From positions 67,932 to 131,931 of the forward strand of contig CAITVN010000072.1 of the NCBI GenBank assembly GCA_903895855.1: DNA of 64,000 bases, given 5' to 3'. This document shows positions 1-64,000 of the stretch, in pieces. The DNA is from Oligoflexia bacterium. Its GTDB lineage: Bacteria; Bdellovibrionota; UBA1018. The notes under the pieces are model-generated. The model had not been told where the DNA came from and made no database searches. It saw only the letters and a list, made by a program, of their open reading frames with translations. Each line of letters opens with the position of its first letter. Positions within the stretch are counted from its first letter, which is position 1. The position numbers and the translations under genes were made by a program.

Positions 1-30
1 TTACCGATAAGGATAGACTGAATGATTTTC

Positions 31-1482
31 CTATCGGCGAGTTTGGTGCTGGGTAGCCATTACCGCCTCACCTACGCGGCTGATAGCGGCCATTTCTTGA
101 ATGCACTCAGAAAAACTCGTTTTTTCGTCAATACCCTGGCGTAAGAAGGTTTCCATTCGATCATGAACCACAATCGCCTGGTCAATTTTGGGGTTGGCCC
201 CTTTTGAATAAGCCCCAATATTAATCAAATCTTCGGCCTGGCTATACAACGCCAGCCACTCGCGAAAACGACCCGCAACATCGTAGTGATCGCGCTCAAT
301 CACCGATCGCATAACCCGGCTTGCACTCTGAAGAATGTCAATAGCCGGATAGTGATTGCGCTGAGCGAGTCGCCGGCTCAAGACAATATGGCCATCTAAT
401 ATTGAACGCGAGGCATCGGCGATAGGGTCATCCATGTCATCGCCTTCAACTAAAACTGTGTATAATCCAGTGATACTGCCCTTACCTTGTGTCGTGCCCG
501 CTCTTTCGAGCAATTTAGGCAAGGTCGCAAAAACACTGGGAGTGTACCCCTTAGAAGCTGGAGGCTCTCCTTGTGAAAGACCGATCTCACGCTGAGCCAT
601 GCAAAAACGGGTGACCGAATCCATAAGCAGAAGCACATCTTTACCCTGCTCCCGAAAATACTCAGCAATCGAAGTGGCTAAAAAGGCCCCCCGCATCCGC
701 AAAAGTGGCGATTTTTCAGACGTGGCAACCACAACTACAGACCTCGCTAATCCCTCAGGGCCAAGGTCACGTTCGATAAATTCACGAACCTCGCGGCCAC
801 GCTCGCCGATTAACGCAATCACATTAACATCGGCAGCCGTTTGTCTCGCCATCATTCCCAACAAAACTGACTTACCGACACCAGAGCCGGCCATGATGCC
901 GACGCGTTGACCTTTACCACAAGTGAGTAATCCGTTGATTGCCCGAACGCCCAGATCAAGAGGCTCACGAATCATTTCACGAAGCAATGGGTGCGAAGGA
1001 CTTTGGTAGAGGCTTCGTTCTTCCCAGTTACCTGATTGTTTACCCAAATCACCAAGTCCATCTAACGGATTTCCGCGGGCATCTAAAACTCGACCTAGCA
1101 ACTCAGGGCCCACTTTTATGTGGGAAGCCCGTTCGCGCAAAATAACCAAACTATCAGTATTCACGCCGTAAGCATCTTCGTAAGGCATTAAAACAATTTT
1201 TTTGTCGCGAAACCCAATCACTTCAGCGTCAACACCGTCTTCAATTTTTCCGTCTTGATTTCTCAATATCCGACAGATTGACCCGACTGCCGCCCCCGGC
1301 AGGTGAGCCTCAAATACAATGCCCAGTGACTTAGTAATCTTACCGGCCTCATGATAGACCAGTGCATGACGCATTCTCTCATCATACAAAGCAGTGTTCA
1401 TTTGAAACGGGCTCGGTGCACCAAACACATTATCGTTTTCCACGCTAAGCACCAGCCCCGGGCGAACCCTTCGAGTCATCAA
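31..1482 (-). CDS. fliI: flagellum-specific ATPase FliI
   Basis: 483-aa ORF with Walker A GSGVGKS and an F1/T3SS-ATPase-like core, last gene of the flgB-fliI block. The true start may be an internal Met. Confidence 0.9.
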   Translation of the reverse strand: MMTRRVRPGLVLSVENDNVFGAPSPFQMNTALYDERMRHALVYHEAGKITKSLGIVFEAHLPGAAVGSICRILRNQDGKIEDGVDAEVIGFRDKKIVLMPYEDAYGVNTDSLVILRERASHIKVGPELLGRVLDARGNPLDGLGDLGKQSGNWEERSLYQSPSHPLLREMIREPLDLGVRAINGLLTCGKGQRVGIMAGSGVGKSVLLGMMARQTAADVNVIALIGERGREVREFIERDLGPEGLARSVVVVATSEKSPLLRMRGAFLATSIAEYFREQGKDVLLLMDSVTRFCMAQREIGLSQGEPPASKGYTPSVFATLPKLLERAGTTQGKGSITGLYTVLVEGDDMDDPIADASRSILDGHIVLSRRLAQRNHYPAIDILQSASRVMRSVIERDHYDVAGRFREWLALYSQAEDLINIGAYSKGANPKIDQAIVVHDRMETFLRQGIDEKTSFSECIQEMAAISRVGEAVMATQHQTRR

Positions 1483-2425
1483 CAGTCGCTGAATCGAGTG
1501 AAGTCAAGTTCGAAGTTTGAGTGACACCCACATCACTGATGCCAAAAATACTTCTGTACAGACCGTCTAGTTGCGTTTCAATTCTGGCATCAATTCGATT
1601 CCATTGAGTTTCAACTTCAACACCTCCGCGAGGCACTGACTCAGTCGCTTCTACATGCAAGTTCTTGAGTGCACCAATTTGAGTAGCGAGAGCGTCAGAT
1701 AGAATCTGCGTGGTTTCAAATTCGGCCGGATTGATTCTCACTCGAATATTTTCGCGGACTCCAATGTTTTCAATGATTTCGCGAGTCAGGCGGGTTACAT
1801 ATTCGCGGTCGGCAGACAAGTCTTTCAAAAAAAGCATCTTTCCGATTCGAAAAATAAGTTCAATTAAGAACCGCTCGTTTGCCCTAAATAGTTCGCTTTT
1901 TGCGTTGTCTAACTGTTTGATCCATTCCTCTAAATACTCAAGGCGGTTCTTAGATTCAGACCTGAACTCTTCGTACGCTTGCACATGGCCCCTTTTTAGG
2001 CCTTCTTGAAAACCCCTCTCTGCCCCTTGAATTTTGGCCGCTTCTGAAAGCGAGTCGATCTCTTTCTTGACTTCGGCTTGCATGAGGCGTTTCTCTTCTT
2101 CTTGTATAGCCAAGGCCTCTTTGACAGCAGTGTTTACCCGAAATCGATTATTTTTTTGTTCAAGTTTTCGACTGCCGACATCTTCAGCATCGAGTGATGA
2201 AAGTGAACCATACTTCTCGCGATTTGCAGAGTAATCGCGCTCACCGGGCCTAATGATACGGTCAAACTGATAAGTTTCAATGGTAGGAGAACCTGAAAGA
2301 TCTAACTTAAAAACCCGGACTTCTGATTTATCAGTCGCGTTTCGAATTTCGGTTGGCTGGTATTTCTCTATTCTCACTTCAGACATTCTTAGTTTTCCTT
2401 TTCGCCCACCCGAGGTAGCATTCAA
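1445..2425 (-). CDS. fliH: flagellar assembly protein FliH
   Basis: Glu/Lys-rich coiled-coil protein between fliG and fliI. The C-terminal GGVEVETQWNRIDARIETQL is FliH-like. The start is probably M14. Confidence 0.7.
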   Translation of the reverse strand: MNATSGGRKGKLRMSEVRIEKYQPTEIRNATDKSEVRVFKLDLSGSPTIETYQFDRIIRPGERDYSANREKYGSLSSLDAEDVGSRKLEQKNNRFRVNTAVKEALAIQEEEKRLMQAEVKKEIDSLSEAAKIQGAERGFQEGLKRGHVQAYEEFRSESKNRLEYLEEWIKQLDNAKSELFRANERFLIELIFRIGKMLFLKDLSADREYVTRLTREIIENIGVRENIRVRINPAEFETTQILSDALATQIGALKNLHVEATESVPRGGVEVETQWNRIDARIETQLDGLYRSIFGISDVGVTQTSNLTSLDSATVDDSKGSPGAGA

Positions 2426-2454
2426 TCATTGCCAGTTAGTGTTTCTAACCGACA

Positions 2455-3462
2455 TCAAACGAGAGCATCTGAGTCTCCACCACGACTAATCATGATCTTA
2501 CCTTCGCCCTCAAGTCGTTTTGCCACATTGACGATTTCTTGTTGGGCATTTTCGACGTCTGACAAGCGCACTGGGCCAAGATTTTCGAGGTCTTCTTTCA
2601 GCAGATCTCCAGCACGTTTTGAAAGATTTCTGAAAATCTTTTCTTTGATTTCGTCTGGCGCAGTTTTCAAGGCCACGACCAACTTGTCATTAGGCACATC
2701 TTTGAGCAGAGTCTGCATTCCTCGGTCATCAATGAAGATAATGTCTTCGAAGACGAACATGAGTTTTCTGATCTCTTCTGCCAACTGGGGATCTTTTTCC
2801 TCGACCCTGGCCATGATATTTTGTTCGCTCGACTTGTCCATGATATTGAGCATTTCGGCAATCGGAGGCACACCGCCGAGTTGTTGAGTGTCGATAGAAC
2901 CCAACGTTGCCAATTCTTGTTTGAGAACTTCGTCGACTTGTGCGATGAGGCTCGGCGAGATAAAATCGAGATTTGAAATTCTGAGCACAACTTCGGTTTG
3001 TATGGCCTCTGGAAGGCGTTTCAATACGTCGCACTTCTTACCGGCGTCTAAATGCGCTAAAATCAATGCAATCGTCTGTGGATGTTCATTGACTAAGAAA
3101 TTCGATAGAGTTCTTGAATCGACCAATTCTAATGCCTCGAGAGTTCGACTACCATCAATGACCGACAATTGCCCAAGTACCGTTTTTGCGCGCTCTTCGC
3201 CCAGAGTTTGCAAGACGAAGTCTCGGCCAGCGGCCTGTCCAAAAATCAGGGTGTCTTCTTCAGAAATCTCGCCGTAAAAGCTTTCGAGTACCTGCTTTGC
3301 TACATTGACTGGCACTTTTGAAACGTTACCCATGGCTGTCACAAGGCGTTTCACATCATTATCTTTCATTTTCGAAAAGATTTTCGCTGTGATTTGATTG
3401 CCTAAAAGATTGAGAAGCAGCGCTGCTCGGTCAATCCCACCCATTTCTTCATATACGCCCAT
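2455..3462 (-). CDS. fliG: flagellar motor switch protein FliG
   Basis: 335 aa with a GGIDRAALLLNLLG N-terminus and FliG middle and C-terminal domain signatures. Position is between fliF and fliH. Confidence 0.9.
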   Translation of the reverse strand: MGVYEEMGGIDRAALLLNLLGNQITAKIFSKMKDNDVKRLVTAMGNVSKVPVNVAKQVLESFYGEISEEDTLIFGQAAGRDFVLQTLGEERAKTVLGQLSVIDGSRTLEALELVDSRTLSNFLVNEHPQTIALILAHLDAGKKCDVLKRLPEAIQTEVVLRISNLDFISPSLIAQVDEVLKQELATLGSIDTQQLGGVPPIAEMLNIMDKSSEQNIMARVEEKDPQLAEEIRKLMFVFEDIIFIDDRGMQTLLKDVPNDKLVVALKTAPDEIKEKIFRNLSKRAGDLLKEDLENLGPVRLSDVENAQQEIVNVAKRLEGEGKIMISRGGDSDALV

Positions 3463-3491
3463 GATCTTTTGCCCTCACTGACTACAAAGCC

Positions 3492-5189
3492 TTATGCTGA
3501 TTTTGACTTGCCACTGCCGCCTTCATCTTTAGGTGCCCTGGTGCTCGAACTACTGTGCAGCCACTCACGCAAAATAAGAGCAGCTTTGTGTGGATTGGAA
3601 TCGACCAAAGTCACAATCTTTTCTTTGATCATTTCGCCTTCGACCTTTTCTGGATCTACCCGTTCAGGAAGTACGGGTACAACCTCTTCTAAACCAGGTA
3701 ATGTCGCACCTCTTTGCATTTTTTCAAGTTCTTCAAGAGTCTGAGGCAAGAACGAATCGACACTGTCGATGGTATTTTCTGTAACCCACTTGACGAATGG
3801 TCGAATCACAAACAAGAAGAATAGTGCGACGATCATGCCAATCACTGAATACGTAATGAGGTTCTGAACATACGCTTTTCGCTCGTTAGCGGCAATCATA
3901 CGTTCGGCTTCGTCGAAGTCTTCTCTCGCAAATTCCATATTACGAATTTCAAGAGAATCTCCGCGCTTCTTATCAATACCCACTGCACTGGCGACGATCT
4001 GTTCGAATTCTTTAAGTTTCTCAGCCGGCCACGGATCTACTTTAGAGAGTACTTTGCCATCTTTATCGGTCGTCTTGACCGTTTTGCCGTCAACCACTAC
4101 CGCGACTGAAATTTTCTGCAAGGTCCCAGACTGCTTTTGAGTCTTTCGAATCGTTTGAGGCACCTCGTAGTTTTTTACTTCTGAATTTCGTTTCGTATCA
4201 GTTTTAGAGGCAATTGCTACGGGGGCTGGCTGCCCTGGGGTGTTTGATTGCACACCAGGTAACCCGGCCGGTCCTGGCCTTGTGCCCTCTGCCGAGGTGC
4301 TATCAGTCTGCTGAGACTTGACGGCTGAGCCGTCACCATCGAACACCGTCTGAGTTTCATTGACTTGAGAAAAATCTACCGTGGCATTTACTTTAGCCAC
4401 CACGTGCCCTTCACCCACCACTCGCGACAGCATTTCTTCAACTCTCGTCTCTAAGTCGCGCTCAACTTTCTGCCTGAAGTCTAATTGGCCCATGGTTGCG
4501 CCAGAAATTGAGTCTGAATGATTTTTCGACAGAGTTTTACCACTCGAGTCGACAATCGCAACGTCGCTCAACTCTAGACCCTCAACCGCTTTAGCAATAA
4601 GGTTACCTACCCCATAAACCTGTTTTTCAGTCAGCACCGTTCCAGGCTCAAGATCAACGATCACTGAGGCCGAAGGCTTTTTCTGATCTTCAACAAAAGC
4701 ACTTTTTTGAGGCAAAGCCAAATGCACCCTAGCTCTTTTGACTCCCTTAATCGTGTTGATTGTTCGAATCAGTTCACCCTCAAGGGCGCGTTTTTGGTTC
4801 AGTTTTTGAACAAAACTAGTCGTACCAAGAGTTTGTTTATCGAAGACTTCGTATCCCACTACTGATGCTTGGGGCATGCCCATACTCGCCAGTTCAAGCC
4901 TAAACTCGTACAGCGACTCTTGCGGTACTGAAACATTTCTGCCGCTCGAGTCGACAATAAATGGGATTTTCTTTTCTCTCAAAACTCGAATCACATTGGC
5001 GGCATCTTCAGGATTGAGGTTTCCCATCAGAGGCTTGAACGTGGTTTCGCCGGCCCAGCGAAACATAAAGAAGGTACCTAGAACCACGCCAATGGTCGTG
5101 ACAACTAATCCCGCTTTTTTTCCAGGGGTCAGATTCTTAACGAACTCAAAAATCTGTCCGAGAACCTTTCCAAAAAATCCTTGATTCAT
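3492..5189 (-). CDS. fliF: flagellar MS-ring protein FliF
   Basis: 565 aa with an N-terminal TM segment, a large periplasmic part and a C-terminal TM segment. Synteny is fliE-fliF-fliG. Confidence 0.9.
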   Translation of the reverse strand: MNQGFFGKVLGQIFEFVKNLTPGKKAGLVVTTIGVVLGTFFMFRWAGETTFKPLMGNLNPEDAANVIRVLREKKIPFIVDSSGRNVSVPQESLYEFRLELASMGMPQASVVGYEVFDKQTLGTTSFVQKLNQKRALEGELIRTINTIKGVKRARVHLALPQKSAFVEDQKKPSASVIVDLEPGTVLTEKQVYGVGNLIAKAVEGLELSDVAIVDSSGKTLSKNHSDSISGATMGQLDFRQKVERDLETRVEEMLSRVVGEGHVVAKVNATVDFSQVNETQTVFDGDGSAVKSQQTDSTSAEGTRPGPAGLPGVQSNTPGQPAPVAIASKTDTKRNSEVKNYEVPQTIRKTQKQSGTLQKISVAVVVDGKTVKTTDKDGKVLSKVDPWPAEKLKEFEQIVASAVGIDKKRGDSLEIRNMEFAREDFDEAERMIAANERKAYVQNLITYSVIGMIVALFFLFVIRPFVKWVTENTIDSVDSFLPQTLEELEKMQRGATLPGLEEVVPVLPERVDPEKVEGEMIKEKIVTLVDSNPHKAALILREWLHSSSSTRAPKDEGGSGKSKSA

Positions 5190-5192
5190 AAA

Positions 5193-5582
5193 CTACACCT
5201 GCATTCTCATAATTTCTCGATAGGCTTCGAGAACTTTGTTTCGAACTTGCATCATCATCTTTAAAGAGGAATCTGCCCGTTCAATGGCCAACATGGTTTC
5301 GTGAATATTCTTATTCTTTCCGGCGACGAACTCTTTGATTGCTTTGTCGGCTTGATGTTGCTGAACATTGACCTGATCCATCGAGCTTTCTAAGAGTTCG
5401 GCGAATGTTTTTCCACCTTGGGTATCAGGAGCGGTCGCCGTACCTGCAGCTTGATCAAATTGCGTAATTTGCCGATCAATTTGCCGTTCCATTCGATCGA
5501 TTCGATTTGTCGGCGCGTCTGTCACCCGCTCTATCGGTGCAATGCTACGTGACAGGTTTTCAAACTGTAGCGAAGTAGCCAT
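5193..5582 (-). CDS. fliE: flagellar hook-basal body protein FliE
   Basis: 129 aa. The C-terminus ...VRNKVLEAYREIMRMQV is the canonical FliE tail. Confidence 0.85.
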   Translation of the reverse strand: MATSLQFENLSRSIAPIERVTDAPTNRIDRMERQIDRQITQFDQAAGTATAPDTQGGKTFAELLESSMDQVNVQQHQADKAIKEFVAGKNKNIHETMLAIERADSSLKMMMQVRNKVLEAYREIMRMQV

Positions 5583-5585
5583 CTA

Positions 5586-6023
5586 TTACCTGCCTATTTC
5601 TAGCGCTTTTTGCGCCATTGCTTTAGCCGCCCCTAGTGCATTGACATTCGCCTCATAAGACCGCTGAGTGCTGATCATGTTCGACATTTCTTCGACTGGA
5701 TTCACATTCGGCTTGGCCACATACCCCTCAGCATTGGCGTCTGGATGTGAGGGTTCATAGACCATTCGAGGCGCCCTCACATCTTGTTGAACCCCTTCAA
5801 CTTCGACTCCTTGAATGGCTTGGTCCATTTGACTCTTCATCACATCATCAAACGACTCAGCATCAATAGCTGCCCGAAAAACTGGATCCTGTCGTCGATA
5901 AGGGCCCCCTTCGGCGGTTCTTGTTGTCTCTGAGTTAGCGATGTTGCTCGAGATCGTATTCATGCGTTTCATTTGAGCATCAAGCCCTGAGGCGCTCACT
6001 CGCATAGAAGAAAAGAAATCCAT
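5586..6023 (-). CDS. flgC: flagellar basal-body rod protein FlgC
   Basis: 145 aa with an N-terminal rod motif ISSNIANSETT and a C-terminal rod heptads region. Confidence 0.9.
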   Translation of the reverse strand: MDFFSSMRVSASGLDAQMKRMNTISSNIANSETTRTAEGGPYRRQDPVFRAAIDAESFDDVMKSQMDQAIQGVEVEGVQQDVRAPRMVYEPSHPDANAEGYVAKPNVNPVEEMSNMISTQRSYEANVNALGAAKAMAQKALEIGR

Positions 6024-6436
6024 TATCTACCTCCCCCGCCTTCTGATATTGCGTATTTGAGCATTCCCAGTTTTCTCTTGAGCATTTCGACAGAACCGTC
6101 ATAAATGAGCTGATTTTCAGCCATTTTTGCCATTTCTGACGAACGATTGACGGTATTGCCATCAAGCGACTCGATGCCGTTAGGGTCATCATAGATAACC
6201 GGATTAACCGGATCAGTGGGCTTTCGAGATATGTGCAGCGGCGAATTTACCTCTGGTTTCAACCCGTCGCCCACATCAAGAGCATCGCGTAACGCTGCCT
6301 CAAATTCGACAGCCTTGGCCTTGTACCCGGGCGTATCGGCGTTTGCAATATTTGAAGAAATGACATTTTGATTGAGGAGGCGAAGATTCAAAGATGTATT
6401 AAGGGCCCCAATCACTGGATCAAAACCATTATCCAT
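6023..6436 (-). CDS. flgB: flagellar basal-body rod protein FlgB
   Basis: 137 aa with ISSNIANADTPGYKA. The stop overlaps the flgC start (ATGA). Confidence 0.85.
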   Translation of the reverse strand: MDNGFDPVIGALNTSLNLRLLNQNVISSNIANADTPGYKAKAVEFEAALRDALDVGDGLKPEVNSPLHISRKPTDPVNPVIYDDPNGIESLDGNTVNRSSEMAKMAENQLIYDGSVEMLKRKLGMLKYAISEGGGGR

Positions 6437-6508
6437 AATGCACCCCTATGCGACAGTTTGACATAAATCACCCCCCGTGAACAATAGGCAGAGACTACCC
6501 ACTCGCAA

Positions 6509-7495
6509 CTACACTCGAATTCCTAACCCACGATAGTCAGCCAATTTATTTCTCAACGTACGAATCGAAATGCCCAGCGCTTTTGCCGTGTGGGTTCGAT
6601 TTCCTTGATGATAATTGAGGGCCTCTAAAATAACTGTGCGCTCAATATCATCTAAAGTGCGGCCAGGCACCCAACCTTGAACTTGTGAGGCCACAATTGA
6701 TCGCGAAGTTTGAGTGTCATACCTTTCGATCTGAATGTCGCGTTCGCTGATCATGGCTTCCTGGCAGGTAATCATCGCCCTTTCGATCGCGTGCTCTAAC
6801 TCGCGAACATTGCCCGGCCAGATGTGGGCACCGAGTAAACTTGCGGCACCCTCACTCATGCTGACCAGCGGTCTTTTATCTTGTTCACACTGTGTTTTCA
6901 AAAAATGTTCAGCGAGTAGTTTCACGTCACCAATGCGATCTCGCAGAGCGGGCAACGTCAGATTCACCACATTTAGACGATAGTACAGGTCTTCGCGAAA
7001 GGTTCCCGCCTTAACGCATTCTGCGAGATTGCGATTCGTCGTCGCAATGATTCTCACATCAACCGGAATTGGCTTGCGACCACCAATGCGATCAACCTCA
7101 CACTCTTGAATCACCCGCAAAAGTTTAGCTTGAAGTCGAATGTCCATCTCTGAAATTTCATCAAGAAGTATGGTGCCACTGTTGGCGAATTCAAATTTTC
7201 CAGCCTTGCTATTGACGGCGCCGGTGAACGCTCCACGTTCGTACCCGAATAGCTCACTTTCGAGAAGATTCTCTGGAATTGCTGCGCAATTAATCGCTAC
7301 AAAAGCGCGGCTAGATCGGGTGCTATTCTGATGAATCAACTGAGCCAATAGCTCTTTACCTGTGCCGCTCTCACCTTGAATGAGAACAGTAGCCTTGCTC
7401 TGTGCCACCGTCTTTGCGAGCTGAATCAGATCTAATACTTTCTTGTCTCCAGTGATGATACTATCGAGTTCCATTTTACGTGCCCTCCTTGGCAT
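6509..7495 (-). CDS. sigma-54-dependent transcriptional activator (AAA+ plus HTH, no receiver domain)
   Basis: GESGTGKE Walker A, GAFTGA motif and a C-terminal Fis-type HTH. Only about 20 aa precede the AAA+ core, so it is PspF-like. It lies immediately upstream of flgB. Confidence 0.85.
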
Positions 7496-7507
7496 TCTTT
7501 TTTATCG

Positions 7508-10387
7508 CTATTTTTTACCCAGCGCTTTGCGCGCCAATTCACACCAAAAATCTACCGTCTTACTTTCTGACAACTCCTCCAAAATTTCTTTCGCCCTTTT
7601 CTGATCATCAAGACTAGGCAACCGATTCAAAGCTTTATGATATTCATAAAGCGCCTGATTACCGCCTACACCTTTCTCAATACTGCTAGAATAGAGCGAA
7701 GCCACTTCACCCCATCTGCCCGTTTTCGCGAGAATGTCTGCTTCTGAAAACAACCTCATTGAGTCATCACCGAGCGCGGGCAGGCCAAGCATTGTGCAGA
7801 TAGGTGCGTTAACCGAAGTAAAGGTTGCTGGCGCCTTTGCAACGAGATCGCGAATTTTGGCCAGGCCTTGTTGGGCTGCCTTAGGATCGCCAGATCGCCC
7901 GTTTAACTCAGCCACCCAATTCAGCACGAAAGCGAATTCAACATTATTCGATTTTATTTTTTTCGGAACCAAAAGCTCAGCTCGAACGGCGTGTTTTAGG
8001 GCTGAAGCGTCTTTTTTGTGACTTTCATCGATCAAGCCGAGTATCACTTCTTTTTCGAATGACCTTTCGGATTCTTCAACCACGTCATTTAAGAGCTCTT
8101 TGATTTTTGCCTGCTTTTTTTGATCGTGTCGGGCCTTCGGATCAGACCAAATAGCGATGGCGTCGGTATAAGCTTCTTCTGATTTCTTTAACCTCAAGTC
8201 AACATCTTCGAGTTGTGCGGCAATTTTTCGATCACCCTCACCCGCTTGTACACCCGACATTTTCTTTTTAACCGCTGAGTGAAAGTCTGCAGTCAATTCC
8301 TGGGCGGTGCCGCTGAGGGCGAATTCTGAGGCAACTTGAGCAAGCTTCAGTAAGTAGTCGACATTTTCGTAACCGCCTCGAACGCGAACCTCTGGAACCT
8401 CTTTCATCTTTTCGTGATAAAAGCTAAGCGCATCGAATTGATGTCCACTGTCGAGCAAGGCTAGAACACGTTTTCGGAGCACTTTTCTAAAAGTTTCGTC
8501 GACTGTCTGCCGAAGTTTTGAACTGGGATTGGTTTCAATCTCTTCGATTGATGCGTCAATAGCTTCATCTTCTTCACCCATCGAAATCCAAGTTCGAATT
8601 TCAGTGATGCCACGGAGGTCTCGAAATCCCTCTAAGGCCACCTGCTCGGCTCCCGTGAATTTTACGGCCTCAGAGTCAAAAAATGATTTGGCTGTCGTTA
8701 CGTCAAATCCACCATGTCGGCCGCACGGTAGCAGCCTCAGACGCGCCAGTGTCGCACCAGGAGAAAAGGGTCCGTGATTGATCGTGTCTTCATATTTGGC
8801 GACTGCGACCTCCCACTGTTTAGGGTCATTCTTTCGATGCGCAATTTCACCCATACGGAAGTGAGCCCGCCACCCCTGCGTGTGCCCAGGAAATAACTTC
8901 AAAAATTCTAGGTAGGCCTTATTGGCAACGTCATATTGCCCTAACCAATACATCGCCTCTGCACGATTCAAGTACAGCGATGGAAAATTCTTTGCCTCTG
9001 ATCCGAAATCAGTAAGAGCCCTAAAATAAGAAGCGAGGGCTTGTTCATACTGACTGCGAAACATGAAAAGGTCGCCAATTCTGACGGCCCCCTCAGCTCT
9101 TTGTGCCCTCAGCTTAGCATTCTCGGTGACCCACTGATACTCACCTGCTGCGCGCTGAGTTTGCTTAAGGGCATAAAGGGTTTCTGCTGCCCCTATGTGA
9201 AATACCCAATTCAATCGATGAGAGGGATACTGCTTGATCAACCACATGAAATTTTCTAGCGCTGCCAGATATGACTTCTTATCTAGATTCTTAGCAGCCA
9301 AATACATTCCGATTTGAAGAGCAACCGTAGAAGCAGCGGGTGTCTGAATCAGATCGTTGAAAATTTTGAGTGCGACTGCCTCTTGCCCTAGTCTGAGCAA
9401 ACAGTTGGCTCTAAGAAACCGCATCTCGTACCTAAAAGTAGAATCTGGGTGTTCTTCATCAAGAAAATCTAAGGTGCGAACGACCAGTGCCCATTTGCTC
9501 TGCCGGTAAAGCCCCAATGCTTTGCGAACATAAGCGGCATCTTTTCCTGGAGAGCTGGGCTCAAGATAGTCGTATTCGCGGTCTGGAGCGGCAGTCGAAA
9601 ACCACTTGGCTAGGTCTAAGCCCTCATGAAAGGGAATGAACCGAACAAAGACGTCTTTTCCCTCTCGCAAGGGCTCTCGACAGTATTTTCCAATATCATC
9701 AGCATCTTCTCTTGCTTTTTCACTGGCAATTCTACGAATCTTTCGCTCTTTTGCCCGATCTTCACTTTCTTTAATCAACAAATCTCGTTCTTTTCGGCGC
9801 TGATCAGCAACGGCCTCCGCTACCGTCAGGCCCTTTTTCGGCCAAAAATCGACCAGATACCGAGGCGGTGACTCTTGTCTGAAATCGAAGAACTCCATTT
9901 TTGGATTGGCTGGTGCTTGATCGCCCTTCGGAAATTTCCACTTTCCTTCAATCAAGACATCTTCACCGGCGACCCTCACCCTCAAACTTTCGACGTGATT
10001 GTCTGAAATGCTGTCAAACTGTTTTCTCCAAGCCTCGTCGCCACCTAGAGGCGCTCCTAGATCTTCGAGACCGATTCCCTTCAGACGAAGAACAAACCCT
10101 TGAGCATCGTCCTTCCATTGGGTCGGCACGCCCTGATCGATCTTGATAACAATACGACTATGAGAACTGAATGTTTGAAGTTCGATTGGACGATCCGACT
10201 GCATCGCCAATGCATTGACAGACCCATTAATCGCCAGAACACACATAGCAGCGCAGGCTGCTAAAAGCCAATTTCTCAGGTTCTGATTTGCCATCTTGAA
10301 CTCAATCCTTGAGCCAGATGTCGATCGAAAATCGGTCATCGTTTGTACAGATTTCTGCTTGCCATCTTGGCTCACAGACTCTCCCAC
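7508..10387 (-). CDS. large TPR-repeat protein with N-terminal signal/anchor
   Basis: 959 aa with a hydrophobic N-terminus LLAACAAMCVLAING and many TPR-like helical repeats. It sits 12 nt upstream of the activator gene. Confidence 0.6.
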   Translation of the reverse strand: MGESVSQDGKQKSVQTMTDFRSTSGSRIEFKMANQNLRNWLLAACAAMCVLAINGSVNALAMQSDRPIELQTFSSHSRIVIKIDQGVPTQWKDDAQGFVLRLKGIGLEDLGAPLGGDEAWRKQFDSISDNHVESLRVRVAGEDVLIEGKWKFPKGDQAPANPKMEFFDFRQESPPRYLVDFWPKKGLTVAEAVADQRRKERDLLIKESEDRAKERKIRRIASEKAREDADDIGKYCREPLREGKDVFVRFIPFHEGLDLAKWFSTAAPDREYDYLEPSSPGKDAAYVRKALGLYRQSKWALVVRTLDFLDEEHPDSTFRYEMRFLRANCLLRLGQEAVALKIFNDLIQTPAASTVALQIGMYLAAKNLDKKSYLAALENFMWLIKQYPSHRLNWVFHIGAAETLYALKQTQRAAGEYQWVTENAKLRAQRAEGAVRIGDLFMFRSQYEQALASYFRALTDFGSEAKNFPSLYLNRAEAMYWLGQYDVANKAYLEFLKLFPGHTQGWRAHFRMGEIAHRKNDPKQWEVAVAKYEDTINHGPFSPGATLARLRLLPCGRHGGFDVTTAKSFFDSEAVKFTGAEQVALEGFRDLRGITEIRTWISMGEEDEAIDASIEEIETNPSSKLRQTVDETFRKVLRKRVLALLDSGHQFDALSFYHEKMKEVPEVRVRGGYENVDYLLKLAQVASEFALSGTAQELTADFHSAVKKKMSGVQAGEGDRKIAAQLEDVDLRLKKSEEAYTDAIAIWSDPKARHDQKKQAKIKELLNDVVEESERSFEKEVILGLIDESHKKDASALKHAVRAELLVPKKIKSNNVEFAFVLNWVAELNGRSGDPKAAQQGLAKIRDLVAKAPATFTSVNAPICTMLGLPALGDDSMRLFSEADILAKTGRWGEVASLYSSSIEKGVGGNQALYEYHKALNRLPSLDDQKRAKEILEELSESKTVDFWCELARKALGKK

Positions 10388-10509
10388 CTAGAATTAGTAT
10401 CAGCAACGTTAGTGCCAAACTTTTCCTCGCGGACGAATTTAGCCCGTCTTTTTTTTACATGGGTAGAAGTTTCCGTTAGTCCTAGCCTTTTTTTTGCCGA
10501 TAAGCACTT

Positions 10510-11331
10510 TTGGAAGATCCCAGAGTACCTAGCGGACTTCTGCAAAAAAATTCAGCGTCAGAAAAAGCAACGGTTTACGCCGGAGCCTTGACAGTTTACA
10601 TTAGAAAAATGACGCTTATGCCGAAATACAACCCCACCGACAATCGATCGAAAAGTGCCCGTTTTCGACACCCTATTTTTTACACTGGGAGTCTTTATTT
10701 ATTATTTTCAGTGGCCACTTTGGGGTCTTACCTCACATCGGGGTGCAGCCTATTGATCGGCAATGTGAAACCAATCGCCGAAAAATCTGAGAGCTATGAA
10801 TACCTCGATCTCTCAAGCCAGTCAAAATCCTGGAAAAAACTGAGTGATTCTAGCGCTGGTGGTTCAAAGCCGGTGGCGACGGCCCACGCAATAACCACCC
10901 CTCAAGTGATTGAGAGCGATTCAAACATCGAGCCTTCCAATAACGACGATGCGCAGTCAAATGACAATACCGATTTAGCTTTTCAATCAAAAAATAATTC
11001 TTCAATCATTTCACTTAATAGTGCCTGCCGAGTGTCATTTTCTGATGACCTCAGTCAGAGCCAAGCTCAACTGAGAGCGAAGGCCAATGAACTGCTGCTC
11101 GGAATCACACACATTACTGAGCGCGATGAAAAAATGATTGAAGTTCAAAAAACTCCCGCTCTGGAGACGACTATTCAAGGCGAGCTCAATCAAGAATCTG
11201 TCAGAATTCGGACGATCGTCCTGAATGCCAAAGGTTGCCTTTACGACCTGATGTACATTGCAAAACCAGAACACTTCAATGAGTCAGAGTCTGACTTTAA
11301 AAAGTTTGTTCTCGGTTTCAAGCTGAAGTAA
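10510..11331 (+). CDS. hypothetical lipoprotein
   Basis: Lipobox LTSGC after a hydrophobic stretch. The likely true start is the internal Met near 10609. Ser/Asn/Asp-rich with no recognised domain. Confidence 0.5.
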   Translation: MEDPRVPSGLLQKNSASEKATVYAGALTVYIRKMTLMPKYNPTDNRSKSARFRHPIFYTGSLYLLFSVATLGSYLTSGCSLLIGNVKPIAEKSESYEYLDLSSQSKSWKKLSDSSAGGSKPVATAHAITTPQVIESDSNIEPSNNDDAQSNDNTDLAFQSKNNSSIISLNSACRVSFSDDLSQSQAQLRAKANELLLGITHITERDEKMIEVQKTPALETTIQGELNQESVRIRTIVLNAKGCLYDLMYIAKPEHFNESESDFKKFVLGFKLK

Positions 11332-11346
11332 TCTATACTAACTAAG

Positions 11347-12153
11347 ATGTCACTTCAGTTATTTCGCAACTTCGCTACCAATGTCGGAAATCGCGTGCTC
11401 TCAGTTGTCGCCACTTCAGGGGGCATTGCCCGACTTTCGATACAAATCGTGCGTGAACTTTTTACTCCTCCATTTTATCCGAGACTGGTGATTGAACAGC
11501 TTCAACAAATCGGAACAAAATCGTTTTTGCTTGTCGTGATCGCTGGACTGGCGAGCGGCTCAGTGATGGCTTTGCAGTTTGGATATGGTCTCGCTAAATT
11601 TGGCGGTAAGCTCTATGTGCCGAAAATTGTGGTCTTAGCAATTTTGCGTGAGATGGGTCCGGTGTTTACTTCTTTACTAGTTGCTGGGCGCATTGGCTCA
11701 GGCATCGCATCAGAAGTATCATCAATGAAGGTCACTCAGCAAATAGATGCCATTCGGGCACTCGGCACTAGCCCTATTAAGCGAATTGTGATTCCGCGAC
11801 TACTGGCAAGCATGATTGCACTTCCGATCTTGACCCTATTTGCCGACTACATCGGACTCTTAGGTGCCATGGTGGTTGCGTCAACTGAGCTCGGAATTTC
11901 GAGCGAATACTTTATCGCGAAATCAATTGAAACCCTACGCCCCTATGACCTGTTTACTGGAATGGCGAAGACGATGGTTTTTGCTTATTTTATTTCGGTG
12001 GCAGCCTGCTGGAAGGGACTCAATACAGAAGGGGGCACACAAGGAGTCGGAAATACGACAACTTGGGTTGTGGTCACGACTAGCATTTTCATCATGATTT
12101 CAGACTTCTTTTTAACCAAATTTTTTATTTTAACCGTTTTTCCGAAGTACTAA
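11347..12153 (+). CDS. mlaE: MlaE-family ABC permease
   Basis: 268 aa polytopic membrane protein with MlaE/YrbE-like conserved segments. Followed by mlaF and mlaD. Confidence 0.8.
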   Translation: MSLQLFRNFATNVGNRVLSVVATSGGIARLSIQIVRELFTPPFYPRLVIEQLQQIGTKSFLLVVIAGLASGSVMALQFGYGLAKFGGKLYVPKIVVLAILREMGPVFTSLLVAGRIGSGIASEVSSMKVTQQIDAIRALGTSPIKRIVIPRLLASMIALPILTLFADYIGLLGAMVVASTELGISSEYFIAKSIETLRPYDLFTGMAKTMVFAYFISVAACWKGLNTEGGTQGVGNTTTWVVVTTSIFIMISDFFLTKFFILTVFPKY

Positions 12154-12159
12154 AGAGAT

Positions 12160-12927
12160 ATGACAATAACGCCAGATCGGAAAATTGCACTTGAAGTCAG
12201 TGACCTAAAAAAATCTTTCGGTGACAAGCAGGTTCACCAGGGCGTTTCATTTACCCTTTACGAGGGTGAGATACTGGGCCTGTTTGGGGGTTCTGGCAGT
12301 GGCAAGAGCGTTATTCTGCGATCAATCATCGGTCTAGAAAAGCCCGACAGTGGTCAGATTTTATTTGAAGGCAAAGACATCACCAAGTTGAGCGAAAAAG
12401 AGTTGATCAATATTCGAACTAAGGTCGGCTATGTGTTTCAAAATGGCGCACTCTTTGATTCGTTCACGGTCGAAGAAAATCTGTCTTATCCGCTTCAAGA
12501 ACACACCAAACTAAAACCGGCAGAAATCAAGGCGAAAGTTGAAGCCATGCTTGAGCTGATTGCCATGAAAGGGTCAAATAACCTTTTGCCCGCAGAACTG
12601 TCAGGCGGCATGCAAAAGCGTGCAGGACTAGCTCGGGCAATTATTATGGAGCCAAAGATCATTTTATTCGACGAGCCCACTGCGGGATTGGACCCTTCAA
12701 ATACCAAACGTCTTCTAGATAATATTCATTTACTTAAGAAAAAAGGAATCACCGGTATTTTTGTTACTCACGATATTCCGAGCGCATTAGATATCGCCGA
12801 TCGCATTGCGATTTTGCATCAAGGAAAAATTCCAATTATTGACACAGTTGCAAACATCATTCAATCAACTGATCCCTTAGTACAATCTTTTACCAGTGAG
12901 TCGAGGAGCAAGAATGGCCACCAATAA
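12160..12927 (+). CDS. mlaF: MlaF-family ABC ATPase
   Basis: Walker A GGSGSGKS, signature LSGGMQKRAGLARA, Walker B ILFDEPTAGLD. Confidence 0.9.
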   Translation: MTITPDRKIALEVSDLKKSFGDKQVHQGVSFTLYEGEILGLFGGSGSGKSVILRSIIGLEKPDSGQILFEGKDITKLSEKELINIRTKVGYVFQNGALFDSFTVEENLSYPLQEHTKLKPAEIKAKVEAMLELIAMKGSNNLLPAELSGGMQKRAGLARAIIMEPKIILFDEPTAGLDPSNTKRLLDNIHLLKKKGITGIFVTHDIPSALDIADRIAILHQGKIPIIDTVANIIQSTDPLVQSFTSESRSKNGHQ

Positions 12928-13750
12928 AACACTTCAGATGGATCTCAAAGTGGGAGTTTTCGTAACCATCGGCCTCGGCCTGATTCTTTTTGCGATTCTC
13001 ATTCTCGGGGGCGCCGAGTCGCTACTCACCCGTCAGTCTCACTTTCAAATGCACTTCAAGTCAGTTGAAGGACTCATTCCAGGGGCCAAAGTGGTTCTTG
13101 GAGGCTTGAGTGTGGGGACCGTCGAACAGGTCGATTTTGACCAAAAAGCGCGAGACATTAGGGTCGGCATCATCGTCAACCGCAAGTACGAAGGTTGGAT
13201 AAAAGAAGACACCCAGGCTGAAATTTCAACCCAAGGGGTTCTCGGCGATAAATACATTGCCTTAAACCCGGGAACTGAAGAATCTCCGCTTCTCAAGCCG
13301 GGGGCCGATATTACGACAAGACCGGTAAAAGATATTTCACAGATGTTTTCTAAGGGCGATCAATTGATGGTAAACCTCAACGTGATTGCCTCAAGCATTG
13401 AACGACTGCTGCGCTCTTTCGAAGTAGGAAATCGTAATGAAATCTTTTTTCAAGGAATGGCTTCGACCGCAAAAAATCTTTCAGAAGCAACCGTCAAACT
13501 CAATCGCGAACTCGATCAACTGAAGCTGAGAAGCTCGATTGGCCACTTGCATGACATTCTCGAAAAGATTAACAACGGCACTGGTACTCTGGGTGCGCTC
13601 ATCAATGACCCTAACCTATACTACGATGCGAGGTCTCTCATGGGTGGCGCCAATCGCAATCGAATCGTCAGAAATCTGGTTAGACAGACTGTCAAAGACG
13701 CAGAAGAAGCCGAAGCCAAAGAAAATAAGAGTGCTCCGAAAAAGAAGTGA
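12896..13750 (+). CDS. mlaD: MCE-domain protein (MlaD-like)
   Basis: N-terminal TM helix followed by an MCE domain. The start is probably M7 (about 12914). Confidence 0.8.
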   Translation: MSRGARMATNKTLQMDLKVGVFVTIGLGLILFAILILGGAESLLTRQSHFQMHFKSVEGLIPGAKVVLGGLSVGTVEQVDFDQKARDIRVGIIVNRKYEGWIKEDTQAEISTQGVLGDKYIALNPGTEESPLLKPGADITTRPVKDISQMFSKGDQLMVNLNVIASSIERLLRSFEVGNRNEIFFQGMASTAKNLSEATVKLNRELDQLKLRSSIGHLHDILEKINNGTGTLGALINDPNLYYDARSLMGGANRNRIVRNLVRQTVKDAEEAEAKENKSAPKKK

Positions 13751-13751
13751 A

Positions 13752-16205
13752 CTAATTTTCTTCAGGCTCTGGTGGATCTAGCACCGGATTCGGATCTTTT
13801 TCACCTGGCGGATGCCCCGAAGTCGGGTGAGTTGGAGTCACAGAACCGCCATTGGAGTGCGTCGAAGGAGTCACTGGCGCTTCATCTTCCCACCAATTGA
13901 CTGTGCCACTTCCCGAACCGCCGTTTGGAGGTGTCGTTCCTGTGCCACCGGTTTCTGGAGTTTCTTCTTCTGAATCATCACCGCCCGCAGCAGGTCTTGT
14001 CGGCTTGTTGTTTTGATTTTGCTGGCCTCCGCCTCCACCACCGCCGCCGGTTGTCGGCTCAGTCGTGTCACCCGTGTTTTCATCGCCTGTCGATTCACTT
14101 GGTGCAGGCCCCATTCCTAGCCAGAACAAGAATTTTGCGGTGTAGTGCGACTGAAAGAGTAAATAGTCGGCCGATTCTGCACCCAAGACAGCAGCAATAC
14201 CCAATTTTTTTGCGGCATACTTTACGACCCCTTCAGCGTAACCGACATAGCGCTTCCCGGTTTCAGTCGTCGTGAAGCCTTTGCCTTTGCCGAAAATGGC
14301 CTCGCTCATTTTGTCGAGGTTGTTGATCATGATGCGATTTCTAAATGAATACGTCGAAACGGCAACTTTGAGTTCACGCCAAACGAGCTCGTTGGTCGAC
14401 ACACTCAAACCCTGCCGATACAGTTGGTACCAAGAATCAACTTCTTGCTGACTCACCAAGAAAGCGGTTGGCAACAGAACTGGAGAACCGATCAAATCAT
14501 TTTTCAAAACTCCATGGGGCAAGTTAATGAAAAGTTCTAGCTTTTCATAGTCATCAATGAATTGAATGAGAGAGTCTTCGAGATCTTTTGCCTTAATTGA
14601 AATCTCCTTAGTCAGATTGGCTAGCTTCGCATCGATCAAATCAAGCTGGGTCTTCTTAGTATAAATTTTCGTTTTGATTTCTTCTCTAGTGACTGGACTC
14701 TCTAATTGTTTCAGCTCGCCTTTATCAATAATGATTTGAATTTTGGTTTCGTCAGCCGCAGACGTCAAAGCCTTCACTTGTCCCTGCAGAGACTTAATTG
14801 CCTTCACTTCGTTGATCACTTCGCCGTGTTTGCCACCGACACCACCCATGCCTCGCAGGCGTCCGGTGATACCCAACATCTCATTTTCAACGTAAGTCCA
14901 AATTTTCTCAGTTTTCAGCTCAGTCTTCTTGATCAGCTTTTTTAGCGCTTCATTTCTCACTTTTTCGTCGTTAGCAAGTAGACCAAGACTGGCAGTCACT
15001 TCGTCTTGTGCATCTGCTTGAATCAATCCTTCGAGTGAACGCTTTCGATCGTACATCAAAGTCTCAGGGGTCATGCCGCCGTCTGAAAATTTGACTAATG
15101 ATTCAGAGCTATCAGAATTGAGCTGACCGTAAAGCACCGGATTTCGCTTAACCGCCTCAACGTATGCCATCACTTCCAATCGAAACTGACCGTAAGAGTT
15201 GACCCCGTCCATCTGTCTCACTCGGGAGCGTATAATATTGAGATCATATTCACTATAGGGTGTCGTTCCTTTAACTCCAACCCAAGTCGTGACATCGAAC
15301 TTTGAACGCACGAGCGCTCGAAGCACACCAATCTGACCTTTTTGGCGAATGACCATTTTTTTAATAGGATTCAACTGCAGCGTATCGGGGTCGATAATGT
15401 CGTTGAGATCTCCTAGGTTTTTATCTTTCAAAGGATCTTTTAATTTGATTTTTCTAGCACCATCAGAGGTGTAAGTATCGGCAGCGGGTTCGGCACCCAC
15501 AGCCCCCGGCACTGTGCCGGTAGTCCCCTCAGCAGACAAGCTTTCAGTCGTTTCACCTGCGGTGCCTTCACCAGTAGGCGATTCTCCCGATGTGGCAGTC
15601 GGCTTATTAGCACCAGTAGGTTTATGTCCAAGAATGTCAGCCAATTCTCCGGTTTCACCGCTGGCGCTGCCCACGCCTTCTGAAACGGTTGCGACTTTAT
15701 TGACCTTAATCAAGTGAGGATTTTGACTTTTTGCTAGTGCCGACAGTTCTTTCAACCAGTTTGCATCAGCAGCAAAAGAATTCTCAAAGTAGTCGCGAAT
15801 GAATCTATCTTGTTTACTGCCAACCCCTTCTTTTTGTACTTCATCAAAACTTTTCTTGAATTCGACTGAAAATTTTTCGTCAAGCTCTCGAATGAGGTCG
15901 TAAAGTTCGCCTTTTTTTGACGAATAAACAGATTTGCGAAATTCGCCAATAAACGCCAGGTATTCGCTTTCAGAAATTTTTGGTAACGCCGTCGAAATGA
16001 AGAGTTCTGCGATTCTCTTTCCTACCGGAGTGTTTCGAATCAGGTATTGCCCTAGCTTTTGATCGAGAAGATCAGCCGCCTCAGCATTATGGTAGGGCGC
16101 CACAAGCGCCACAACCGAAACCGTGGTGAGCGTTGCCACCGTCAACGGAGCTGAACATAGGCTGATGAACACTGCTGCTAAAACTCGATTTTTTTGATTT
16201 TTCAC
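13752..16205 (-). CDS. large secreted hypothetical protein with low-complexity tails
   Basis: 817 aa, GTG start, signal-like N-terminus. The C-terminus contains a GGGGGGGG run and a Pro/Thr/Gly-rich segment. No recognised catalytic motif. Confidence 0.55.
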   Translation of the reverse strand: MKNQKNRVLAAVFISLCSAPLTVATLTTVSVVALVAPYHNAEAADLLDQKLGQYLIRNTPVGKRIAELFISTALPKISESEYLAFIGEFRKSVYSSKKGELYDLIRELDEKFSVEFKKSFDEVQKEGVGSKQDRFIRDYFENSFAADANWLKELSALAKSQNPHLIKVNKVATVSEGVGSASGETGELADILGHKPTGANKPTATSGESPTGEGTAGETTESLSAEGTTGTVPGAVGAEPAADTYTSDGARKIKLKDPLKDKNLGDLNDIIDPDTLQLNPIKKMVIRQKGQIGVLRALVRSKFDVTTWVGVKGTTPYSEYDLNIIRSRVRQMDGVNSYGQFRLEVMAYVEAVKRNPVLYGQLNSDSSESLVKFSDGGMTPETLMYDRKRSLEGLIQADAQDEVTASLGLLANDEKVRNEALKKLIKKTELKTEKIWTYVENEMLGITGRLRGMGGVGGKHGEVINEVKAIKSLQGQVKALTSAADETKIQIIIDKGELKQLESPVTREEIKTKIYTKKTQLDLIDAKLANLTKEISIKAKDLEDSLIQFIDDYEKLELFINLPHGVLKNDLIGSPVLLPTAFLVSQQEVDSWYQLYRQGLSVSTNELVWRELKVAVSTYSFRNRIMINNLDKMSEAIFGKGKGFTTTETGKRYVGYAEGVVKYAAKKLGIAAVLGAESADYLLFQSHYTAKFLFWLGMGPAPSESTGDENTGDTTEPTTGGGGGGGGQQNQNNKPTRPAAGGDDSEEETPETGGTGTTPPNGGSGSGTVNWWEDEAPVTPSTHSNGGSVTPTHPTSGHPPGEKDPNPVLDPPEPEEN

Positions 16206-16220
16206 GATACCAGATTTAAC

Positions 16221-16237
16221 CTATATGACGCATATAG
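16221..16237. promoter_or_regulatory. 17-bp palindrome CTATATGACGCATATAG just upstream of the 817-aa gene start
   Basis: Perfect 7-bp arms with a 3-nt spacer, 16-32 nt upstream of the GTG start at 16205. The position is operator-like. Confidence 0.4.
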
Positions 16238-16295
16238 TCAAAGCGAAACTATTCTAACATCTGAATTGATATCTGCTCGTAATTATTGTGTTTTT

Positions 16296-17390
16296 TTAGC
16301 AAATTCGAGGCAACTGCTCGCCGCTCGGCATATCAAGAACCCGAGTCACCCCAATCAATCCCTCGATCAAAACCCGAGACCGCCCACCTGATTCAACAGC
16401 CCCAATTTCGCAACTTTGTTCACCCACTTCGAAGCGTTTCATCACCTGAAGGGCTCTTTCAACATCACTTTCAGGCACAAAGGCCACTAGCCTACCCTCA
16501 TTAGCCACCGACAAAACATCTAAACCCAACATCTCGCATGTGCCCCTCACCTCAGCCAAAACTGAGACCGCACTCTCGCGAATTTTGATTTCAACTCGAG
16601 CCTTTTGGGAGATCTCATTGAGTGCACTCACCAACCCACCTCGAGTCAAGTCTCTCAAACAATGTATTTGAACTCCCGCCTCAACTAACGCCAAAACCAT
16701 CGGCGATAACGGCGCACAATCACTTCTAATGGTAGTCTCAAATTGAAGTCCTGACCGCGCTGCCATGATGGCAATGCCGTGGCGGCCGAGATCACCACTA
16801 ATTAGCACACGATCTCCCACGCAAACGCTACTCGGCTCAATTTTCAGTGAATGCTCAATTACTCCTACACCAGCCGTATTGATGTACACTCCGTCGCCTT
16901 TGCCTTTTTCGACAACTTTAGTATCACCAGTAACTATTTTAACACCCGAAAGGTCTGCCGCGATTTTCATCGAGCGCACAACTTTAATCAAACTCTCTAT
17001 TGAAAATCCTTCTTCTAAAATAAACCCAGCACTCAAATACTGGGGCCGAGCGCCACTCATCGCGAGATCGTTTACCGTTCCAAAAACCGCAAGCCGACCG
17101 ATGTCTCCACCCGGAAAAAAAAGTGGGTTCACCACATAAGAATCAGTCGTAAACGCAATGCGCCCCGAAGGCATCGGTAGCTGTGCACTGTCGTGCTCAT
17201 TTGACAAAAATTCATTCGTGAACTCTTTGGCAAAGAGTTCTTGTATGAGTTTTTGCATCGTGCGACCGCCGCCGCCATGAGCCATCACGATTTTTTCTTG
17301 AGCAGAAAACCCGGTGTGAAAAGGAATGGGGCAATTGAGAAATTCAGTCATGACTCGACACTCCTTCGATAGCGATAATAAGCCGAACAC
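16296..17390 (-). CDS. hypE: hydrogenase maturation protein HypE
   Basis: 364 aa AIR-synthase-related fold. The C-terminus ends in the PRIC motif characteristic of HypE. Confidence 0.9.
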
Positions 17391-18448
17391 GCACCTTCTG
17401 ACGAAACCATCGGCGCTCCCATCGGATTCTCAGGATTACACGAAACACCAAATGAAGGGCACTGCGAAGGTTTTCTCACCCCCTGAAGAATCAAGCCACT
17501 CATGCACTGAGGATTTTCTAAGCTCGTTTCATCTCTTAAATTAAATTTCTTTTCAGCATCAAATTTTTCGTATTTTCGAGCCAGCCTAAGTCCACTTTCA
17601 GGAATGGTACCTATGCCTCTCCAATTCTTGTGAAACACTTCAAAGACTTCACCTAAGAGTTTTTGTGCGTGAAGGTTTCCCTCAGCTCTCACCGAACGCG
17701 TGTACTGATTTTCGAGGGCAAAATTTCCTGACTCTAACTGAAGCACACACATCAAGAGTCCCTGCAAAATATCAAGAGGTTCAAACCCCGTAACGACAAT
17801 CGGCACTCGGTACTTGGTCACCAATGGCTCATAGCCTGCCATACCCATCACCGTACACACATGCCCCGGAGCGAGAAACCCCTGCACTCGATTTTCAGGC
17901 GACGACAAAATCGCGTCAATTGCAGGCGGTACCAAGACCTGTGACACGAGCAATGAAAAATTCGTTAACCCAAGTTGAGCGGCGTTCATCGCAGCCATCG
18001 CATTCGCCGGGGCGGTGGTCTCGAAACCAACGGCTAGAAAAACCACTTCTCGCTCACGATTGTCTTGTGCCACTTTGACAGCATCAAGCGGAGAGTAGAC
18101 AACTCGCACATCAGCACCCTCGGCTTTTGACTTCAACAAATCGGTTGAAGTACCGGGCACCCGAAGCATGTCACCGAACGAGCACAGAATAACATTCTTA
18201 TTCAAAGCGAGGTCTATCGCCGAATCAATCACAGAAACTGGAGTCACACAGACCGGACAGCCGGGACCGTGTATGAGATTGACTTGGTTCTTTAGAAGCT
18301 CATCAATGCCATACTTAACTATTGAATGGGTCTGTCCTCCGCAGATTTCCATGATATTCCACGACCGGGTCGCAGCACGAGAAATCGCATTCACATACTC
18401 TTTGGCCAGCGAAGCATCTCGATACTCGTCAATGAATTTCAAATTCAT
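17348..18448 (-). CDS. hypD: hydrogenase maturation protein HypD
   Basis: 366 aa with conserved GPGCPVC and CGxH-type cysteine motifs. Overlaps hypE by 43 nt. Confidence 0.9.
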
Positions 18449-18720
18449 AAAGGCATACCTGCCTTTTTTTCGGCAAACTCTTCATTTTGAGATTTGAGAT
18501 AGTCAAAAACAAATTGAGCTTCAACTTCGTCAATGACCGAAAGGGCAAACCCAACGTGAATGAGCACGTAATCACCGACTCTGGCCTCGGGCACAAAAGC
18601 CAAACTCACTTCTTTGACTACGCCGCCGATACTCACCCGTCCAACGGCAGTCAACTCACTTTCATTACCCAACTCAGGAAGCGAAATTTCAATGAGCTTT
18701 GCAGGAACTGAAAGACACAT
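18445..18720 (-). CDS. hypC: hydrogenase maturation protein HypC
   Basis: 91 aa beginning MCLSVP, the HypC MC(L/I)(A/G)(I/V)P motif. Confidence 0.85.
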
Positions 18721-18751
18721 GATTAAAACCTCTTTATTCTATACTCACCAC

Positions 18752-21088
18752 TCAACCCACCGAACACCCAAATGCCCGACTGGCCGCCTGGCCAACAGAA
18801 AGGCCCCCATCATTGGGAGGCACCCGATGGTGCCAATAGGCAGCAAACCCCATTTGCTGAAGCCGATCAATAGCCAGTTCAGAAAGTACGCGATTTTGAA
18901 AGCACCCTCCCGTCAACAAGATACGGCTAACCTTTGAACGCTGAGCCATGACGCCAATCGCATGAGCGAGAGTCAGATGAAACTTCAGTGAGATTTCAGA
19001 AACATGAACCCCAAGTTCTTGATCTTTGATGACTTCCTGAATGAACGAACCCCAGTCAACTGTACCATCAGTACCGATTGACACCGAGTAGGGCCGAGGC
19101 AAATCGCCGCCGGCTAACAAAACCTGCGCAGCCAATGCCTCAATTCTCATTGCAGCTTCGCCTTCATAGCGACTCACCTGCACCACACCGAGTAGAGCAG
19201 CCACGCCGTCAAAGAGTCTACCCACACTGCTCGTTAAGGGCGAATTGATTTTTTTCTCTATCATCGTATGAATGAGCACGAGGTCGTGATCACTTAACCC
19301 GTGACCGAACCGCGAGCAAAGCGCAAGAAACCGGTCAAGATCTCCGCACGCAAGCTCTCGCATCATGCTCACGGCCGAAAGCCTCGGCTCTTTCACCGCC
19401 TTTTCGCCCCCAGGAAGCGCAAACTGCCGAAGACTGCCCACGTGTTCGAATCCTTGTGAATGAACGACCAAGAACTCTCCACCCCAAATCGAACCGTCGA
19501 GCCCGTAGCCACTTCCATCCCAAGCGACACCGAAAACAGCCTCGGCCTTCTCACGAGCCAGACCAAGCGCTAGTTCATTATCTACCAAACACGATAAAAC
19601 ATGAGCGTGGTGATGTTGAACCAAAACCCGAGTTAGCCCCACCCATTCTCGCGATTCGAGAATTTGGCTCGTGAAATATTCCGGGTGGCGATCACAGGCA
19701 AACTGAACTCGGTCAGCACCAAAATTTTCTACAGCTTTCGATAGGCCCGTTTCATAATCATCACGAGCGTTGACCGAATCGAGATTACCAAAGTGGGGCA
19801 TTAAATTTATATATCTATTATTTAATAATGATAAGGTGTTTTTTTCCTGGCCACCCAAACCAATGATGAAGTTTCCCGGAACCTTCAACCCCAATTCTAA
19901 CTTCAAGGGGGCATAACCACGCCCAGCCCGAAAAACGGTTTCTTGACCCGATATTTCGCGCACAACCGAATCGTCGACACGAGAAACGATTTTGCGATCA
20001 TGAACTAAAAACCCATCAGCAACACCAAAGAGAACACGCAAGGCTTCAGATTTTTCAAAACAAATCGGCTCGTCAGCAATGTTTGCGCTCGTCACCACTA
20101 ATGGCCTACCAAACGCTTTCATGATCAGGTGGTGAAGCGGCGTATAGGGCAATAAAACGCCCAAAGTAGAAAGCCCTGGTGCGACAGTATCAGCTATAAA
20201 GCGATACTCACCCACTCGGTTCAACAGAACAATCGGAGCCCCCACGCTCGCGAGCATTCGCGACTCAACATCAGACAATGCACAGAGTGCTCGCACTTCA
20301 CTCACACTCGCAATCATGACTGCAAACGGTTTACTCTCTCGCTTCTTTCGTTCTCGAAGTCGCTGCACGGTCTTGTTGGCCCCAGCATCACAAACTAAAT
20401 GAAATCCACCAATACCTTGAATGGCTAGAATTTGGCCCGCATTCAAGGCATCAACCACACCTAGCAGGGCTTGTTCGCGAGTTGAGACCACACCACCGCC
20501 ACCATCTATCAACGTCAATGACGGCCCGCACTCAGGGCAAGCGTTGGGTTCGGCATGAAAACGCCGATCACTCGGATCATCGTACTCAGCTTGGCAGCTG
20601 TCGCACATTTTGAACTCACCCATACTGGTATTCGCCCGATCGTAAGGCAGCGCCTTTATGATGCTATACCTCGGACCACACTCAGTACAATTCGTGAACG
20701 GATACTGAAAACGCCGATTTTTGGGATCAAAAATCTCTAAACAGCATTTCCCACAGGTCGCCAAATCGGGCAAAATTTCTGCATCAGATTCACCGTCGGG
20801 CACCGCAACAACACTCGAAGTCAGAATGCTGAACTCGTGATCATTTTGAAGTTCGATTTGCCAGCTCTCATTTTTTCGCAAACTCGCATTTCGCGGAAGC
20901 TCACTACTCAAGCGCGAACTGAATGCATCGACTGAAGTCAGTAGCCCCTCAACTTCAATTTGGACACCTTTTTTCGTATTTTTGACAAACCCAGAGAGGC
21001 TTAACTCGCACGCTAGCCGATAGACAAAGGGCCGAAACCCAACCCCCTGAACTCGCCCCTGCAGGTTAAATACTTTTCGAATCTTCAT
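18752..21088 (-). CDS. hypF: carbamoyltransferase HypF
   Basis: 778 aa with an acylphosphatase-like N-terminus, two Cys-rich zinc-finger repeats, and YrdC-like and Kae1-like domains. Confidence 0.9.
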   Translation of the reverse strand: MKIRKVFNLQGRVQGVGFRPFVYRLACELSLSGFVKNTKKGVQIEVEGLLTSVDAFSSRLSSELPRNASLRKNESWQIELQNDHEFSILTSSVVAVPDGESDAEILPDLATCGKCCLEIFDPKNRRFQYPFTNCTECGPRYSIIKALPYDRANTSMGEFKMCDSCQAEYDDPSDRRFHAEPNACPECGPSLTLIDGGGGVVSTREQALLGVVDALNAGQILAIQGIGGFHLVCDAGANKTVQRLRERKKRESKPFAVMIASVSEVRALCALSDVESRMLASVGAPIVLLNRVGEYRFIADTVAPGLSTLGVLLPYTPLHHLIMKAFGRPLVVTSANIADEPICFEKSEALRVLFGVADGFLVHDRKIVSRVDDSVVREISGQETVFRAGRGYAPLKLELGLKVPGNFIIGLGGQEKNTLSLLNNRYINLMPHFGNLDSVNARDDYETGLSKAVENFGADRVQFACDRHPEYFTSQILESREWVGLTRVLVQHHHAHVLSCLVDNELALGLAREKAEAVFGVAWDGSGYGLDGSIWGGEFLVVHSQGFEHVGSLRQFALPGGEKAVKEPRLSAVSMMRELACGDLDRFLALCSRFGHGLSDHDLVLIHTMIEKKINSPLTSSVGRLFDGVAALLGVVQVSRYEGEAAMRIEALAAQVLLAGGDLPRPYSVSIGTDGTVDWGSFIQEVIKDQELGVHVSEISLKFHLTLAHAIGVMAQRSKVSRILLTGGCFQNRVLSELAIDRLQQMGFAAYWHHRVPPNDGGLSVGQAASRAFGCSVG

Positions 21089-21093
21089 CTCAT

Positions 21094-21825
21094 CTAATTC
21101 GCAACCGAACCCAGTCGAACGTAGTCAAGCCACGCATCTAAGCCCTGGCCAGTCTTCGCACTCAAACACAAAATCGGAGCGGCTGCGTTCACACCGCGTA
21201 TGTGCTGAACACAGGTCGCAAAACTGAACTCTAGATACTGAACCAGGTCGATCTTAGTGATGACAATGAGATCAGCCTCATGAAAGAGTAACGGGTACTT
21301 CGATGGTTTGTCTTCACCCTCGGTTGTCGATAGTATGGCAACTTTTCGGCTTTCTCCCAAATCAAACGACGCTGGACACACCAAATTACCCACATTCTCA
21401 ATGATCAGGTGACTAAACTCTGGCTTCACAAATTCACCCAACTCGCCTCGAATCATCGCAGCGTCTAAATGGCACGAACTTGCTGTATTCAATTGCTTGA
21501 CCTTCGCGCCAGCGGCCTCAAGCCTCTTAGCATCAAAGTCTCGTTCTTGATCTCCAACCAGAATGCCAAGGTTGATCGAGTCCTTCAAGCGAGTACTCGT
21601 TTTTTCTAAGAGCAGCGTTTTTCCAGAGCCCGGAGCACTCATCAAGTTGAACACCAACAGCTTGTGATCTAAAAACCATTGGCGATTGGTTTCTGCAATT
21701 TTGTTATTCTTATCTAAGATCGACGTCTTAACTTCAATTTTTCGAAATTTTAAATTTTCTTTTTCTCTTCGAATCTCTTCAAATGCGACTTTATTGGCTT
21801 GTTGGCAACCGCAGTCTATACACAT
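21094..21825 (-). CDS. hypB: hydrogenase nickel-incorporation GTPase HypB
   Basis: N-terminal MCIDCGCQ metal-binding motif and GSGKT P-loop. Confidence 0.9.
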   Translation of the reverse strand: MCIDCGCQQANKVAFEEIRREKENLKFRKIEVKTSILDKNNKIAETNRQWFLDHKLLVFNLMSAPGSGKTLLLEKTSTRLKDSINLGILVGDQERDFDAKRLEAAGAKVKQLNTASSCHLDAAMIRGELGEFVKPEFSHLIIENVGNLVCPASFDLGESRKVAILSTTEGEDKPSKYPLLFHEADLIVITKIDLVQYLEFSFATCVQHIRGVNAAAPILCLSAKTGQGLDAWLDYVRLGSVAN

Positions 21826-21854
21826 AAATCAACCTTTCTCAGCGTTCAACTCTG

Positions 21855-22100
21855 TCACAGAACATCTAAGTCAATGATTCGAAAGTCTCGACCCAGTTTC
21901 ACAAAATCTAAAATCAATTGAGCTTCTTCTAAGATCGACCCTTTGCAAACTTCTGGAAAGCAAAATTCAAAACAGTGCCGATCGACACCGCTCAATTCTC
22001 CGAGCTCTAAATGAATTTTGACCACCCGCTCAAATTTTTCTCGCACCGCAATTTCGGCAACCTGTTCGACAAGCGCCGTTGCTAATGAAAGCTCATGCAT
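21855..22100 (-). CDS. hypA: HypA-like nickel insertion protein, truncated (no zinc-finger domain)
   Basis: 81 aa with an MHE N-terminus (Ni site) and a HypA-like helical N-domain. The ORF stops 29 nt before hypB, and no CxxC...CxxC zinc motif is present. Confidence 0.7.
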   Translation of the reverse strand: MHELSLATALVEQVAEIAVREKFERVVKIHLELGELSGVDRHCFEFCFPEVCKGSILEEAQLILDFVKLGRDFRIIDLDVL

Positions 22101-22566
22101 CGAACACCTTCGACACTTCGTTGAGTGCAGCCGCTAAGTTCAATCTTGCTGCTGGCGTCAAACCTTCTTCTAGATTCCATTCGTAACCCAAAACTGCCAA
22201 TAGAAAGGTTCGAGGCATTCGTCCATATAACTTCTGACACAAATTCAACACAGCACCAGGGCTCATCGAGTGGCTGGTAAACGCGAATTCGTCTTCGGGG
22301 GTCACCTCTCGAAACTGGTATGGCCAACTAACCCCTTTTTCTTGGCTAGCGTCAACAAAGACCACGATCTCATACTCAGAAATAAGCAGGGCGTCTTCAA
22401 CGTTGAGTTGATAATTCGAATCAAACGCCGCCCAAGCAGGTAAACTCTTCTTCTGAAGCTGCTCAATCACTTCGACCCCCAACGCATCGTCTCGACGCCC
22501 CGGGTTGCCGATTCCGTAAAATAAGACACGGTCACTAGGCTTTCGAGCCAATACTTCGAGGTTCAA
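22093..22566 (-). CDS. hoxW: hydrogenase maturation endopeptidase (HoxW/HybD family)
   Basis: 157 aa with VLFYGIGNPGRRDDALG, the HycI/HybD protease signature. Confidence 0.8.
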   Translation of the reverse strand: MNLEVLARKPSDRVLFYGIGNPGRRDDALGVEVIEQLQKKSLPAWAAFDSNYQLNVEDALLISEYEIVVFVDASQEKGVSWPYQFREVTPEDEFAFTSHSMSPGAVLNLCQKLYGRMPRTFLLAVLGYEWNLEEGLTPAARLNLAAALNEVSKVFDA

Positions 22567-24038
22567 GTGCCTGCTCCGTCAAAGTCACCCACATTTTTAA
22601 TTCTGCGGTCAAGTTGATTGCCGTCCAAATCCTGCAAGACCAGCTCTAAAGGCATCTGCCCAACTGCATGAGTCGCACAACTGAGACAAGGGTCGTAGGC
22701 ACGGATAGCAACTTCGACTTGGTTCAGCATTCCCTCAGGAATTTCCTTATGACCGTTGATCACCTTTTGTGCAACCCAAGTCACCCCGCGATTCATGGCC
22801 TCATTATTACTCGTCGTTGAAACAATCAAATTACATAGGGTGATCTGGTCATTTTGGTCGACACGGTAATGGTGAAATAAAGTGCCTCGCGGGGCCTCAA
22901 GAACCCCAACCCCTTCGCCCGACCTCTCACCGGTTTTGACCAGTTCTCCGTGAATGATATCGGGATCTTTCAAAAGCTCGCGAATCATCTCAATGGCATG
23001 CAACGCTTCAATGAGCCTTGCCCAGTGCATGTGCATCGACATGCCATTGGGTTTACCTTGAGTATAGGCTTTGTACTGCTCAAATTCTTTTTGTGCTAAC
23101 GGAGTCGGAATGAAGTCACAAGTGTTGAGCCGCGCTAGTGGGCCCACTCGATACCAACCCTTTTCAGAGCCCAGCGAAATAATGTGTGGAAACTTCATGT
23201 AAGTCCAACTGCGAACTTCTTCTGTGATGTAGTCGGAATAGTTTTGATAATCGACTTGATCAAAAATCTTTGCGCCGTCGCTATCAACGGCTCGCAAAAC
23301 GCCGTGATACAAATCAAGAGCCCCATCTTTTCGTACTAAGCTCAAGTAATTTGATGAAAATGCGGCAAAACCATCAATGAATTCGTGGTTCTTCTTGTGA
23401 TAACCTTTGAACAATTCAAGACCCTCTTGAATCCAGTCAACCATCAGGTCAACGTTAAATTCTGGAGTCCCCACCAACAACTGGTCGCGCTCTTCGGGCG
23501 TCAGTCTCTTATTCACTCCCCCCGGAATGGCTCCGGTGCCATGAATTTTCTTTCCAGCCGTCAGGTGAATCACAACTTGGCCAAATTTTCGCATCAAAAC
23601 AGCTTTTTTAGCAATCTCGGGAAATGCACCAATCACGCCGATGATATTTCGCTTGAGAGGATCTGAATTGACACCGAACAAGAGATCGGGCGAAGCCAAA
23701 TGAAAAAAATGTAAAACATGAGACTGAAAAAACTGACCGTAATGCATGAGTCGGCGCATTTTGTCAGCCGTAGCAGTTAACTCACCCGATGAGGTGCCCA
23801 CTATCACATCCATTGCTTTTGAGGCACACAACTGATGACTGACCGGACAAATGCCACAGAGCCTTTGCACAAGCACTGGCGCTTCCCAAAAGGGACGCCC
23901 CTGCACAAAGCGCTCAAACCCTCGAAATTCAACGATATGAAGCCTACTTTGAACGACCTGATTATTGTCATCAAGCTTGATCGTGACCTTGCCATGCCCT
24001 TCGACTCGAGTAATCGGTTCTATGGTTATTTTTCTCAT
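22563..24038 (-). CDS. hoxH: [NiFe]-hydrogenase large subunit, NAD-reducing/bidirectional type (HoxH)
   Basis: N-terminal RVEGHG and RLCGICPVSH motifs. C-terminal DPCLSCATH is followed by a cleavable extension. 491 aa is typical of group 3 enzymes. Confidence 0.9.
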   Translation of the reverse strand: MRKITIEPITRVEGHGKVTIKLDDNNQVVQSRLHIVEFRGFERFVQGRPFWEAPVLVQRLCGICPVSHQLCASKAMDVIVGTSSGELTATADKMRRLMHYGQFFQSHVLHFFHLASPDLLFGVNSDPLKRNIIGVIGAFPEIAKKAVLMRKFGQVVIHLTAGKKIHGTGAIPGGVNKRLTPEERDQLLVGTPEFNVDLMVDWIQEGLELFKGYHKKNHEFIDGFAAFSSNYLSLVRKDGALDLYHGVLRAVDSDGAKIFDQVDYQNYSDYITEEVRSWTYMKFPHIISLGSEKGWYRVGPLARLNTCDFIPTPLAQKEFEQYKAYTQGKPNGMSMHMHWARLIEALHAIEMIRELLKDPDIIHGELVKTGERSGEGVGVLEAPRGTLFHHYRVDQNDQITLCNLIVSTTSNNEAMNRGVTWVAQKVINGHKEIPEGMLNQVEVAIRAYDPCLSCATHAVGQMPLELVLQDLDGNQLDRRIKNVGDFDGAGT

Positions 24039-24040
24039 TT

Positions 24041-24595
24041 TTAGTCGTACCTCACTAAATCAAAATTGAGTTCATCGAGAGATTTTCCGGCGATCAAAAG
24101 ATTCAAGGCTTCCCACAGGAGATCAGCTCTTGGTGGGCATCCAGGTAAGTACCCATCGATCTTCACAATCTCATGACAGGGGTAGACTCGATCGAGTAAC
24201 ATCGGAATTTCTTCATCGTTCGGTATTTGAGAACTTTTGCTGTCTACAGTCGGGCCAGTTAAGAAAGCCTCTTTAAATAATTCAGCTACCGGAATGCCAT
24301 TTCGAAGAGCGGGTAAACCACCAGTAATGGCACATTGGCCGACCGACACTAAAATTTTGCAGTGTTTTCTAAAGTCTCTCAACACCCTGACATTTTCGCT
24401 ATTGCAGCAACCGCCTTCAATCAGGCCAATGTCACACATTTGAGTGAACTCTTTAATATCGTCGATCGGTGATTTGTCGAAAGTGACCAACTCTACTAGA
24501 TCTAAGATTCGCTCATCAATATCGAGAAGTGACATATGGCATCCGAAACAGCCCGCAAGTGAAGTGGTCGCCAGCACTAATTTTTTCTTTTTCAT
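24041..24595 (-). CDS. hoxY: [NiFe]-hydrogenase small subunit (HoxY)
   Basis: 184 aa with Cys motifs for the proximal Fe-S cluster (GCFGCH, GCP). Short group 3 small subunit. Confidence 0.85.
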   Translation of the reverse strand: MKKKKLVLATTSLAGCFGCHMSLLDIDERILDLVELVTFDKSPIDDIKEFTQMCDIGLIEGGCCNSENVRVLRDFRKHCKILVSVGQCAITGGLPALRNGIPVAELFKEAFLTGPTVDSKSSQIPNDEEIPMLLDRVYPCHEIVKIDGYLPGCPPRADLLWEALNLLIAGKSLDELNFDLVRYD

Positions 24596-25290
24596 AGCTG
24601 TTTACCATCCTTCTCATGTTTGCGATCAAACCGCCTCTGACCAATGGGCACCCGAAAGCCAACACGTTTTTGAATCAATGCGCCTACCGGGCAAATTTCC
24701 ATCGCTTTTTTTGCCGTCGCTTCTGAGACCGCCTCCGGATCAGTGACATCCACGGTGATTCGAACATCACTTCCCCGGCGCATGAATCCGAAAATTTCAT
24801 GCCCATCTTTCGCACGAACCCCGCGAACACAGCGCAGGCACTGAATGCAACGCTTATGCTCGATAAATAAGTGCGCCATTCGCGCTTCAACCTTCTGAAC
24901 CGGAAACAAAAACGGATATCGAGGCACCACAATTCGATAGTGATGGGCCAACTCTTGCAATTCGCAATTACCGCTCTTTTCACAGCTAGGACACATGTGA
25001 TTGCCCTCGACAATGAGCATTTCTACTAGAGCTCGTCTAAGATCAGTGAGCTCAGCGGTTTCATTCTCTACGACCATGCCGTTGACCGCCGGACTCGTAC
25101 AACCAGGCACAAATCGCCCTCCAACCTTTACCGTACAAACGCGGCAAGTTCCGGCAGGACTCAAACTTCGAAAATCACAAAGGGTCGGAATAAATAGTCC
25201 ATTCTCGCGCGCGGCCTGAACAATGCTCTGGCCCTCTTTGGCAACACACTCTTTTCCGTCAATCGTTAGACTAATTTGGCCTTGTTCCAT
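24592..25290 (-). CDS. hoxU: diaphorase Fe-S subunit HoxU (NuoG N-terminal-like)
   Basis: 2Fe-2S ferredoxin N-terminus plus 4Fe-4S cysteine clusters (CIQCLRC). Confidence 0.85.
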   Translation of the reverse strand: MEQGQISLTIDGKECVAKEGQSIVQAARENGLFIPTLCDFRSLSPAGTCRVCTVKVGGRFVPGCTSPAVNGMVVENETAELTDLRRALVEMLIVEGNHMCPSCEKSGNCELQELAHHYRIVVPRYPFLFPVQKVEARMAHLFIEHKRCIQCLRCVRGVRAKDGHEIFGFMRRGSDVRITVDVTDPEAVSEATAKKAMEICPVGALIQKRVGFRVPIGQRRFDRKHEKDGKQL

Positions 25291-27142
25291 CTACCACCTC
25301 ACTATCAATTTCAAGATTGGGTTTTCGGTTAGCAGCTACGCAAGAATCAATCACAGCAAACTTCAAATCAAACTGCGACAAGAAGTCGACATCTGCTCGA
25401 ACTTTCTTTTGATAAATCTCAGTGAAATTTCGAATAGTACTCAACAACGGGTGCGGTGAGCTCTGACCCAATCCGCAGCGCGAGGTGGCTTTAATCGTTT
25501 TGCCGAGCTGCTTTATATTTTCAATATCAGCGGCGGTTCCGTTTCCAACCATGATTTTCTCTAGTGCCTTAATTAGAAGGGTATTGCCCGTTCGGCAGGG
25601 AACACAGAAACCACAGCTTTCATCTTCAAAAAACTCCATGTAGTTGTGAACAATCGACAGAAGATCGCGTTTTTGACCAAAAATAGTGACGGCGCCACCA
25701 GTCGATAGATCAGAAAAACAAAGTTTTCGATCGAATTCATTCTGCGAAATACACTGGCCTGATGGCCCCCCCACCTGAACCGCTAAAACATCTTTCGCGC
25801 CACAAATTGCCAAGAGCTCGCGAATCGACATTCCCCACTCCACTTCGTAAATCCCCGGTCGTTCACAATCACCCGCGACACTGAGAACTTTCACGCCACT
25901 CGATGCTGGGGTGCCCATTTTTCTAAACCAAGCAGCACCGTTTAAAATGATTTTTGCGGCGGCTCCGAAAGTCTCAACATTATTGACGATGGTTGGCCTT
26001 CGAAGGTATCCCGAAGTCACCGGATACGGCGGTCGATTTCTCGGCTGACCTCGCTTACCCTCAGCCGACTCAATGAGCGCCGACTCTTCGCCACAGATGT
26101 ATGCACCAGCTCCAACTTTAATCTGAATATCAAAACTAAACCGAGTGCCTAATATTCGGCGGCCCAACAAATGTTCTTGGCGCATCTTTGTCAGAACATT
26201 CTCTAAATAATCCTTCAAATAGGCGTACTCGCCCCTCAAATACAAAATTCCGTGTTTGGCTTCGATAGCATAGCCAGCGACTGCCATTCCCTCAAAAATC
26301 AATTCAGGCATTTCGGTAAGCAGCACTCGATCTTTAAACGTACCGGGTTCACCTTCATCAGCATTGCACATGACATAGCGAGTTTCAGACTCGGCAGCCC
26401 GACAAAAACCCCATTTTTGGCCCGTATCAAAGCCAGCACCGCCGCGCCCTCTCAAACCAGACTGTTTGACTTCATCGATCACTTCGAGCGCTCCGTGATT
26501 CATCGCAGCTTTTAATGCGGTACCTGGTTCAAAATCGGTAAAGAACACTGGCCCTCGAACTCGAATGTGATTAGACACTTCAGCATGAATTTCTTCTAGT
26601 GCATTTTTACCATCGCCAAGCGACTCAACGAGATCTCGCACGGGCCGATTGGCTTTCATACCAGCGACTATTTTTGTGACTTTCGCGTCAGTCATTCGGG
26701 TGAAAACTACATCATTAATTAGAATCGCAGGCTCTTGATCGCACATGCCAATACAAGAAGTTGTTCTCAAACCGATCTGCCGATCACTCGTCGTTTCTCC
26801 GAATGAGATGCCCACCTCTCTTTCGAATGCCTTGACTATCGCATGAGAACCCGCCATCTCGGCAGTCGCACTAGTGTTCACATAAACTGTGTAATTACCC
26901 CGATGAGTGCGCGAAAGAAAATGATAGAATGTAGCAACTCCCTCAACATGAACGCGCGAGAGATCCATTTCTTCGGCGATGAGAGTGATTACTTGCGGCG
27001 ACAAGTGCCGCCATCTACTCTGACATTCGCGCAAAACAGCCAAAAGTTGTGTTCTATCACCGCGAACCTGATCAATGATTTCGATGATGACATTTCGAGT
27101 TTCGTTCAAATCAAGAATCGTTCTCTCGTTCATGCAGAACAT
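25271..27142 (-). CDS. hoxF: diaphorase flavoprotein HoxF (fused NuoE-like and NuoF-like)
   Basis: 623 aa with an N-terminal thioredoxin-like 2Fe-2S domain and a C-terminal NADH/FMN-binding domain (GAGAYICGEESAL) with a 4Fe-4S site. Confidence 0.9.
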   Translation of the reverse strand: MFCMNERTILDLNETRNVIIEIIDQVRGDRTQLLAVLRECQSRWRHLSPQVITLIAEEMDLSRVHVEGVATFYHFLSRTHRGNYTVYVNTSATAEMAGSHAIVKAFEREVGISFGETTSDRQIGLRTTSCIGMCDQEPAILINDVVFTRMTDAKVTKIVAGMKANRPVRDLVESLGDGKNALEEIHAEVSNHIRVRGPVFFTDFEPGTALKAAMNHGALEVIDEVKQSGLRGRGGAGFDTGQKWGFCRAAESETRYVMCNADEGEPGTFKDRVLLTEMPELIFEGMAVAGYAIEAKHGILYLRGEYAYLKDYLENVLTKMRQEHLLGRRILGTRFSFDIQIKVGAGAYICGEESALIESAEGKRGQPRNRPPYPVTSGYLRRPTIVNNVETFGAAAKIILNGAAWFRKMGTPASSGVKVLSVAGDCERPGIYEVEWGMSIRELLAICGAKDVLAVQVGGPSGQCISQNEFDRKLCFSDLSTGGAVTIFGQKRDLLSIVHNYMEFFEDESCGFCVPCRTGNTLLIKALEKIMVGNGTAADIENIKQLGKTIKATSRCGLGQSSPHPLLSTIRNFTEIYQKKVRADVDFLSQFDLKFAVIDSCVAANRKPNLEIDSEVVDGTRPN

Positions 27143-27186
27143 TTAACCACAAAATTGCGTACGGCTCTATTATTTTGAGAAATTAA

Positions 27187-28323
27187 TTACCGACGCCAAC
27201 AGAATTTTGCTCCGTTCAAGTAATCGATCACATAATCTAAGCGACAGAGATGGCGCAATCTGTGTTTGAAATATGGCAATACCATCCTGATCACAGCAGG
27301 TGTGTGTTTCTTGATATCGTGAAAAAGAACGATACCGCGGTTTTGCGATTTTGCCAATTCTAACACTCTTGTCGCGACTGATTGAGGATCAGGGTCTGCC
27401 CAATCCAGCGAGTCAATGTTCCAATAAATGTGAACCATTCGATTGTCGGCAATTCTGTCTCGTATGACGGGATCTTCATCTCCTTCTCCATAAGGCAAGC
27501 GAAACAATCCGACACGCGCTTGAATGATCTCTTCTAGTTTATTTTTTGCCTGCGTAATCTCTAACTCAAGATCAGCACCAGCCTCCATCAAATTGGCATG
27601 CGACCAAGAGTGACAAGCAACCAGGTGCCCCTCTGACAACTCAGCCGAAACTTTATCAGGCAGCGCGACGCTCGACGAAACCACTTGAAAAAAGGTAGTT
27701 TTTTGGCCATTTTCTTTCATGATTGAGATAATCGCCTCGGTGGTTTCGCCAAAATCAGGTCCGTCATCAAAAGTGAAAGCAAAGGTTCTTCGCGGAAATT
27801 CTTCTCCCGACAGATTTCCATTTTCACCGGCTGAGGGATAGACAGTGAGCTCTGACCTCACCGACAGACGGTCAATTGACTGCCTGGCTACCGCCCTAGG
27901 TAACACCCGATCAAAAGCCAACCAACGTGCGTCGAGTTGAAATCTGTATAAATAGTCACTCCAAGACAACAAATGAGACGTTTCTGTCACCTGTTTTTTT
28001 TTCTTAATGCCTTGCGCCGGCAAAACTCGCGATAGGTGTTGTTCGTGAAGCAATGAACGCAAGAACTGCAATCTTCGATACTCAACCACTTGCCAAATAC
28101 TCTCGCTCGGCTCTAACCGCAAAAACCGAAGATCAGCGAGCTCTAACTGCTCTTTCACTTGCTCAAGGGTCCGATCCCGAAGCCCAGCACTCTCGCTCAC
28201 AACCGAAAGTACCGGTAAGCGCTCTGCTGAAACTTGCTGAATAGTGAAATAGGCAACCAGGCAACAACCGAAAAAAAAAGCTCTCATCACAAATTTGAAA
28301 CCCGCACAATCGCTAGCAGTCAT
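27187..28323 (-). CDS. polysaccharide deacetylase (CE4, NodB homology)
   Basis: TFDDGP and HSWSH motifs with an N-terminal signal/TM segment. 44 nt upstream of hoxF on the same strand. Confidence 0.75.
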   Translation of the reverse strand: MTASDCAGFKFVMRAFFFGCCLVAYFTIQQVSAERLPVLSVVSESAGLRDRTLEQVKEQLELADLRFLRLEPSESIWQVVEYRRLQFLRSLLHEQHLSRVLPAQGIKKKKQVTETSHLLSWSDYLYRFQLDARWLAFDRVLPRAVARQSIDRLSVRSELTVYPSAGENGNLSGEEFPRRTFAFTFDDGPDFGETTEAIISIMKENGQKTTFFQVVSSSVALPDKVSAELSEGHLVACHSWSHANLMEAGADLELEITQAKNKLEEIIQARVGLFRLPYGEGDEDPVIRDRIADNRMVHIYWNIDSLDWADPDPQSVATRVLELAKSQNRGIVLFHDIKKHTPAVIRMVLPYFKHRLRHLCRLDYVIDYLNGAKFCWRR

Positions 28324-28346
28324 TTCTACCCCCTTTGCCCACAGCT

Positions 28347-29432
28347 CTATCGATGACTCTGACCTGAACGTGAACTGAACTCGTCTCGCAAAAATTCGAA
28401 CCCATCAAGTCCATCACTGGTCTTAAAATATCTTGCGAAATCTGAAACCATGAACGCATGCCCGTAGGTCTGCGGCACCCAGGCCGCAAAACGGTCTGAG
28501 CGATCAAGAGACAATTGAAAAATTCCATCAGGCCCATAAACTAATTTTTCGTGTTCGACCGGCGATATGGTTCCAAACATCGACGACATCACAAAATCAC
28601 GGCTACCTTGTAAAATCGAGAATCGCCAACCCGGGTAATGCTTTGCCAACTCAACCACTGGCCTGGCCATCAAGCCCGAATGTTCACCCAGGCCTGCGCC
28701 GATTTCATTGAGTCCGGCCTTGAAATCGAGCTGCATTTGATCAGAGAACTTATCCCAAAAATGGTCACCAAAATGTAGTCCAGGTGAGTCGGCGATGAGA
28801 AATTTTTGAACATTCCGAGCTCGCGCCCCCAACTGCTCAGTTAGCCATCGATCAAATTCACCTAAGTTGACCAACGCTCCAATGGCTCCTGCAGAAGAGC
28901 CCGCCAAAACTACACGGCGAACACGTGACATTTCAAACCACTTCTCTTGCGCCCACTGAGCAATCGCCAATCGAAAATTATTTCTTCCTACATGGTGTAC
29001 CTGACCAAAGGCATAGTTCGCCACATGGGTACCGATATGAACATCACCCGTACAATACGGGAAATAAACGAGAGTCGCTTCGGCTAACGGATTGAGTTCT
29101 GGGTCTTCAGAGAGAAACCCTCCAGGCTCAATCGGAAACGGCAACTGGTGAATCCAGGCCATGGGCGTCGGTCCAAAGCAAGTAGTCGAGTTCCAGCACG
29201 CCCCTCCCCCCATTAAATCAACGGCAATCAGATCTGACCTACCTGGACGAACAAAAACGCTATAAGGCGTTCCATCTCCACAAACTGCACCATCGATTTC
29301 ATGTTTTTCCCAATTGGCAAATGAGTTTGAGATTGTACAAAAAAAGACAAGACTACCCACCAGACCACCCAGCAGGCGCGCGTGCGCCCACTCGGCAAAG
29401 CCGTATTTTTTTATCATTAGTATTCCCCTCAC
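28347..29432 (-). CDS. pectin-acetylesterase/Notum-like alpha/beta hydrolase (CE13-like)
   Basis: GGGACW, YCTGD and GSSAG motifs with a signal-like N-terminus. The start is GTG at 29432, or alternatively ATG at 29417. Confidence 0.6.
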   Translation of the reverse strand: MRGILMIKKYGFAEWAHARLLGGLVGSLVFFCTISNSFANWEKHEIDGAVCGDGTPYSVFVRPGRSDLIAVDLMGGGACWNSTTCFGPTPMAWIHQLPFPIEPGGFLSEDPELNPLAEATLVYFPYCTGDVHIGTHVANYAFGQVHHVGRNNFRLAIAQWAQEKWFEMSRVRRVVLAGSSAGAIGALVNLGEFDRWLTEQLGARARNVQKFLIADSPGLHFGDHFWDKFSDQMQLDFKAGLNEIGAGLGEHSGLMARPVVELAKHYPGWRFSILQGSRDFVMSSMFGTISPVEHEKLVYGPDGIFQLSLDRSDRFAAWVPQTYGHAFMVSDFARYFKTSDGLDGFEFLRDEFSSRSGQSHR

Positions 29433-29546
29433 CTAAAAGTGTAGACGAAAAATGGGAGGGTGCAAGAATGGTCAGCGATTAAACAAAATAAATTTATCTA
29501 TATATGTCGTTTACTGGACAACGCAAAAGTCAGTTAGGTGCAGATG

Positions 29547-29590
29547 CAAAAAATAAAAAAGCCCCCACTCTCATCCTTGAGAGCAGAGGC
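29547..29590 (-). terminator. intrinsic terminator after the REC-less sigma54 activator gene
   Basis: On the minus strand, GCCTCTGCTCTCAAGGATGAGAGTGGGGGC forms a hairpin and is followed by TTTTTTATTTTTT. Confidence 0.7.
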
Positions 29591-29632
29591 TTAATCGGTT
29601 CAAACTCAACAAACGAGACTACTTACGTGCGA

Positions 29633-30691
29633 CTAGCTGTCGATCGTAGGCATCGAGCCCATCAAATCGTGTTCTCGTCGCGGAGCCGGCTTAATCATTC
29701 CACGCTTGCGAAGCTTTTCGACCAGAGTCGTGCGATTCATGTGCAGAAGTTCGCTTGCGCGATTTTTATTATTGCTAGTACGAGCCAGGGCTTGATCAAT
29801 TAAATGATTTTCAAAAGCATCAACAATTGCCTTCAAATCAAGACCCAAATTAGGAAGAACCATTCTCGGAAATTCCCAACCCGAGATGGCGCCAGTGGCC
29901 TGCGGCTGTTCTTCGACGAATTTTTGAAAAATCCTATGAGGAAGATCACCCAAATCAACAGTACCTTGGCCTTTTAGGATCACTAGGCGCTCCATCAAGT
30001 TTTCAAGTTCCCGCACATTGCCTGGCCAATCATAAGCCATCAAAGCATCAAGAATTTTTCCGACCGGAGCCTCAACTGTGTGCCCAGTGAGATCGTTAAA
30101 TTGTTTTACGAAATGATTGATTAAAATAGAGACGTCAGTTCTACGCTCGCGAAGTGACGGAACGCGAATCGGTATCACATTCAAGCGATAATAGAGGTCT
30201 TCGCGAAATTCTTTCTTGCTGGCTGCGGCCTCAAGATCACGATTGGTAGCCGCGATAATTCGGACATCGACTTCCATCGTCTTCGATGAGCCAACTGGCT
30301 CAAATTGTCTGGTCTGAAGTACGCGCAACAATTTCGATTGCAGTTGAAGTGGCAGTTCGCCAACTTCATCTAAGAACAAAGTTCCACCGTGAGCCATCTC
30401 GAAACGACCGATTCGAGTTTGCATAGCACCAGTGAAAGCTCCTCTCATGTGGCCGAAAAGTTCGGCTTCTAAGAGTTCTGCCGGAATCGCGGCACAATTG
30501 ACGACGACAAGCGGCTGCGAAGCACGATTTGAATTTTCGTGAATGGCTCTTGCCACGAGTTCCTTGCCAGTTCCACTTTCTCCTGTTATCAGAACTGTGC
30601 TGTCAGTCTGTGCGACTTTTTCGATTGTGTTAATGACGTTTTGGATTGCTTGACTTTCCCCGACTAGAGGCGACTTGAACGTGAGCATCAA
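29633..30691 (-). CDS. sigma-54-dependent transcriptional activator (AAA+ plus HTH, no receiver domain)
   Basis: [14 protein letters not shown] and a C-terminal HTH, with no N-terminal sensory domain. It is followed by its own intrinsic terminator. Confidence 0.85.
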
Positions 30692-30747
30692 TGCTCCTCC
30701 TTTGTTGACCCATCCTTGAGTACATGAGTTTGTTGAACCGTTTTATT

Positions 30748-30766
30748 AGATACCCCCCGGGTATCT
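30748..30766. promoter_or_regulatory. palindrome AGATACCC-CCC-GGGTATCT upstream of the sigma54 activator gene
   Basis: Perfect 8-bp arms. It is located in the promoter region between the outer-membrane protein gene end and the activator start. The flanks do not fit a terminator. Confidence 0.35.
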
Positions 30767-30850
30767 GATAATAAAAAGGCTAAGCAAGTTTTGCCGCTCT
30801 GTCAAAATTTTTTCTAAGATATTATAAGATAAGAAAAAAAAACCAATGAT

Positions 30851-31408
30851 CTAGAAGGCATAGCCAAAACTAAATCCCGCCCAGAGCGACAAATTACTGC
30901 TGATCATTGCGTAAGCGGTCGCCCGAAACAGAAAACCGGCATCGCCGCGGTCTTCAAAACCTAATCCGGCCGTCGGAATAACCGCTCCCGACGAAAATGT
31001 GACGTTGCCAACTTTTGGGCTCGTGCCCACGACCGAATTCGCATTTGCCAACAAAGTAATTCCGCCAGTAGCAAAAACTGAAGACTCATCTTTGGCAAAA
31101 TAATAATTAAAATACGCAGGAATTAAAAGTGCTGTTGAGCCCAAACTATTCGAAACAGTCCCGAACGAAAAGCCAGCAGCCGTCACATCACTCATCGCTC
31201 GATCATAAAAAATACCATAGAGAAGGCCTCGGCCCAAAATTTCGCCACCCACCACATTGGGATTACTGAGTCGCGTTTGCTCTCTCGCGACAGCAACCGT
31301 TGAAAACAAAGTAAATGCGGCCAAAATCACCAAAAACAAGCGCAAAACCGATGTTTTTTTCATATTCGTTTTCCTCACTGAAAGAGCCAAAGTACCGATC
31401 TTGTCCAT
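30851..31408 (-). CDS. small outer-membrane beta-barrel protein (OmpW/OmpA-like fold guess)
   Basis: 185 aa with a signal peptide, alternating hydrophobic beta-strand pattern and a C-terminal aromatic residue (...FGYAF). Confidence 0.5.
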   Translation of the reverse strand: MDKIGTLALSVRKTNMKKTSVLRLFLVILAAFTLFSTVAVAREQTRLSNPNVVGGEILGRGLLYGIFYDRAMSDVTAAGFSFGTVSNSLGSTALLIPAYFNYYFAKDESSVFATGGITLLANANSVVGTSPKVGNVTFSSGAVIPTAGLGFEDRGDAGFLFRATAYAMISSNLSLWAGFSFGYAF

Positions 31409-31602
31409 TTTTCTGAATTCAGATCACCACGAAAAATACCCCACGCTAGAGTCAAAATTCCCAAGAAGCCGCCGGTACTCAAGCAGATCCACTGCCATTT
31501 ACTTTTCTTACGCCGAAAATGAAAAGTCAGGTCAGCTAGCACAATCATCGCGGGTACAGCAATATAGGGAAACGCTTTCACGCCAATAAAAAGATAGTAC
31601 AT
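31375..31602 (-). CDS. possible small two-TM membrane protein
   Basis: 75-aa ORF with two hydrophobic helices. It overlaps the start of the outer-membrane protein gene by 34 nt. Coding status is uncertain. Confidence 0.3.
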   Translation of the reverse strand: MYYLFIGVKAFPYIAVPAMIVLADLTFHFRRKKSKWQWICLSTGGFLGILTLAWGIFRGDLNSEKWTRSVLWLFQ

Positions 31603-31700
31603 TTCGACTTGATTGTAACGTGAAGCGAAAACGATAGCAAATCATTGCCATCACCCGTGCAGTCCAAAGGCCGCCAAGAATTCGACTTACACTCAATAGA

Positions 31701-31737
31701 AATAAAAATGGCGCCACCGATAATTCGATGGCGCCAT
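31701..31737 (-). terminator. intrinsic terminator downstream of metK
   Basis: GC-rich hairpin ATGGCGCC...GGCGCCAT (31708-31737). On the minus strand it is followed by a TTTTATT run. It lies 30 nt past the metK stop. Confidence 0.7.
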
Positions 31738-31768
31738 AAATGTAAATTCAGCCGCTTTCGACTAGTAA

Positions 31769-32935
31769 CTATTTTACCGATTTCAGGGCGTTCACTTTAT
31801 CAGTTCGTTCCCAAGTAAATTCAGAATCAGTGCGACCAAAGTGTCCGTACGCAGCAGTTTTAGAATAAATAGGTCTCAACAAATCGAGACTTTCGATGAT
31901 TCCGGCTGGTCGAAGCTGAAACACTTCTCTAGCTGCCGCTTCAAGTTTTGAAATAGCCACTTTTTCAGTTCCATAGCCATTAACCATCACACTGACTGGT
32001 TCAGCCACGCCGATAGCGTAAGCTAATTGAACCAAACAACGATCAACCAAGCCAGCTGCTACCAAATTCTTGGCAACATATCGAGCCATGTAACAAGCTG
32101 ATCGATCGACCTTCGATGGATCTTTGCCTGAAAAAGCACCACCACCGTGCGCGCCATGGCCTCCGTAAGTGTCGACGATAATTTTGCGGCCAGTTAAACC
32201 ACAATCACCCATCGGACCCCCCACCACGAATCGGCCAGTCGGATTGATTAAATATTTCGTTTTTGAATCTAAGAAGCTTGAAGGAATGACCTTCTTAATC
32301 ACTTCTTCTCTCACCACTTCTTCGATTTGACGATGAGTCGCTTTTTCATCATGTTGTGAGCTGACGACAACGGCATCAACACGCTTTGCTTTTCCATTTT
32401 CGTATTCGATCGTGACTTGAGTTTTTCCGTCAGGTCGTAACCAAGCAGCGGTTCCGTTTTTTCTGACATCGGTCAGGCGCATGGCAAGCTTATGCGACCA
32501 ATCAATCGTCAACGGCATGAACTCTTCGCTTTCACGAACCGCATAACCGAACATGATGCCTTGATCGCCTGCACCTTGCTCGCGACTGTTGTGCATACCT
32601 TCGCCAGCCGTCACACCTTGAGAAATGTCTGGAGACTGACGATCTAGTGTGACCATCACTCCACAAGTCTTGTAATCGAACCCTTTATCTGAAGAGTCGT
32701 ACCCAATTTTTTTGATCGTTTCGCGAGCAATGTGGGCGTAATCAACGCGTGCATTCGTGGTGACTTCACCGGCAACTACCACCAAGCCAGTTGTCACTAA
32801 AGTCTCACAAGCCACACGAGACCTTGGGTCTTGTGTTAAAAGGGCGTCTAATACTGCATCTGAAATCTGATCTGAAATCTTGTCTGGGTGCCCTTCGGTG
32901 ACTGACTCAGAGGTAAAAAGGTAATTTCCATTCAT
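31769..32935 (-). CDS. metK: S-adenosylmethionine synthetase
   Basis: 388 aa with GHPDK, GAGDQG and DxGxTGRKII motifs. Confidence 0.95.
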
Positions 32936-33157
32936 ATGTTATTGTCTCTTTCCTTTAAAAAAAATCCGAATCTGCTGTCTAATAACCCCAACAAGGCCCC
33001 AGAATAACCAAGATAAGCAAAGTGAGAACCACTTCGACTTGGCTTGGCTAAATCAGAGATCACGGATTTTTCGCGATGATTTAACTTCACTTCTTGCTAA
33101 CGACAAACGAACTAAACCCCAAAGCCTGGCACCTAAAACGCCCCCAGCTTCGTTAAA

Positions 33158-33283
33158 TTAGTCTTTATGTATCGCAAACTTAGGCGTTGTTCCTTTGTTT
33201 TGCTGTTCTTTTTTTCGACCCTTGCCTTTATTGCGTTTTTTCACATTGCGGGCGTTACGAGTTTTTCCGGTTCTTGATGACAT
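33158..33283 (-). CDS. candidate 41-aa highly basic peptide (MSSRTGKTRNARNVKKRNKGKGRKKEQQNKGTTPKFAIHKD)
   Basis: Hand-translated ATG..TAA ORF in the A-rich metK upstream region. It is below the ORF-track length cut-off. It could be a chance ORF in AT-rich DNA. Confidence 0.2.
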   Translation of the reverse strand: MSSRTGKTRNARNVKKRNKGKGRKKEQQNKGTTPKFAIHKD

Positions 33284-33372
33284 GACATTCTCACTTTCTA
33301 AATTGCCTTCCTCGAATAGCCTTGGCCTAAGCGTTTTGTCAACACCAACAACGCACGAAGCGGGTATTCTTA

Positions 33373-34965
33373 TTGCAGAAATTCACCAAACCTATGGCAA
33401 ACCAAACTATCGAAAAGCCCTCACGACGGTCATTATTCATTTCACTTAGCCTGAGACTACCCCTCGCCCTACTGAGCACAGGCCAAATAGACCTAGCCTA
33501 TTCAGCCGAGCAGGCCCCAGTTCAAGCCACTAGTCAGCGATTACCCGCATTGCGAATTTCAATCGGCGAACAGCGGCTTCTGCATTTTGAAAAAATCCAT
33601 CAGTACACGATCGGCTCTGAGTCCGTAATTCATGCTAAGCGCCTCGAAAAAAGCGATCACCTCATGATCAAGGGCATTTCAGTCGGAAAAACCGACCTCT
33701 GGGTTTGGACTGAACCCAACCTTGTGAAAATGCGGTCGGTCATCGTTAATCCTTTGAGATACCCCTCACAAAATTCGAGAAGAAGCTCAAATCAGACAGG
33801 GCAAGACGAATCATTAGATTCAGTCAACTTGCCCGAAAGCCTACTCGCCGAAACCGAAAGCTTGCAAGAAATCGAGGTTACCTATGGCAAATCGACCCTT
33901 TTACTCACCGGAGAGCTGAATACCGAAGAAGAAGCAAAAAAAATCGCCACTCTCAAGCTAGCTTTTCCATCAATGATCGACGACCAAACAACCGTATCGT
34001 CAAAACTTGCTAGGATCGGAAAAAATAAACTCGAAAACTGGCTTGCCGACTCAAAAAATCCTTATCAACTGAAAGTGACGGTCACAGATCAGAGGCTCAA
34101 AATTGAGGGCGATGTGCTCAAATCTGACTCAAAGAAGACCTTAGAAAAAACCGTTCACCAACTGGTTCCGTGGTGTGACATCGACTTTGACTCACCGCCA
34201 GACAGAGCCCCAACCGTGCACTTGAAGGCCACGATACTAGAACTCGAAACCCACGCATTCAAAAAAATCGGCAGCCAACTTTCACAGACCTCCCCCATTC
34301 AGGCGCAGATTTTCTCTCAAGTCTCACTTTCACCAGCCGAATTTGATCTCTGGCTAAGCACCATCGAGGCCGACGGTCAGGCTAAGGTACTTTCAAAACC
34401 CGACCTTGTACTCAGAGTACCTGGCGAAGCTGAACTCTTTTCAGGCGGCGAGCTTCCGATACTCAAAAAAAACCACGTGAGCTCAGACATCGAATGGAAG
34501 CCCTTCGGCCTTCAACTCAAAGTCAAAATGCAGTCTGAATCGGGCTCTTACCTTCGCCTCGACATTCAAGGCGAAGTTTCAAGCCTAGCGCCTGAGATTT
34601 CTTCAACTGAAAACACACCGGGTATTAAAACCAACCGATTTCACTCTCAAGTTGACGCCAAATACGGAGTTCCGCTCCTGCTTTCAGGCCTTCTGCAAAA
34701 CCGTTCACACTCGCTGAACCAGGGAATACCTTGGTTTCGAAAAATTCCGTTAATAGGGGCGTTTTTCGGCACTGACGAAGAAAAATCTGAAAATACTGAG
34801 ATTGTGGCCATTCTCTTAATCGAAAAAAACTTGCCCCACGTGAGGCCCGATTCGGTGCGTGTTCGATCTGATCTCACCGAAGCAGCTGCCCGAGAATCAG
34901 AGACTGCAGCACCCACTCTATCCCCCGGGCGATTGTGGATTGAACGAAAGGCGATCATTCAATGA
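33373..34965 (+). CDS. secretin (CpaC/RcpA-like, Tad/T2SS family)
   Basis: TTG start and a signal peptide. The C-terminal secretin domain is GVPLLLSGLLQNRS...IPWFRKIPLIGAFFG...TEIVAILL. Confidence 0.75.
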   Translation: MQKFTKPMANQTIEKPSRRSLFISLSLRLPLALLSTGQIDLAYSAEQAPVQATSQRLPALRISIGEQRLLHFEKIHQYTIGSESVIHAKRLEKSDHLMIKGISVGKTDLWVWTEPNLVKMRSVIVNPLRYPSQNSRRSSNQTGQDESLDSVNLPESLLAETESLQEIEVTYGKSTLLLTGELNTEEEAKKIATLKLAFPSMIDDQTTVSSKLARIGKNKLENWLADSKNPYQLKVTVTDQRLKIEGDVLKSDSKKTLEKTVHQLVPWCDIDFDSPPDRAPTVHLKATILELETHAFKKIGSQLSQTSPIQAQIFSQVSLSPAEFDLWLSTIEADGQAKVLSKPDLVLRVPGEAELFSGGELPILKKNHVSSDIEWKPFGLQLKVKMQSESGSYLRLDIQGEVSSLAPEISSTENTPGIKTNRFHSQVDAKYGVPLLLSGLLQNRSHSLNQGIPWFRKIPLIGAFFGTDEEKSENTEIVAILLIEKNLPHVRPDSVRVRSDLTEAAARESETAAPTLSPGRLWIERKAIIQ

Positions 34966-35927
34966 CCCCTTCGAACACCACAACTGAAGGCCTGCAACAG
35001 CTCATCGAAACAGGAATTTTCAACCACTTGCCAATCTGTGATGTGTGCATCACCCCTGTGGTCAACGGCACTACCGCGCAAGTCTTTGTCGACACTGGCG
35101 AAGGAATGGTAGAACTGCCCAGCCAAATTTCTCACAGTCAGGTTCAACAATGGGCACTGGGTCTCATGAACAAATCGGGCAGAAGCTGGGATGCCAAGTA
35201 TCCGTTCATGGATTTTCGCCACATCGATCAATGCGGAGCCTGGCGGGTGCACATCGCCTTTCAACCTGCCTCGGTACATGGGCCCAGCATTTCACTTCGC
35301 CGTCTTTCAGTAGGCTCTTCAAGCGCCCGAAACTGGCAACCGACATCACATTTTGAACTCTTGAAAAAAGCTGTCGATAACAAAGAAAGTATTCTGATCG
35401 CTGGGGCCACCGGATCTGGAAAAACAACCTTACTCAGTGATCTACTGGGTTATGCCGCGGCCAGCGAGCGCATTTTAGTTCTCGAAGACACTCCAGAAAT
35501 TTCTACCGCCCACCCCCATGTTTTGAATTTGTCGGCGCGCCCCCCTAATTCAGACGGCATGGGTGAAATCACCTTGCGACATCTCGTTCGTGAATCTCTT
35601 CGCATGAGGCCAGATCGAATCATTCTGGGCGAATGCCGAGGTGGAGAAGTTCTCGATTTGCTTCAAAGCCTCAACACTGGACACCGCGGCTCGCTTGCGA
35701 CACTTCACGCCAACAGCGCAAGAGATGCGTTGCGTCGACTTGAATTACTTTGCTACCTTCAAGCCACCAACCCGCCACCTCATTCTATCATTCGGGATCT
35801 CATTGTACACGGCGTTCAGTGGGTGGTGCACTTGCGTCGAAATAACGGTTCGAGAGTGATTTCTGAAATTCTTCGAATTGAGGGGCGCGAAGGAGATACC
35901 ATCTTGGCTAGGCCCATGTTAGACTAG
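34962..35927 (+). CDS. CpaF/TadA/VirB11-family secretion ATPase
   Basis: Walker A GATGSGKTT, Asp box VLEDTPE and His box LGECRGGE. It overlaps the secretin stop by 4 nt. Confidence 0.8.
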   Translation: MTPSNTTTEGLQQLIETGIFNHLPICDVCITPVVNGTTAQVFVDTGEGMVELPSQISHSQVQQWALGLMNKSGRSWDAKYPFMDFRHIDQCGAWRVHIAFQPASVHGPSISLRRLSVGSSSARNWQPTSHFELLKKAVDNKESILIAGATGSGKTTLLSDLLGYAAASERILVLEDTPEISTAHPHVLNLSARPPNSDGMGEITLRHLVRESLRMRPDRIILGECRGGEVLDLLQSLNTGHRGSLATLHANSARDALRRLELLCYLQATNPPPHSIIRDLIVHGVQWVVHLRRNNGSRVISEILRIEGREGDTILARPMLD

Positions 35928-35932
35928 GGCCC

Positions 35933-36382
35933 ATGTTGCATCCGAAGACTTTCTCAAAACAATTTCACTTAGTGATGTCAGTTGTCTACTTAGTTGGCGG
36001 GTTAATCTTTTTCTTTTTACCCAAAGAGCTCTTCTACTTCATTAATGTCGTGCCGACGGTTTTTCACATCGGAAACCCGGTTTCTGAATCAAGCGAATAC
36101 TTCTGGCTAGCGCTGGCGACCTCGATGATGATCATGCTCAGTTTGATTAGTTTTCTCAGCTACAAAACCAAGTCAGCTGAAACGTTAAAAGCCTTGATGA
36201 GCGTTCACGCCCTTTCGAAGATAACGTCAACGCTAGGATTTTTATTGTTAGCACTCAAAGGCCATGTGTTCGCCTATTGGTCTGGAATCATCACCGATTT
36301 TCCGCTTTTCTTGATCGTCATTTGGCTGATAACGAAGGTCGACGTAATTACCGAGACTTCGAAAGGTTCTCCTGAAGCATGA
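35933..36382 (+). CDS. small four-TM membrane protein, hypothetical
   Basis: 149 aa with four hydrophobic helices and no recognised motif. Confidence 0.45.
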   Translation: MLHPKTFSKQFHLVMSVVYLVGGLIFFFLPKELFYFINVVPTVFHIGNPVSESSEYFWLALATSMMIMLSLISFLSYKTKSAETLKALMSVHALSKITSTLGFLLLALKGHVFAYWSGIITDFPLFLIVIWLITKVDVITETSKGSPEA

Positions 36383-37392
36383 GCTCAATTTCAAATCAGC
36401 CATTCTGGAATCGACCCGACACCAACCTTTCTCGAGGTTTTCAAGAAGTTTGGTACCTCAAATTTAATATTCCCAATACGCAGTCGGCTCTTTGGCTTCG
36501 ATTCACTTTGCTCAGCTCTTCGAACCAATTCAGACAAGTCGCCGAACTTTGGGGAATTTACTTTGACCACCAAAATGGAGCGACTTCAAAACTCGCCCTC
36601 AAACAAACGTTCGCAATGAGTGCCGCATCTTTCGACCCCCCAGTTATCAAGATCGGACAGTCTACTTTATCGAATCAGGCAACTGACGGGGTGATTCAAT
36701 CTCGCGGCAAATCGATTGCGTGGAGCCTAAAAACAACCCAGCGCTCGGTAGCATCGTGCAACCTGGTACCCAAACCGCTTTCACAACTAAAACTGGTGAA
36801 AAATACGGTTGAGTCGGTCTACGAAGACCTGCTGTTTTCTGGCTGGATCGAAATCGATGGAAATCGAATTGAAATCGACAAAGCCCTCGGAATGCAAGCA
36901 CACCTGGCTGGCCCAAAGAATGGCCACAACTGGGTCTGGGCCCACTGCAATTCATTCACTGACGAAAAAAATCACCTCAAAGATTTTGTCTTCGAAGGCT
37001 TGGCAGCAAGAGCCCGACTTCCGGGTGGCTTGCCCACACCAACGATCACCAGCCTCTATTTTTGGTACCAAGGCAAACCGTACTTTTTTAGCACTCCCAC
37101 CGATTGGTTTCGCTGCCATCAGAAATTGAAACCAAACTGTTGGGAAATTCAGGCTGAACGAGGCAAGTTGCGATTTCAAGGCACCATCGAATTTGAACTG
37201 CGCGATTTTGCGGGAGTCACTTACGAAGACACCGATGGATCACTCTTGTATTGCTCAAATTCAAAACTCTCGAACGCCCGATTTTCGGTTTATGAAAATG
37301 GGCGGTTGATTGAAAATTTCGTTTCGAAGCGATCGGCCGCACTTGAAATCGTGAGCCGAGAGAAAAATCTATACACCCCACTACTCGTGTAG
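36379..37392 (+). CDS. hypothetical protein
   Basis: 337 aa soluble protein with no motif I can assign. Translationally coupled to the preceding gene. Confidence 0.5.
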   Translation: MSSISNQPFWNRPDTNLSRGFQEVWYLKFNIPNTQSALWLRFTLLSSSNQFRQVAELWGIYFDHQNGATSKLALKQTFAMSAASFDPPVIKIGQSTLSNQATDGVIQSRGKSIAWSLKTTQRSVASCNLVPKPLSQLKLVKNTVESVYEDLLFSGWIEIDGNRIEIDKALGMQAHLAGPKNGHNWVWAHCNSFTDEKNHLKDFVFEGLAARARLPGGLPTPTITSLYFWYQGKPYFFSTPTDWFRCHQKLKPNCWEIQAERGKLRFQGTIEFELRDFAGVTYEDTDGSLLYCSNSKLSNARFSVYENGRLIENFVSKRSAALEIVSREKNLYTPLLV

Positions 37393-37553
37393 CTGCATCA
37401 GTTTGCGAATCGCCGAATAGCTCGAGTGCTTTGAAAAGTGATGAACTCTGCCAAAAACCAAGGTCATCATGATCGCCCACATACCGATGACCTCAAAAAT
37501 CATTTTGGAGATTTCATGAGTCGATTTAGTCGCCTGATGAGTCGTCTTATTTT

Positions 37554-38597
37554 TCATGTCGATTCTTTCATCACCAAAGCCATTGCGACCACCAGGAGCG
37601 AGAGAACAGAGGGTAAAACAAAGAGAAACAAAGGCTTGATCGCCCGAGTGGGTAGCGTCGATAACCCCTTCTTGAGCTCTGAACTCCAATTGATTTGAAA
37701 CGCCTGAATTGAAGCCCCAATGCGATCTAGGCAGGGCCGCCCATCAAAAAGGCTCGCCCGAATCGAAATGAGCAATTGCTCACGAAAATCGCTCACCCAG
37801 AAAGGAAGTGATTTAAACTCGTCGGTTTCATAAGAATGACGCGTTTCAAATCGAAAGGGCCCCCAAAAATCAGCGAGCAAACTCGAATGTTGGGCTAGGG
37901 TTTCTAGCGTTTGATTCCAACCTCGGTCGGCGGGCTCACCCGCTTTGATTTGACTCATCAATTTCTCGGCACCTGCCATCAACCAAATCGGCCAATCTTT
38001 TTGTGAAGCATTCAAGCCGACTGAAAAAATCAGGTCGATTTCGCGACTAAGAAAATAGGCACCTAACACCGACCAACTCATCGAAAACAGAACAACGCAA
38101 AACCACAAGGCACTGTCAGCCGAAATCACATCCAGGAGCGCATAGAGCCCGGCTCCAGTGATCGGAACCAACAAGAAACAAATCCAGATCTGAGCACGAG
38201 CTGGCGCCGCTAACGCGTGAGCCTCAGCTAGAGTTTGGTGACTCAGCTCAATCAGCCCTTTGAATCGGTCAAAAACAGGAATGATCGAAGCCCCTCTTTT
38301 TCGCAGTTGATCGACACACTCAAAAAGCACCCCACCCCAGGGAGTAGGTAACGACTGAACCGCACTGCCCCAGTTCTCAGGCAGACTCAAGCCCACTTCG
38401 AGTCTCGATTTCAGATCTCTGATCACTTCTCGCACTTGCTCAAGCTTTGTTAGCGCGACGAAACTCGGGTTCTCTTTTCTAAAAATGAAGCTACGGAGAG
38501 CTGAAACCGAGAACCAGCTCTTTGCTGCCAAGATTAATAGTGCCACCGCGACTGACCAGGCAAAGTAAGATGAAGCCATAAGGTCTTTGCTATTCAA
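37554..38597 (-). CDS. polytopic membrane protein, hypothetical
   Basis: 347 aa with about four TM helices and two soluble loops. TTG start. It might be a TadB/GspF-like platform protein, but I cannot support that from motifs. Confidence 0.4.
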   Translation of the reverse strand: MNSKDLMASSYFAWSVAVALLILAAKSWFSVSALRSFIFRKENPSFVALTKLEQVREVIRDLKSRLEVGLSLPENWGSAVQSLPTPWGGVLFECVDQLRKRGASIIPVFDRFKGLIELSHQTLAEAHALAAPARAQIWICFLLVPITGAGLYALLDVISADSALWFCVVLFSMSWSVLGAYFLSREIDLIFSVGLNASQKDWPIWLMAGAEKLMSQIKAGEPADRGWNQTLETLAQHSSLLADFWGPFRFETRHSYETDEFKSLPFWVSDFREQLLISIRASLFDGRPCLDRIGASIQAFQINWSSELKKGLSTLPTRAIKPLFLFVLPSVLSLLVVAMALVMKEST

Positions 38598-38725
38598 GAG
38601 CTATTCCAGCCGGAGAGGACTCGCCTACGGTTGCACTCGGCACTTCTGTTGGCCAAAGCAACTCCAGGCTCTGAGAGAAGGGGCGGCTCCATGCCTGACC
38701 AGCCCCTCACAAATGGAGATTACAT

Positions 38726-38813
38726 GGGAACTGAAATTTTTGGAGCTCCCGCGTCGCACGATGCGACATGGCGGGCGACAACACGATGTTGGTCTCTAAA
38801 AATTTCAGTTCCC
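38726..38813. repeat. 16-bp perfect inverted repeat (GGGAACTGAAATTTTT / AAAAATTTCAGTTCCC) enclosing a 56-nt palindrome-rich core
   Basis: The arms are at 38726-38741 and 38798-38813. The core contains GGAGCTCC, GTCGCACGATGCGAC and CAACACGATGTTG palindromes, and two CACGATG heptamers. Confidence 0.8.
38774..38813 (+). repeat. copy 1 of a repeated intergenic element (GGCGACAACACGATGTTGGTCTC plus AAAAATT(T)CAG tail)
   Basis: The 23-nt core is identical to 42030-42052. The tails are similar (TAAAAATTTCAGTTCCCATTTAAT versus AAAAATTCAGAGTTCAATTTTTAAT). Confidence 0.8.
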
Positions 38814-38909
38814 ATTTAATCTCTATTTGTGGAGGAAGCCTCAGGCTGGTAGATAACCCCACGCAACCGTCGAATGACTCTCTCTACGCGCCACGCGCTC
38901 GCGAGTTCA

Positions 38910-39191
38910 TCAAATTTTTGACTGTACAGGTGGTCTGCCTGGCAAGCGAAACACCAAATCACCTAGGCTACCCAGAAGCCGATCGCACTCCTCGAGGTAT
39001 TTTTCAGGAACCTGAAGCTCCATATCGCGAAAATGGTCGGTAATCGGACCCGGTAGCGTCGAATAACTGACGATTCCATCTTGAGCTTCGAGAACCGTGT
39101 AGAAAAAGGCTGAATCCTCTTTTTTTACACGAACGAAAACCCAATAGACTCCTTTTGAAAATTCTGGGGCTGGATGCAGTTTTTCAGGCAT
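38910..39191 (-). CDS. small hypothetical protein
   Basis: 93 aa with balanced composition, divergent from the cpoB-like gene. Confidence 0.4.
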   Translation of the reverse strand: MPEKLHPAPEFSKGVYWVFVRVKKEDSAFFYTVLEAQDGIVSYSTLPGPITDHFRDMELQVPEKYLEECDRLLGSLGDLVFRLPGRPPVQSKI

Positions 39192-40164
39192 GTTCTTTCC
39201 AAGCGTGTTATTTTTTAACTATATGATGGCTTCGACAATTATCGGTAAACAAGAAAAAATTCGAGTACAAACGCTCAGCTCACTCAATCTTTTACTCTCG
39301 ACTCTGTTTTTAGTGGTCGTTTTGAGTGCCTGTGCAGGTTCTGCGAAAAAACCTGACGAAAAAGAAGCGGCCCCCGCTGCCCCCGCTGCCACTGCCGCCG
39401 CGCCAGCTGCCCAGACGCAAAATGACGAGCTGCGAGCCATGCTCCAAAATCTGAACACTCGAATCGACTCGCTCGAAACAAAACTAGGATCATTGAATGA
39501 AAAAGTAGATCAGACCAAAGGTCGGGTAGACCAGTCGGTCGCTGCACAAATGATGACGCCTGTTAACAGCCCTGCGAATTCAAAAAAAGGAATTTCTCCC
39601 GAAGTCGCAAAACGAAGCGAAGACCCTGAGTTCGGATTCATCACCGATCAAGCGGTCACTGAATTTCGTCGCGGCATGATTTTATTTGAAGGTAGTAAGT
39701 ACCCAGAAGCCGTTCTGCAGTTCACGTCGTTTCTTGAGCAATTTGCTGATCACGCCCTTGCCGGCAATGTACAGTACTACATTGGCGAATCTTATTTTCG
39801 CCAAAAAGAGTACAAACTAGCAGCTCAAGAATTTCAACGAGTCTTGACTTCATACGATCGCAGCCCCGCGATCTCAATGGCTCTGAAAGGGTTAGTACAA
39901 ACTTCAGATTCTCTCAAAAACGAAAAAGAAGCCTCACACTATCGACAAACACTGCTTTCATTGTTTCCGCAGTCACCGGCCGCCGGAGAACTCGCCAACG
40001 TAAAAATCAGTGCAACACCAGCGCCCGCGGCCGTTTCAGCGGCAGCCGCTCCCACAGCATCGGGCGGAGCCTCAGCCGCCGCCATGCCTGAAACTGCGCC
40101 GATTAAGGCTCAACCAAATGAAGCTTCACCCACGCATCCAGAAAAATCAGGAGCTCAACATTGA
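39190..40164 (+). CDS. CpoB/YbgF-like lipoprotein (coiled coil plus TPR)
   Basis: Lipobox LSAC, an Ala/Pro linker, a coiled-coil segment LQNLNTRIDSLETKLGSLNEKVDQ and C-terminal TPR repeats resembling CpoB. Confidence 0.6.
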   Translation: MFFPSVLFFNYMMASTIIGKQEKIRVQTLSSLNLLLSTLFLVVVLSACAGSAKKPDEKEAAPAAPAATAAAPAAQTQNDELRAMLQNLNTRIDSLETKLGSLNEKVDQTKGRVDQSVAAQMMTPVNSPANSKKGISPEVAKRSEDPEFGFITDQAVTEFRRGMILFEGSKYPEAVLQFTSFLEQFADHALAGNVQYYIGESYFRQKEYKLAAQEFQRVLTSYDRSPAISMALKGLVQTSDSLKNEKEASHYRQTLLSLFPQSPAAGELANVKISATPAPAAVSAAAAPTASGGASAAAMPETAPIKAQPNEASPTHPEKSGAQH

Positions 40165-42026
40165 AATCGACACCGAAAATCAAGCTGATCTTAGTCGCAG
40201 TTACCGCGGTGAATTTTTCTCAAGCAACTGCGGCTATCGCAGCCACTTCGGCAACAGTGAGTCAAGAACAAGAGGCCGCGAGGCTGGCTAAGCAACTCAA
40301 GCCCATTAACGATGCCACTTGGAGCACCGTCGCTTCAGCGAAAGCTACCGATCGGTACACCGTTACCAAAGGCGATACCCTTTACGATTTATCAAAAAAA
40401 CTTTTCAACGATTCAAAATACTGGCCGAAGCTTTGGGCGGTCAACAATGGCAATATTTTAAATCCTCACCTGCTCAAGCCAGGAATGACGATCACCTTTT
40501 CAAGCGGTACGGCGACCCAATTGCCCGAGGTCTCTGTTAATGATCCGAACGCTCTCATCACCCGTAGCGGATCAGCAACCAAGAACAGCACGGCGTCTGC
40601 TGCTACAGCGATGGCTTCGGCAGGCGAAACGAAGTCTGACGCTTCGGGATCGAGTGAGGCATCACCTTCAGTTTCAGGTGACTCAGGTGACACTCCAAAA
40701 AAGCGCTCCGAAGAATGGAAAACTCTGCCCGTTCAGTCTTGGGAATCAACCAACTTGAAACTGCCAGCAGGCGTCGACCGCGATGGGTTTGACGGCCGAA
40801 ACGCTCGCTTTAAGATTGCCCGAAAAACTGGGTTTGAAATTGAAGCGATTGCGGCGACTGATCGACTTGCTCACCTGGGGCGAATCATCGGGTCGCGCAC
40901 TGAAGCCTCGTTTCTCTCAATTGGCGATACCGTTTACATTGAAGCAGACGAAGAAATCAAAATCGGCGAGACTTATGTCATCACTAATGACCCCCAAAAA
41001 CTCAAATCTCGCAAATCTGACCGAACTGGCTACTCGTACAATATTTTAGGCCAAGTTCGAATATTGGGTGTTCGAGACAACCTTTATATTGGCACGATCA
41101 TTTCAGGCAAAGACGTCAGCTTTCGCGGAGCCGTTCTGATCAAGAATCAACTGAGAATTCCACAGATGGATGCCATCGCCGGCCCTGAATCAATTGAGGG
41201 CGTCTTGATGCTGAATAAAACCATTTCAACCTACGCGACGGCTCAGCACAAACTAGTCTTCATCGATAAAGGTTCAGACGATAAAGTGCGGCCGGGAATG
41301 GTCTTTCGGGCCTACCAGCATTACGATCCGGGAAATGACAAGAAACTCACCAACGCCGATTTCATCATCGCCGCTGACATTCAAGTGGTTCAAGTGAGTG
41401 AAATGTTCAGCTCTGGAATTGTGATTCGAACGATGATGCCGATAACAGAAAATACGAGTGTCGTGCTACTCACCGATGTCGCTGACCTGAAGTCTAACAA
41501 GGGTTTCAGAGATCGTAGCCCAGAAGATCGACGAAAAGATCAGGAGCTCGACGACCTCGACAAGCTAGACGGTGGCGCCGCTCTGAAAAAAGACGAACAA
41601 AAAGAATTGAAACAGCTTGAACAGTGGAAGCAAAACCCGGGAGAAGCCCCCGCAGCCCCTGGAGTACCCGCCGGTGAAACCAAAGGCAGTGAAACTAAAG
41701 TTGACGACACGAAAGGCACTCAGAAGCCCGAGCCAAAATCTGACTCAAACTCAGACGCTGCACTCGACTCTCTGGCTCCGCCTTCGGGAGATAGCCCGAG
41801 CCCCGCTGCGACTCCCCCCGCTGCGGCCACACCGCCAGAGACGGCGCCGCCATCGGGCGCAGGAACTGAGTCGCTTGCACCGCCGCCTTCGGCACCTGCT
41901 TCTAGTGAAGCCGTACCCCCAGCGCCGGCAGCGCCCGCAACTGAGACGGCGCCACCAGCACCAGCAACTCCAACGCCGGGAACTCCGCCCCCAGGGGCAG
42001 AAGACTTGGCTCCGCCATCGAATTAG
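40161..42026 (+). CDS. LysM-domain protein with Pro/Ala-rich repetitive C-terminus
   Basis: Signal peptide, LysM (YTVTKGDTLYDLSKKLF...WPKLWAVNN) and a C-terminal PAPA-rich tail with the SLAPPS motif three times. Confidence 0.7.
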   Translation: MKSTPKIKLILVAVTAVNFSQATAAIAATSATVSQEQEAARLAKQLKPINDATWSTVASAKATDRYTVTKGDTLYDLSKKLFNDSKYWPKLWAVNNGNILNPHLLKPGMTITFSSGTATQLPEVSVNDPNALITRSGSATKNSTASAATAMASAGETKSDASGSSEASPSVSGDSGDTPKKRSEEWKTLPVQSWESTNLKLPAGVDRDGFDGRNARFKIARKTGFEIEAIAATDRLAHLGRIIGSRTEASFLSIGDTVYIEADEEIKIGETYVITNDPQKLKSRKSDRTGYSYNILGQVRILGVRDNLYIGTIISGKDVSFRGAVLIKNQLRIPQMDAIAGPESIEGVLMLNKTISTYATAQHKLVFIDKGSDDKVRPGMVFRAYQHYDPGNDKKLTNADFIIAADIQVVQVSEMFSSGIVIRTMMPITENTSVVLLTDVADLKSNKGFRDRSPEDRRKDQELDDLDKLDGGAALKKDEQKELKQLEQWKQNPGEAPAAPGVPAGETKGSETKVDDTKGTQKPEPKSDSNSDAALDSLAPPSGDSPSPAATPPAAATPPETAPPSGAGTESLAPPPSAPASSEAVPPAPAAPATETAPPAPATPTPGTPPPGAEDLAPPSN

Positions 42027-42029
42027 GTT

Positions 42030-42078
42030 GGCGACAACACGATGTTGGTCTCAAAAATTCAGAGTTCAATTTTTAATG
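42030..42078 (+). repeat. copy 2 of the repeated intergenic element, 3 nt after the LysM gene stop
   Basis: Same orientation as copy 1. It lies between the convergent LysM and rdgB genes. Confidence 0.8.
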
Positions 42079-42176
42079 TAGTCTGGAAGACGCGTCACGC
42101 TAGCCGGAAACCTACTCCCAAGTTTCTCACCGAAAGCTGATCAGTTGACCAAAGGTGATAGGCCTATTTTGAAAGG

Positions 42177-42860
42177 TCAAGGCTTCGAAAGGATGATGCC
42201 CTTAGGGCCCAACTGAGCCATCAGACCTTGAATGGCCTTGGCTCGGTGGGACATCGAATTTTTTTCTGTTGCAGTCATTTCTGCCAGCGTTTTCGAATGA
42301 CCTTCGGGAATAAAAACACCGTCGTACCCAAATCCCATTGAACCTCTCGGCTCACTTGAAATCGTGCCTTCAAGCACGCCCTGAGCATGAATCAAAATAC
42401 CTTCCATACAAAGGCTGACGACACACACGAACCGAGCTGTTCTAGGAGCACCCGGCGATTTTTTCATCTCGCTTAACAAAAGTTCAATATTCGCTCGGTT
42501 TTGCTCTTCTCTTGAGACAGCATAAGGGCCAACCTTGGCAAATCGAAAGCTATGAACCCCCGGTTTTCCGTTCAAACTGTCAACTTCAAGTCCGGTATCG
42601 TCAGCAAGCGACGGAAAATGAGTCGCATGATTAATCAATCTGGCCTTAGCCATCGAATTTTCGAGGTAGGTTTGGTGATTCTCAACCTGGCCAATTTTGT
42701 CTGAATTTCTCACCAAATCAGCAACTTTCACCAAGGTTACATTGGGAAATGCCGAGAAAATGGCTTTCATTTCCTCAAATTTATCAGAATTATTGGACGC
42801 AAAGACAACTTGTTTTACCAATCTCACTCGAATTAACCCCTTTTTGTGTTCGTAATCCAA
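42177..42860 (-). CDS. rdgB: non-canonical purine NTP pyrophosphatase (RdgB/Ham1)
   Basis: VVFASNNSDKFEEMK N-terminal motif and the Ham1 fold. Confidence 0.8.
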   Translation of the reverse strand: MDYEHKKGLIRVRLVKQVVFASNNSDKFEEMKAIFSAFPNVTLVKVADLVRNSDKIGQVENHQTYLENSMAKARLINHATHFPSLADDTGLEVDSLNGKPGVHSFRFAKVGPYAVSREEQNRANIELLLSEMKKSPGAPRTARFVCVVSLCMEGILIHAQGVLEGTISSEPRGSMGFGYDGVFIPEGHSKTLAEMTATEKNSMSHRAKAIQGLMAQLGPKGIILSKP

Positions 42861-43934
42861 TTTAGGCTTAGGATTTGCTTTTGTCTACTGCTCACCATGC
42901 CTAGAATTGAAATCACCCCCTCTACCCACCCAGAGTTTTTTTCACTGCTCGCTCAAGTCGAGAGAGCCCCGACCCAACTATGGATCGAATCTGAACGTTC
43001 GATTTCTCATTGGACCGAAAATCTCCCAGAAAAAGGCCTCGCCATCGTCGGCACAAGAGAACCCACGACCAAATCGGCTCAACTCATCAAAGACAGTCTC
43101 GGCCAACTGAGCACTCTATCTCAGCTTTCAATTAAAAACAGCGTACCCAATATTATCGTGTCGGGCTTCGCCCGCGGCATCGATTACCTCGCACACACCG
43201 CTGCAGTCGACTGCGGACTTGAAACCATTGCCATTCTTGGCGCTGGTTTAGACACTGAATATCCGGCCCATTACCGTACCCTAAAAAGGCAAATTCTAGG
43301 CTCGGGCGGGGCGCTCATCACCGAATTTTCGTCACACACCAAAACAGCAGGCTGGCACTTTATTCTCAGAAATCGACTCATTGCCGCACTGGCAAAGGCG
43401 ACCTGGGTGGTCGAAGCCCCTTCTCGTTCGGGAGCCCTCAACACCGCCCACTGGGCGTTCGGACTTGATCGTGATGTGTATGCGACTCCTCAGTTCCCGG
43501 GAGGCGTCTATCTGATGGGTTGCCAAAAACTACTCTCACAAACTCAGGCCAGAGCATTTTGGGACCTCGAATCTCTCGGTGAAACCTGGCTTTCGCTCTC
43601 AACTGCAAATCAGTTGACTCGTCCAAAAGCTGGGCTCTCGGGCGATCAGAATGCCTATTTGCCGCAACTCAAACTACTGACACCGCTCGAGAAAGAATTT
43701 TTGAAACACTTGCTAGAAACTCTCGATACTACCCAAAACGTTCATTTCGAAGATCTCATCGATCTCGGAGACCGAATCAAAATCCCCCACCCTCAGTGGA
43801 TCAGAATTGTCCAAGACCTCAGGGCCCAGGGCTTGGTCGATCTAAAAAAAGATCGCTATTTTTTGAATTCGGCGAAATGCCAGGAAATTGGCGTTTTACT
43901 CGGTAAAAACAGAGAAAACCAACTGAATGGGTAG
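42846..43934 (+). CDS. dprA: DNA-processing protein DprA (Smf)
   Basis: Rossmann-like DprA core (GFARGIDYLAHTAA...GALNTA) and a C-terminal winged-helix-like domain. It sits upstream of topA, a conserved smf-topA arrangement. The start is probably the internal MPRIEI. Confidence 0.85.
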   Translation: MFVIQFRLRICFCLLLTMPRIEITPSTHPEFFSLLAQVERAPTQLWIESERSISHWTENLPEKGLAIVGTREPTTKSAQLIKDSLGQLSTLSQLSIKNSVPNIIVSGFARGIDYLAHTAAVDCGLETIAILGAGLDTEYPAHYRTLKRQILGSGGALITEFSSHTKTAGWHFILRNRLIAALAKATWVVEAPSRSGALNTAHWAFGLDRDVYATPQFPGGVYLMGCQKLLSQTQARAFWDLESLGETWLSLSTANQLTRPKAGLSGDQNAYLPQLKLLTPLEKEFLKHLLETLDTTQNVHFEDLIDLGDRIKIPHPQWIRIVQDLRAQGLVDLKKDRYFLNSAKCQEIGVLLGKNRENQLNG

Positions 43935-46362
43935 CCGCTACCCCCCTCAGATAATGAACTCACGAAAAATCGAGGTTGATCAATTGCCTGACCTACCGCT
44001 AAATAATGCTATGGCCAAAAAAGCACTAGTAGTCGTCGAGTCACCTTCGAAGGCTAAGACCATTCAAAAATACTTAGGGCGAGACTACATTGTCAAAGCC
44101 AGCGTCGGCCACATTAAAGACCTGCCGAAGAGCAAATTGGGCGTCGACCCTGCAAAAGGTTTCAAACCCGAGTACCAAGTGATTCAGGGCAAAGCCAAAA
44201 TCATTGAAGAGCTAAAGAAGGCGGCAGCCAAAGTTCCAGAAATTTTTCTAGCCCCCGATCCTGACCGAGAAGGAGAAGCGATCGCCTGGCACATTCACGA
44301 AGAACTCAAGGGCAAAGGAAAAAAAATTCATCGCGTCTTGATCAATGCCATCACAAAGGTGGCCGTCAAAGAAGCACTCGATCACCCGCAAAAGTTAGAC
44401 ACTAAGAAATTCAATGCTCAACAAGCCAGACGCATTCTCGATCGATTAGTCGGTTATAAGATTAGCCCCCTACTCTGGGATAAAGTGCGCCGTGGAATTT
44501 CAGCAGGGCGAGTGCAGTCAGTGGCATTGCGTTTAGTCGTTGAGCGCGAAGTTGAAGTCAAAGCGTTTGTTCCTGAAGAATACTGGCAACTCGGTGCCGA
44601 CTTTGAAAAACAGAAAATCGAATTCACCACCCGACTTTTCAAAATTGCCGGAAAAGACCCTGAACTCAACACCCAAGCTGACGTGAAACCGCTAACTGAT
44701 GGGTTGCGATCGGCTGAGTTCAAAATTAAGGGCATCGAGCGCAAAGAGCGCTCACGTAAGCCACAACCACCGTTCATCACGAGCCGCATGCAGCAAGAAG
44801 CTGCCAGAAAATTAGGGTTTAGCGCTAAGAAAACGATGGCAATGGCCCAGCGGCTTTACGAAGGTATTGATCTTGGCGACATCGGCACGACCGGTTTGAT
44901 CACCTACATGAGAACCGATTCGACCAGAGTCGAGCCCGGAGCAATCAAAGAAGTGAGAGAATTTATTGCCACTGAGTACGGAAAAGATTTCGTGCCAGCT
45001 GAACCCAACCTCTATAAAACAAAAAAATCGGCGCAAGACGCCCACGAGGCGATTCGACCTACGTCATTAGAACTGATTCCGAGCCGAGTGATGCCGTTTC
45101 TCGAGAAAGACGAATTTCGCCTCTATCAGCTCATCTGGAATCGCTTCATTGCTTCACAAATGACCCCGGCCGTTTTAGATCAAACAGCGGTTGATGTCAT
45201 TGCCTTTGACAGCCAAAAGCGTGAAATCTGTTTTCGAGCCACGGGTTCGGTAGTCAAATTTGCGGGATTTACGGCAGTCTACTCTGAAGGCCACGACGAA
45301 AATACCGCAAAAAAAGGGCAAACGAGCGCAGAAGATGATGACGAAGATGCCCGGGCGTTGAAGCTTCCGCCACTCAAAGCCGGCGACACCGTCAACTGGG
45401 TTAGCTTCGCGCCCACTCAACACTTTACTCAACCACCTCCGCGCTTTACCGACGCCTCACTCATTCGAGAGCTTGAAGAACGTGGTATCGGTAGACCGTC
45501 GACCTACGCGACCATTTTGAGCAACCTTCAAGACCGCGAGTACGTCGAGAAACGTGAAAATAAGTACTACCCCAGTGAACTAGGCCAAGTCGTCACCGAA
45601 TTATTGGTCAAATCATTTCCTGATATTCTCAACTCTGAGTTTACAGCCGAAATGGAAAACAAATTAGACCAAATCGAAGAAGGCGACGCCAACTGGAAAG
45701 AAATTTTATCAGACTTCTGGAAGCCGTTTGAGAAGACTTTAGAAAAAGCTAAAGTTCAGATGAAAAACATCAAACAGCAGGAAGTTCCTACCAAAGTACC
45801 GTGCGAAAAATGTGGCAAGCACTACAATATTCGCTGGGGAAAAATGGGTTCATTTTTATCGTGTTCGCAATACCCTGAGTGCAAGAGCACCCAGGATTTC
45901 AAAAAAGATGAACAAGGCGAAATTGTCATTGTTCCAAAACAGTATAGCGATAAAAAATGCGAAAAATGCGGCAACTTGATGTTGGTAAAATCTGGCAAAT
46001 TTGGAAAATTTCTCGCCTGTAGCGACTATCCAGACTGCAAGTCAACTGCTGCGATCGGTACGGGCATACCTTGCCCTTCTTGCAAGGTCGGCGAAATCGT
46101 CGAACGCCAGTCTCGCTTTCGTCGCATCTTTTACTCATGTGGCAAGTGGCCAGCGTGTAATTACGCCATGTGGGACAAACCGGTCAGTCGGCCTTGCCCT
46201 AAGTGCCAATGGCCGATTCTGACTGAAAAAGTGACAAAAAAATTGGGCTTGATTGAAAAATGCCCACAAAAAGAGTGCGGCTATCAAGAGGTGATCGATC
46301 CGTTATTTGGCAAAGGTGAGCCGAAACCTGAGGGGGCAGCAGACGGTACGACTACCGCCTAA
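43927..46362 (+). CDS. topA: DNA topoisomerase I
   Basis: 811 aa with Toprim ALVVVESPSKAKTI, the catalytic domain and four C-terminal Cys4 zinc ribbons. Confidence 0.95.
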   Translation: MGSRYPPQIMNSRKIEVDQLPDLPLNNAMAKKALVVVESPSKAKTIQKYLGRDYIVKASVGHIKDLPKSKLGVDPAKGFKPEYQVIQGKAKIIEELKKAAAKVPEIFLAPDPDREGEAIAWHIHEELKGKGKKIHRVLINAITKVAVKEALDHPQKLDTKKFNAQQARRILDRLVGYKISPLLWDKVRRGISAGRVQSVALRLVVEREVEVKAFVPEEYWQLGADFEKQKIEFTTRLFKIAGKDPELNTQADVKPLTDGLRSAEFKIKGIERKERSRKPQPPFITSRMQQEAARKLGFSAKKTMAMAQRLYEGIDLGDIGTTGLITYMRTDSTRVEPGAIKEVREFIATEYGKDFVPAEPNLYKTKKSAQDAHEAIRPTSLELIPSRVMPFLEKDEFRLYQLIWNRFIASQMTPAVLDQTAVDVIAFDSQKREICFRATGSVVKFAGFTAVYSEGHDENTAKKGQTSAEDDDEDARALKLPPLKAGDTVNWVSFAPTQHFTQPPPRFTDASLIRELEERGIGRPSTYATILSNLQDREYVEKRENKYYPSELGQVVTELLVKSFPDILNSEFTAEMENKLDQIEEGDANWKEILSDFWKPFEKTLEKAKVQMKNIKQQEVPTKVPCEKCGKHYNIRWGKMGSFLSCSQYPECKSTQDFKKDEQGEIVIVPKQYSDKKCEKCGNLMLVKSGKFGKFLACSDYPDCKSTAAIGTGIPCPSCKVGEIVERQSRFRRIFYSCGKWPACNYAMWDKPVSRPCPKCQWPILTEKVTKKLGLIEKCPQKECGYQEVIDPLFGKGEPKPEGAADGTTTA

Positions 46363-46365
46363 CTC

Positions 46366-47697
46366 ATGGACATTTTGTTTGTTCACTCAAACCCTGAAAC
46401 CTGTCACGTCTTTTCTTTTGCGATCGAGGGCTCTTTCAGTGCGAGCGTCACTTGCGCAAACGATGCACACGAAGCTTTTGACTACCTAGTCGAAGACCAT
46501 AAAATTGATCTGATCATCTGCGAAAACTCAGCAGCGAATTTGAAACTTTTCAAGTTCTTACTCTCGGTCGATAGCCCTTTATCTTGCATTTTAATCAAGA
46601 GCCCAACGCCAAACACTCTGGCCTTTCCAGACCTAAAAATTTTAGGTGAAGTTTCGGCCGACCATATTGTTGATCAGATTCGCCCGATGTTAGATGCATT
46701 TCGAGAAACCCTCGCACAGTCGCCCGGCGAGGCTTCAGACTACGTTCGAATTAAAACAGAACTTTTGCTCAAAGTAGCCCCCCTTCAAGCTGACATTTTT
46801 ATTCAGCTCTCTCGCATTAAATTCGTACGCTTATTTCTCAAGGGCGATGTTTTTGATGAGGCAGACCTAAAACGAATACTAAAAGACAAGCAAGTCGAAT
46901 ACCTCTATGTCAAAATCGATAATGCGGCAGACTTCATCGCCCACTTTGGAGAGACGTTAACCAAGCTCTTGGCCGATAAAGGACTCAAAGAAAGTTCAAT
47001 ACCTACTCTGGCCACTTCGATTCACGAAGCGTGCATGGAGATCGGCAGTCAGCTCGGATTCACCCCTGAAGTGCAAAAACTAGTGAAACAAAACGTTCAA
47101 ACCGTCATTCAAGGCGCAACCGTCGCTCCGTCATTGAAGACGCTTTTGGCGCGCATGAGTACTGACAAGAAAAATTACATTCCGGCCCATAGCGTGATGG
47201 TGGCTCACATCGCTTGCTCGATCGCAATCAAGATGGGGTGGGAGTCTGACGCTACCTACGAAAAACTCACCTATGCCGGATTTTTACATGATGTCATGTT
47301 AAAAAACCCCGACATCGCCATCATCGACACTCCAGATGAGCTGAAACTGATAAAAAATAAGTTCACCCCTGAAGAAGTGCGAACGTTCTTGAGCCACGTA
47401 CAAGAATCGACAAACTATGTGTCGCAGTTTTCAGAACTGCCGCCCGATATTGAGACCATCATTTTTCAACACCATGAACGCCCTGATGGAACCGGATTTC
47501 CGCGCAAGCTCAGCGCCACCACCATCTCACCAATTTCAGCCGTTTTCATCGTCGCCCACGATATCGTGCAGACCTACTTCAAGCAAACGGGTACGATTGA
47601 TGACGTGATCGCGAACTACAAAATGAATTTCAAGGCCGGAAACTTTAAACGCGTCGTCGAAGTGCTTCTCGAGCTCAAGGCTGAGTGGGCAGAGTAG
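46366..47697 (+). CDS. HD-GYP-type phosphohydrolase with degenerate N-terminal receiver-like domain
   Basis: HD motif (GFLHDV) and HHERPDGTGFP, a GYP-to-GFP variant. The N-terminal roughly 120 aa are receiver-like but lack the canonical acidic pocket. Confidence 0.7.
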   Translation: MDILFVHSNPETCHVFSFAIEGSFSASVTCANDAHEAFDYLVEDHKIDLIICENSAANLKLFKFLLSVDSPLSCILIKSPTPNTLAFPDLKILGEVSADHIVDQIRPMLDAFRETLAQSPGEASDYVRIKTELLLKVAPLQADIFIQLSRIKFVRLFLKGDVFDEADLKRILKDKQVEYLYVKIDNAADFIAHFGETLTKLLADKGLKESSIPTLATSIHEACMEIGSQLGFTPEVQKLVKQNVQTVIQGATVAPSLKTLLARMSTDKKNYIPAHSVMVAHIACSIAIKMGWESDATYEKLTYAGFLHDVMLKNPDIAIIDTPDELKLIKNKFTPEEVRTFLSHVQESTNYVSQFSELPPDIETIIFQHHERPDGTGFPRKLSATTISPISAVFIVAHDIVQTYFKQTGTIDDVIANYKMNFKAGNFKRVVEVLLELKAEWAE

Positions 47698-47710
47698 AGC
47701 CGAATAGCCC

Positions 47711-49027
47711 TTACTTAGTAGTGCCCACTTCACTTCGCTTTGCAAAAGCCACACAAAACGCATCGGTGGCATGTGCGGCACAGTAATTGGTGTTGCACAG
47801 CACGGGCTCAAGCCACCCGCCCGTAACACAAGCTTGCGGCACTTGAAAGGCCGGAGGAGCGCTTGCGTGCGCATCAGTGGTACCATTAGTCACCGCGACG
47901 CTCATCGCCGGCATCATCGGATGCAAACCTTGATCACCATAAAAATCTGCTCCATAGCCGGGTCCAAGATCTAAAGTGCTCGAGTAAAAGGTCACACCGC
48001 TAGGAGCTGTGCCTTGTTCGCCAAACTGCATCGTGCCGGCAATATCGATCGTAATGTCGACATTGAAAAATTCGGTAATCTTCTCAGGAATCGTGAAAGA
48101 AGCCGGCAAAACTGCATTCACACCTCCTGCGGTTGAATGAGTGCCCACAATGATCGGTGTTCCATTGGTGTCATCGTAAGTCTCACTGGTGCCCCAAAAC
48201 GTATCGTCAGCAAAAAGGTCAATTGTGCTTTGGGTTCCACTACACGAGCTGTGGCCGCCAACCAGAGTATTCACACAAGTAGCCCCTGGATGATCATTAT
48301 CATCGACCGATAAGAAAAATGTTTTGTAGCCAGCAGTGTTCTCAACTTGCCGTCTCAACCAAAACCACTTGCCTGAATCAGGCACCATTTCAACCACAAA
48401 GTCTCGCTTCCAGTATTTGCCGATCGTATTAAAGTAAAGTCTGAAGTTTCGAGTGGTCTGCGCATTCAACACCGTGGTGTCAGTGAAGTCGGTCTCCCAA
48501 GAAGTATTAGGAACATGAAAGGCCGTCGGCAGTTTCATTTCTAAGTACAAAAACTGCATCTTGTAGCCACTATAGGTTCCGGCTGTGAAGGTGGTGCTCG
48601 AAAAGAGTTCACGAGCTGCACCCACCTGCGAAAAATCAAGAATCAACGGCCTCGATTCAGTGTAGGTCGGATTGGCCTCATCGGGGTTGATCACGTTAAC
48701 CTGAGTGCCATCTGACTTTAACAACCAAAAATTTACCAAAGCAATTTTATAACTCGATGGTGTCACCAGGCTTTCGCCTGATCGATTCAATTCGAAAGGC
48801 AAATCAAGCCCCAAAATAGACTCCAAGCGACTTGCATGCCCCGAAGGAGCCGTCTGAGCAATCGTATCTAGAACAGCAGTGAACTTGACACCGAGCGCTT
48901 CAGCCGGAACTACAGTGCTCGAAGCGGTGGTTCCGCAACCCGTCAGACCATTTACCAAACTAACCGAGAACGAAGCAATCAATAATGAGTCAAAAAATCT
49001 AGATCGAATTTTCATACGAGTCTCCAA
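47711..49027 (-). CDS. hypothetical lipoprotein (secreted)
   Basis: 438 aa with TTG start and lipobox LTGC. Thr/Ser/Gly-rich with no recognised domain. Confidence 0.5.
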   Translation of the reverse strand: METRMKIRSRFFDSLLIASFSVSLVNGLTGCGTTASSTVVPAEALGVKFTAVLDTIAQTAPSGHASRLESILGLDLPFELNRSGESLVTPSSYKIALVNFWLLKSDGTQVNVINPDEANPTYTESRPLILDFSQVGAARELFSSTTFTAGTYSGYKMQFLYLEMKLPTAFHVPNTSWETDFTDTTVLNAQTTRNFRLYFNTIGKYWKRDFVVEMVPDSGKWFWLRRQVENTAGYKTFFLSVDDNDHPGATCVNTLVGGHSSCSGTQSTIDLFADDTFWGTSETYDDTNGTPIIVGTHSTAGGVNAVLPASFTIPEKITEFFNVDITIDIAGTMQFGEQGTAPSGVTFYSSTLDLGPGYGADFYGDQGLHPMMPAMSVAVTNGTTDAHASAPPAFQVPQACVTGGWLEPVLCNTNYCAAHATDAFCVAFAKRSEVGTTK

Positions 49028-49202
49028 TTGAGTAAATTAATAATTGTTTAATTAAAGTTTAAGACGTCTCACGAAAATAGAACAGACTTTTCCGATAATC
49101 CAGCGCTCGACTTCAAGGCTACCCCGCCCGCGTAATACCCAGTTTAGACGGGTTTTTTTTTATAACAAGAATGGTGGCTTCTAGTGAGCTAAAGAGAGAT
49201 GA

Positions 49203-51155
49203 ATGAAGAACCCAATTGCGACCCGTTGTTTACTCAATGCACTGCCTATTCTAGCTCTCACGCTAGTTACTTCGCGTTTCACCTGGGCCAAAGCCGCATT
49301 GAAAGTCGACGATGAGGTCAAAAAAAATTACCAAGTCACGGTCTCATCAGATTTTCGAGTGACCATTCAGCGAGACAAAACCTTGACTCAAACAGGGGCA
49401 GAATCTATCACCCTGAAATTTAATTCTGCCTCTGAACTCGAGCACGCACTCAAAACTTACGACGCCCGCGAGCAACAACAAGAACTCGTCACGGCCACTG
49501 CACTCACCCACGCCATCACTTATGTTGCCAAAAATTCTACTGTGGCAGTCAACCCGAACCCTTCGCCAAACCCATCGAAAGAGTCTCAGTTCATTGACAA
49601 AAGAACCGGCGTGCCTCTGTCAACTCTTCAAGCAGCTGAACAGTTTGCGGCAGAAGCTCCAAAAAATCGCCATTTTTTGAGGGCATTTTCTGAAATATCA
49701 TTACTCATTGGTTTGGGCTGGGTCGGCTACAATTACCCTCTAGCCGAATTGAGCCTCGTCGACCACGATTTTAAAGATTCATTTGCTGGGCAGAAAGAAA
49801 AATACGGAAATCTCAAAGGCATGCGATTCGATAACAACCCGTTCATCATCAACCAGGGCCACGCCTTTGCCGGACTACTCTACTACTGGTCTGCACGCAC
49901 TAACGGATTTTCTACTTTCGAATCACTACTCTTTTCGTTTGCCGGTTCAGCAATGTGGGAAACTCTCGTCGAACGCCAAGAAGTCTTCGGAATCGGCGAC
50001 ATGATCACGACCCCGATGGGCGGCATGGCGATTGGCGAAACTTTCTATCAGTTAGGACAATTCTTCGACTCGGCTTCGCCGACCCTTGCTCACCGAATCT
50101 TAGGAGCCATCTTTGGCGGGCCTGAACACTTTCACCGTTGGCTCGACGATCGCGCACCGAACTCATCGAAGCATTACGACGCGCACGGGTTCAACTCACA
50201 AGTCTGGCACAAGTTAGGTTTAGATTTTGGCGTCGCCATCACAAAAGGCTTTTCAGGCCCGAACAATCAATTTAACCCGTTTGCTGCCCACCTAAAAGCC
50301 TCGTCCGAAATCATCAACGCCCCAAAATACGCAAAAGAAGGGCAGTTTTCTGGCATTCTTTCGAACGGTGAATTCACTAAGGCAGTGCTCTCGACTAATC
50401 TTGGCGAAGCCGGGTTGCAAGATTTTTGGTTCTTTGTCAAAACAGCCCTTGTTGGATACTATCACCACAATGCCACGCTCGACGAACAAGATCGCCTAAG
50501 TGGCTACTCTTACTTTGTTGGCCTATCGAGCGCTTTTGATCTGTCGATGCAGCAAAGCCCGCAGGGCCTAGATCAGATCGGTGCAGTTCACGTCGTCGGC
50601 TCTACTTTAGACACCACTTTCTATCATAAAGGAGTAAAAATTCGTGCCGTACTTGATGTCTACGGCGACTTCGCGCAGGTGCACTCGTATGCCGTCGACA
50701 AACTCTTTAACAAACTGGGTTGGACTGACATTCTAAAAGATGCCCGGGCCAAAGACGACCCGACTAACTATGATGAAGCGACTGATCACGGCACCGTTCT
50801 CGGCACAAAGTCGGTGTTAGAATACGATAAGACTTACATCGCTTACGGAATCACCGCTGAACTTCCGGTCGAAGTCGAATACTGCGGATTTTCAGCTGGA
50901 GCCAAAATCAAGGCTCAATCGTATCACTCAATTAACGGTCGCGATCGCTTTCAAGAGAAAATCAAACCTGGCCAAGATTTTAGCCTAAGCGATTCAAAAC
51001 TCATCGCCGGTGCGTGGATATCGTTTCCGTTGCCGATTGAATCGTCTGAGTTCAAATTCGAATATGAACACATCTGGCGCGACGGTACGGCAAAAGATGA
51101 AACCGTTGACGACGAAAGGTCTCAGTTTAAGGGCACGTTCAACTTGAGGTTCTAA
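49203..51155 (+). CDS. hypothetical outer-membrane/secreted protein
   Basis: 650 aa with a signal peptide and a C-terminal ...FNLRF, a beta-barrel-like terminal Phe. No recognised motif. Confidence 0.5.
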   Translation: MKNPIATRCLLNALPILALTLVTSRFTWAKAALKVDDEVKKNYQVTVSSDFRVTIQRDKTLTQTGAESITLKFNSASELEHALKTYDAREQQQELVTATALTHAITYVAKNSTVAVNPNPSPNPSKESQFIDKRTGVPLSTLQAAEQFAAEAPKNRHFLRAFSEISLLIGLGWVGYNYPLAELSLVDHDFKDSFAGQKEKYGNLKGMRFDNNPFIINQGHAFAGLLYYWSARTNGFSTFESLLFSFAGSAMWETLVERQEVFGIGDMITTPMGGMAIGETFYQLGQFFDSASPTLAHRILGAIFGGPEHFHRWLDDRAPNSSKHYDAHGFNSQVWHKLGLDFGVAITKGFSGPNNQFNPFAAHLKASSEIINAPKYAKEGQFSGILSNGEFTKAVLSTNLGEAGLQDFWFFVKTALVGYYHHNATLDEQDRLSGYSYFVGLSSAFDLSMQQSPQGLDQIGAVHVVGSTLDTTFYHKGVKIRAVLDVYGDFAQVHSYAVDKLFNKLGWTDILKDARAKDDPTNYDEATDHGTVLGTKSVLEYDKTYIAYGITAELPVEVEYCGFSAGAKIKAQSYHSINGRDRFQEKIKPGQDFSLSDSKLIAGAWISFPLPIESSEFKFEYEHIWRDGTAKDETVDDERSQFKGTFNLRF

Positions 51156-51177
51156 TCACCAGCGGTTTTTACCCTAA

Positions 51178-52686
51178 CTATTCATCTGACTTAATTTCTG
51201 AATTATCTTTTGACTTTTCATCAAGTTTCTCGTCATCGGTCTTTCGCATGCCGAGGTCTTTCATTTTAATTTGAAGTCCTTTTCTGGACAACCCTAACTT
51301 ATCGGCAGCCTTGGTCACATTGCCGGCGGTTTCGTCAAGTGCTCGTTCAATGAGTTCTCGCTCGACTACCTGGGTCTGACGCTTCACAATTTCTTTGAAA
51401 CTTGAGGTTTCTAATGCAGACTCTTCGATAGGCTTCATCGCCCCAGTCAACCCCGAAACCGAAGCAATGTCTTCAGGCAAGTCTCTCACATCCAAAACAT
51501 CAGATTCACACATCAGAATCATGCGTTCGACTGCGTTCTCAAGCTGCCGAATATTTCCGGGCCACGAAAAATTTTTCAAAGCCATCAAAGCGGTCGGTGA
51601 CATTTTATCTATTTTCTTTTTTAGTTTTTCATTGAATCGCCCAATGAACTTTTTCACAATCAACTCAATGTCATTTTTTCGGTCACGAAGAGGTGGCAAG
51701 TGAATCGGCACCACATTGAGGCGATAGAACAGATCTTCTCGAAATCGACCCAGTTTGACTTCATTTTCAAGATCTTTATTGGTCGCAGCGATGATTCGAA
51801 CATTCACCTTGATCGTCGAAACTCCGCCCACTCGTTCAAATTCTTGTTCTTGAAGTGCCCTGAGCAACTTCACCTGCATCTCAAGTGGCATTTCAGCCAC
51901 CTCATCCAAAAACAGTGTGCCCTCGTCAGCCAACTCAAACCGCCCTGGCTTCGAGGTGACCGCGCCAGTAAACGCCCCTTTTTCATGGCCGAATAATTCA
52001 CTCTCTATCAGGGTCGCGGGTATCGCCGCACAATTGATTTTGATAAACGTTTTATCTTTGCGATCACTTCGACTGTGAATTTCTAGCGCAACCAATTCTT
52101 TTCCGGTTCCGCTTTCACCCCAAATTAAGACCGTCGTGGGTGATGCCGCTATTTTTCGAATCACCCGAAACACATCTTGAATGGCCTGAGAACTACCGAT
52201 AATAGAACTTTTATTCTCGAAGACCGAGTCAACTTCGGGCCCAGTCTCATCAGCCACCAAATTAACCGATGATTCTAGATCTTTTTCTCTTTCTTTTGCG
52301 GTTGCAACCGCTTTTTCAATTGAGCGCAAGAGTTCGGCCTGGTCAAACGGCTTAGTGATAAAATCAAAAGCACCTTGCTTGAGGGCTGACACCGCGGCCT
52401 CAACAGTACCGTAGGCTGTGATCATCACGACTGGCAAATTAGGTCGAACCGATTGCACTACTTTGAGTAAGCCCATTCCATCAAGGCCGGGCATGTAAAG
52501 ATCGGTAACCAAAGTGTCGATCGGCTTGTCAGACTCGATTATCTTGCGTGCTTCAAGCGGATCGTTCGTCGCCATGACTTCAAACCCGGCTCGCTCAAGC
52601 ACAGCCTTAACAATAAAGGTAAGGTTCTTTTCGTCGTCAACAACCAATACTCTACTTTTAGCTTTCGCATCACTAGCTTTTGTCAT
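51178..52686 (-). CDS. sigma-54-dependent response regulator (NtrC family)
   Basis: REC domain (VLVVDDE...DLYMPGLDG), AAA+ domain ([14 protein letters not shown]) and a Fis-type HTH. Overlaps the kinase gene by 4 nt. Confidence 0.9.
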
Positions 52687-54821
52687 TTCGCTTCAACCTT
52701 CATAGCGTAAGGTAGCACAATCGTAAAGCGAGCAAATCGCCCCTCTTCGCTGGTGACGTCAATTCTACCACGGTGAGCCTCAATGATACGACTGCAAATC
52801 GATAATCCAAGCCCAGTGCCACTAGAAGTGGTCGTGAAAAATGGAATAAAGATCTTATCGAGGTTTTCTTTCTTAATTCCAGGGCCATTATCTTCAATGC
52901 TCAAGAAAATTTCACGATTTAGGGCTTCACCCTCTAGCTCAATCGAAACTCGCACTTGACCGGCTGGCCTCCCCTCAAGTGCGCGGTAGCCATTCTGCAA
53001 TATATTGATGATCACTTGTTGAATTTGTTCGGGAGTACCGGTGATTCCAATCGATTCAGCCGATTCGGGTAGACTCACTTCGAGCTGCACAGCGGTAGAC
53101 AAACTCGGGCGCATGTGATCAACCGTCTTTACTAAGAGTTCTCTGAGATCAACCCACTTTTGCTCGATCGAGAAGGGCTTTGAATAGTCGAGAAACTGCG
53201 TGACCACGCGATTCAAGCGATCAACTTCTTCGATGATGATACGCAGAAAATGACTATCTGAACGCTCAACTCCCGGATCAAGGTATTGAGCCGCACCTTT
53301 TATCGCACCTAACGGATTTCTAATTTCATGGGCTAATCCTGCAGCCATTTCTCCCAAAGCGGCCAATCGCTCTTTTTCTCTCTGTCTGACGAAAATATCG
53401 AGGTTTCGCAACGCTTTTGCTGCTGCCTCAAAATAGGGATAAAGTATCTGTAAAAACCCCCAGTCTCCACCCCACGGTTCTGGAGGAGTGGGATTCTTAA
53501 AAATGACAAATCCGTATACTTTATCGCCGTCCATCAACGGTATCAAGAGATTAGCCTGAAATGACTTTAGGCCCTGAATTAGAATAGTCAACTGAGCTCG
53601 TTGAGTACGACTCGCCAATCGCTCTAATTCGCCCTCTAACAGAGCGTCTAACACCACAGGTATTTCACCCTTCTTTTTTTGCCTTTCACAAAACTCAACT
53701 AAAGGGTGATGCACCAACACTTCTCTGGGAATATCTCGGGCCAACCCTTCAGCCCGATCGGGTAAACGTACCTTACGAAATTTCGAGCCATCTCGCCGTA
53801 GTAAATACAGAGTCGACATTTCTGGTGCTAAGATTTGATCAATGACCCCAAATAGGTTTTGAAATAGCCCACCCAGATCAATCACATGGGTCAATCGCTG
53901 CTGCGACTCGAGCAGGGATTGTTCTAGTTTCTGGTATTTTTTACTCAACAAAGTTTGAGTAAGAACGCGTACGAAAGTTCGTAACGGGTCAAGAAGCATG
54001 AGTATTAAGAAAGAGGCAATGAACGAGTTGAGAAAGAACAATCCCGGACTGTTCTGAATCCACGCCACGAGTAACGAATAGACTCCAGTGAGAGTAAGAG
54101 CGACAACCAAGAGCACCAGAAATCTCGAAAAAAGTGCACCGAAGTTCAGCACCCGCTGCTGGGTAACCGCTTGACTGATAAAAAATAAATAGGCGGTTAA
54201 CCCCAAATTGCCGAACGAAGGTAGAACCTTGCCAAGACTCGGTACGTGATCCATCACTGACGTACAAAGAACCAATAGACCACCGATGTAAATAAAATGC
54301 CTTCGTTGAGTCAAACCCAGTACTGGAAGTTTCGCAATCTGACGAAAATCACGAGGAAGAGTTCGATCCTCCCACATTAAATGGGCCACTTCGAATACCA
54401 GCAATGCAGGCGAAAAATAGATGGTGTTCAGTACCCACGAAATAGAATCCATTCGAAGTACCCACAAGCCAGTCAACACGACAGCGAAAAGTAGAGAGAA
54501 CTCAAAAATTCGTTTCGACAGAGCGGCTGACTTTCTCGTCAAAACTTGCACGAAGGTCAAGCTACTGGGACCGATCCAGATACTAAAGAATAGATGCCAA
54601 CGGTACCAACCCACTCCTGGCCAAATTTTCTCTAACGAGAAAAATAGAGCCCAAAAGGTAATCACGCCACACATAACGGCAAATGCGACATAGAGTGTGT
54701 TTCGAACGTTCCTGGCTAGGGCTGAGAGGCCTAGGGCCAAACTAGACAAACAGACCCAAAGCGAAGATTGACCAAGGATATCCATAGAATCCACTTTTTC
54801 AGACAAATGCCCTACCGTCAA
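52683..54821 (-). CDS. membrane sensor histidine kinase
   Basis: About eight N-terminal TM helices, H-box HEIRNPL and HATPase_c motifs (NGxxA, G1/G2 boxes). Confidence 0.85.
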   Translation of the reverse strand: MTVGHLSEKVDSMDILGQSSLWVCLSSLALGLSALARNVRNTLYVAFAVMCGVITFWALFFSLEKIWPGVGWYRWHLFFSIWIGPSSLTFVQVLTRKSAALSKRIFEFSLLFAVVLTGLWVLRMDSISWVLNTIYFSPALLVFEVAHLMWEDRTLPRDFRQIAKLPVLGLTQRRHFIYIGGLLVLCTSVMDHVPSLGKVLPSFGNLGLTAYLFFISQAVTQQRVLNFGALFSRFLVLLVVALTLTGVYSLLVAWIQNSPGLFFLNSFIASFLILMLLDPLRTFVRVLTQTLLSKKYQKLEQSLLESQQRLTHVIDLGGLFQNLFGVIDQILAPEMSTLYLLRRDGSKFRKVRLPDRAEGLARDIPREVLVHHPLVEFCERQKKKGEIPVVLDALLEGELERLASRTQRAQLTILIQGLKSFQANLLIPLMDGDKVYGFVIFKNPTPPEPWGGDWGFLQILYPYFEAAAKALRNLDIFVRQREKERLAALGEMAAGLAHEIRNPLGAIKGAAQYLDPGVERSDSHFLRIIIEEVDRLNRVVTQFLDYSKPFSIEQKWVDLRELLVKTVDHMRPSLSTAVQLEVSLPESAESIGITGTPEQIQQVIINILQNGYRALEGRPAGQVRVSIELEGEALNREIFLSIEDNGPGIKKENLDKIFIPFFTTTSSGTGLGLSICSRIIEAHRGRIDVTSEEGRFARFTIVLPYAMKVEAK

Positions 54822-54879
54822 ATTCTGAACTCAAGCTGACCTATTTTGCATTCAACCTTAATTTTTTCCTCAAGAACTT

Positions 54880-55401
54880 TTGCACGATTCCGATCCGTTC
54901 ATTGGTATGACACACTCCGGGGCAAAACCCCGATTTCGAAGCAATCATGTCGAACTTGTGATCTTTTCAGCCGTAGGGCTGATCGTTCTGAGTTCGCTTC
55001 ACAGCCTACTGCAAGATTGGGGTAACCAGGCTCCCACCAGCCGACAGCCGAGCTCAATTGTCGAATCTCACACTCCCCCAATAGCAGCTAAAATCATTTC
55101 ACCCGAAGTTAACCTCAAATTCTACACTTCGCTCGAATTGCCCTGCGACGGTGAACCCCAGCTGCACGTGCAAACTCAGAAGGTACACTTTCACGGCGGT
55201 AACTGTTTTCCGGGAACGACTGAGATCAAAATTCTAAACCAAAAAGCGAGAAGATCGGCGTCTGTTTTTCTCGATGCTAAGAAAAATTCTTTTCAGACTG
55301 ACTACATTTCGCTTGAACCGGGTCAAAACACTCTGAGAGTCGAGCACCTCGGAGCCAACCACACCACCCAAGTTCAATTAATTCACATCGAACGCAACTA
55401 A
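54880..55401 (+). CDS. hypothetical membrane-anchored protein
   Basis: 173 aa with one TM helix. The start is probably internal (MTHSG). Confidence 0.4.
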   Translation: MHDSDPFIGMTHSGAKPRFRSNHVELVIFSAVGLIVLSSLHSLLQDWGNQAPTSRQPSSIVESHTPPIAAKIISPEVNLKFYTSLELPCDGEPQLHVQTQKVHFHGGNCFPGTTEIKILNQKARRSASVFLDAKKNSFQTDYISLEPGQNTLRVEHLGANHTTQVQLIHIERN

Positions 55402-55403
55402 CC

Positions 55404-56237
55404 TCAACGACTCACATTGAGATCAACTCGATCATTTTTTTTCATCATCTGCCAAATTTTCAGTTGGCGAATCACGCGCGCCACCCCTTCTAGTAGGGCA
55501 ATCACGACACCATGAATGCCATCTCGGTAGCCTTGATAATAGAACAGAGTTTTTAAGAAATGAGCAGGAAAGGCTGCAATCATCCGAAAGAGATGCGTTC
55601 TCTGCCCCTGCTCAAACCGATCTTTGGCTTCGATCGTGGTGTAGCGGTTCACCTTATCTAAAAATTTTTCAATCGTTAAATCTGACTTATGTAGTAATGG
55701 TTCATGAATTTCTCCTGGTGGCTTCAAAAATACCGGATACTCATGAACATCATTGATGTAGCGAACCCCCGTTTTACAAAAAAATCGGTCTTGATAGCTG
55801 GGATTCCACATTCCATGATGAATCGGTCTGCCCATGAAAAACTCACAGCGGCGCACTTTATAGGCTTGACGTTCGAGCGCCACCGAATCACTAAGAATTT
55901 CCCGAATTCGCGTGCGCAACTCTGGGGTACAGATTTCATCAGCATCGACCACGAAAACCCACTCATGCATCGACTGATCGAGTGAAAAATTTCGCTGATC
56001 TTTAAAGCCGGTCCAAGCCCGTTGAATAACCCTAATTCGTGCAGCCCAGGGTTTTGAGGGATCTAAGCACAGCTCGCGAGTTCGATCAGTGCTATTAGCA
56101 TCAACCACGATAATTTCGTCTGCCCAACCTAAACTTTCGAGGCAATTCGAAATTTTCATTTCTTCATTGAACGTGATGATAAGTGCAGAAACTGATTTCA
56201 TGTCGATTTTGTACCGCAAGCCGAAAGCTACAGTCAA
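55404..56237 (-). CDS. family 2 glycosyltransferase
   Basis: ALIITFNEE and VVDANSTD (DxD) motifs of GT2. Confidence 0.7.
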   Translation of the reverse strand: MTVAFGLRYKIDMKSVSALIITFNEEMKISNCLESLGWADEIIVVDANSTDRTRELCLDPSKPWAARIRVIQRAWTGFKDQRNFSLDQSMHEWVFVVDADEICTPELRTRIREILSDSVALERQAYKVRRCEFFMGRPIHHGMWNPSYQDRFFCKTGVRYINDVHEYPVFLKPPGEIHEPLLHKSDLTIEKFLDKVNRYTTIEAKDRFEQGQRTHLFRMIAAFPAHFLKTLFYYQGYRDGIHGVVIALLEGVARVIRQLKIWQMMKKNDRVDLNVSR

Positions 56238-56259
56238 AGGTGAACTGTCTGTCTTTGTT

Positions 56260-56913
56260 TTATTGAGATAATGACTGAAGCTTGACTAGCTCGAGATAAC
56301 AGTCCTGAAGAGTGTATACCATTCCTTCAACACGGCCTTGCAGGGCATAGCCGTAAAGTACGACCATCTTCTTAGCCACCATCGAAAGTTCAGCTTTACC
56401 TGAAACATTCGCGGGGCCCTTTGAAAGTTCGATCCGCTGTGCTTCATCGTCTAAGAAAGCCTGAGTCGTCGAAAGCAATTGCAATGACCATCGACTCCAG
56501 TAAACTCGATCTCGCTCTGCGAGAGGTAGCCAGTTTCGACCGGCCGCTGCTAGGGTGCGCCCTTTACCGGCTTTGTTAGGCTCAGGCTTGATCCAAATGT
56601 CGGCTACTTTTAGCTCGTTATTGGGGTCTTCTAATTCTGGCGCAAGCAAATCGGGATGAGACCAAGGCTTGAGCGCGAACAAGGCGGCCTCAATCTTCGA
56701 GAAAAGAAATCTCGAACTGCGAAGACTGAGCTCACTTTGATCATCTCTAGCCGTCTGTTGTCGACCAGACCCGCCGAGGGACCTGTGCGTTGCTGCAGAC
56801 GTGGCATCATTAAGGCTAGCGGTCTGACAGGCAACCAATGAGCATGAAGCTATCCAGCAGGTCAACGCCTGGCTAATCTGTCGGGTAGTAAGTCTCGTAG
56901 TCAGCTTCATCAC
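56260..56913 (-). CDS. hypothetical lipoprotein
   Basis: GTG start. Signal-like N-terminus with a possible lipobox LVAC. No recognised domain. Confidence 0.45.
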   Translation of the reverse strand: MMKLTTRLTTRQISQALTCWIASCSLVACQTASLNDATSAATHRSLGGSGRQQTARDDQSELSLRSSRFLFSKIEAALFALKPWSHPDLLAPELEDPNNELKVADIWIKPEPNKAGKGRTLAAAGRNWLPLAERDRVYWSRWSLQLLSTTQAFLDDEAQRIELSKGPANVSGKAELSMVAKKMVVLYGYALQGRVEGMVYTLQDCYLELVKLQSLSQ

Positions 56914-56961
56914 GAAGACCTATCGGCAAATAGTTCTGTAACCTTTTTACCGACTGTCATT

Positions 56962-57045
56962 TTTTCGAATTATTTCAATTTTTTCGACCGCCAGAATTTT
57001 TTCGAATTATTTTTAAAATTATTTTCGAATTATTTTCGAATTATT
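56962..57045. repeat. AT-rich tandem array of TTTTCGAATTAT(T) units with about 11-bp period
   Basis: Copies start at 56962, 56981 (TTTTCGACC variant), 56999, 57011 (TTTTAAAATTAT variant), 57022 and 57033. The last four are head-to-tail at 11-12 bp spacing. Each copy contains the palindrome TTCGAA. Confidence 0.8.
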
Positions 57046-57157
57046 TTTTGAAAAAAACAGATTCAACAAACTAAAATCACTACACAAACTAATTCACTCA
57101 GTTTTATCTCTGACTGTTTTAGTAAGATATAAGTACCCGGAAACGTTCATTTTTTCT

Positions 57158-57184
57158 TAAAGCTGCCAATTCTGTGACCGATAG
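57158..57184 (+). promoter_or_regulatory. sigma-28 (FliA)-type promoter for the flagellin gene
   Basis: TAAAG followed by 15 nt and then CCGATAG, against the consensus TAAA-N15-GCCGATAA. It lies about 90 nt upstream of the flagellin ATG. A GGAGA Shine-Dalgarno sits 8 nt before the ATG. Confidence 0.7.
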
Positions 57185-57273
57185 GATTGTTGTAAGCAGG
57201 CAGGGATTGCCGGCATACAAAAGAGGAAACAAAATTCACGGAGGAATTGATTCGATGAAACAAGGAGATTGAA

Positions 57274-58107
57274 ATGTCACTGCGTATCAATACAAATATT
57301 CAAGCAATCTCTGCTCAAAGACATTTGGCAAACAATGTCGGTAAGCAGAACGCGGCTCTAGAGCACCTAGCCTCTGGAACGAGAATCAACCGTGCTGGGG
57401 ACGATGCTGCCGGTTTAGCAATCAGCGAAAAGTTGAAGGCTAATATCAGAAGCATGAAGCAAGCAACTCGAAATGCCAACGATGGTATCTCGCTGGTGCA
57501 GGTGGCTGAAGGCGGAATGAATGAAGTTTCGAACATTCTTATCAGAATGCGCGAACTTTCAATTCAGAGTTCTTCTGACACGATAGCCCAGCCAGAACGA
57601 CAATTCGTTGACAAAGAAATTCAAAATCTCAAGAGTGAAATCGAACGTATCGGTCAAAGTTCAGAATTCAACGGCGTTAAACTGTTGAATGGAACCGCGG
57701 GTCCACTTGATATTCAAATCGGGATCAACAACGTTTCAGCTGAAGATCGCTTCGTTTTCGATACGTCGATTCTAACCACTACTCTGGGTTCGCTCAAAAT
57801 TGGTGATGTTTCGACAAAGAATAAAGAAGAAGCCCAAGGCAACATGGCAATGATTGACGCAGCCATGCAACAGCTCAACGAAAATCGTTCGAGTTTGGGT
57901 GCTCTTCAAAATCGACTCACCAGTTCGATCAGCAACTTGAATCTCTATCGTGAGAATTTAGAAGGCGCCAATAGCCGAATTCGCGATACTGACATGGCTG
58001 AAGAAACCAGTGAGCTCACTAAGCAAAACATCTTGACCCAAGCCAACGTCTCGGTGTTGTCGCAAGCGAATCAAAATCCACAGCTTGCGATCAAATTATT
58101 GAGCTAA
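57274..58107 (+). CDS. fliC: flagellin
   Basis: 277 aa with conserved flagellin N-terminus (MSLRINTNIQA...AGLAISEK) and C-terminus (LSQANQNPQLAIKLLS). The central domain is short. Confidence 0.9.
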   Translation: MSLRINTNIQAISAQRHLANNVGKQNAALEHLASGTRINRAGDDAAGLAISEKLKANIRSMKQATRNANDGISLVQVAEGGMNEVSNILIRMRELSIQSSSDTIAQPERQFVDKEIQNLKSEIERIGQSSEFNGVKLLNGTAGPLDIQIGINNVSAEDRFVFDTSILTTTLGSLKIGDVSTKNKEEAQGNMAMIDAAMQQLNENRSSLGALQNRLTSSISNLNLYRENLEGANSRIRDTDMAEETSELTKQNILTQANVSVLSQANQNPQLAIKLLS

Positions 58108-58354
58108 ACATGAGTTTCAGCGATGAGCACTTAACTCATTGCCACCTCATGTCTTCACCCTAGACGCACAAACGAAATCAAATCTGATCTACGCGGTGGT
58201 TAATCACAGCAAGCCAAAGGTCACAAATTTGAAACTCTGAGGTCTCGACGGTGAAGCTTAGTAATCGTGTTTCAAGTAATACGAATCAATCTTAACCTCT
58301 AAATTCTAGCAGAATTTGAGAGTACACTCGGAGAGTTTACTCTCGATACGCAGC

Positions 58355-58398
58355 AAACGGGAACCTTCTATCAAAAGAAGTGTTCCCGTTTGATTTTT
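58355..58398. terminator. bidirectional intrinsic terminator between the flagellin and DAHP synthase genes
   Basis: AAACGGGAAC, a 17-nt loop, GTTCCCGTTT (10-bp perfect stem), then GATTTTT. The A-run on the other side makes it usable from both strands. Confidence 0.8.
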
Positions 58399-58411
58399 AT
58401 TTCACCGAAAA

Positions 58412-59809
58412 CTATTTTGTTTTGCATAGCTGAAACGCCAGTTCTAACGCCTGCGTGGCATTGAGCCTCGGATCACAGAGAGTCTCATACCCCCCAGCGG
58501 CCAAATTTTCTTCAGTGATCACTCGATCGCCTCCCAAACACTCAACCACATCTTTTCCGGTCAATTCAAAATGAACGCCGCCGGCGTAGGTACCTTCTGA
58601 TTCGTGCACTTCTTTGAATGCATTAACTTCACCCAAAATATGGGCAAATTTTCGTGTTTTATAGCCGTTAGAGGTAGTGATCGTGTTTCCGTGCATCGGA
58701 TCGCAACACCAGACCACAGACCTTCCCTCTTTTCTCACTCGGCGAATTAACTTAGGTAAAAATTTCTCCAAATTTTGGTGTCCCATGCGAGTGATTAAAG
58801 TCAAGCGCCCTGCTTCATTCTCAGGACTCAACACATCGATCAGTTTTATCAAGTCATCAGGAGTCATTGAAGGGCCACACTTTAAACCGATAGGATTTTT
58901 TACGCCCCTCAAGAACTCAATCTGCGCACTGTCGATGTCTCTTGTTCTCTCGCCAATCCACAAAAAATGAGCCGCACACGCGTACCAGTCACCCTCATAA
59001 CCATCTTGTAATCTAGCCGTTGTACTGTCTTGTCGCAAAAGTGCCTGTTCATAGGGCAAGAGCAACGCTTCATGCGATGTGAAAAACTCTACCACCCGAA
59101 TCTGTGCTGACGATTCACTCGTGATGCCGATGGCTTCCATGAATGCCAAAGTTTCATCTAACCTTTTCGCAATCGATTCGTAATTTGAGTTCTGAACACT
59201 TTTTTTGACAAAATCAAGATTCCACGCATGCACTTGATGCAAATCGGCGTAGCCACCTTGCGAAAAAGCGCGCAGCAAGTTGAGAGTCGACGCCGCCTGC
59301 GTGTAAGCCCGCAGCATTCTCTCAGGATCAGGCGTACGATCTTGCTTAGCAAAATCAAAACCGTTGATGATGTCACCTCGGTAAGAGGGCAAACTCAACT
59401 CACCGCGCACTTCCTGATCGTTCGACCGAGGCTTCGCGAACTGCCCCGCAACTCTTCCTAGTTTGATCACCGGCCGTTTCTCGCTTAGAGTCAGAATAGC
59501 AGCCATTTGTAACAAAATGCGAAACGTGTCGCGAATCGAGTTCGCCTTGAAATCTTGAAAACTTTCGGCGCAATCGCCCCCTTGCAGCAAGAACGCTTTT
59601 CCTTCAGATACCTGCGCCAGGCGACGTTTCAGAATTCTCGTCTCACCCGCAAAAACCAAAGGCGGATACCCGCCCAATGTCTTTTCTACTTGACTCAGTT
59701 TCTCTAAATTTGGGTATACTGGAAGCTGAATTTGTTTTTTTTGCCTCCAGGAATCTGGGGCCCACATTCTTGCCTGCGCCGACTTATCCTTTTCACGATC
59801 GCTGCTCAC
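58412..59809 (-). CDS. 3-deoxy-7-phosphoheptulonate (DAHP) synthase, class II
   Basis: 465 aa with the KLGRVAGQFAKPRS motif, typical of plant-like AroA(II). Confidence 0.9.
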   Translation of the reverse strand: MSSDREKDKSAQARMWAPDSWRQKKQIQLPVYPNLEKLSQVEKTLGGYPPLVFAGETRILKRRLAQVSEGKAFLLQGGDCAESFQDFKANSIRDTFRILLQMAAILTLSEKRPVIKLGRVAGQFAKPRSNDQEVRGELSLPSYRGDIINGFDFAKQDRTPDPERMLRAYTQAASTLNLLRAFSQGGYADLHQVHAWNLDFVKKSVQNSNYESIAKRLDETLAFMEAIGITSESSAQIRVVEFFTSHEALLLPYEQALLRQDSTTARLQDGYEGDWYACAAHFLWIGERTRDIDSAQIEFLRGVKNPIGLKCGPSMTPDDLIKLIDVLSPENEAGRLTLITRMGHQNLEKFLPKLIRRVRKEGRSVVWCCDPMHGNTITTSNGYKTRKFAHILGEVNAFKEVHESEGTYAGGVHFELTGKDVVECLGGDRVITEENLAAGGYETLCDPRLNATQALELAFQLCKTK

Positions 59810-60171
59810 TTTAACGCTCTCTTTCGATTTCTTTCAACCTTCACTTTTTCTAAAGGTATTTGCTTCTGAAAACGAACCGATTCATCATGCAAAACACCGA
59901 ACAGTTTTTCGACGCCCTCACCCTTGAGACTGAGTTGCTTACCCCAACGTTTTCTCACCCGCAAAATCTCAGCCAACCGATTTTTTTGAACCCATGCAAT
60001 CGAATGCGCTTGTTTGACTTTTCCAATCATGAGGACGACATTCATGCGGCATCTCACGAGCAAAAGAATCTTCTTATCAATCAGATCGATACGTTTTCTT
60101 AGTTTTTGAATCTTCGCCTGGGCCTTCGCATTCGCGGTGGGCTTCGGCTGATTATTTGCTCTTTTTGCCAT
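59806..60171 (-). CDS. chorismate mutase (AroQ class)
   Basis: 121 aa with LRKRIDLIDKKILLLV, an AroQ helix-1 signature. Position is between tyrA and the DAHP synthase gene. Confidence 0.6.
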   Translation of the reverse strand: MAKRANNQPKPTANAKAQAKIQKLRKRIDLIDKKILLLVRCRMNVVLMIGKVKQAHSIAWVQKNRLAEILRVRKRWGKQLSLKGEGVEKLFGVLHDESVRFQKQIPLEKVKVERNRKRALK

Positions 60172-61066
60172 TGATTGATTCCTTTACTTGGCTCCTTCGA
60201 CGGTCGTTTTTTTGCCCTTTTAGGTTATCCAAAACCTTGCGAATGCGATTAGCATTTTGCATCGTCGCCTGAAGATGGCCCGAATTTTTTGCCTTCAATA
60301 ATTTCCGAAACTGTTCAAGAGATTCTATATAAGCATCTATCGCACTCAAGACGGCCACCCGATTCTGAAGAAATATGGGGCTCCACATTTGAGGCGAACT
60401 CTTTGCGAGACGCACGGTTGATTCGAAACCACCACCCGCCAAATCAAAAATAGCGTTCACATTTTTTTCTTTCTCTAGAACGGTATTCGCCAAAACAAAC
60501 GAACTCACATGTGAAAGGTGTGACACGAATGCAACGTGATAATCGTGTTCTGAAGAAGCCATCGAAACGATTCTCATTTTGAGGCAATCATAAAAACTCT
60601 CTACCCGCTCAACGGCCCAAGCTTGACTCGACCAACGATCACAGATAACTGCTGTTTTCTGGTCAAAAAGACCTCTAATCGCTGCTGCCGGCCCCGAATT
60701 TTCAGTACCCGCCATCGGATGCGACGCCACATACTGTGACCTTCGTGGGTGCTCGATCACCGCCTTACAGATCTCTTGTTTAGTTGAACCGACGTCAGTC
60801 ACAACAGCGCGATCGCCCATTTGATCGAGAATCTTGGGCAAGAGTTTCAAGATCATGTCGACTGGCACCGCTAAAACAATGAGATCAGCGGAGTGAATGG
60901 CCCTTTTAAGAGAAAGCACCTGATCAACGAGTTTTAGTTTCTTAGCGAGTCTTGCGTTCGTGGGGTTTGAATCAAATCCGACAACCGAAGTAGCAAACTT
61001 TCTAGTTTTCAAATCAAGCGCAACTGAACCACCAATGAGGCCCAAACCGATAACTGCAACCTTCAC
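60152..61066 (-). CDS. tyrA: prephenate/arogenate dehydrogenase
   Basis: N-terminal NAD fold VAVIGLGLIGGS and TyrA catalytic-region residues. Confidence 0.85.
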   Translation of the reverse strand: MKVAVIGLGLIGGSVALDLKTRKFATSVVGFDSNPTNARLAKKLKLVDQVLSLKRAIHSADLIVLAVPVDMILKLLPKILDQMGDRAVVTDVGSTKQEICKAVIEHPRRSQYVASHPMAGTENSGPAAAIRGLFDQKTAVICDRWSSQAWAVERVESFYDCLKMRIVSMASSEHDYHVAFVSHLSHVSSFVLANTVLEKEKNVNAIFDLAGGGFESTVRLAKSSPQMWSPIFLQNRVAVLSAIDAYIESLEQFRKLLKAKNSGHLQATMQNANRIRKVLDNLKGQKNDRRRSQVKESINGKKSK

Positions 61067-62217
61067 CCTCGCCCCCTCACTCTTTGAGTCGCAAGCTCAA
61101 TGGTTTCGACCGACGCACAAAGAGAAGCCCGCACATAGCCCTCTCCTTGGCTACCGAAAATCACACCTGGAGTTAGAAGAATTCGGTACTTATTCAGCGT
61201 AGAGTCGACGAATTTTTGCGATTCTTGCGCAGGACACTTTGCCCAAACAAAGAGGCCCACTTGATCTGACTGCACCACACAGCCGAGCTCACTCAATAGT
61301 TCGAGCACTTTCGCTTTTCTTTGCCGATAAATTGCATTTCTTTGCTCATGCCACACACTTGAATTGGCCAGTGCTGAGACAGCAGCTTGCTGAATTGGCA
61401 AAAACATTCCCGAATCGATATTGCTTTTGACTTTCACAATCTGATTAATCACTTCAGCAGAAGAGAGAACCGCCCCCACTCGCCAGCCGGCCATATTAAA
61501 CGACTTACTTAAAGAGTTCAACTCAAGTGAATGCTTAAAACCAGAATCAAAACGCAATAGACTTAAGGGTTTTGTTCGGTTCAAAACCATTGAATAGGGA
61601 TTGTCATGACAAAGAAGAATGTCATTTTTCACCGCGAATTCTAAGCATTCTCGCAAGAGCCCCTCAGAGGCAGGAGCCCCAGTCGGCATGTGAGGATAGT
61701 TAATCCACATGAGTTTAACCCGCTTACTCATTTTCGATTGCAGAGCTTCGAAGTCAGGGTACCAGCCACTTTCTGCCTTCAAATCGTAGTGCAAGACTTC
61801 AGCGCCAGCGAGTTTGGCGGCTGAAGAATAGGCAAGGTATCCGGGATTCGGAACCAACACTTGATCACCTGGATTGGTGAAGGCCAATGTAGTGTAGAAG
61901 ATGCCCTCTTTCGAGCCCAAAAGCGGCAAAACCTCTGATTCAGGACGAACCCGCACGTCATAATGGCGATCATAGAACTCAGCAAATGCCCGCCGAAGTT
62001 CGAGACTAGAGCGATACGATGAGTAGCCATGAGCGCCCGGCTGACTCAAACCCTTCACGCACGAGTCAACGGTCTGCTCTGATGGACTCAAATCGGGGCT
62101 GCCAATTCCTAGACTGATCACCCTTTCGCCCGACTGGTTCAACAGTGCAATTTCTTCGAGTTTTCGTGAAAAATAATACTCGCCGACTTCTTGAAGCCGA
62201 TCAGCTGCTTTCACCAT
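61063..62217 (-). CDS. class I (aromatic/aspartate-type) aminotransferase
   Basis: 384 aa with PLP-fold motifs (NYPHMPTGA and the SLSKSF lysine region). Confidence 0.8.
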   Translation of the reverse strand: MVKAADRLQEVGEYYFSRKLEEIALLNQSGERVISLGIGSPDLSPSEQTVDSCVKGLSQPGAHGYSSYRSSLELRRAFAEFYDRHYDVRVRPESEVLPLLGSKEGIFYTTLAFTNPGDQVLVPNPGYLAYSSAAKLAGAEVLHYDLKAESGWYPDFEALQSKMSKRVKLMWINYPHMPTGAPASEGLLRECLEFAVKNDILLCHDNPYSMVLNRTKPLSLLRFDSGFKHSLELNSLSKSFNMAGWRVGAVLSSAEVINQIVKVKSNIDSGMFLPIQQAAVSALANSSVWHEQRNAIYRQRKAKVLELLSELGCVVQSDQVGLFVWAKCPAQESQKFVDSTLNKYRILLTPGVIFGSQGEGYVRASLCASVETIELATQRVRGRG

Positions 62218-62238
62218 TTTGTTCCAATTTTCAGCTGA

Positions 62239-63381
62239 CTACTTCTCAAGCTTCACCGCCTGGTTTCTTAACCAATGATCAAGAATCGTTATTGCCGCCA
62301 TCGCTTCAACAATGGGCACCGCTCGCGGCACCACACAAGGGTCATGCCGCCCCTTCGGCTTCACTATTGCTTTTTTTCCTTTGATGTCGACGGTCGATTG
62401 ACTTTTTAAGAGTGTCGCAACCGGTTTAAACGCCACTCGAAACTCAATTTGCATTCCATTGCTAATACCCCCTTGAATTCCGCCAGAGTGATTGGTCGAA
62501 GTGAGTGTTTTTGAACCGCGCTTTTTAGTCGTCTCCACAAAGAGGTCATTCTGCTGAGAACCGAACTCTTGGGCTGAGGCAAAGCCATCGCCATACTCAA
62601 ATCCTTTAACAGCGTTAATACTCAGCATGGCCTTGCCAAGGTCAGCGTGAAGTTTATCAAACACGGGCTCGCCTAATCCAACAGGGCACCCTCGAATGAT
62701 TCCGGTGACCACTCCTCCGATCGTATCACCACTTGCCTTGACCGTCTCAATGAGCTCGATCATTTGCTTGGCAACACTTTGATTCGGGCATCGCACGATA
62801 TTTTTCTCAATTTCACCGGCTGAATACCACTTTTTCGCATCGAGCATTTCGATTCGACCCACTTGTGATACATAGGCTTGAATTTCAACTCCGACCCGAG
62901 CCAAAACTTGCTTAGCGATAGACCCAGCAATCACCCGGGCTGCCGTTTCACGCGCCGACGACCTACCGCCGCCACGATGATCGCGGTGGCCGTATTTTTG
63001 CGAATAAGTGAAATCAGCGTGAGAGGGCCTGAAAACACTAGCCAGATTTGCATAGTCATTCGACCGATGGTCTTGATTGAGAACAATCGCCGCGATCGGC
63101 GCACCCGTGGTTTTTCCCTCAAACAGGCCAGATAACACCTTAACACTGTCAGCTTCATTTCTCTGAGTGGTGATGCGTGACTGCCCGGGCCGCCGCCTGT
63201 CAAGATCGTCTTGAATCAGTTGTATGCTCATTTCAATTCCGGACGGGCAACCATCAACGACAACTCCGATGGCCTCACCATGCGATTCGCCAAAGGTCGT
63301 TAGCCTAAACACCTGGCCAAAGCTATTTCCTGCCACGTTTTGATCCTTTCGAAGGTGCCGATAAGCGACTGAGTTTATCAA
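62239..63381 (-). CDS. aroC: chorismate synthase
   Basis: [18 protein letters not shown] signature. The ORF track's 5' extension overlaps aroQ by 59 nt, so the real start is probably a downstream GTG or ATG. Confidence 0.9.
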
Positions 63382-63787
63382 TTGCCTTCACATAAGAAAG
63401 CGCGCCGTAACCTGAAATCTGAGCCAAGCAGACCGGCGCGATTACTGAAATGCGTCGAAAGGGTTCTCTCTTCTTAATGTCGCTCAAATGCACTTCAACA
63501 ACCGGAATTTGTATCGCACTCACCGCATCGCGAAGAGCATACGAATAATGCGTGTAGGCACCCGGGTTAAAGACCACAGCATCTACCTTCTTTCGAACGC
63601 GATGAAGAATGTCGATCAGCTCGCCTTCTGAATTACTCTGCGCAGTCATGATCACAATTTTCAGACTTTTACCGTGCTCACTGACCACTCGATTGAGTTG
63701 TGATAAACTCAAGGTGCCATAAACATCTGGCTCTCGCTCGCCTAACAGATTCAGATTTGGGCCATGAAGCACTAAGATTCTTTTCAT
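63323..63787 (-). CDS. aroQ: 3-dehydroquinate dehydratase, type II
   Basis: 154 aa with an [14 protein letters not shown]-terminus. Confidence 0.9.
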
Positions 63788-64000
63788 TGTTTTACCACCT
63801 TTGCGAGAGCCCTACGCAATTGAACCGGCGTTAAGCGCGAATCAGAAGACGCTTTTCCAATGCTACTCAGCAAAACAAAATGCAAACGACCTTTTCGAAT
63901 CTTCTTGTCATTCGCCATTACTGCCAAACATTCATCAATCGACAGTGCCGAGAGCTTTGGCACAGGTATCGCCCAGAGAACCCCCAAAACGCGAGCGGCC
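63784..64000 (-). CDS. aroB: 3-dehydroquinate synthase, C-terminal fragment (gene runs off window)
   Basis: The C-terminal sequence DKKIRKGRLHFVLLSSIGKA resembles the AroB tail. No start codon lies in the window. Confidence 0.55.
   Translation of the reverse strand, partial: AARVLGVLWAIPVPKLSALSIDECLAVMANDKKIRKGRLHFVLLSSIGKASSDSRLTPVQLRRALAKVVKQ

Follow-up and report, generated by a model that had tools for sequence, protein, structure and literature searches.

Genes and repeat copies at the locus

The window is the whole stretch of 64,000 nucleotides analyzed here, from an uncultured Bdellovibrionota species, and all positions refer to it. A preliminary description had reported two repeats in the same orientation on either side of a CpoB-like/LysM gene pair. 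The genes and repeat features of this region are as follows:

37554-38597, - strand: left neighbour, T2SSF-like membrane protein (no Pfam match of its own; start at 38579 according to gene callers)
38680-38860, no strand assigned: copy 1, a complete near-perfect long-hairpin (palindromic) element; minimum free energy -98.6 kcal/mol, z = -11.3 (+ strand) and -94.6 kcal/mol, z = -10.8 (- strand)
38693-38745, no strand assigned: left arm of copy 1, 53 nt, 81% complementary to 38794-38846
38743-38800, + strand: invariant 58-nt apex, GAGCTCCCGCGTCGCACGATGCGACATGGCGGGCGACAACACGATGTTGGTCTCTAAA, 100% identical to L031:3705-3762 (copy 3, htpX locus)
38753-38767, + strand: apex hairpin P1, GTCGCA-cga-TGCGAC, read from the sequence and predicted in every fold
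38774-38796, + strand: 23-mer of the preliminary description, copy 1, exact match
38777-38794, + strand: apex hairpin P2, GACAACA-cga-TGTTGGTC, with one bulged G; core of the 23-mer, from sequence reading and folding
38794-38846, no strand assigned: right arm of copy 1, inverted-repeat partner of the left arm; its outer part is related to the arm of copy 2 and unrelated to that of copy 3
38910-39191, - strand: DUF4911 orthologue (weak Pfam DUF4911 match), previously noted as a small divergent ORF
39190-40164, + strand: coiled-coil and TPR lipoprotein of CpoB/YbgF-like architecture, with TPR Pfam matches and a 4-nt overlap with the LysM start
40161-42026, + strand: TsaP-like LysM protein (Pfam LysM)
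42030-42113, + strand: copy 2, a 5'-truncated half element consisting of the 23-mer with P2 (42030-42052) and a degenerate right arm, lacking P1 and the left arm
42177-42860, - strand: Ham1/RdgB-type NTP pyrophosphatase (Pfam Ham1p_like, E = 5e-54), right of copy 2 and convergent with the LysM gene

The repeats themselves are as first described. The 23-mer GGCGACAACACGATGTTGGTCTC has two exact sites in the whole 64-kb window, both on the + strand (38774-38796 and 42030-42052, 0 mismatches); no match with up to three mismatches was found in 100 dinucleotide shuffles (0/100; chance expectation 0). The A5TT(T)CAG...TTTAAT tail is present at both copies, with TTTAAT at 38815-38820 and 42072-42077, and copy 2 lies directly behind the LysM gene, starting 3 nt past its stop codon (TAG, 42024-42026). 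Downstream of the 23-mer, gapped similarity between the two copies runs to approximately 38859 and 42113, with a score reached by 2 of 500 shuffles. The stretch beyond CAG taken alone gives P ~ 0.02, and the outer arm taken alone is identical at 24 of 37 positions (P ~ 0.003). Similarity 5' of the 23-mer is not significant (102 of 500 shuffles). The copies share their orientation, are 3.26 kb apart, bracket the envelope genes, and are each other's closest relatives. Since the repeats recur in independent assemblies from other samples (L001, L002, L003, L026, and L030), they are not an assembly artefact.

The earlier account did not include the context of copy 1, whose repeat is the apex plus right arm of a long hairpin of ~181 nt; the 64-kb window has no other long local inverted repeat. 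At position 38723 the window carries C and L001 carries A, and the L001 allele restores the arm pair. The apex is closed by a 5-bp GC stem and bears P1 and P2 as direct repeats; these two hairpins have the 7-mer CACGATG in common and are alike in loop and closing pairs, but their self-complementary stems differ. No other CACGATG hairpin was found in the window; a 12-nt match (17255-17266) beside an inverted repeat falls within a HypE-like gene, and we regard it as coincidental. Copy 2 forms no long hairpin (fold z = -1.1 on the + strand and +0.3 on the - strand). We looked for a degenerate left arm or P1 of copy 2 inside the 3' end of the LysM gene and found no significant similarity.

Conservation of the flanked genes among relatives

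The genes at the locus have recognizable counterparts in distant Bdellovibrionota. The T2SSF-like gene has orthologues of 342-348 aa in relatives (tblastn, 30% identity, E = 5e-35), and one of these orthologues matches T2SSF weakly; the DUF4911 gene shows 46%-48% tblastn identity to genes of L017, L018, and L025 and 31% to that of L023. The best solved-structure matches of the LysM protein are Myxococcus xanthus TsaP (3jc8, E = 3e-15) and a Pseudomonas aeruginosa LysM domain-containing protein chain (6ve2_O).

The TPR gene, thought at first to be an orphan CpoB/YbgF-like gene, scores below the CpoB/YbgF cut-offs (TIGR02795, 68.7 vs. 90.1 bits; NF008068, 32 vs. 383) and has no tol-pal neighbourhood. 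It is instead translationally coupled to the TsaP-like LysM gene within a secretin/ATPase cluster, its neighbours being the LysM protein and the secretin/T2SSE genes, and relatives conserve its pairing with the LysM gene.

The trio DUF4911(-)/TPR(+)/LysM(+) occurs in the same neighbourhood in five distant Bdellovibrionota, with T2SSE and the T2SSF-like gene to its left and DprA-TopA to its right. Given this synteny, the 3.2-kb unit is ancestral at the locus and not inserted. Copies 1 and 2 sit at two junctions whose gene content varies among relatives; the slot that holds the Ham1/RdgB-type gene differs in content in every one of them. There are no pmbA remnants at the copy 1 site, and the five syntenic loci have no equivalent element at either junction.

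A third copy, compensated arms and hybrid junctions

A third copy, also complete, is found in the same species at an unlinked locus (L031), between convergent htpX and a 442-aa gene. It folds into a stable hairpin (-103.5 kcal/mol, z = -16.7) and carries the same 58-nt apex, which is likewise identical in the hybrid contigs L036 and L037. Its arms, 51 nt long, are unlike those of copy 1 in sequence but complementary to each other. Between copies 1 and 3, 19 of 73 arm pairs are changed on both sides and 98.6% of cells are paired; a slid-partner control gives two to six double changes and 37%-46% paired. About 45% of arm positions differ between copies, directly adjoining 58 nt that are perfectly conserved. 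The inner ~24 nt of the arms are homologous in all three copies, while homology of the outer arms is confined to copies 1 and 2 (copies 1 and 3 unrelated, P ~ 0.77 and 0.35). The two strands have similar numbers of G-U pairs (4 vs. 3), in keeping with a palindrome at the DNA level.

Natural strains also carry a hybrid element, composed of the copy 3 left arm, the apex, and the copy 1 right arm, that joins htpX to DUF4911-TPR. This junction is present in L029/L036 and, from another sample, in the MEGAHIT k141 contig L037. Copies therefore recombine at the apex, which is the crossover point; the exact position of the exchange is not mappable within the identical sequence, and a single hybrid type has been seen. 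Folding of the hybrid gives a weak structure (-56 kcal/mol, z = -2.7), the outcome expected when two parental palindromes recombine. Three contigs (L002, L033, and L034) end inside the apex.

The family occupies at least three loci; the three documented copies (two complete elements and one half element) are all intergenic and each 3-64 nt past a stop codon. The ~73 kb surrounding the window and the 7.6-kb htpX locus contain no further copy. Searches with the exact 20-mer GCGACAACACGATGTTGGTC against GTDB genomes, JGI metagenomes, and IMG/VR returned chance matches only, within the coding sequence of GC-rich organisms that are not related. All translated frames of the element were also used as protein queries, to catch spurious ORFs over other copies, without a match, and blastn against plasmids and phages likewise found none. 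Against Rfam 15 the window has no match at gathering thresholds, and in E-value mode it matches generic miRNA-hairpin models only (13-31 bits vs. thresholds of 79-100).

Origin and meaning of the repeats

The repeats probably represent a lineage-specific family of dispersed intergenic palindromic (long-hairpin) elements at gene 3' ends that serve as recombination substrates. The preliminary description had listed dispersed palindromic repeats among its candidate explanations, and this one is borne out by the 181-nt palindromic copy 1 together with a complete copy that has the same 58-nt apex at the unlinked htpX locus. The sequences are non-coding, palindromic (z-scores of -11 and -17), and located at several unlinked intergenic loci of one genome. 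A complete element would consist of an invariant, non-palindromic 58-nt apex and two mutually complementary arms of 51-53 nt whose sequence depends on the copy; copy 2 would be a sister of copy 1 from which the left arm and the first of the two apex hairpins have been lost.

Several observations count against the family reading: the documented copies number only three, the 20-mer has chance matches only, no mobility gene lies near any copy, there is no target-site duplication, and the termini are variable while the centre is conserved.

Part of the same evidence could be read at the level of RNA. The long hairpins might form a functional module, transcribed in 3' UTRs or intercistronic RNA, with a 3'-end protecting, terminator-like, or processing role, a protein-bound three-way apex, and arms free to vary as long as they pair. 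The location of all three copies downstream of stop codons, the invariance of the apex, the retained arm length with its 19 compensated pairs, and the shared loop and closing pairs of P1 and P2 above differing stems are all consistent with such a module. On the apex-antisense strand, copies 1 and 3 are each succeeded by a U-rich run (a direct reading of the sequence), which also fits, and canonical hairpin-plus-U terminators are not enriched in the genome, so that other 3' structures may matter. However, the G-U pairs show no strand asymmetry, copy 2 and the natural hybrid persist without the long stem, no Rfam family matches, and relatives lack an equivalent at the same sites. Moreover, arm compensation in a DNA palindrome may arise without selection: quasipalindrome correction, by intrastrand template switching, can change both arms of a palindrome together independently of any selection on RNA. 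We therefore hold an RNA module to be a tentative alternative.

The perfect conservation of 58 nt beside arms that diverge by ~45% argues that the apex is under genuine functional constraint, something that a model of purely selfish or neutral DNA leaves unexplained. One possibility, which we consider rather doubtful, is that a dedicated enzyme or RNA-binding factor uses the apex as its site of recognition and crossover and that the arms (~50 bp) need only pair, making the whole a hairpin-borne module of recombination or mobility. A more specific version, in which the asymmetric apex is the substrate of a recombinase or HUH/Y1-type enzyme encoded elsewhere that moves the element or exchanges its flanks, seems unlikely to us. 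Flank exchange in natural strains does fall exactly within the apex, the apex is invariant beside diverged arms, the copies are placed at synteny breakpoints, and the imperfect P2 hairpin has a bulged base, as HUH substrates do. Yet no recombinase or transposase was found in the 64 kb and the 7.6-kb htpX locus, 58 bp of identity suffices for occasional RecA-dependent recombination, and the one hybrid type observed has a crossover that cannot be placed more finely than the identical apex. No transposase, RAYT, recombinase, or reverse transcriptase lies near any copy.

Other mobile or regulatory designs fit the anatomy poorly. An integron attC site, with conserved R''/L'' and L'/R' boxes at the hairpin base around a variable centre, would have the reverse organization (here the centre is conserved and the base variable), and direct reading shows no GTTRRRY at the borders. 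A REP/REPIN layout was rejected since the conserved P1 and P2 are in direct, not inverted, orientation and lie at the apex without forming the stem. A MITE was rejected since terminal inverted repeats are not conserved between copies, the centre alone being so; by direct reading there is no target-site duplication at the hairpin borders of copy 1 (...GAGAGAA/GGGG ... CCCC/ACGCAAC, with slashes at the borders) or of copy 3. A diversity-generating retroelement, in which TR-VR similarity would run into the 3' coding region, was set aside on the non-significant similarity 5' of the 23-mer (102/500 shuffles) and the lack of a reverse transcriptase domain among neighbouring genes, and sigma-70 or sigma-54 promoters, parS, and dif were dismissed on inspection of the sequence.

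The earlier account had also proposed a shared terminator or sRNA module; a canonical intrinsic terminator common to both sites, or a small sRNA gene duplicated at them, is very improbable. Copy 2 does start 3 nt past the LysM stop codon, but the P2 stem at the core of the 23-mer has only five to seven pairs and is followed by UCUAAAAAUUU on the + strand and GCC(C/A)... on the - strand, with no U-tract on either; a terminator scan flagged neither copy, no + strand gene ends upstream of copy 1, and neither copy has a promoter-like site or an Rfam match.

Least of all do we credit the earlier suggestion of scars from an insertion or duplication by which the two envelope genes, TPR and LysM, reached the locus, a reading in which the repeats would be att-like. 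They bracket these genes in the same orientation, 3.26 kb apart, and are closest relatives, but distant relatives keep the trio and both outer neighbourhoods in synteny, the window has no tRNA or tmRNA, no integrase or transposase was found among its surveyed genes, there is no compositional anomaly apart from Pro/Ala-rich coding tails, and a third copy at an unlinked locus means that the repeat is not specific to the unit. The integrase and transposase survey covered the genes at and between the repeats and the called genes in 1-13.5, 13.7-29.4, and 30-64 kb; GC skew and composition show no origin/terminus switch and no island signal. A genomic island with att direct repeats was rejected on the same grounds, as the bracketed unit is present at the syntenic site in relatives and there is no mobility gene or tRNA end.

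Returning to a dispersed palindromic family, its closest analogues are known from other bacteria. ERIC/IRU elements of enterobacteria are imperfect palindromes of about 127 bp in transcribed intergenic regions. The elements described here resemble them as long imperfect palindromes (120-180 nt), strictly intergenic in 3' UTRs or between cistrons, with a well-conserved central part, truncated copies, and no encoded protein. They differ in having an unrelated sequence and a host from another phylum, and, whereas ERIC follows one consensus over its whole length, what they have in common is limited to the 58-nt apex plus ~24 nt of the inner arm, the outer arms being copy-specific yet self-complementary. 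REP/BIME/REPIN elements, which are mobilized by RAYT transposases, occur in tens to hundreds of copies per genome with a cognate RAYT (Y1/HUH) gene. Likenesses to these include dispersal in extragenic sites at gene 3' ends, a short imperfect hairpin core, use as recombination substrates, and the coexistence of complete "doublet" long hairpins with decayed "singlets." In a REPIN, however, two inverted REP units form the stem; here P1 and P2 are direct repeats at the apex, three copies are known, and no RAYT was found in 64 kb plus ~17 kb. As in MITEs such as the Neisseria Correia/NEMIS elements, the units are non-coding, 100-200 nt long, and intergenic, with long inverted repeats, cotranscription with neighbours, and links to rearrangements; unlike MITEs, whose conserved terminal inverted repeats are transposase binding sites and which show target-site duplications, they vary most at their termini and show no duplication. 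Quasipalindrome correction, a mechanism of mutation, does not define a family of elements, and it leaves the invariant asymmetric apex unexplained.

We suggest that the elements of this family are for the most part selfish or neutral DNA palindromes, which survive where 3' intergenic sites tolerate them. The arms may stay complementary through intrastrand templated (quasipalindrome) correction, through selection for a stable transcript hairpin, or through both, and the apex may stay identical through the constraint of a binding factor or through gene conversion among the copies. The chief consequence demonstrated for the elements would be the reshuffling of gene neighbourhoods by homologous recombination between copies.

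The envelope genes, then, were not imported, and the CpoB-like gene, supposedly an orphan, belongs with a TsaP-like LysM protein as its conserved partner within a secretin cluster. The repeats around them constitute an undescribed family, unusual in combining an invariant apex with compensated, copy-specific arms, from a phylum that has received little study, and the natural strains are direct evidence of flank exchange between copies. Such elements mark synteny breakpoints and account for the places where metagenome assemblies of these organisms break or may be wrongly joined. They also provide a natural setting in which templated palindrome correction can be weighed against selection for the hairpin. 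If a dedicated factor does act on the apex, they would be a new type of module that actively reshuffles Bdellovibrionota gene neighbourhoods, not passive repeats.

Repeat copies and the long hairpin

The 64-kb window contains exactly two copies of the 23-mer GGCGACAACACGATGTTGGTCTC, at 38774-38796 (copy 1) and 42030-42052 (copy 2), both on the + strand; none of 100 shuffled sequences gave any match at three or fewer mismatches. Since other samples, assembled independently, yield the same repeat sequences for this species (L001, L002, L003, L026, and L030), the repeat is real. The exact pair reported in the preliminary description therefore stands, as does the A-rich tail with CAG and TTTAAT, present 3′ of the 23-mer in both copies. 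Gapped similarity extends to ~38859 in copy 1 and 42113 in copy 2, with a score reached by two of 500 shuffles; the segment past the CAG, taken alone, gives P ~ 0.02, and the outer 39 nt are identical at 24 of 37 positions (P ~ 0.003). Upstream of the 23-mer, similarity between the copies is not significant (102 of 500 shuffles). To judge by how its homologues are named, the source is an uncultured Bdellovibrionota. The genes at and around the copies are as follows.

33.4-37.4 kb, secretin, T2SSE ATPase, and two genes of no assigned role (one with a weak tocopherol-cyclase-like Pfam match)
37554-38597, - strand, T2SSF-like protein
38910-39191, - strand, DUF4911 orthologue (46%-48% identity to those of three relatives, 31% to that of relative locus L023)
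39190-40164, + strand, coiled-coil/TPR lipoprotein, below the YbgF/CpoB cut-offs (68.7 vs. 90.1 bits)
40161-42026, + strand, LysM protein, overlapping the TPR gene by 4 nt
42177-42860, - strand, Ham1
downstream of Ham1, DprA and TopA

A long hairpin, overlooked in the preliminary description, includes copy 1. Its arms (38693-38745 and 38794-38846; 53 nt, 81% complementary, 48 nt between them) form the strongest local inverted repeat of the whole window, and the segment 38680-38860 folds at -98.6 kcal/mol on the + strand (z = -11.3) and -94.6 kcal/mol on the - strand (z = -10.8). The tip of the hairpin, a 58-nt apex, is non-palindromic and carries these elements.

5-bp apex stem, CCCGC/GCGGG, enclosing P1
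38753-38767, hairpin P1, GTCGCA-cga-TGCGAC
38777-38794, hairpin P2, GACAACA-cga-TGTTGGTC, 3′ of P1

The 7-mer CACGATG is common to P1 and P2 and occurs elsewhere in the window at chance frequency. The 23-mer is P2 plus a few flanking bases, and its tail is the beginning of the right arm. All that copy 2 contains is P2 with a degenerate right arm; folds of it show no long hairpin (z = -1.1 on the + strand, +0.3 on the - strand).

A third copy and exchange at the apex

An exact look-up of the DUF4911 protein led to contig L029 (= L036), in which DUF4911 adjoins an htpX (peptidase M48) gene and the switch of neighbor falls within the hairpin. Where htpX lies natively in this species (L031, L032, and L035), its stop codon is followed by a 15-nt spacer, a complete hairpin (copy 3), and the stop codon of a convergent gene of 442 aa. 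The hairpin at L031 3657-3806 has 51-nt arms that are 94% complementary and folds at -103.5 kcal/mol (z = -16.7). All 58 nt of the apex are identical between copies 1 and 3 (window 38743-38800, L031 3705-3762), and the arms differ: in an ungapped alignment, 19 of 73 pairs carry a change in both partners yet still pair, and pairing holds in 98.6% of cells, compared with two to six double changes and 37%-46% paired in a slid-partner control. Homology among all three copies extends over the inner ~24 nt of the arms (17 of 22-23 identical; P ~ 0.01-0.03 against copy 1, P ~ 0.075 for copy 2 vs. copy 3). A relationship of the outer arms is seen solely between copies 1 and 2, which are therefore sister copies, copy 2 having lost its left arm and P1.

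In L029/L036 (sample ERZ18647568; a gene map of equal order is also found in ERZ1426667) and in L037, a contig from a different sample (ERZ27313426), the element is a hybrid: The left arm of copy 3 is joined through the apex to the right arm of copy 1, and DUF4911 and the TPR gene come next. The hybrid folds at only -56 kcal/mol (z = -2.7), as expected for a recombinant of two self-complementary parents, and the complementary forms are thus the parental ones. A repeat-induced mis-join is possible for the scaffold L029. It is unlikely for L037, because this contig is named k141, which under MEGAHIT naming we take to mean that it was built from 141-mers, long enough to span the 58-nt shared apex. 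Several contigs stop within the apex (L002, at 38771; L033; and L034), which fits a branching assembly graph there. Just two short mosaic tracts distinguish L037 from L036 (539-680 and 1559-1604 of L037, with 52 differences in htpX and eight in DUF4911), and they flank 878 identical nucleotides, element included. L001 has 11 differences from the window in 175 nt (38088-38262), and such clustered differences between co-occurring strains look like short recombination tracts.

Gene neighborhood of the copies

The trio that copies 1 and 2 enclose here, DUF4911(-)/TPR(+)/LysM(+), is preserved in five relatives despite LysM identities of just 45%-50%. T2SSE and the T2SSF-like gene lie left of it in three of the five, and DprA lies to its right in four, with TopA directly next in two; at the locus of a sixth relative (L024), only T2SSE and LysM are retained. 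The 3.2-kb unit is therefore ancestral at this locus. Gene content varies precisely at the two junctions occupied by copies 1 and 2. At the first, pmbA/tldD stands between DUF4911 and the T2SSF-like gene in four relatives, overlapping the DUF4911 end; it is absent from the window genome (site 38598-38909) and from relative locus L017, with no remnant anywhere in the window. At the second, the LysM-DprA slot, gene content is different in every relative, and the window genome has Ham1.

The secretin, T2SSE ATPase, T2SSF-like protein, TPR lipoprotein, and TsaP-like LysM protein (33394-42026) form a conserved neighborhood. The best solved-structure relatives of the LysM protein are Myxococcus xanthus TsaP (3jc8, E = 3e-15) and the Pseudomonas aeruginosa LysM domain-containing chain 6ve2_O, and the TPR gene, previously called an orphan CpoB-like gene, may belong to a pilus/secretin system. 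DUF4911 and the TPR gene diverge at 39191/39223, and their start codons are no more than ~31 nt apart (26-113 nt in relatives), so at least one promoter lies inside the other gene.

Elsewhere in the window, Hyp maturation genes adjoin a NiFe hydrogenase with NAD-linked subunits at 13752-27142 on the - strand; the set resembles a Hox-type NAD-linked hydrogenase, here in a Bdellovibrionota genome.

16296-17390, - strand, HypE-like
17348-18448, - strand, HypD
18752-21088, - strand, HypF
21094-21825, - strand, HypB
22563-24038, - strand, NiFe hydrogenase large subunit
24592-27142, - strand, NuoG/NuoF-like diaphorase subunits

Inside the HypE-like coding region, at 17205-17266, a 25-nt inverted repeat precedes a 12-nt exact match to P1 (GTCGCACGATGC, opposite strand), which we judged a coincidence and not a family member. 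From ~53000 to 64000 (L021 and L022) runs a contiguous shikimate/aromatic amino-acid cluster (DAHP synthase, chorismate mutase, prephenate dehydrogenase, aminotransferase, chorismate synthase, DHQase, DHQ synthase, and shikimate dehydrogenase/kinase), with EPSP synthase and a multihaem cytochrome just past the window end. Short AT-rich tandem repeats of TTTTCGAATTATTTT-like units lie at 56999-57055.

Nature of the repeat family

A dispersed family thus exists at three or more intergenic loci, as one of the earlier suggestions had it: long hairpins at copies 1 and 3 share an identical apex, and a stop codon stands a short distance before every copy. Copy 1 follows DUF4911, copy 2 is placed between LysM and Ham1, and copy 3 separates htpX from the 442-aa gene. 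The apex does not vary, the arms are compensated, and flanks have been exchanged at the apex. As a whole, we lean toward dispersed palindromic DNA repeats that persist in 3′ intergenic sites and recombine at the apex. Such elements would persist as DNA palindromes where these sites are permissive; arm complementarity may be kept by templated quasipalindrome correction, by selection for a stable hairpin in the transcript, or by both, and the apex may be held constant by a putative binding factor or by gene conversion.

An RNA hairpin with a genuine function, its apex putatively bound by a protein, is consistent with the compensated arms, but appears unlikely: G-U pairs are balanced between the strands (four vs. 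three), so neither RNA strand is singled out, and the element matches no known RNA family. Exchange at the apex could also reflect a site-specific recombination or mobility module with a putative dedicated enzyme, which we consider improbable; no mobility gene is among the window genes surveyed. A plain terminator or sRNA is very improbable, and the shared terminator proposed earlier fails as a canonical intrinsic one: the stem is weak, no U-tract follows it, and the terminator scan did not flag it. Insertion scars that brought in the two envelope genes can practically be dismissed, given the trio synteny in five relatives and a window with no tRNA, no mobility gene among the genes surveyed, and no skew or composition break (genome G+C, 47%).

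Hairpins with U-tracts are not enriched over shuffled expectation (19 vs. 24.7 at 44001-64000; seven vs. 5.6 at 38300-42400), and this organism may rarely rely on canonical intrinsic terminators. We also rejected a strict MITE (termini not conserved, no target duplication), a REPIN (the conserved hairpins here are direct and apical), an attC site, and a DGR repeat.

The 20-mer core has only chance matches in GTDB representative genomes, JGI metagenomes, and viral contigs, a search of plasmids and phages gave no match, and no equivalent element was found in relatives; on this evidence, the family is specific to its lineage. It is of the same well-known kind as ERIC, REP/BIME, and MITEs, interspersed intergenic palindromic repeats, but differs from them in its unusual layout, an asymmetric apex that does not vary, set between compensated arms that are copy-specific in sequence and constant in length. 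The demonstrated consequence of these elements is recombination that rearranges gene neighborhoods, which also fits the position of copies 1 and 2 at both synteny breakpoints of the locus. With three copies visible, this is a repeat family without a sequence relative, natural recombinants of which have been caught in metagenomes.

Follow-up and report, generated by a model that had tools for sequence, protein, structure and literature searches.

Direct-repeat arrays with an 11-bp period are typical of the sites bound by PhoB and ArcA, and activators of the NtrC type usually use inverted repeats. Tandem repeats in promoter regions are also known as contingency loci, among them the TA repeats between the divergent hifA and hifB promoters of Haemophilus influenzae and the TAAA repeats upstream of nadA in Neisseria meningitidis. 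For DNA in which tracts of A and T recur, the order of the two matters: in the experiments attributed to Hagerman with A4T4 and T4A4 sequences, DNA of the T4A4 polarity was reportedly straight and that of the A4T4 polarity curved. AT-rich DNA can act at closer quarters, as in the UP element of the sigma-D-dependent hag promoter of Bacillus subtilis, which Fredrick and coworkers are said to have placed, in 1995, at about −40 to −60. In the predatory bacterium Bdellovibrio bacteriovorus, a FliA (sigma-28) consensus, TTAAG-N16-CCGATA, was recognized in 92 of 140 attack-phase promoters (Karunker et al., 2013; PMC3627812).

We have analysed a 64-kb stretch of DNA (the window) from a Bdellovibrio-like lineage, in which a T-rich array with an 11-bp period lies between a flagellin gene and a divergent gene for a small lipoprotein, each with a predicted promoter of the FliA type (Table 1). 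As a repeat, the array is specific to the lineage and belongs to a known, ordinary kind. Here we describe the conserved modules on either side of it, consider what the array itself might be, and compare the locus with the systems just mentioned.

The flagellin locus and its back-to-back promoters

The relatives of this flagellin all come from metagenome-assembled genomes of Bdellovibrionota, labelled Bacteriovoracaceae, Oligoflexia or Bdellovibrionales, the closest being 74% identical among genomes and 75% identical among 5.8 billion proteins. A histidine kinase gene and the small ORF upstream are syntenic in many Bdellovibrionota loci, which are therefore truly orthologous. Beyond the kinase, the contigs of this population encode an NtrC-type sigma-54 activator. 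The family-2 glycosyltransferase (GT2) gene has no counterpart in those syntenic loci that retain the kinase, the small ORF and the lipoprotein gene, and it appears, from this comparison of gene order, to be a second lineage-specific insertion at the locus (the other being the one that holds the array, described below).

Table 1. Features of the flagellin locus (positions in the window unless stated otherwise)
Feature	Position	Strand	Basis or remarks
Histidine kinase gene	51175–54821 (in L082, 12090–15733)	−	Adjoins the flagellin locus
GT2 gene	55404–56237	−	Flanked by the lipoprotein gene and the small ORF
Divergent small lipoprotein gene	56260–56910	−	Lipobox LVAC; start ATG 56910 or GTG 56913
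FliA-like promoter of the lipoprotein gene, AAAAG-N16-CCGATA	56921–56947	−	Conserved element, spacing and place
AT-rich insertion, about 147 bp (147–149)	56950–57096		Alignment to compact orthologous promoter regions
T-rich repeat array	56959–57057	+	Sequence, TRF, copy scan, shuffles
Sigma-70-like match, TTGAAA-18-TAAAAT	57048–57077	+	At the array's downstream edge; no significance relative to shuffles
Conserved operator-like block	57097–57135		CTGAC..N..(T)CAGG, then GTATAAGT; TATAAGT at 57128–57134
FliA (sigma-28)-type promoter of the flagellin gene, TTAAA-N16-CCGATA	57157–57183	+	Match and orthologues
Flagellin gene	57274–58107	+	Flagellin_N and Flagellin_C

The original prediction, made from the letters of the sequence, placed a FliA-type promoter in front of the flagellin gene and spoke of a divergent promoter region, and both suggestions are borne out. 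The flagellin promoter has one mismatch to TTAAG-N16-CCGATA (10 of 11 positions) and is kept in its orthologues, across 31 loci, so on the evidence of alignment, which also shows a conserved tract of T residues (T6–T8; T6 at 57150–57155 in the window) immediately 5′ of the promoter, the flagellin gene would be driven by a conserved, predicted sigma-28 promoter. The lipoprotein gene likewise has its own conserved FliA-like promoter. This has two mismatches (9 of 11 positions), and matches of that quality numbered 20 in the window against 11.6 expected, which taken alone is near chance, so its support comes from the conservation of element, spacing and place: the same element with the same spacing (TAAAG-N16-CCGATG in the compact orthologues discussed below) is found in at least 12 orthologues, and it occupies the same place in L036, L038, L033, L049, L043, L002, L020 and L190. 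A search of 5.8 billion proteins for homologues of the lipoprotein itself returned identical copies only, and weak tblastn matches (28–35% identity) were found at the same position in L007, L012, L039 and L020. The −10 element ends 10 nt from the ATG start codon, or 7 nt from the alternative GTG, and in L039, L020 and L007 the corresponding −10 (CCGATAGG or CCGATGGG) ends about 8–10 nt 5′ of the ATG. To judge from these distances, the lipoprotein mRNA would be leaderless or almost so; in the group comprising L036, L038, L033 and L049, the leader is about 50 nt long instead.

The flagellin promoter is accompanied by a conserved operator-like block (CTGAC..N..CAGGTATAAGT), which in 29 of the 31 loci listed (L188 and L189 being without it) keeps a constant distance upstream of the −35 element. 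Its consensus is an inverted repeat, TACCTGA-N7–9-TCAGGTA, which runs into GTATAAGT; in the window the arms read ATCT...AGAT rather than ACCT...AGGT, with both sides changed. From its sequence and position, this block may serve as a site for a regulator, or else as a second, weak promoter, which in the compact forms would read TTTACC-17-TATAAG.

A repeat array within a lineage-specific insertion

A repeat upstream of the flagellin promoter, with its units head to tail at intervals of 11–12 bp, had been the central point of the original prediction, and it stands. There are four exact copies of TTTTCGAATTAT (at 56962–56973, 56999–57010, 57022–57033 and 57033–57044) and three degenerate units (TTTTCGACCGCC at 56981–56992, TTTTAAAATTAT at 57011–57022 and TTTTTTGAAAAA at 57044–57055), and from 56999 onward the distances from the start of one unit to the start of the next are 12, 11, 11 and 11 bp. 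TRF gives a period of 11 with 4.9 copies at 56994–57047 (score 78), the top tandem repeat of the 64 kb. No other short-period tandem repeat in the window comes close to it in strength, and among 103 related flagellin upstream regions it is second only to that of L011 (period 21 bp). No further copy of TTTTCGAATTAT with up to one mismatch occurs elsewhere in the 64 kb, and when the local sequence was shuffled 5000 times with its dinucleotides preserved, no shuffle reached a 10-mer seen four times. No other 100 bp of the window are as rich in AT as this stretch (GC 0.17), which is also the sole region with a GC content of 0.24 or less. All 12 positions are identical across the four exact copies, the first and third of which share 16 nt; only two perfect units are adjacent to each other; the 3′ end of the array is a near-palindrome, TTTTTTGAAAAAAA. 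The palindrome TTCGAA, which had been attributed to every unit, is carried by only four of the six or seven, and because its symmetry ends at 6 bp, the unit is to be regarded as a directional direct repeat.

Several other interpretations of the units were tried and set aside. The hexamer TTCGAA is neither depleted nor enriched in the window (65 observed, 67 expected), and since it is not avoided, the array bears no signature of restriction–modification, such as a cluster of restriction or methylation sites. Derivation of the units from the T-tract of the flagellin promoter, with which they have TCATTTTTTC in common, was rejected, as 124 of 2000 shuffles reached the same local alignment. A replication origin with iterons was rejected on skew and gene context: cumulative GC skew falls near-steadily across 55–59 kb with no change of sign, the neighbouring genes (flagellin and aromatic amino-acid genes) are not origin-linked, and a reading of the intergenic sequence revealed no 9-mer resembling a DnaA box. 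The region gave no match to Rfam families.

The −35 elements of the two divergent promoters are 61–63 bp apart in at least 12 syntenic Bdellovibrionota loci and 76 bp apart in L020, and L190 (74% identity) has the compact form of spacer too. In the window this distance is 210 bp, and the array therefore lies inside an insertion of about 147 bp. Placed by alignment to the compact forms and by our own reading of the gap position, the extra DNA sits between the −35 element of the lipoprotein promoter and the conserved block. The array takes up two-thirds of it, and the window's most AT-rich 100 bp fall within it; the modules on its flanks (both promoters and the block) are intact. The insertion also holds a second small direct repeat (ACAAACTAA..TCAC), the copies of which (ACAAACTAAAATCAC at 57066–57080 and ACAAACTAATTCAC at 57084–57097) are 18 bp apart and unrelated to the T-rich unit.

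A TTCGAA array was found in none of about 105 related flagellin upstream regions, and the array is absent from three of the closest loci, which were fetched. At the same junction, L012, L004 and L006 carry AT-rich expansions of their own, unrelated to this one, in which there are small, weak duplications. Five contigs of the same population, from several samples (which are possibly not independent), are identical in the intergenic region and in copy number. As far as these alignments go, then, two promoter modules that are otherwise tightly conserved are separated here by a lineage-specific insertion that holds the array, and an insertion containing such an array is, from the genomes compared, known only from this Bdellovibrio-like lineage.

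What might the array be?

The main reading in the original prediction was that the array is intrinsically curved or UP-like DNA, by which transcription would be stimulated. Its T-tracts start at 56960, 56979, 56997, 57010, 57022, 57033 and 57044, the last five being 11–13 bp apart; in favour of the proposal, tracts recur at these intervals over 57010–57044 and the mean period across the array is 10.5 bp. The autocorrelation at lag 11 reaches only z = 2.2. Helix trajectories were calculated with three dinucleotide wedge models (Bolshoy–Trifonov, De Santis and a plain AA wedge), which gave correct results for the controls, the ratio of end-to-end distance to contour length over 100 bp being 0.33–0.47 for phased A6, 0.45–0.62 for A4T4 and 0.94–0.996 for T4A4. 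The ratio for the array was 0.92–0.96 against a window mean of 0.96–0.975, which in the three models places it only among the top 6–14% of the window's 100-bp stretches, and even 13 ideal units in tandem came out as no more than mildly curved (0.96 and 0.89). A local bend peak within the top 1% or so, at the T6/A7 junction near 57054, speaks for curvature, but the core of the 11-bp tandem is among the straightest parts. The units have the T-then-A (TnAn) polarity of the straight type (TTTTCGAA, TTTTTAAAA, TTTTTTGAAAAAAA) and the T-tract at 56997 falls out of register by half a helical turn, on the opposite face, which would explain why the array is not predicted to be curved. What of an UP element? 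Relative to the lipoprotein promoter, the first unit is at about −48 to −53; relative to the sigma-70-like match, the last units are at −37 to −60; and GAATTATTTTC resembles AAAWWTWTTTT, the distal UP subsite. At the flagellin promoter, however, for which this role had been suggested, it is excluded, because the array lies too far upstream (103–196 bp from the −35 element), and the position in question is filled by the conserved T-tract; at the lipoprotein promoter the first unit alone falls within UP range (−40 to −60) and is a poor match to the UP consensus; and sigma-70-like matches occur at chance level (four found, 3.2 expected). No IHF consensus was found in the intergenic region. All in all, we consider it very unlikely that the array acts as curved or UP-like DNA. 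It is less improbable, though still unlikely, that the units are sites for a lineage-specific DNA-binding protein that modulates one or both FliA promoters, whether an OmpR/PhoB-type response regulator bound head to tail at 11 bp or a nucleoid-associated protein with a preference for AT-rich DNA that contains a CG step. We keep such an array of sites under consideration because tandem winged-helix regulators use directional 11-bp repeats: as in OmpR/PhoB-like operators, where directional spacing is 10–11 bp, the units here are directional and follow each other at 11–12 bp over five successive positions, in an array extending from about −40 upstream of the lipoprotein promoter and lying 100–200 bp upstream of that of the flagellin gene. 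Four of them are fully identical, and the identity of non-adjacent copies could also reflect selection; against this, the identity extends over positions that selected arrays of sites normally let drift. The motif is conserved in no orthologue among the roughly 105 related upstream regions and has no second occurrence in the 64 kb. (As a candidate regulon motif in the window it was likewise rejected, matches with two mismatches, including a cluster at 20.9–22.4 kb, being inside long ORFs and near chance.) The symmetry, confined to the 6 bp of TTCGAA, speaks against a site for a symmetric dimer, and no locus-specific regulator presents itself as a candidate, the neighbour being an activator of the NtrC type. 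Some likeness between TCGAATTATT and TCGATAAATT, the H-NS nucleation motif, favours a nucleoid-associated protein, but we know of no H-NS in this phylum.

The array might also be an accident of another kind, the remnant of a mobile element resembling a MITE, or a slippage-prone contingency repeat by which flagellin expression is varied. A weak inverted repeat bounds it (TTTTTTCGAA at 56960 and TTTGAAAAAA at 57047), two of its units are in perfect tandem, and there has been lineage-specific change nearby, in that the GT2 gene is absent from syntenic loci. The inverted repeat is only 10 nt long and of low complexity, however, with no visible target-site duplication and no other copy in the window, and against a contingency repeat stands the identical copy number of five contigs from several samples. 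A scan of metagenomes with the 18-mer TTTCGAATTATTTTCGAA brought up 102 unrelated contigs that resemble the window in the repeat units only, none having homologous flanks or encoding a flagellin relative. In one of these occurrences (L122, an apparently Bacteroidota-like contig), the 11-mer of the array, ATTATTTTCGA, is repeated 6.5 times in perfect tandem at 6226–6297, 20 bp 5′ of the start of one of two paralogous genes for repeat-rich secreted proteins; this is taken as an independent occurrence. A mobile or contingency origin seems to us highly improbable.

A proposed young spacer between two promoters

The reading that we favour, at about an even chance of being right, is that the array is a young, lineage-specific, slippage-built AT-rich spacer, serving at most as a passive spacer or as an easily melted stretch; its sequence probably encodes no specific signal. 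We infer both the origin by slippage and the passive role in spacing or melting. A young expansion is favoured because other lineages have expanded the same junction differently and because there is neither conservation nor recurrence of the motif, and the full identity of the copies, together with the unrelated duplication next to them, fits recent duplication better than an old, selected array of sites. Local tandem duplication by replication slippage would have built the array within an AT-rich expansion of the spacer by about 147 bp, moving the back-to-back FliA promoters from about 62 bp to about 210 bp apart (some 14 extra helical turns). With the wider spacing, the two RNA polymerases and their upstream contacts would no longer overlap, the operator-like block would stay with the flagellin promoter only, and DNA that melts and flexes more readily than any other in the region would come to sit between divergent genes, where negative supercoils may be expected to build up.

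Some features count against a neutral spacer. As the strongest short-period repeat of the window, the array is not routine background, and by analogy the 11-bp spacing of its units would match what tandem winged-helix regulators use. The inserted 147–149 bp come near to an integral number of helical turns, a possible hint of constraint (though from a single case). It is conceivable, if quite unlikely, that the array is a newly evolved regulatory spacer, flexible and easily melted, which preserves the helical phase of the two FliA promoters (about 14.0 turns) and uncouples them, by recruiting a lineage-specific AT-binding protein at 11-bp registers or by acting as a sink for supercoiling caused by transcription. 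In every compact relative, the two promoters stand at the fixed distance of 61–63 bp, with the conserved operator-like block shared between them. If this reading is right, tandem duplication would have rewired a promoter region naturally in a lineage of predatory bacteria.

As things stand, the array itself matters little, short AT-rich tandem duplications being common in intergenic spacers. The locus may be of more interest as a natural experiment, in which a pair of sigma-28 promoters that is tight (61–63 bp) in many Bdellovibrionota is here 147 bp further apart: comparison of the compact and expanded forms could show whether close divergent FliA promoters interfere or cooperate. For flagellin control in predatory bacteria, the near-leaderless lipoprotein gene, the operator-like block and the CsrA-type GGA hairpin to which we now turn are probably more useful than the array.

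The flagellin leader

The 5′ leader of the flagellin mRNA contains a 13-nt motif, GGCAGGGATTGCC (57199–57211), which is invariant in 12 aligned orthologues and is predicted to fold into a hairpin with GGGAU in its loop. Further GGA motifs follow downstream in the leader, in CACGGAGGA (57237–57245) and in the ribosome-binding site AAGGAG (57262–57267). By analogy, this looks like translational control of flagellin by CsrA, as for hag in B. subtilis; the CsrA protein of B. bacteriovorus represses a hag reporter (PMC13443453). A sigma-54 promoter was considered for GGCAGGGATTGCC and rejected, because the offset from GG to TTGC is 8 and sigma-54 needs 10, and none was recognized anywhere in the flagellin upstream region.

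Comparison with known systems

With the curved DNA of phased A-tracts, the array has in common that its T- and A-tracts recur at close to one helical turn; it differs in their T-then-A polarity, in the drift of the interval between 11 and 13 bp, in having one unit on the opposite face, and in a predicted curvature that is ordinary. The hag promoter of B. subtilis resembles the flagellin promoter of the window in having AT-rich DNA upstream of a promoter of the sigma-28 family, but in hag the UP element is found at about −40 to −60, whereas the array is at −100 to −200 and the UP position is taken by the T6–T8 tract.

The PhoB boxes and multi-repeat ArcA sites of the OmpR/PhoB family are like the array in that several directional units of about 11 bp lie upstream of promoters. 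In those systems a core of 6–7 bp is conserved and the spacers drift, whereas here 12 of 12 positions are identical; nor are there here a cognate regulator, recurrence across a regulon, or conservation. The tracts of hifA/hifB and nadA are comparable as tandem repeats in a promoter region that are able to change its spacing, with that of hifA/hifB also being situated between divergent promoters; but contingency tracts are long, perfect and polymorphic, and the array has two perfect adjacent units and the same length in five contigs.

There is also a correspondence with the attack-phase FliA promoters of B. bacteriovorus (PMC3627812), to which both of the promoters that flank the array conform, with N16 spacers and 10 and 9 of 11 positions matched, respectively. 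An upstream repeat array is no part of that promoter type, and the orthologous promoters are without the array. The breadth described for the attack-phase regulon (PMC3627812) is reflected in the present locus, in which a flagellin and a non-flagellar surface lipoprotein share the same type of promoter.
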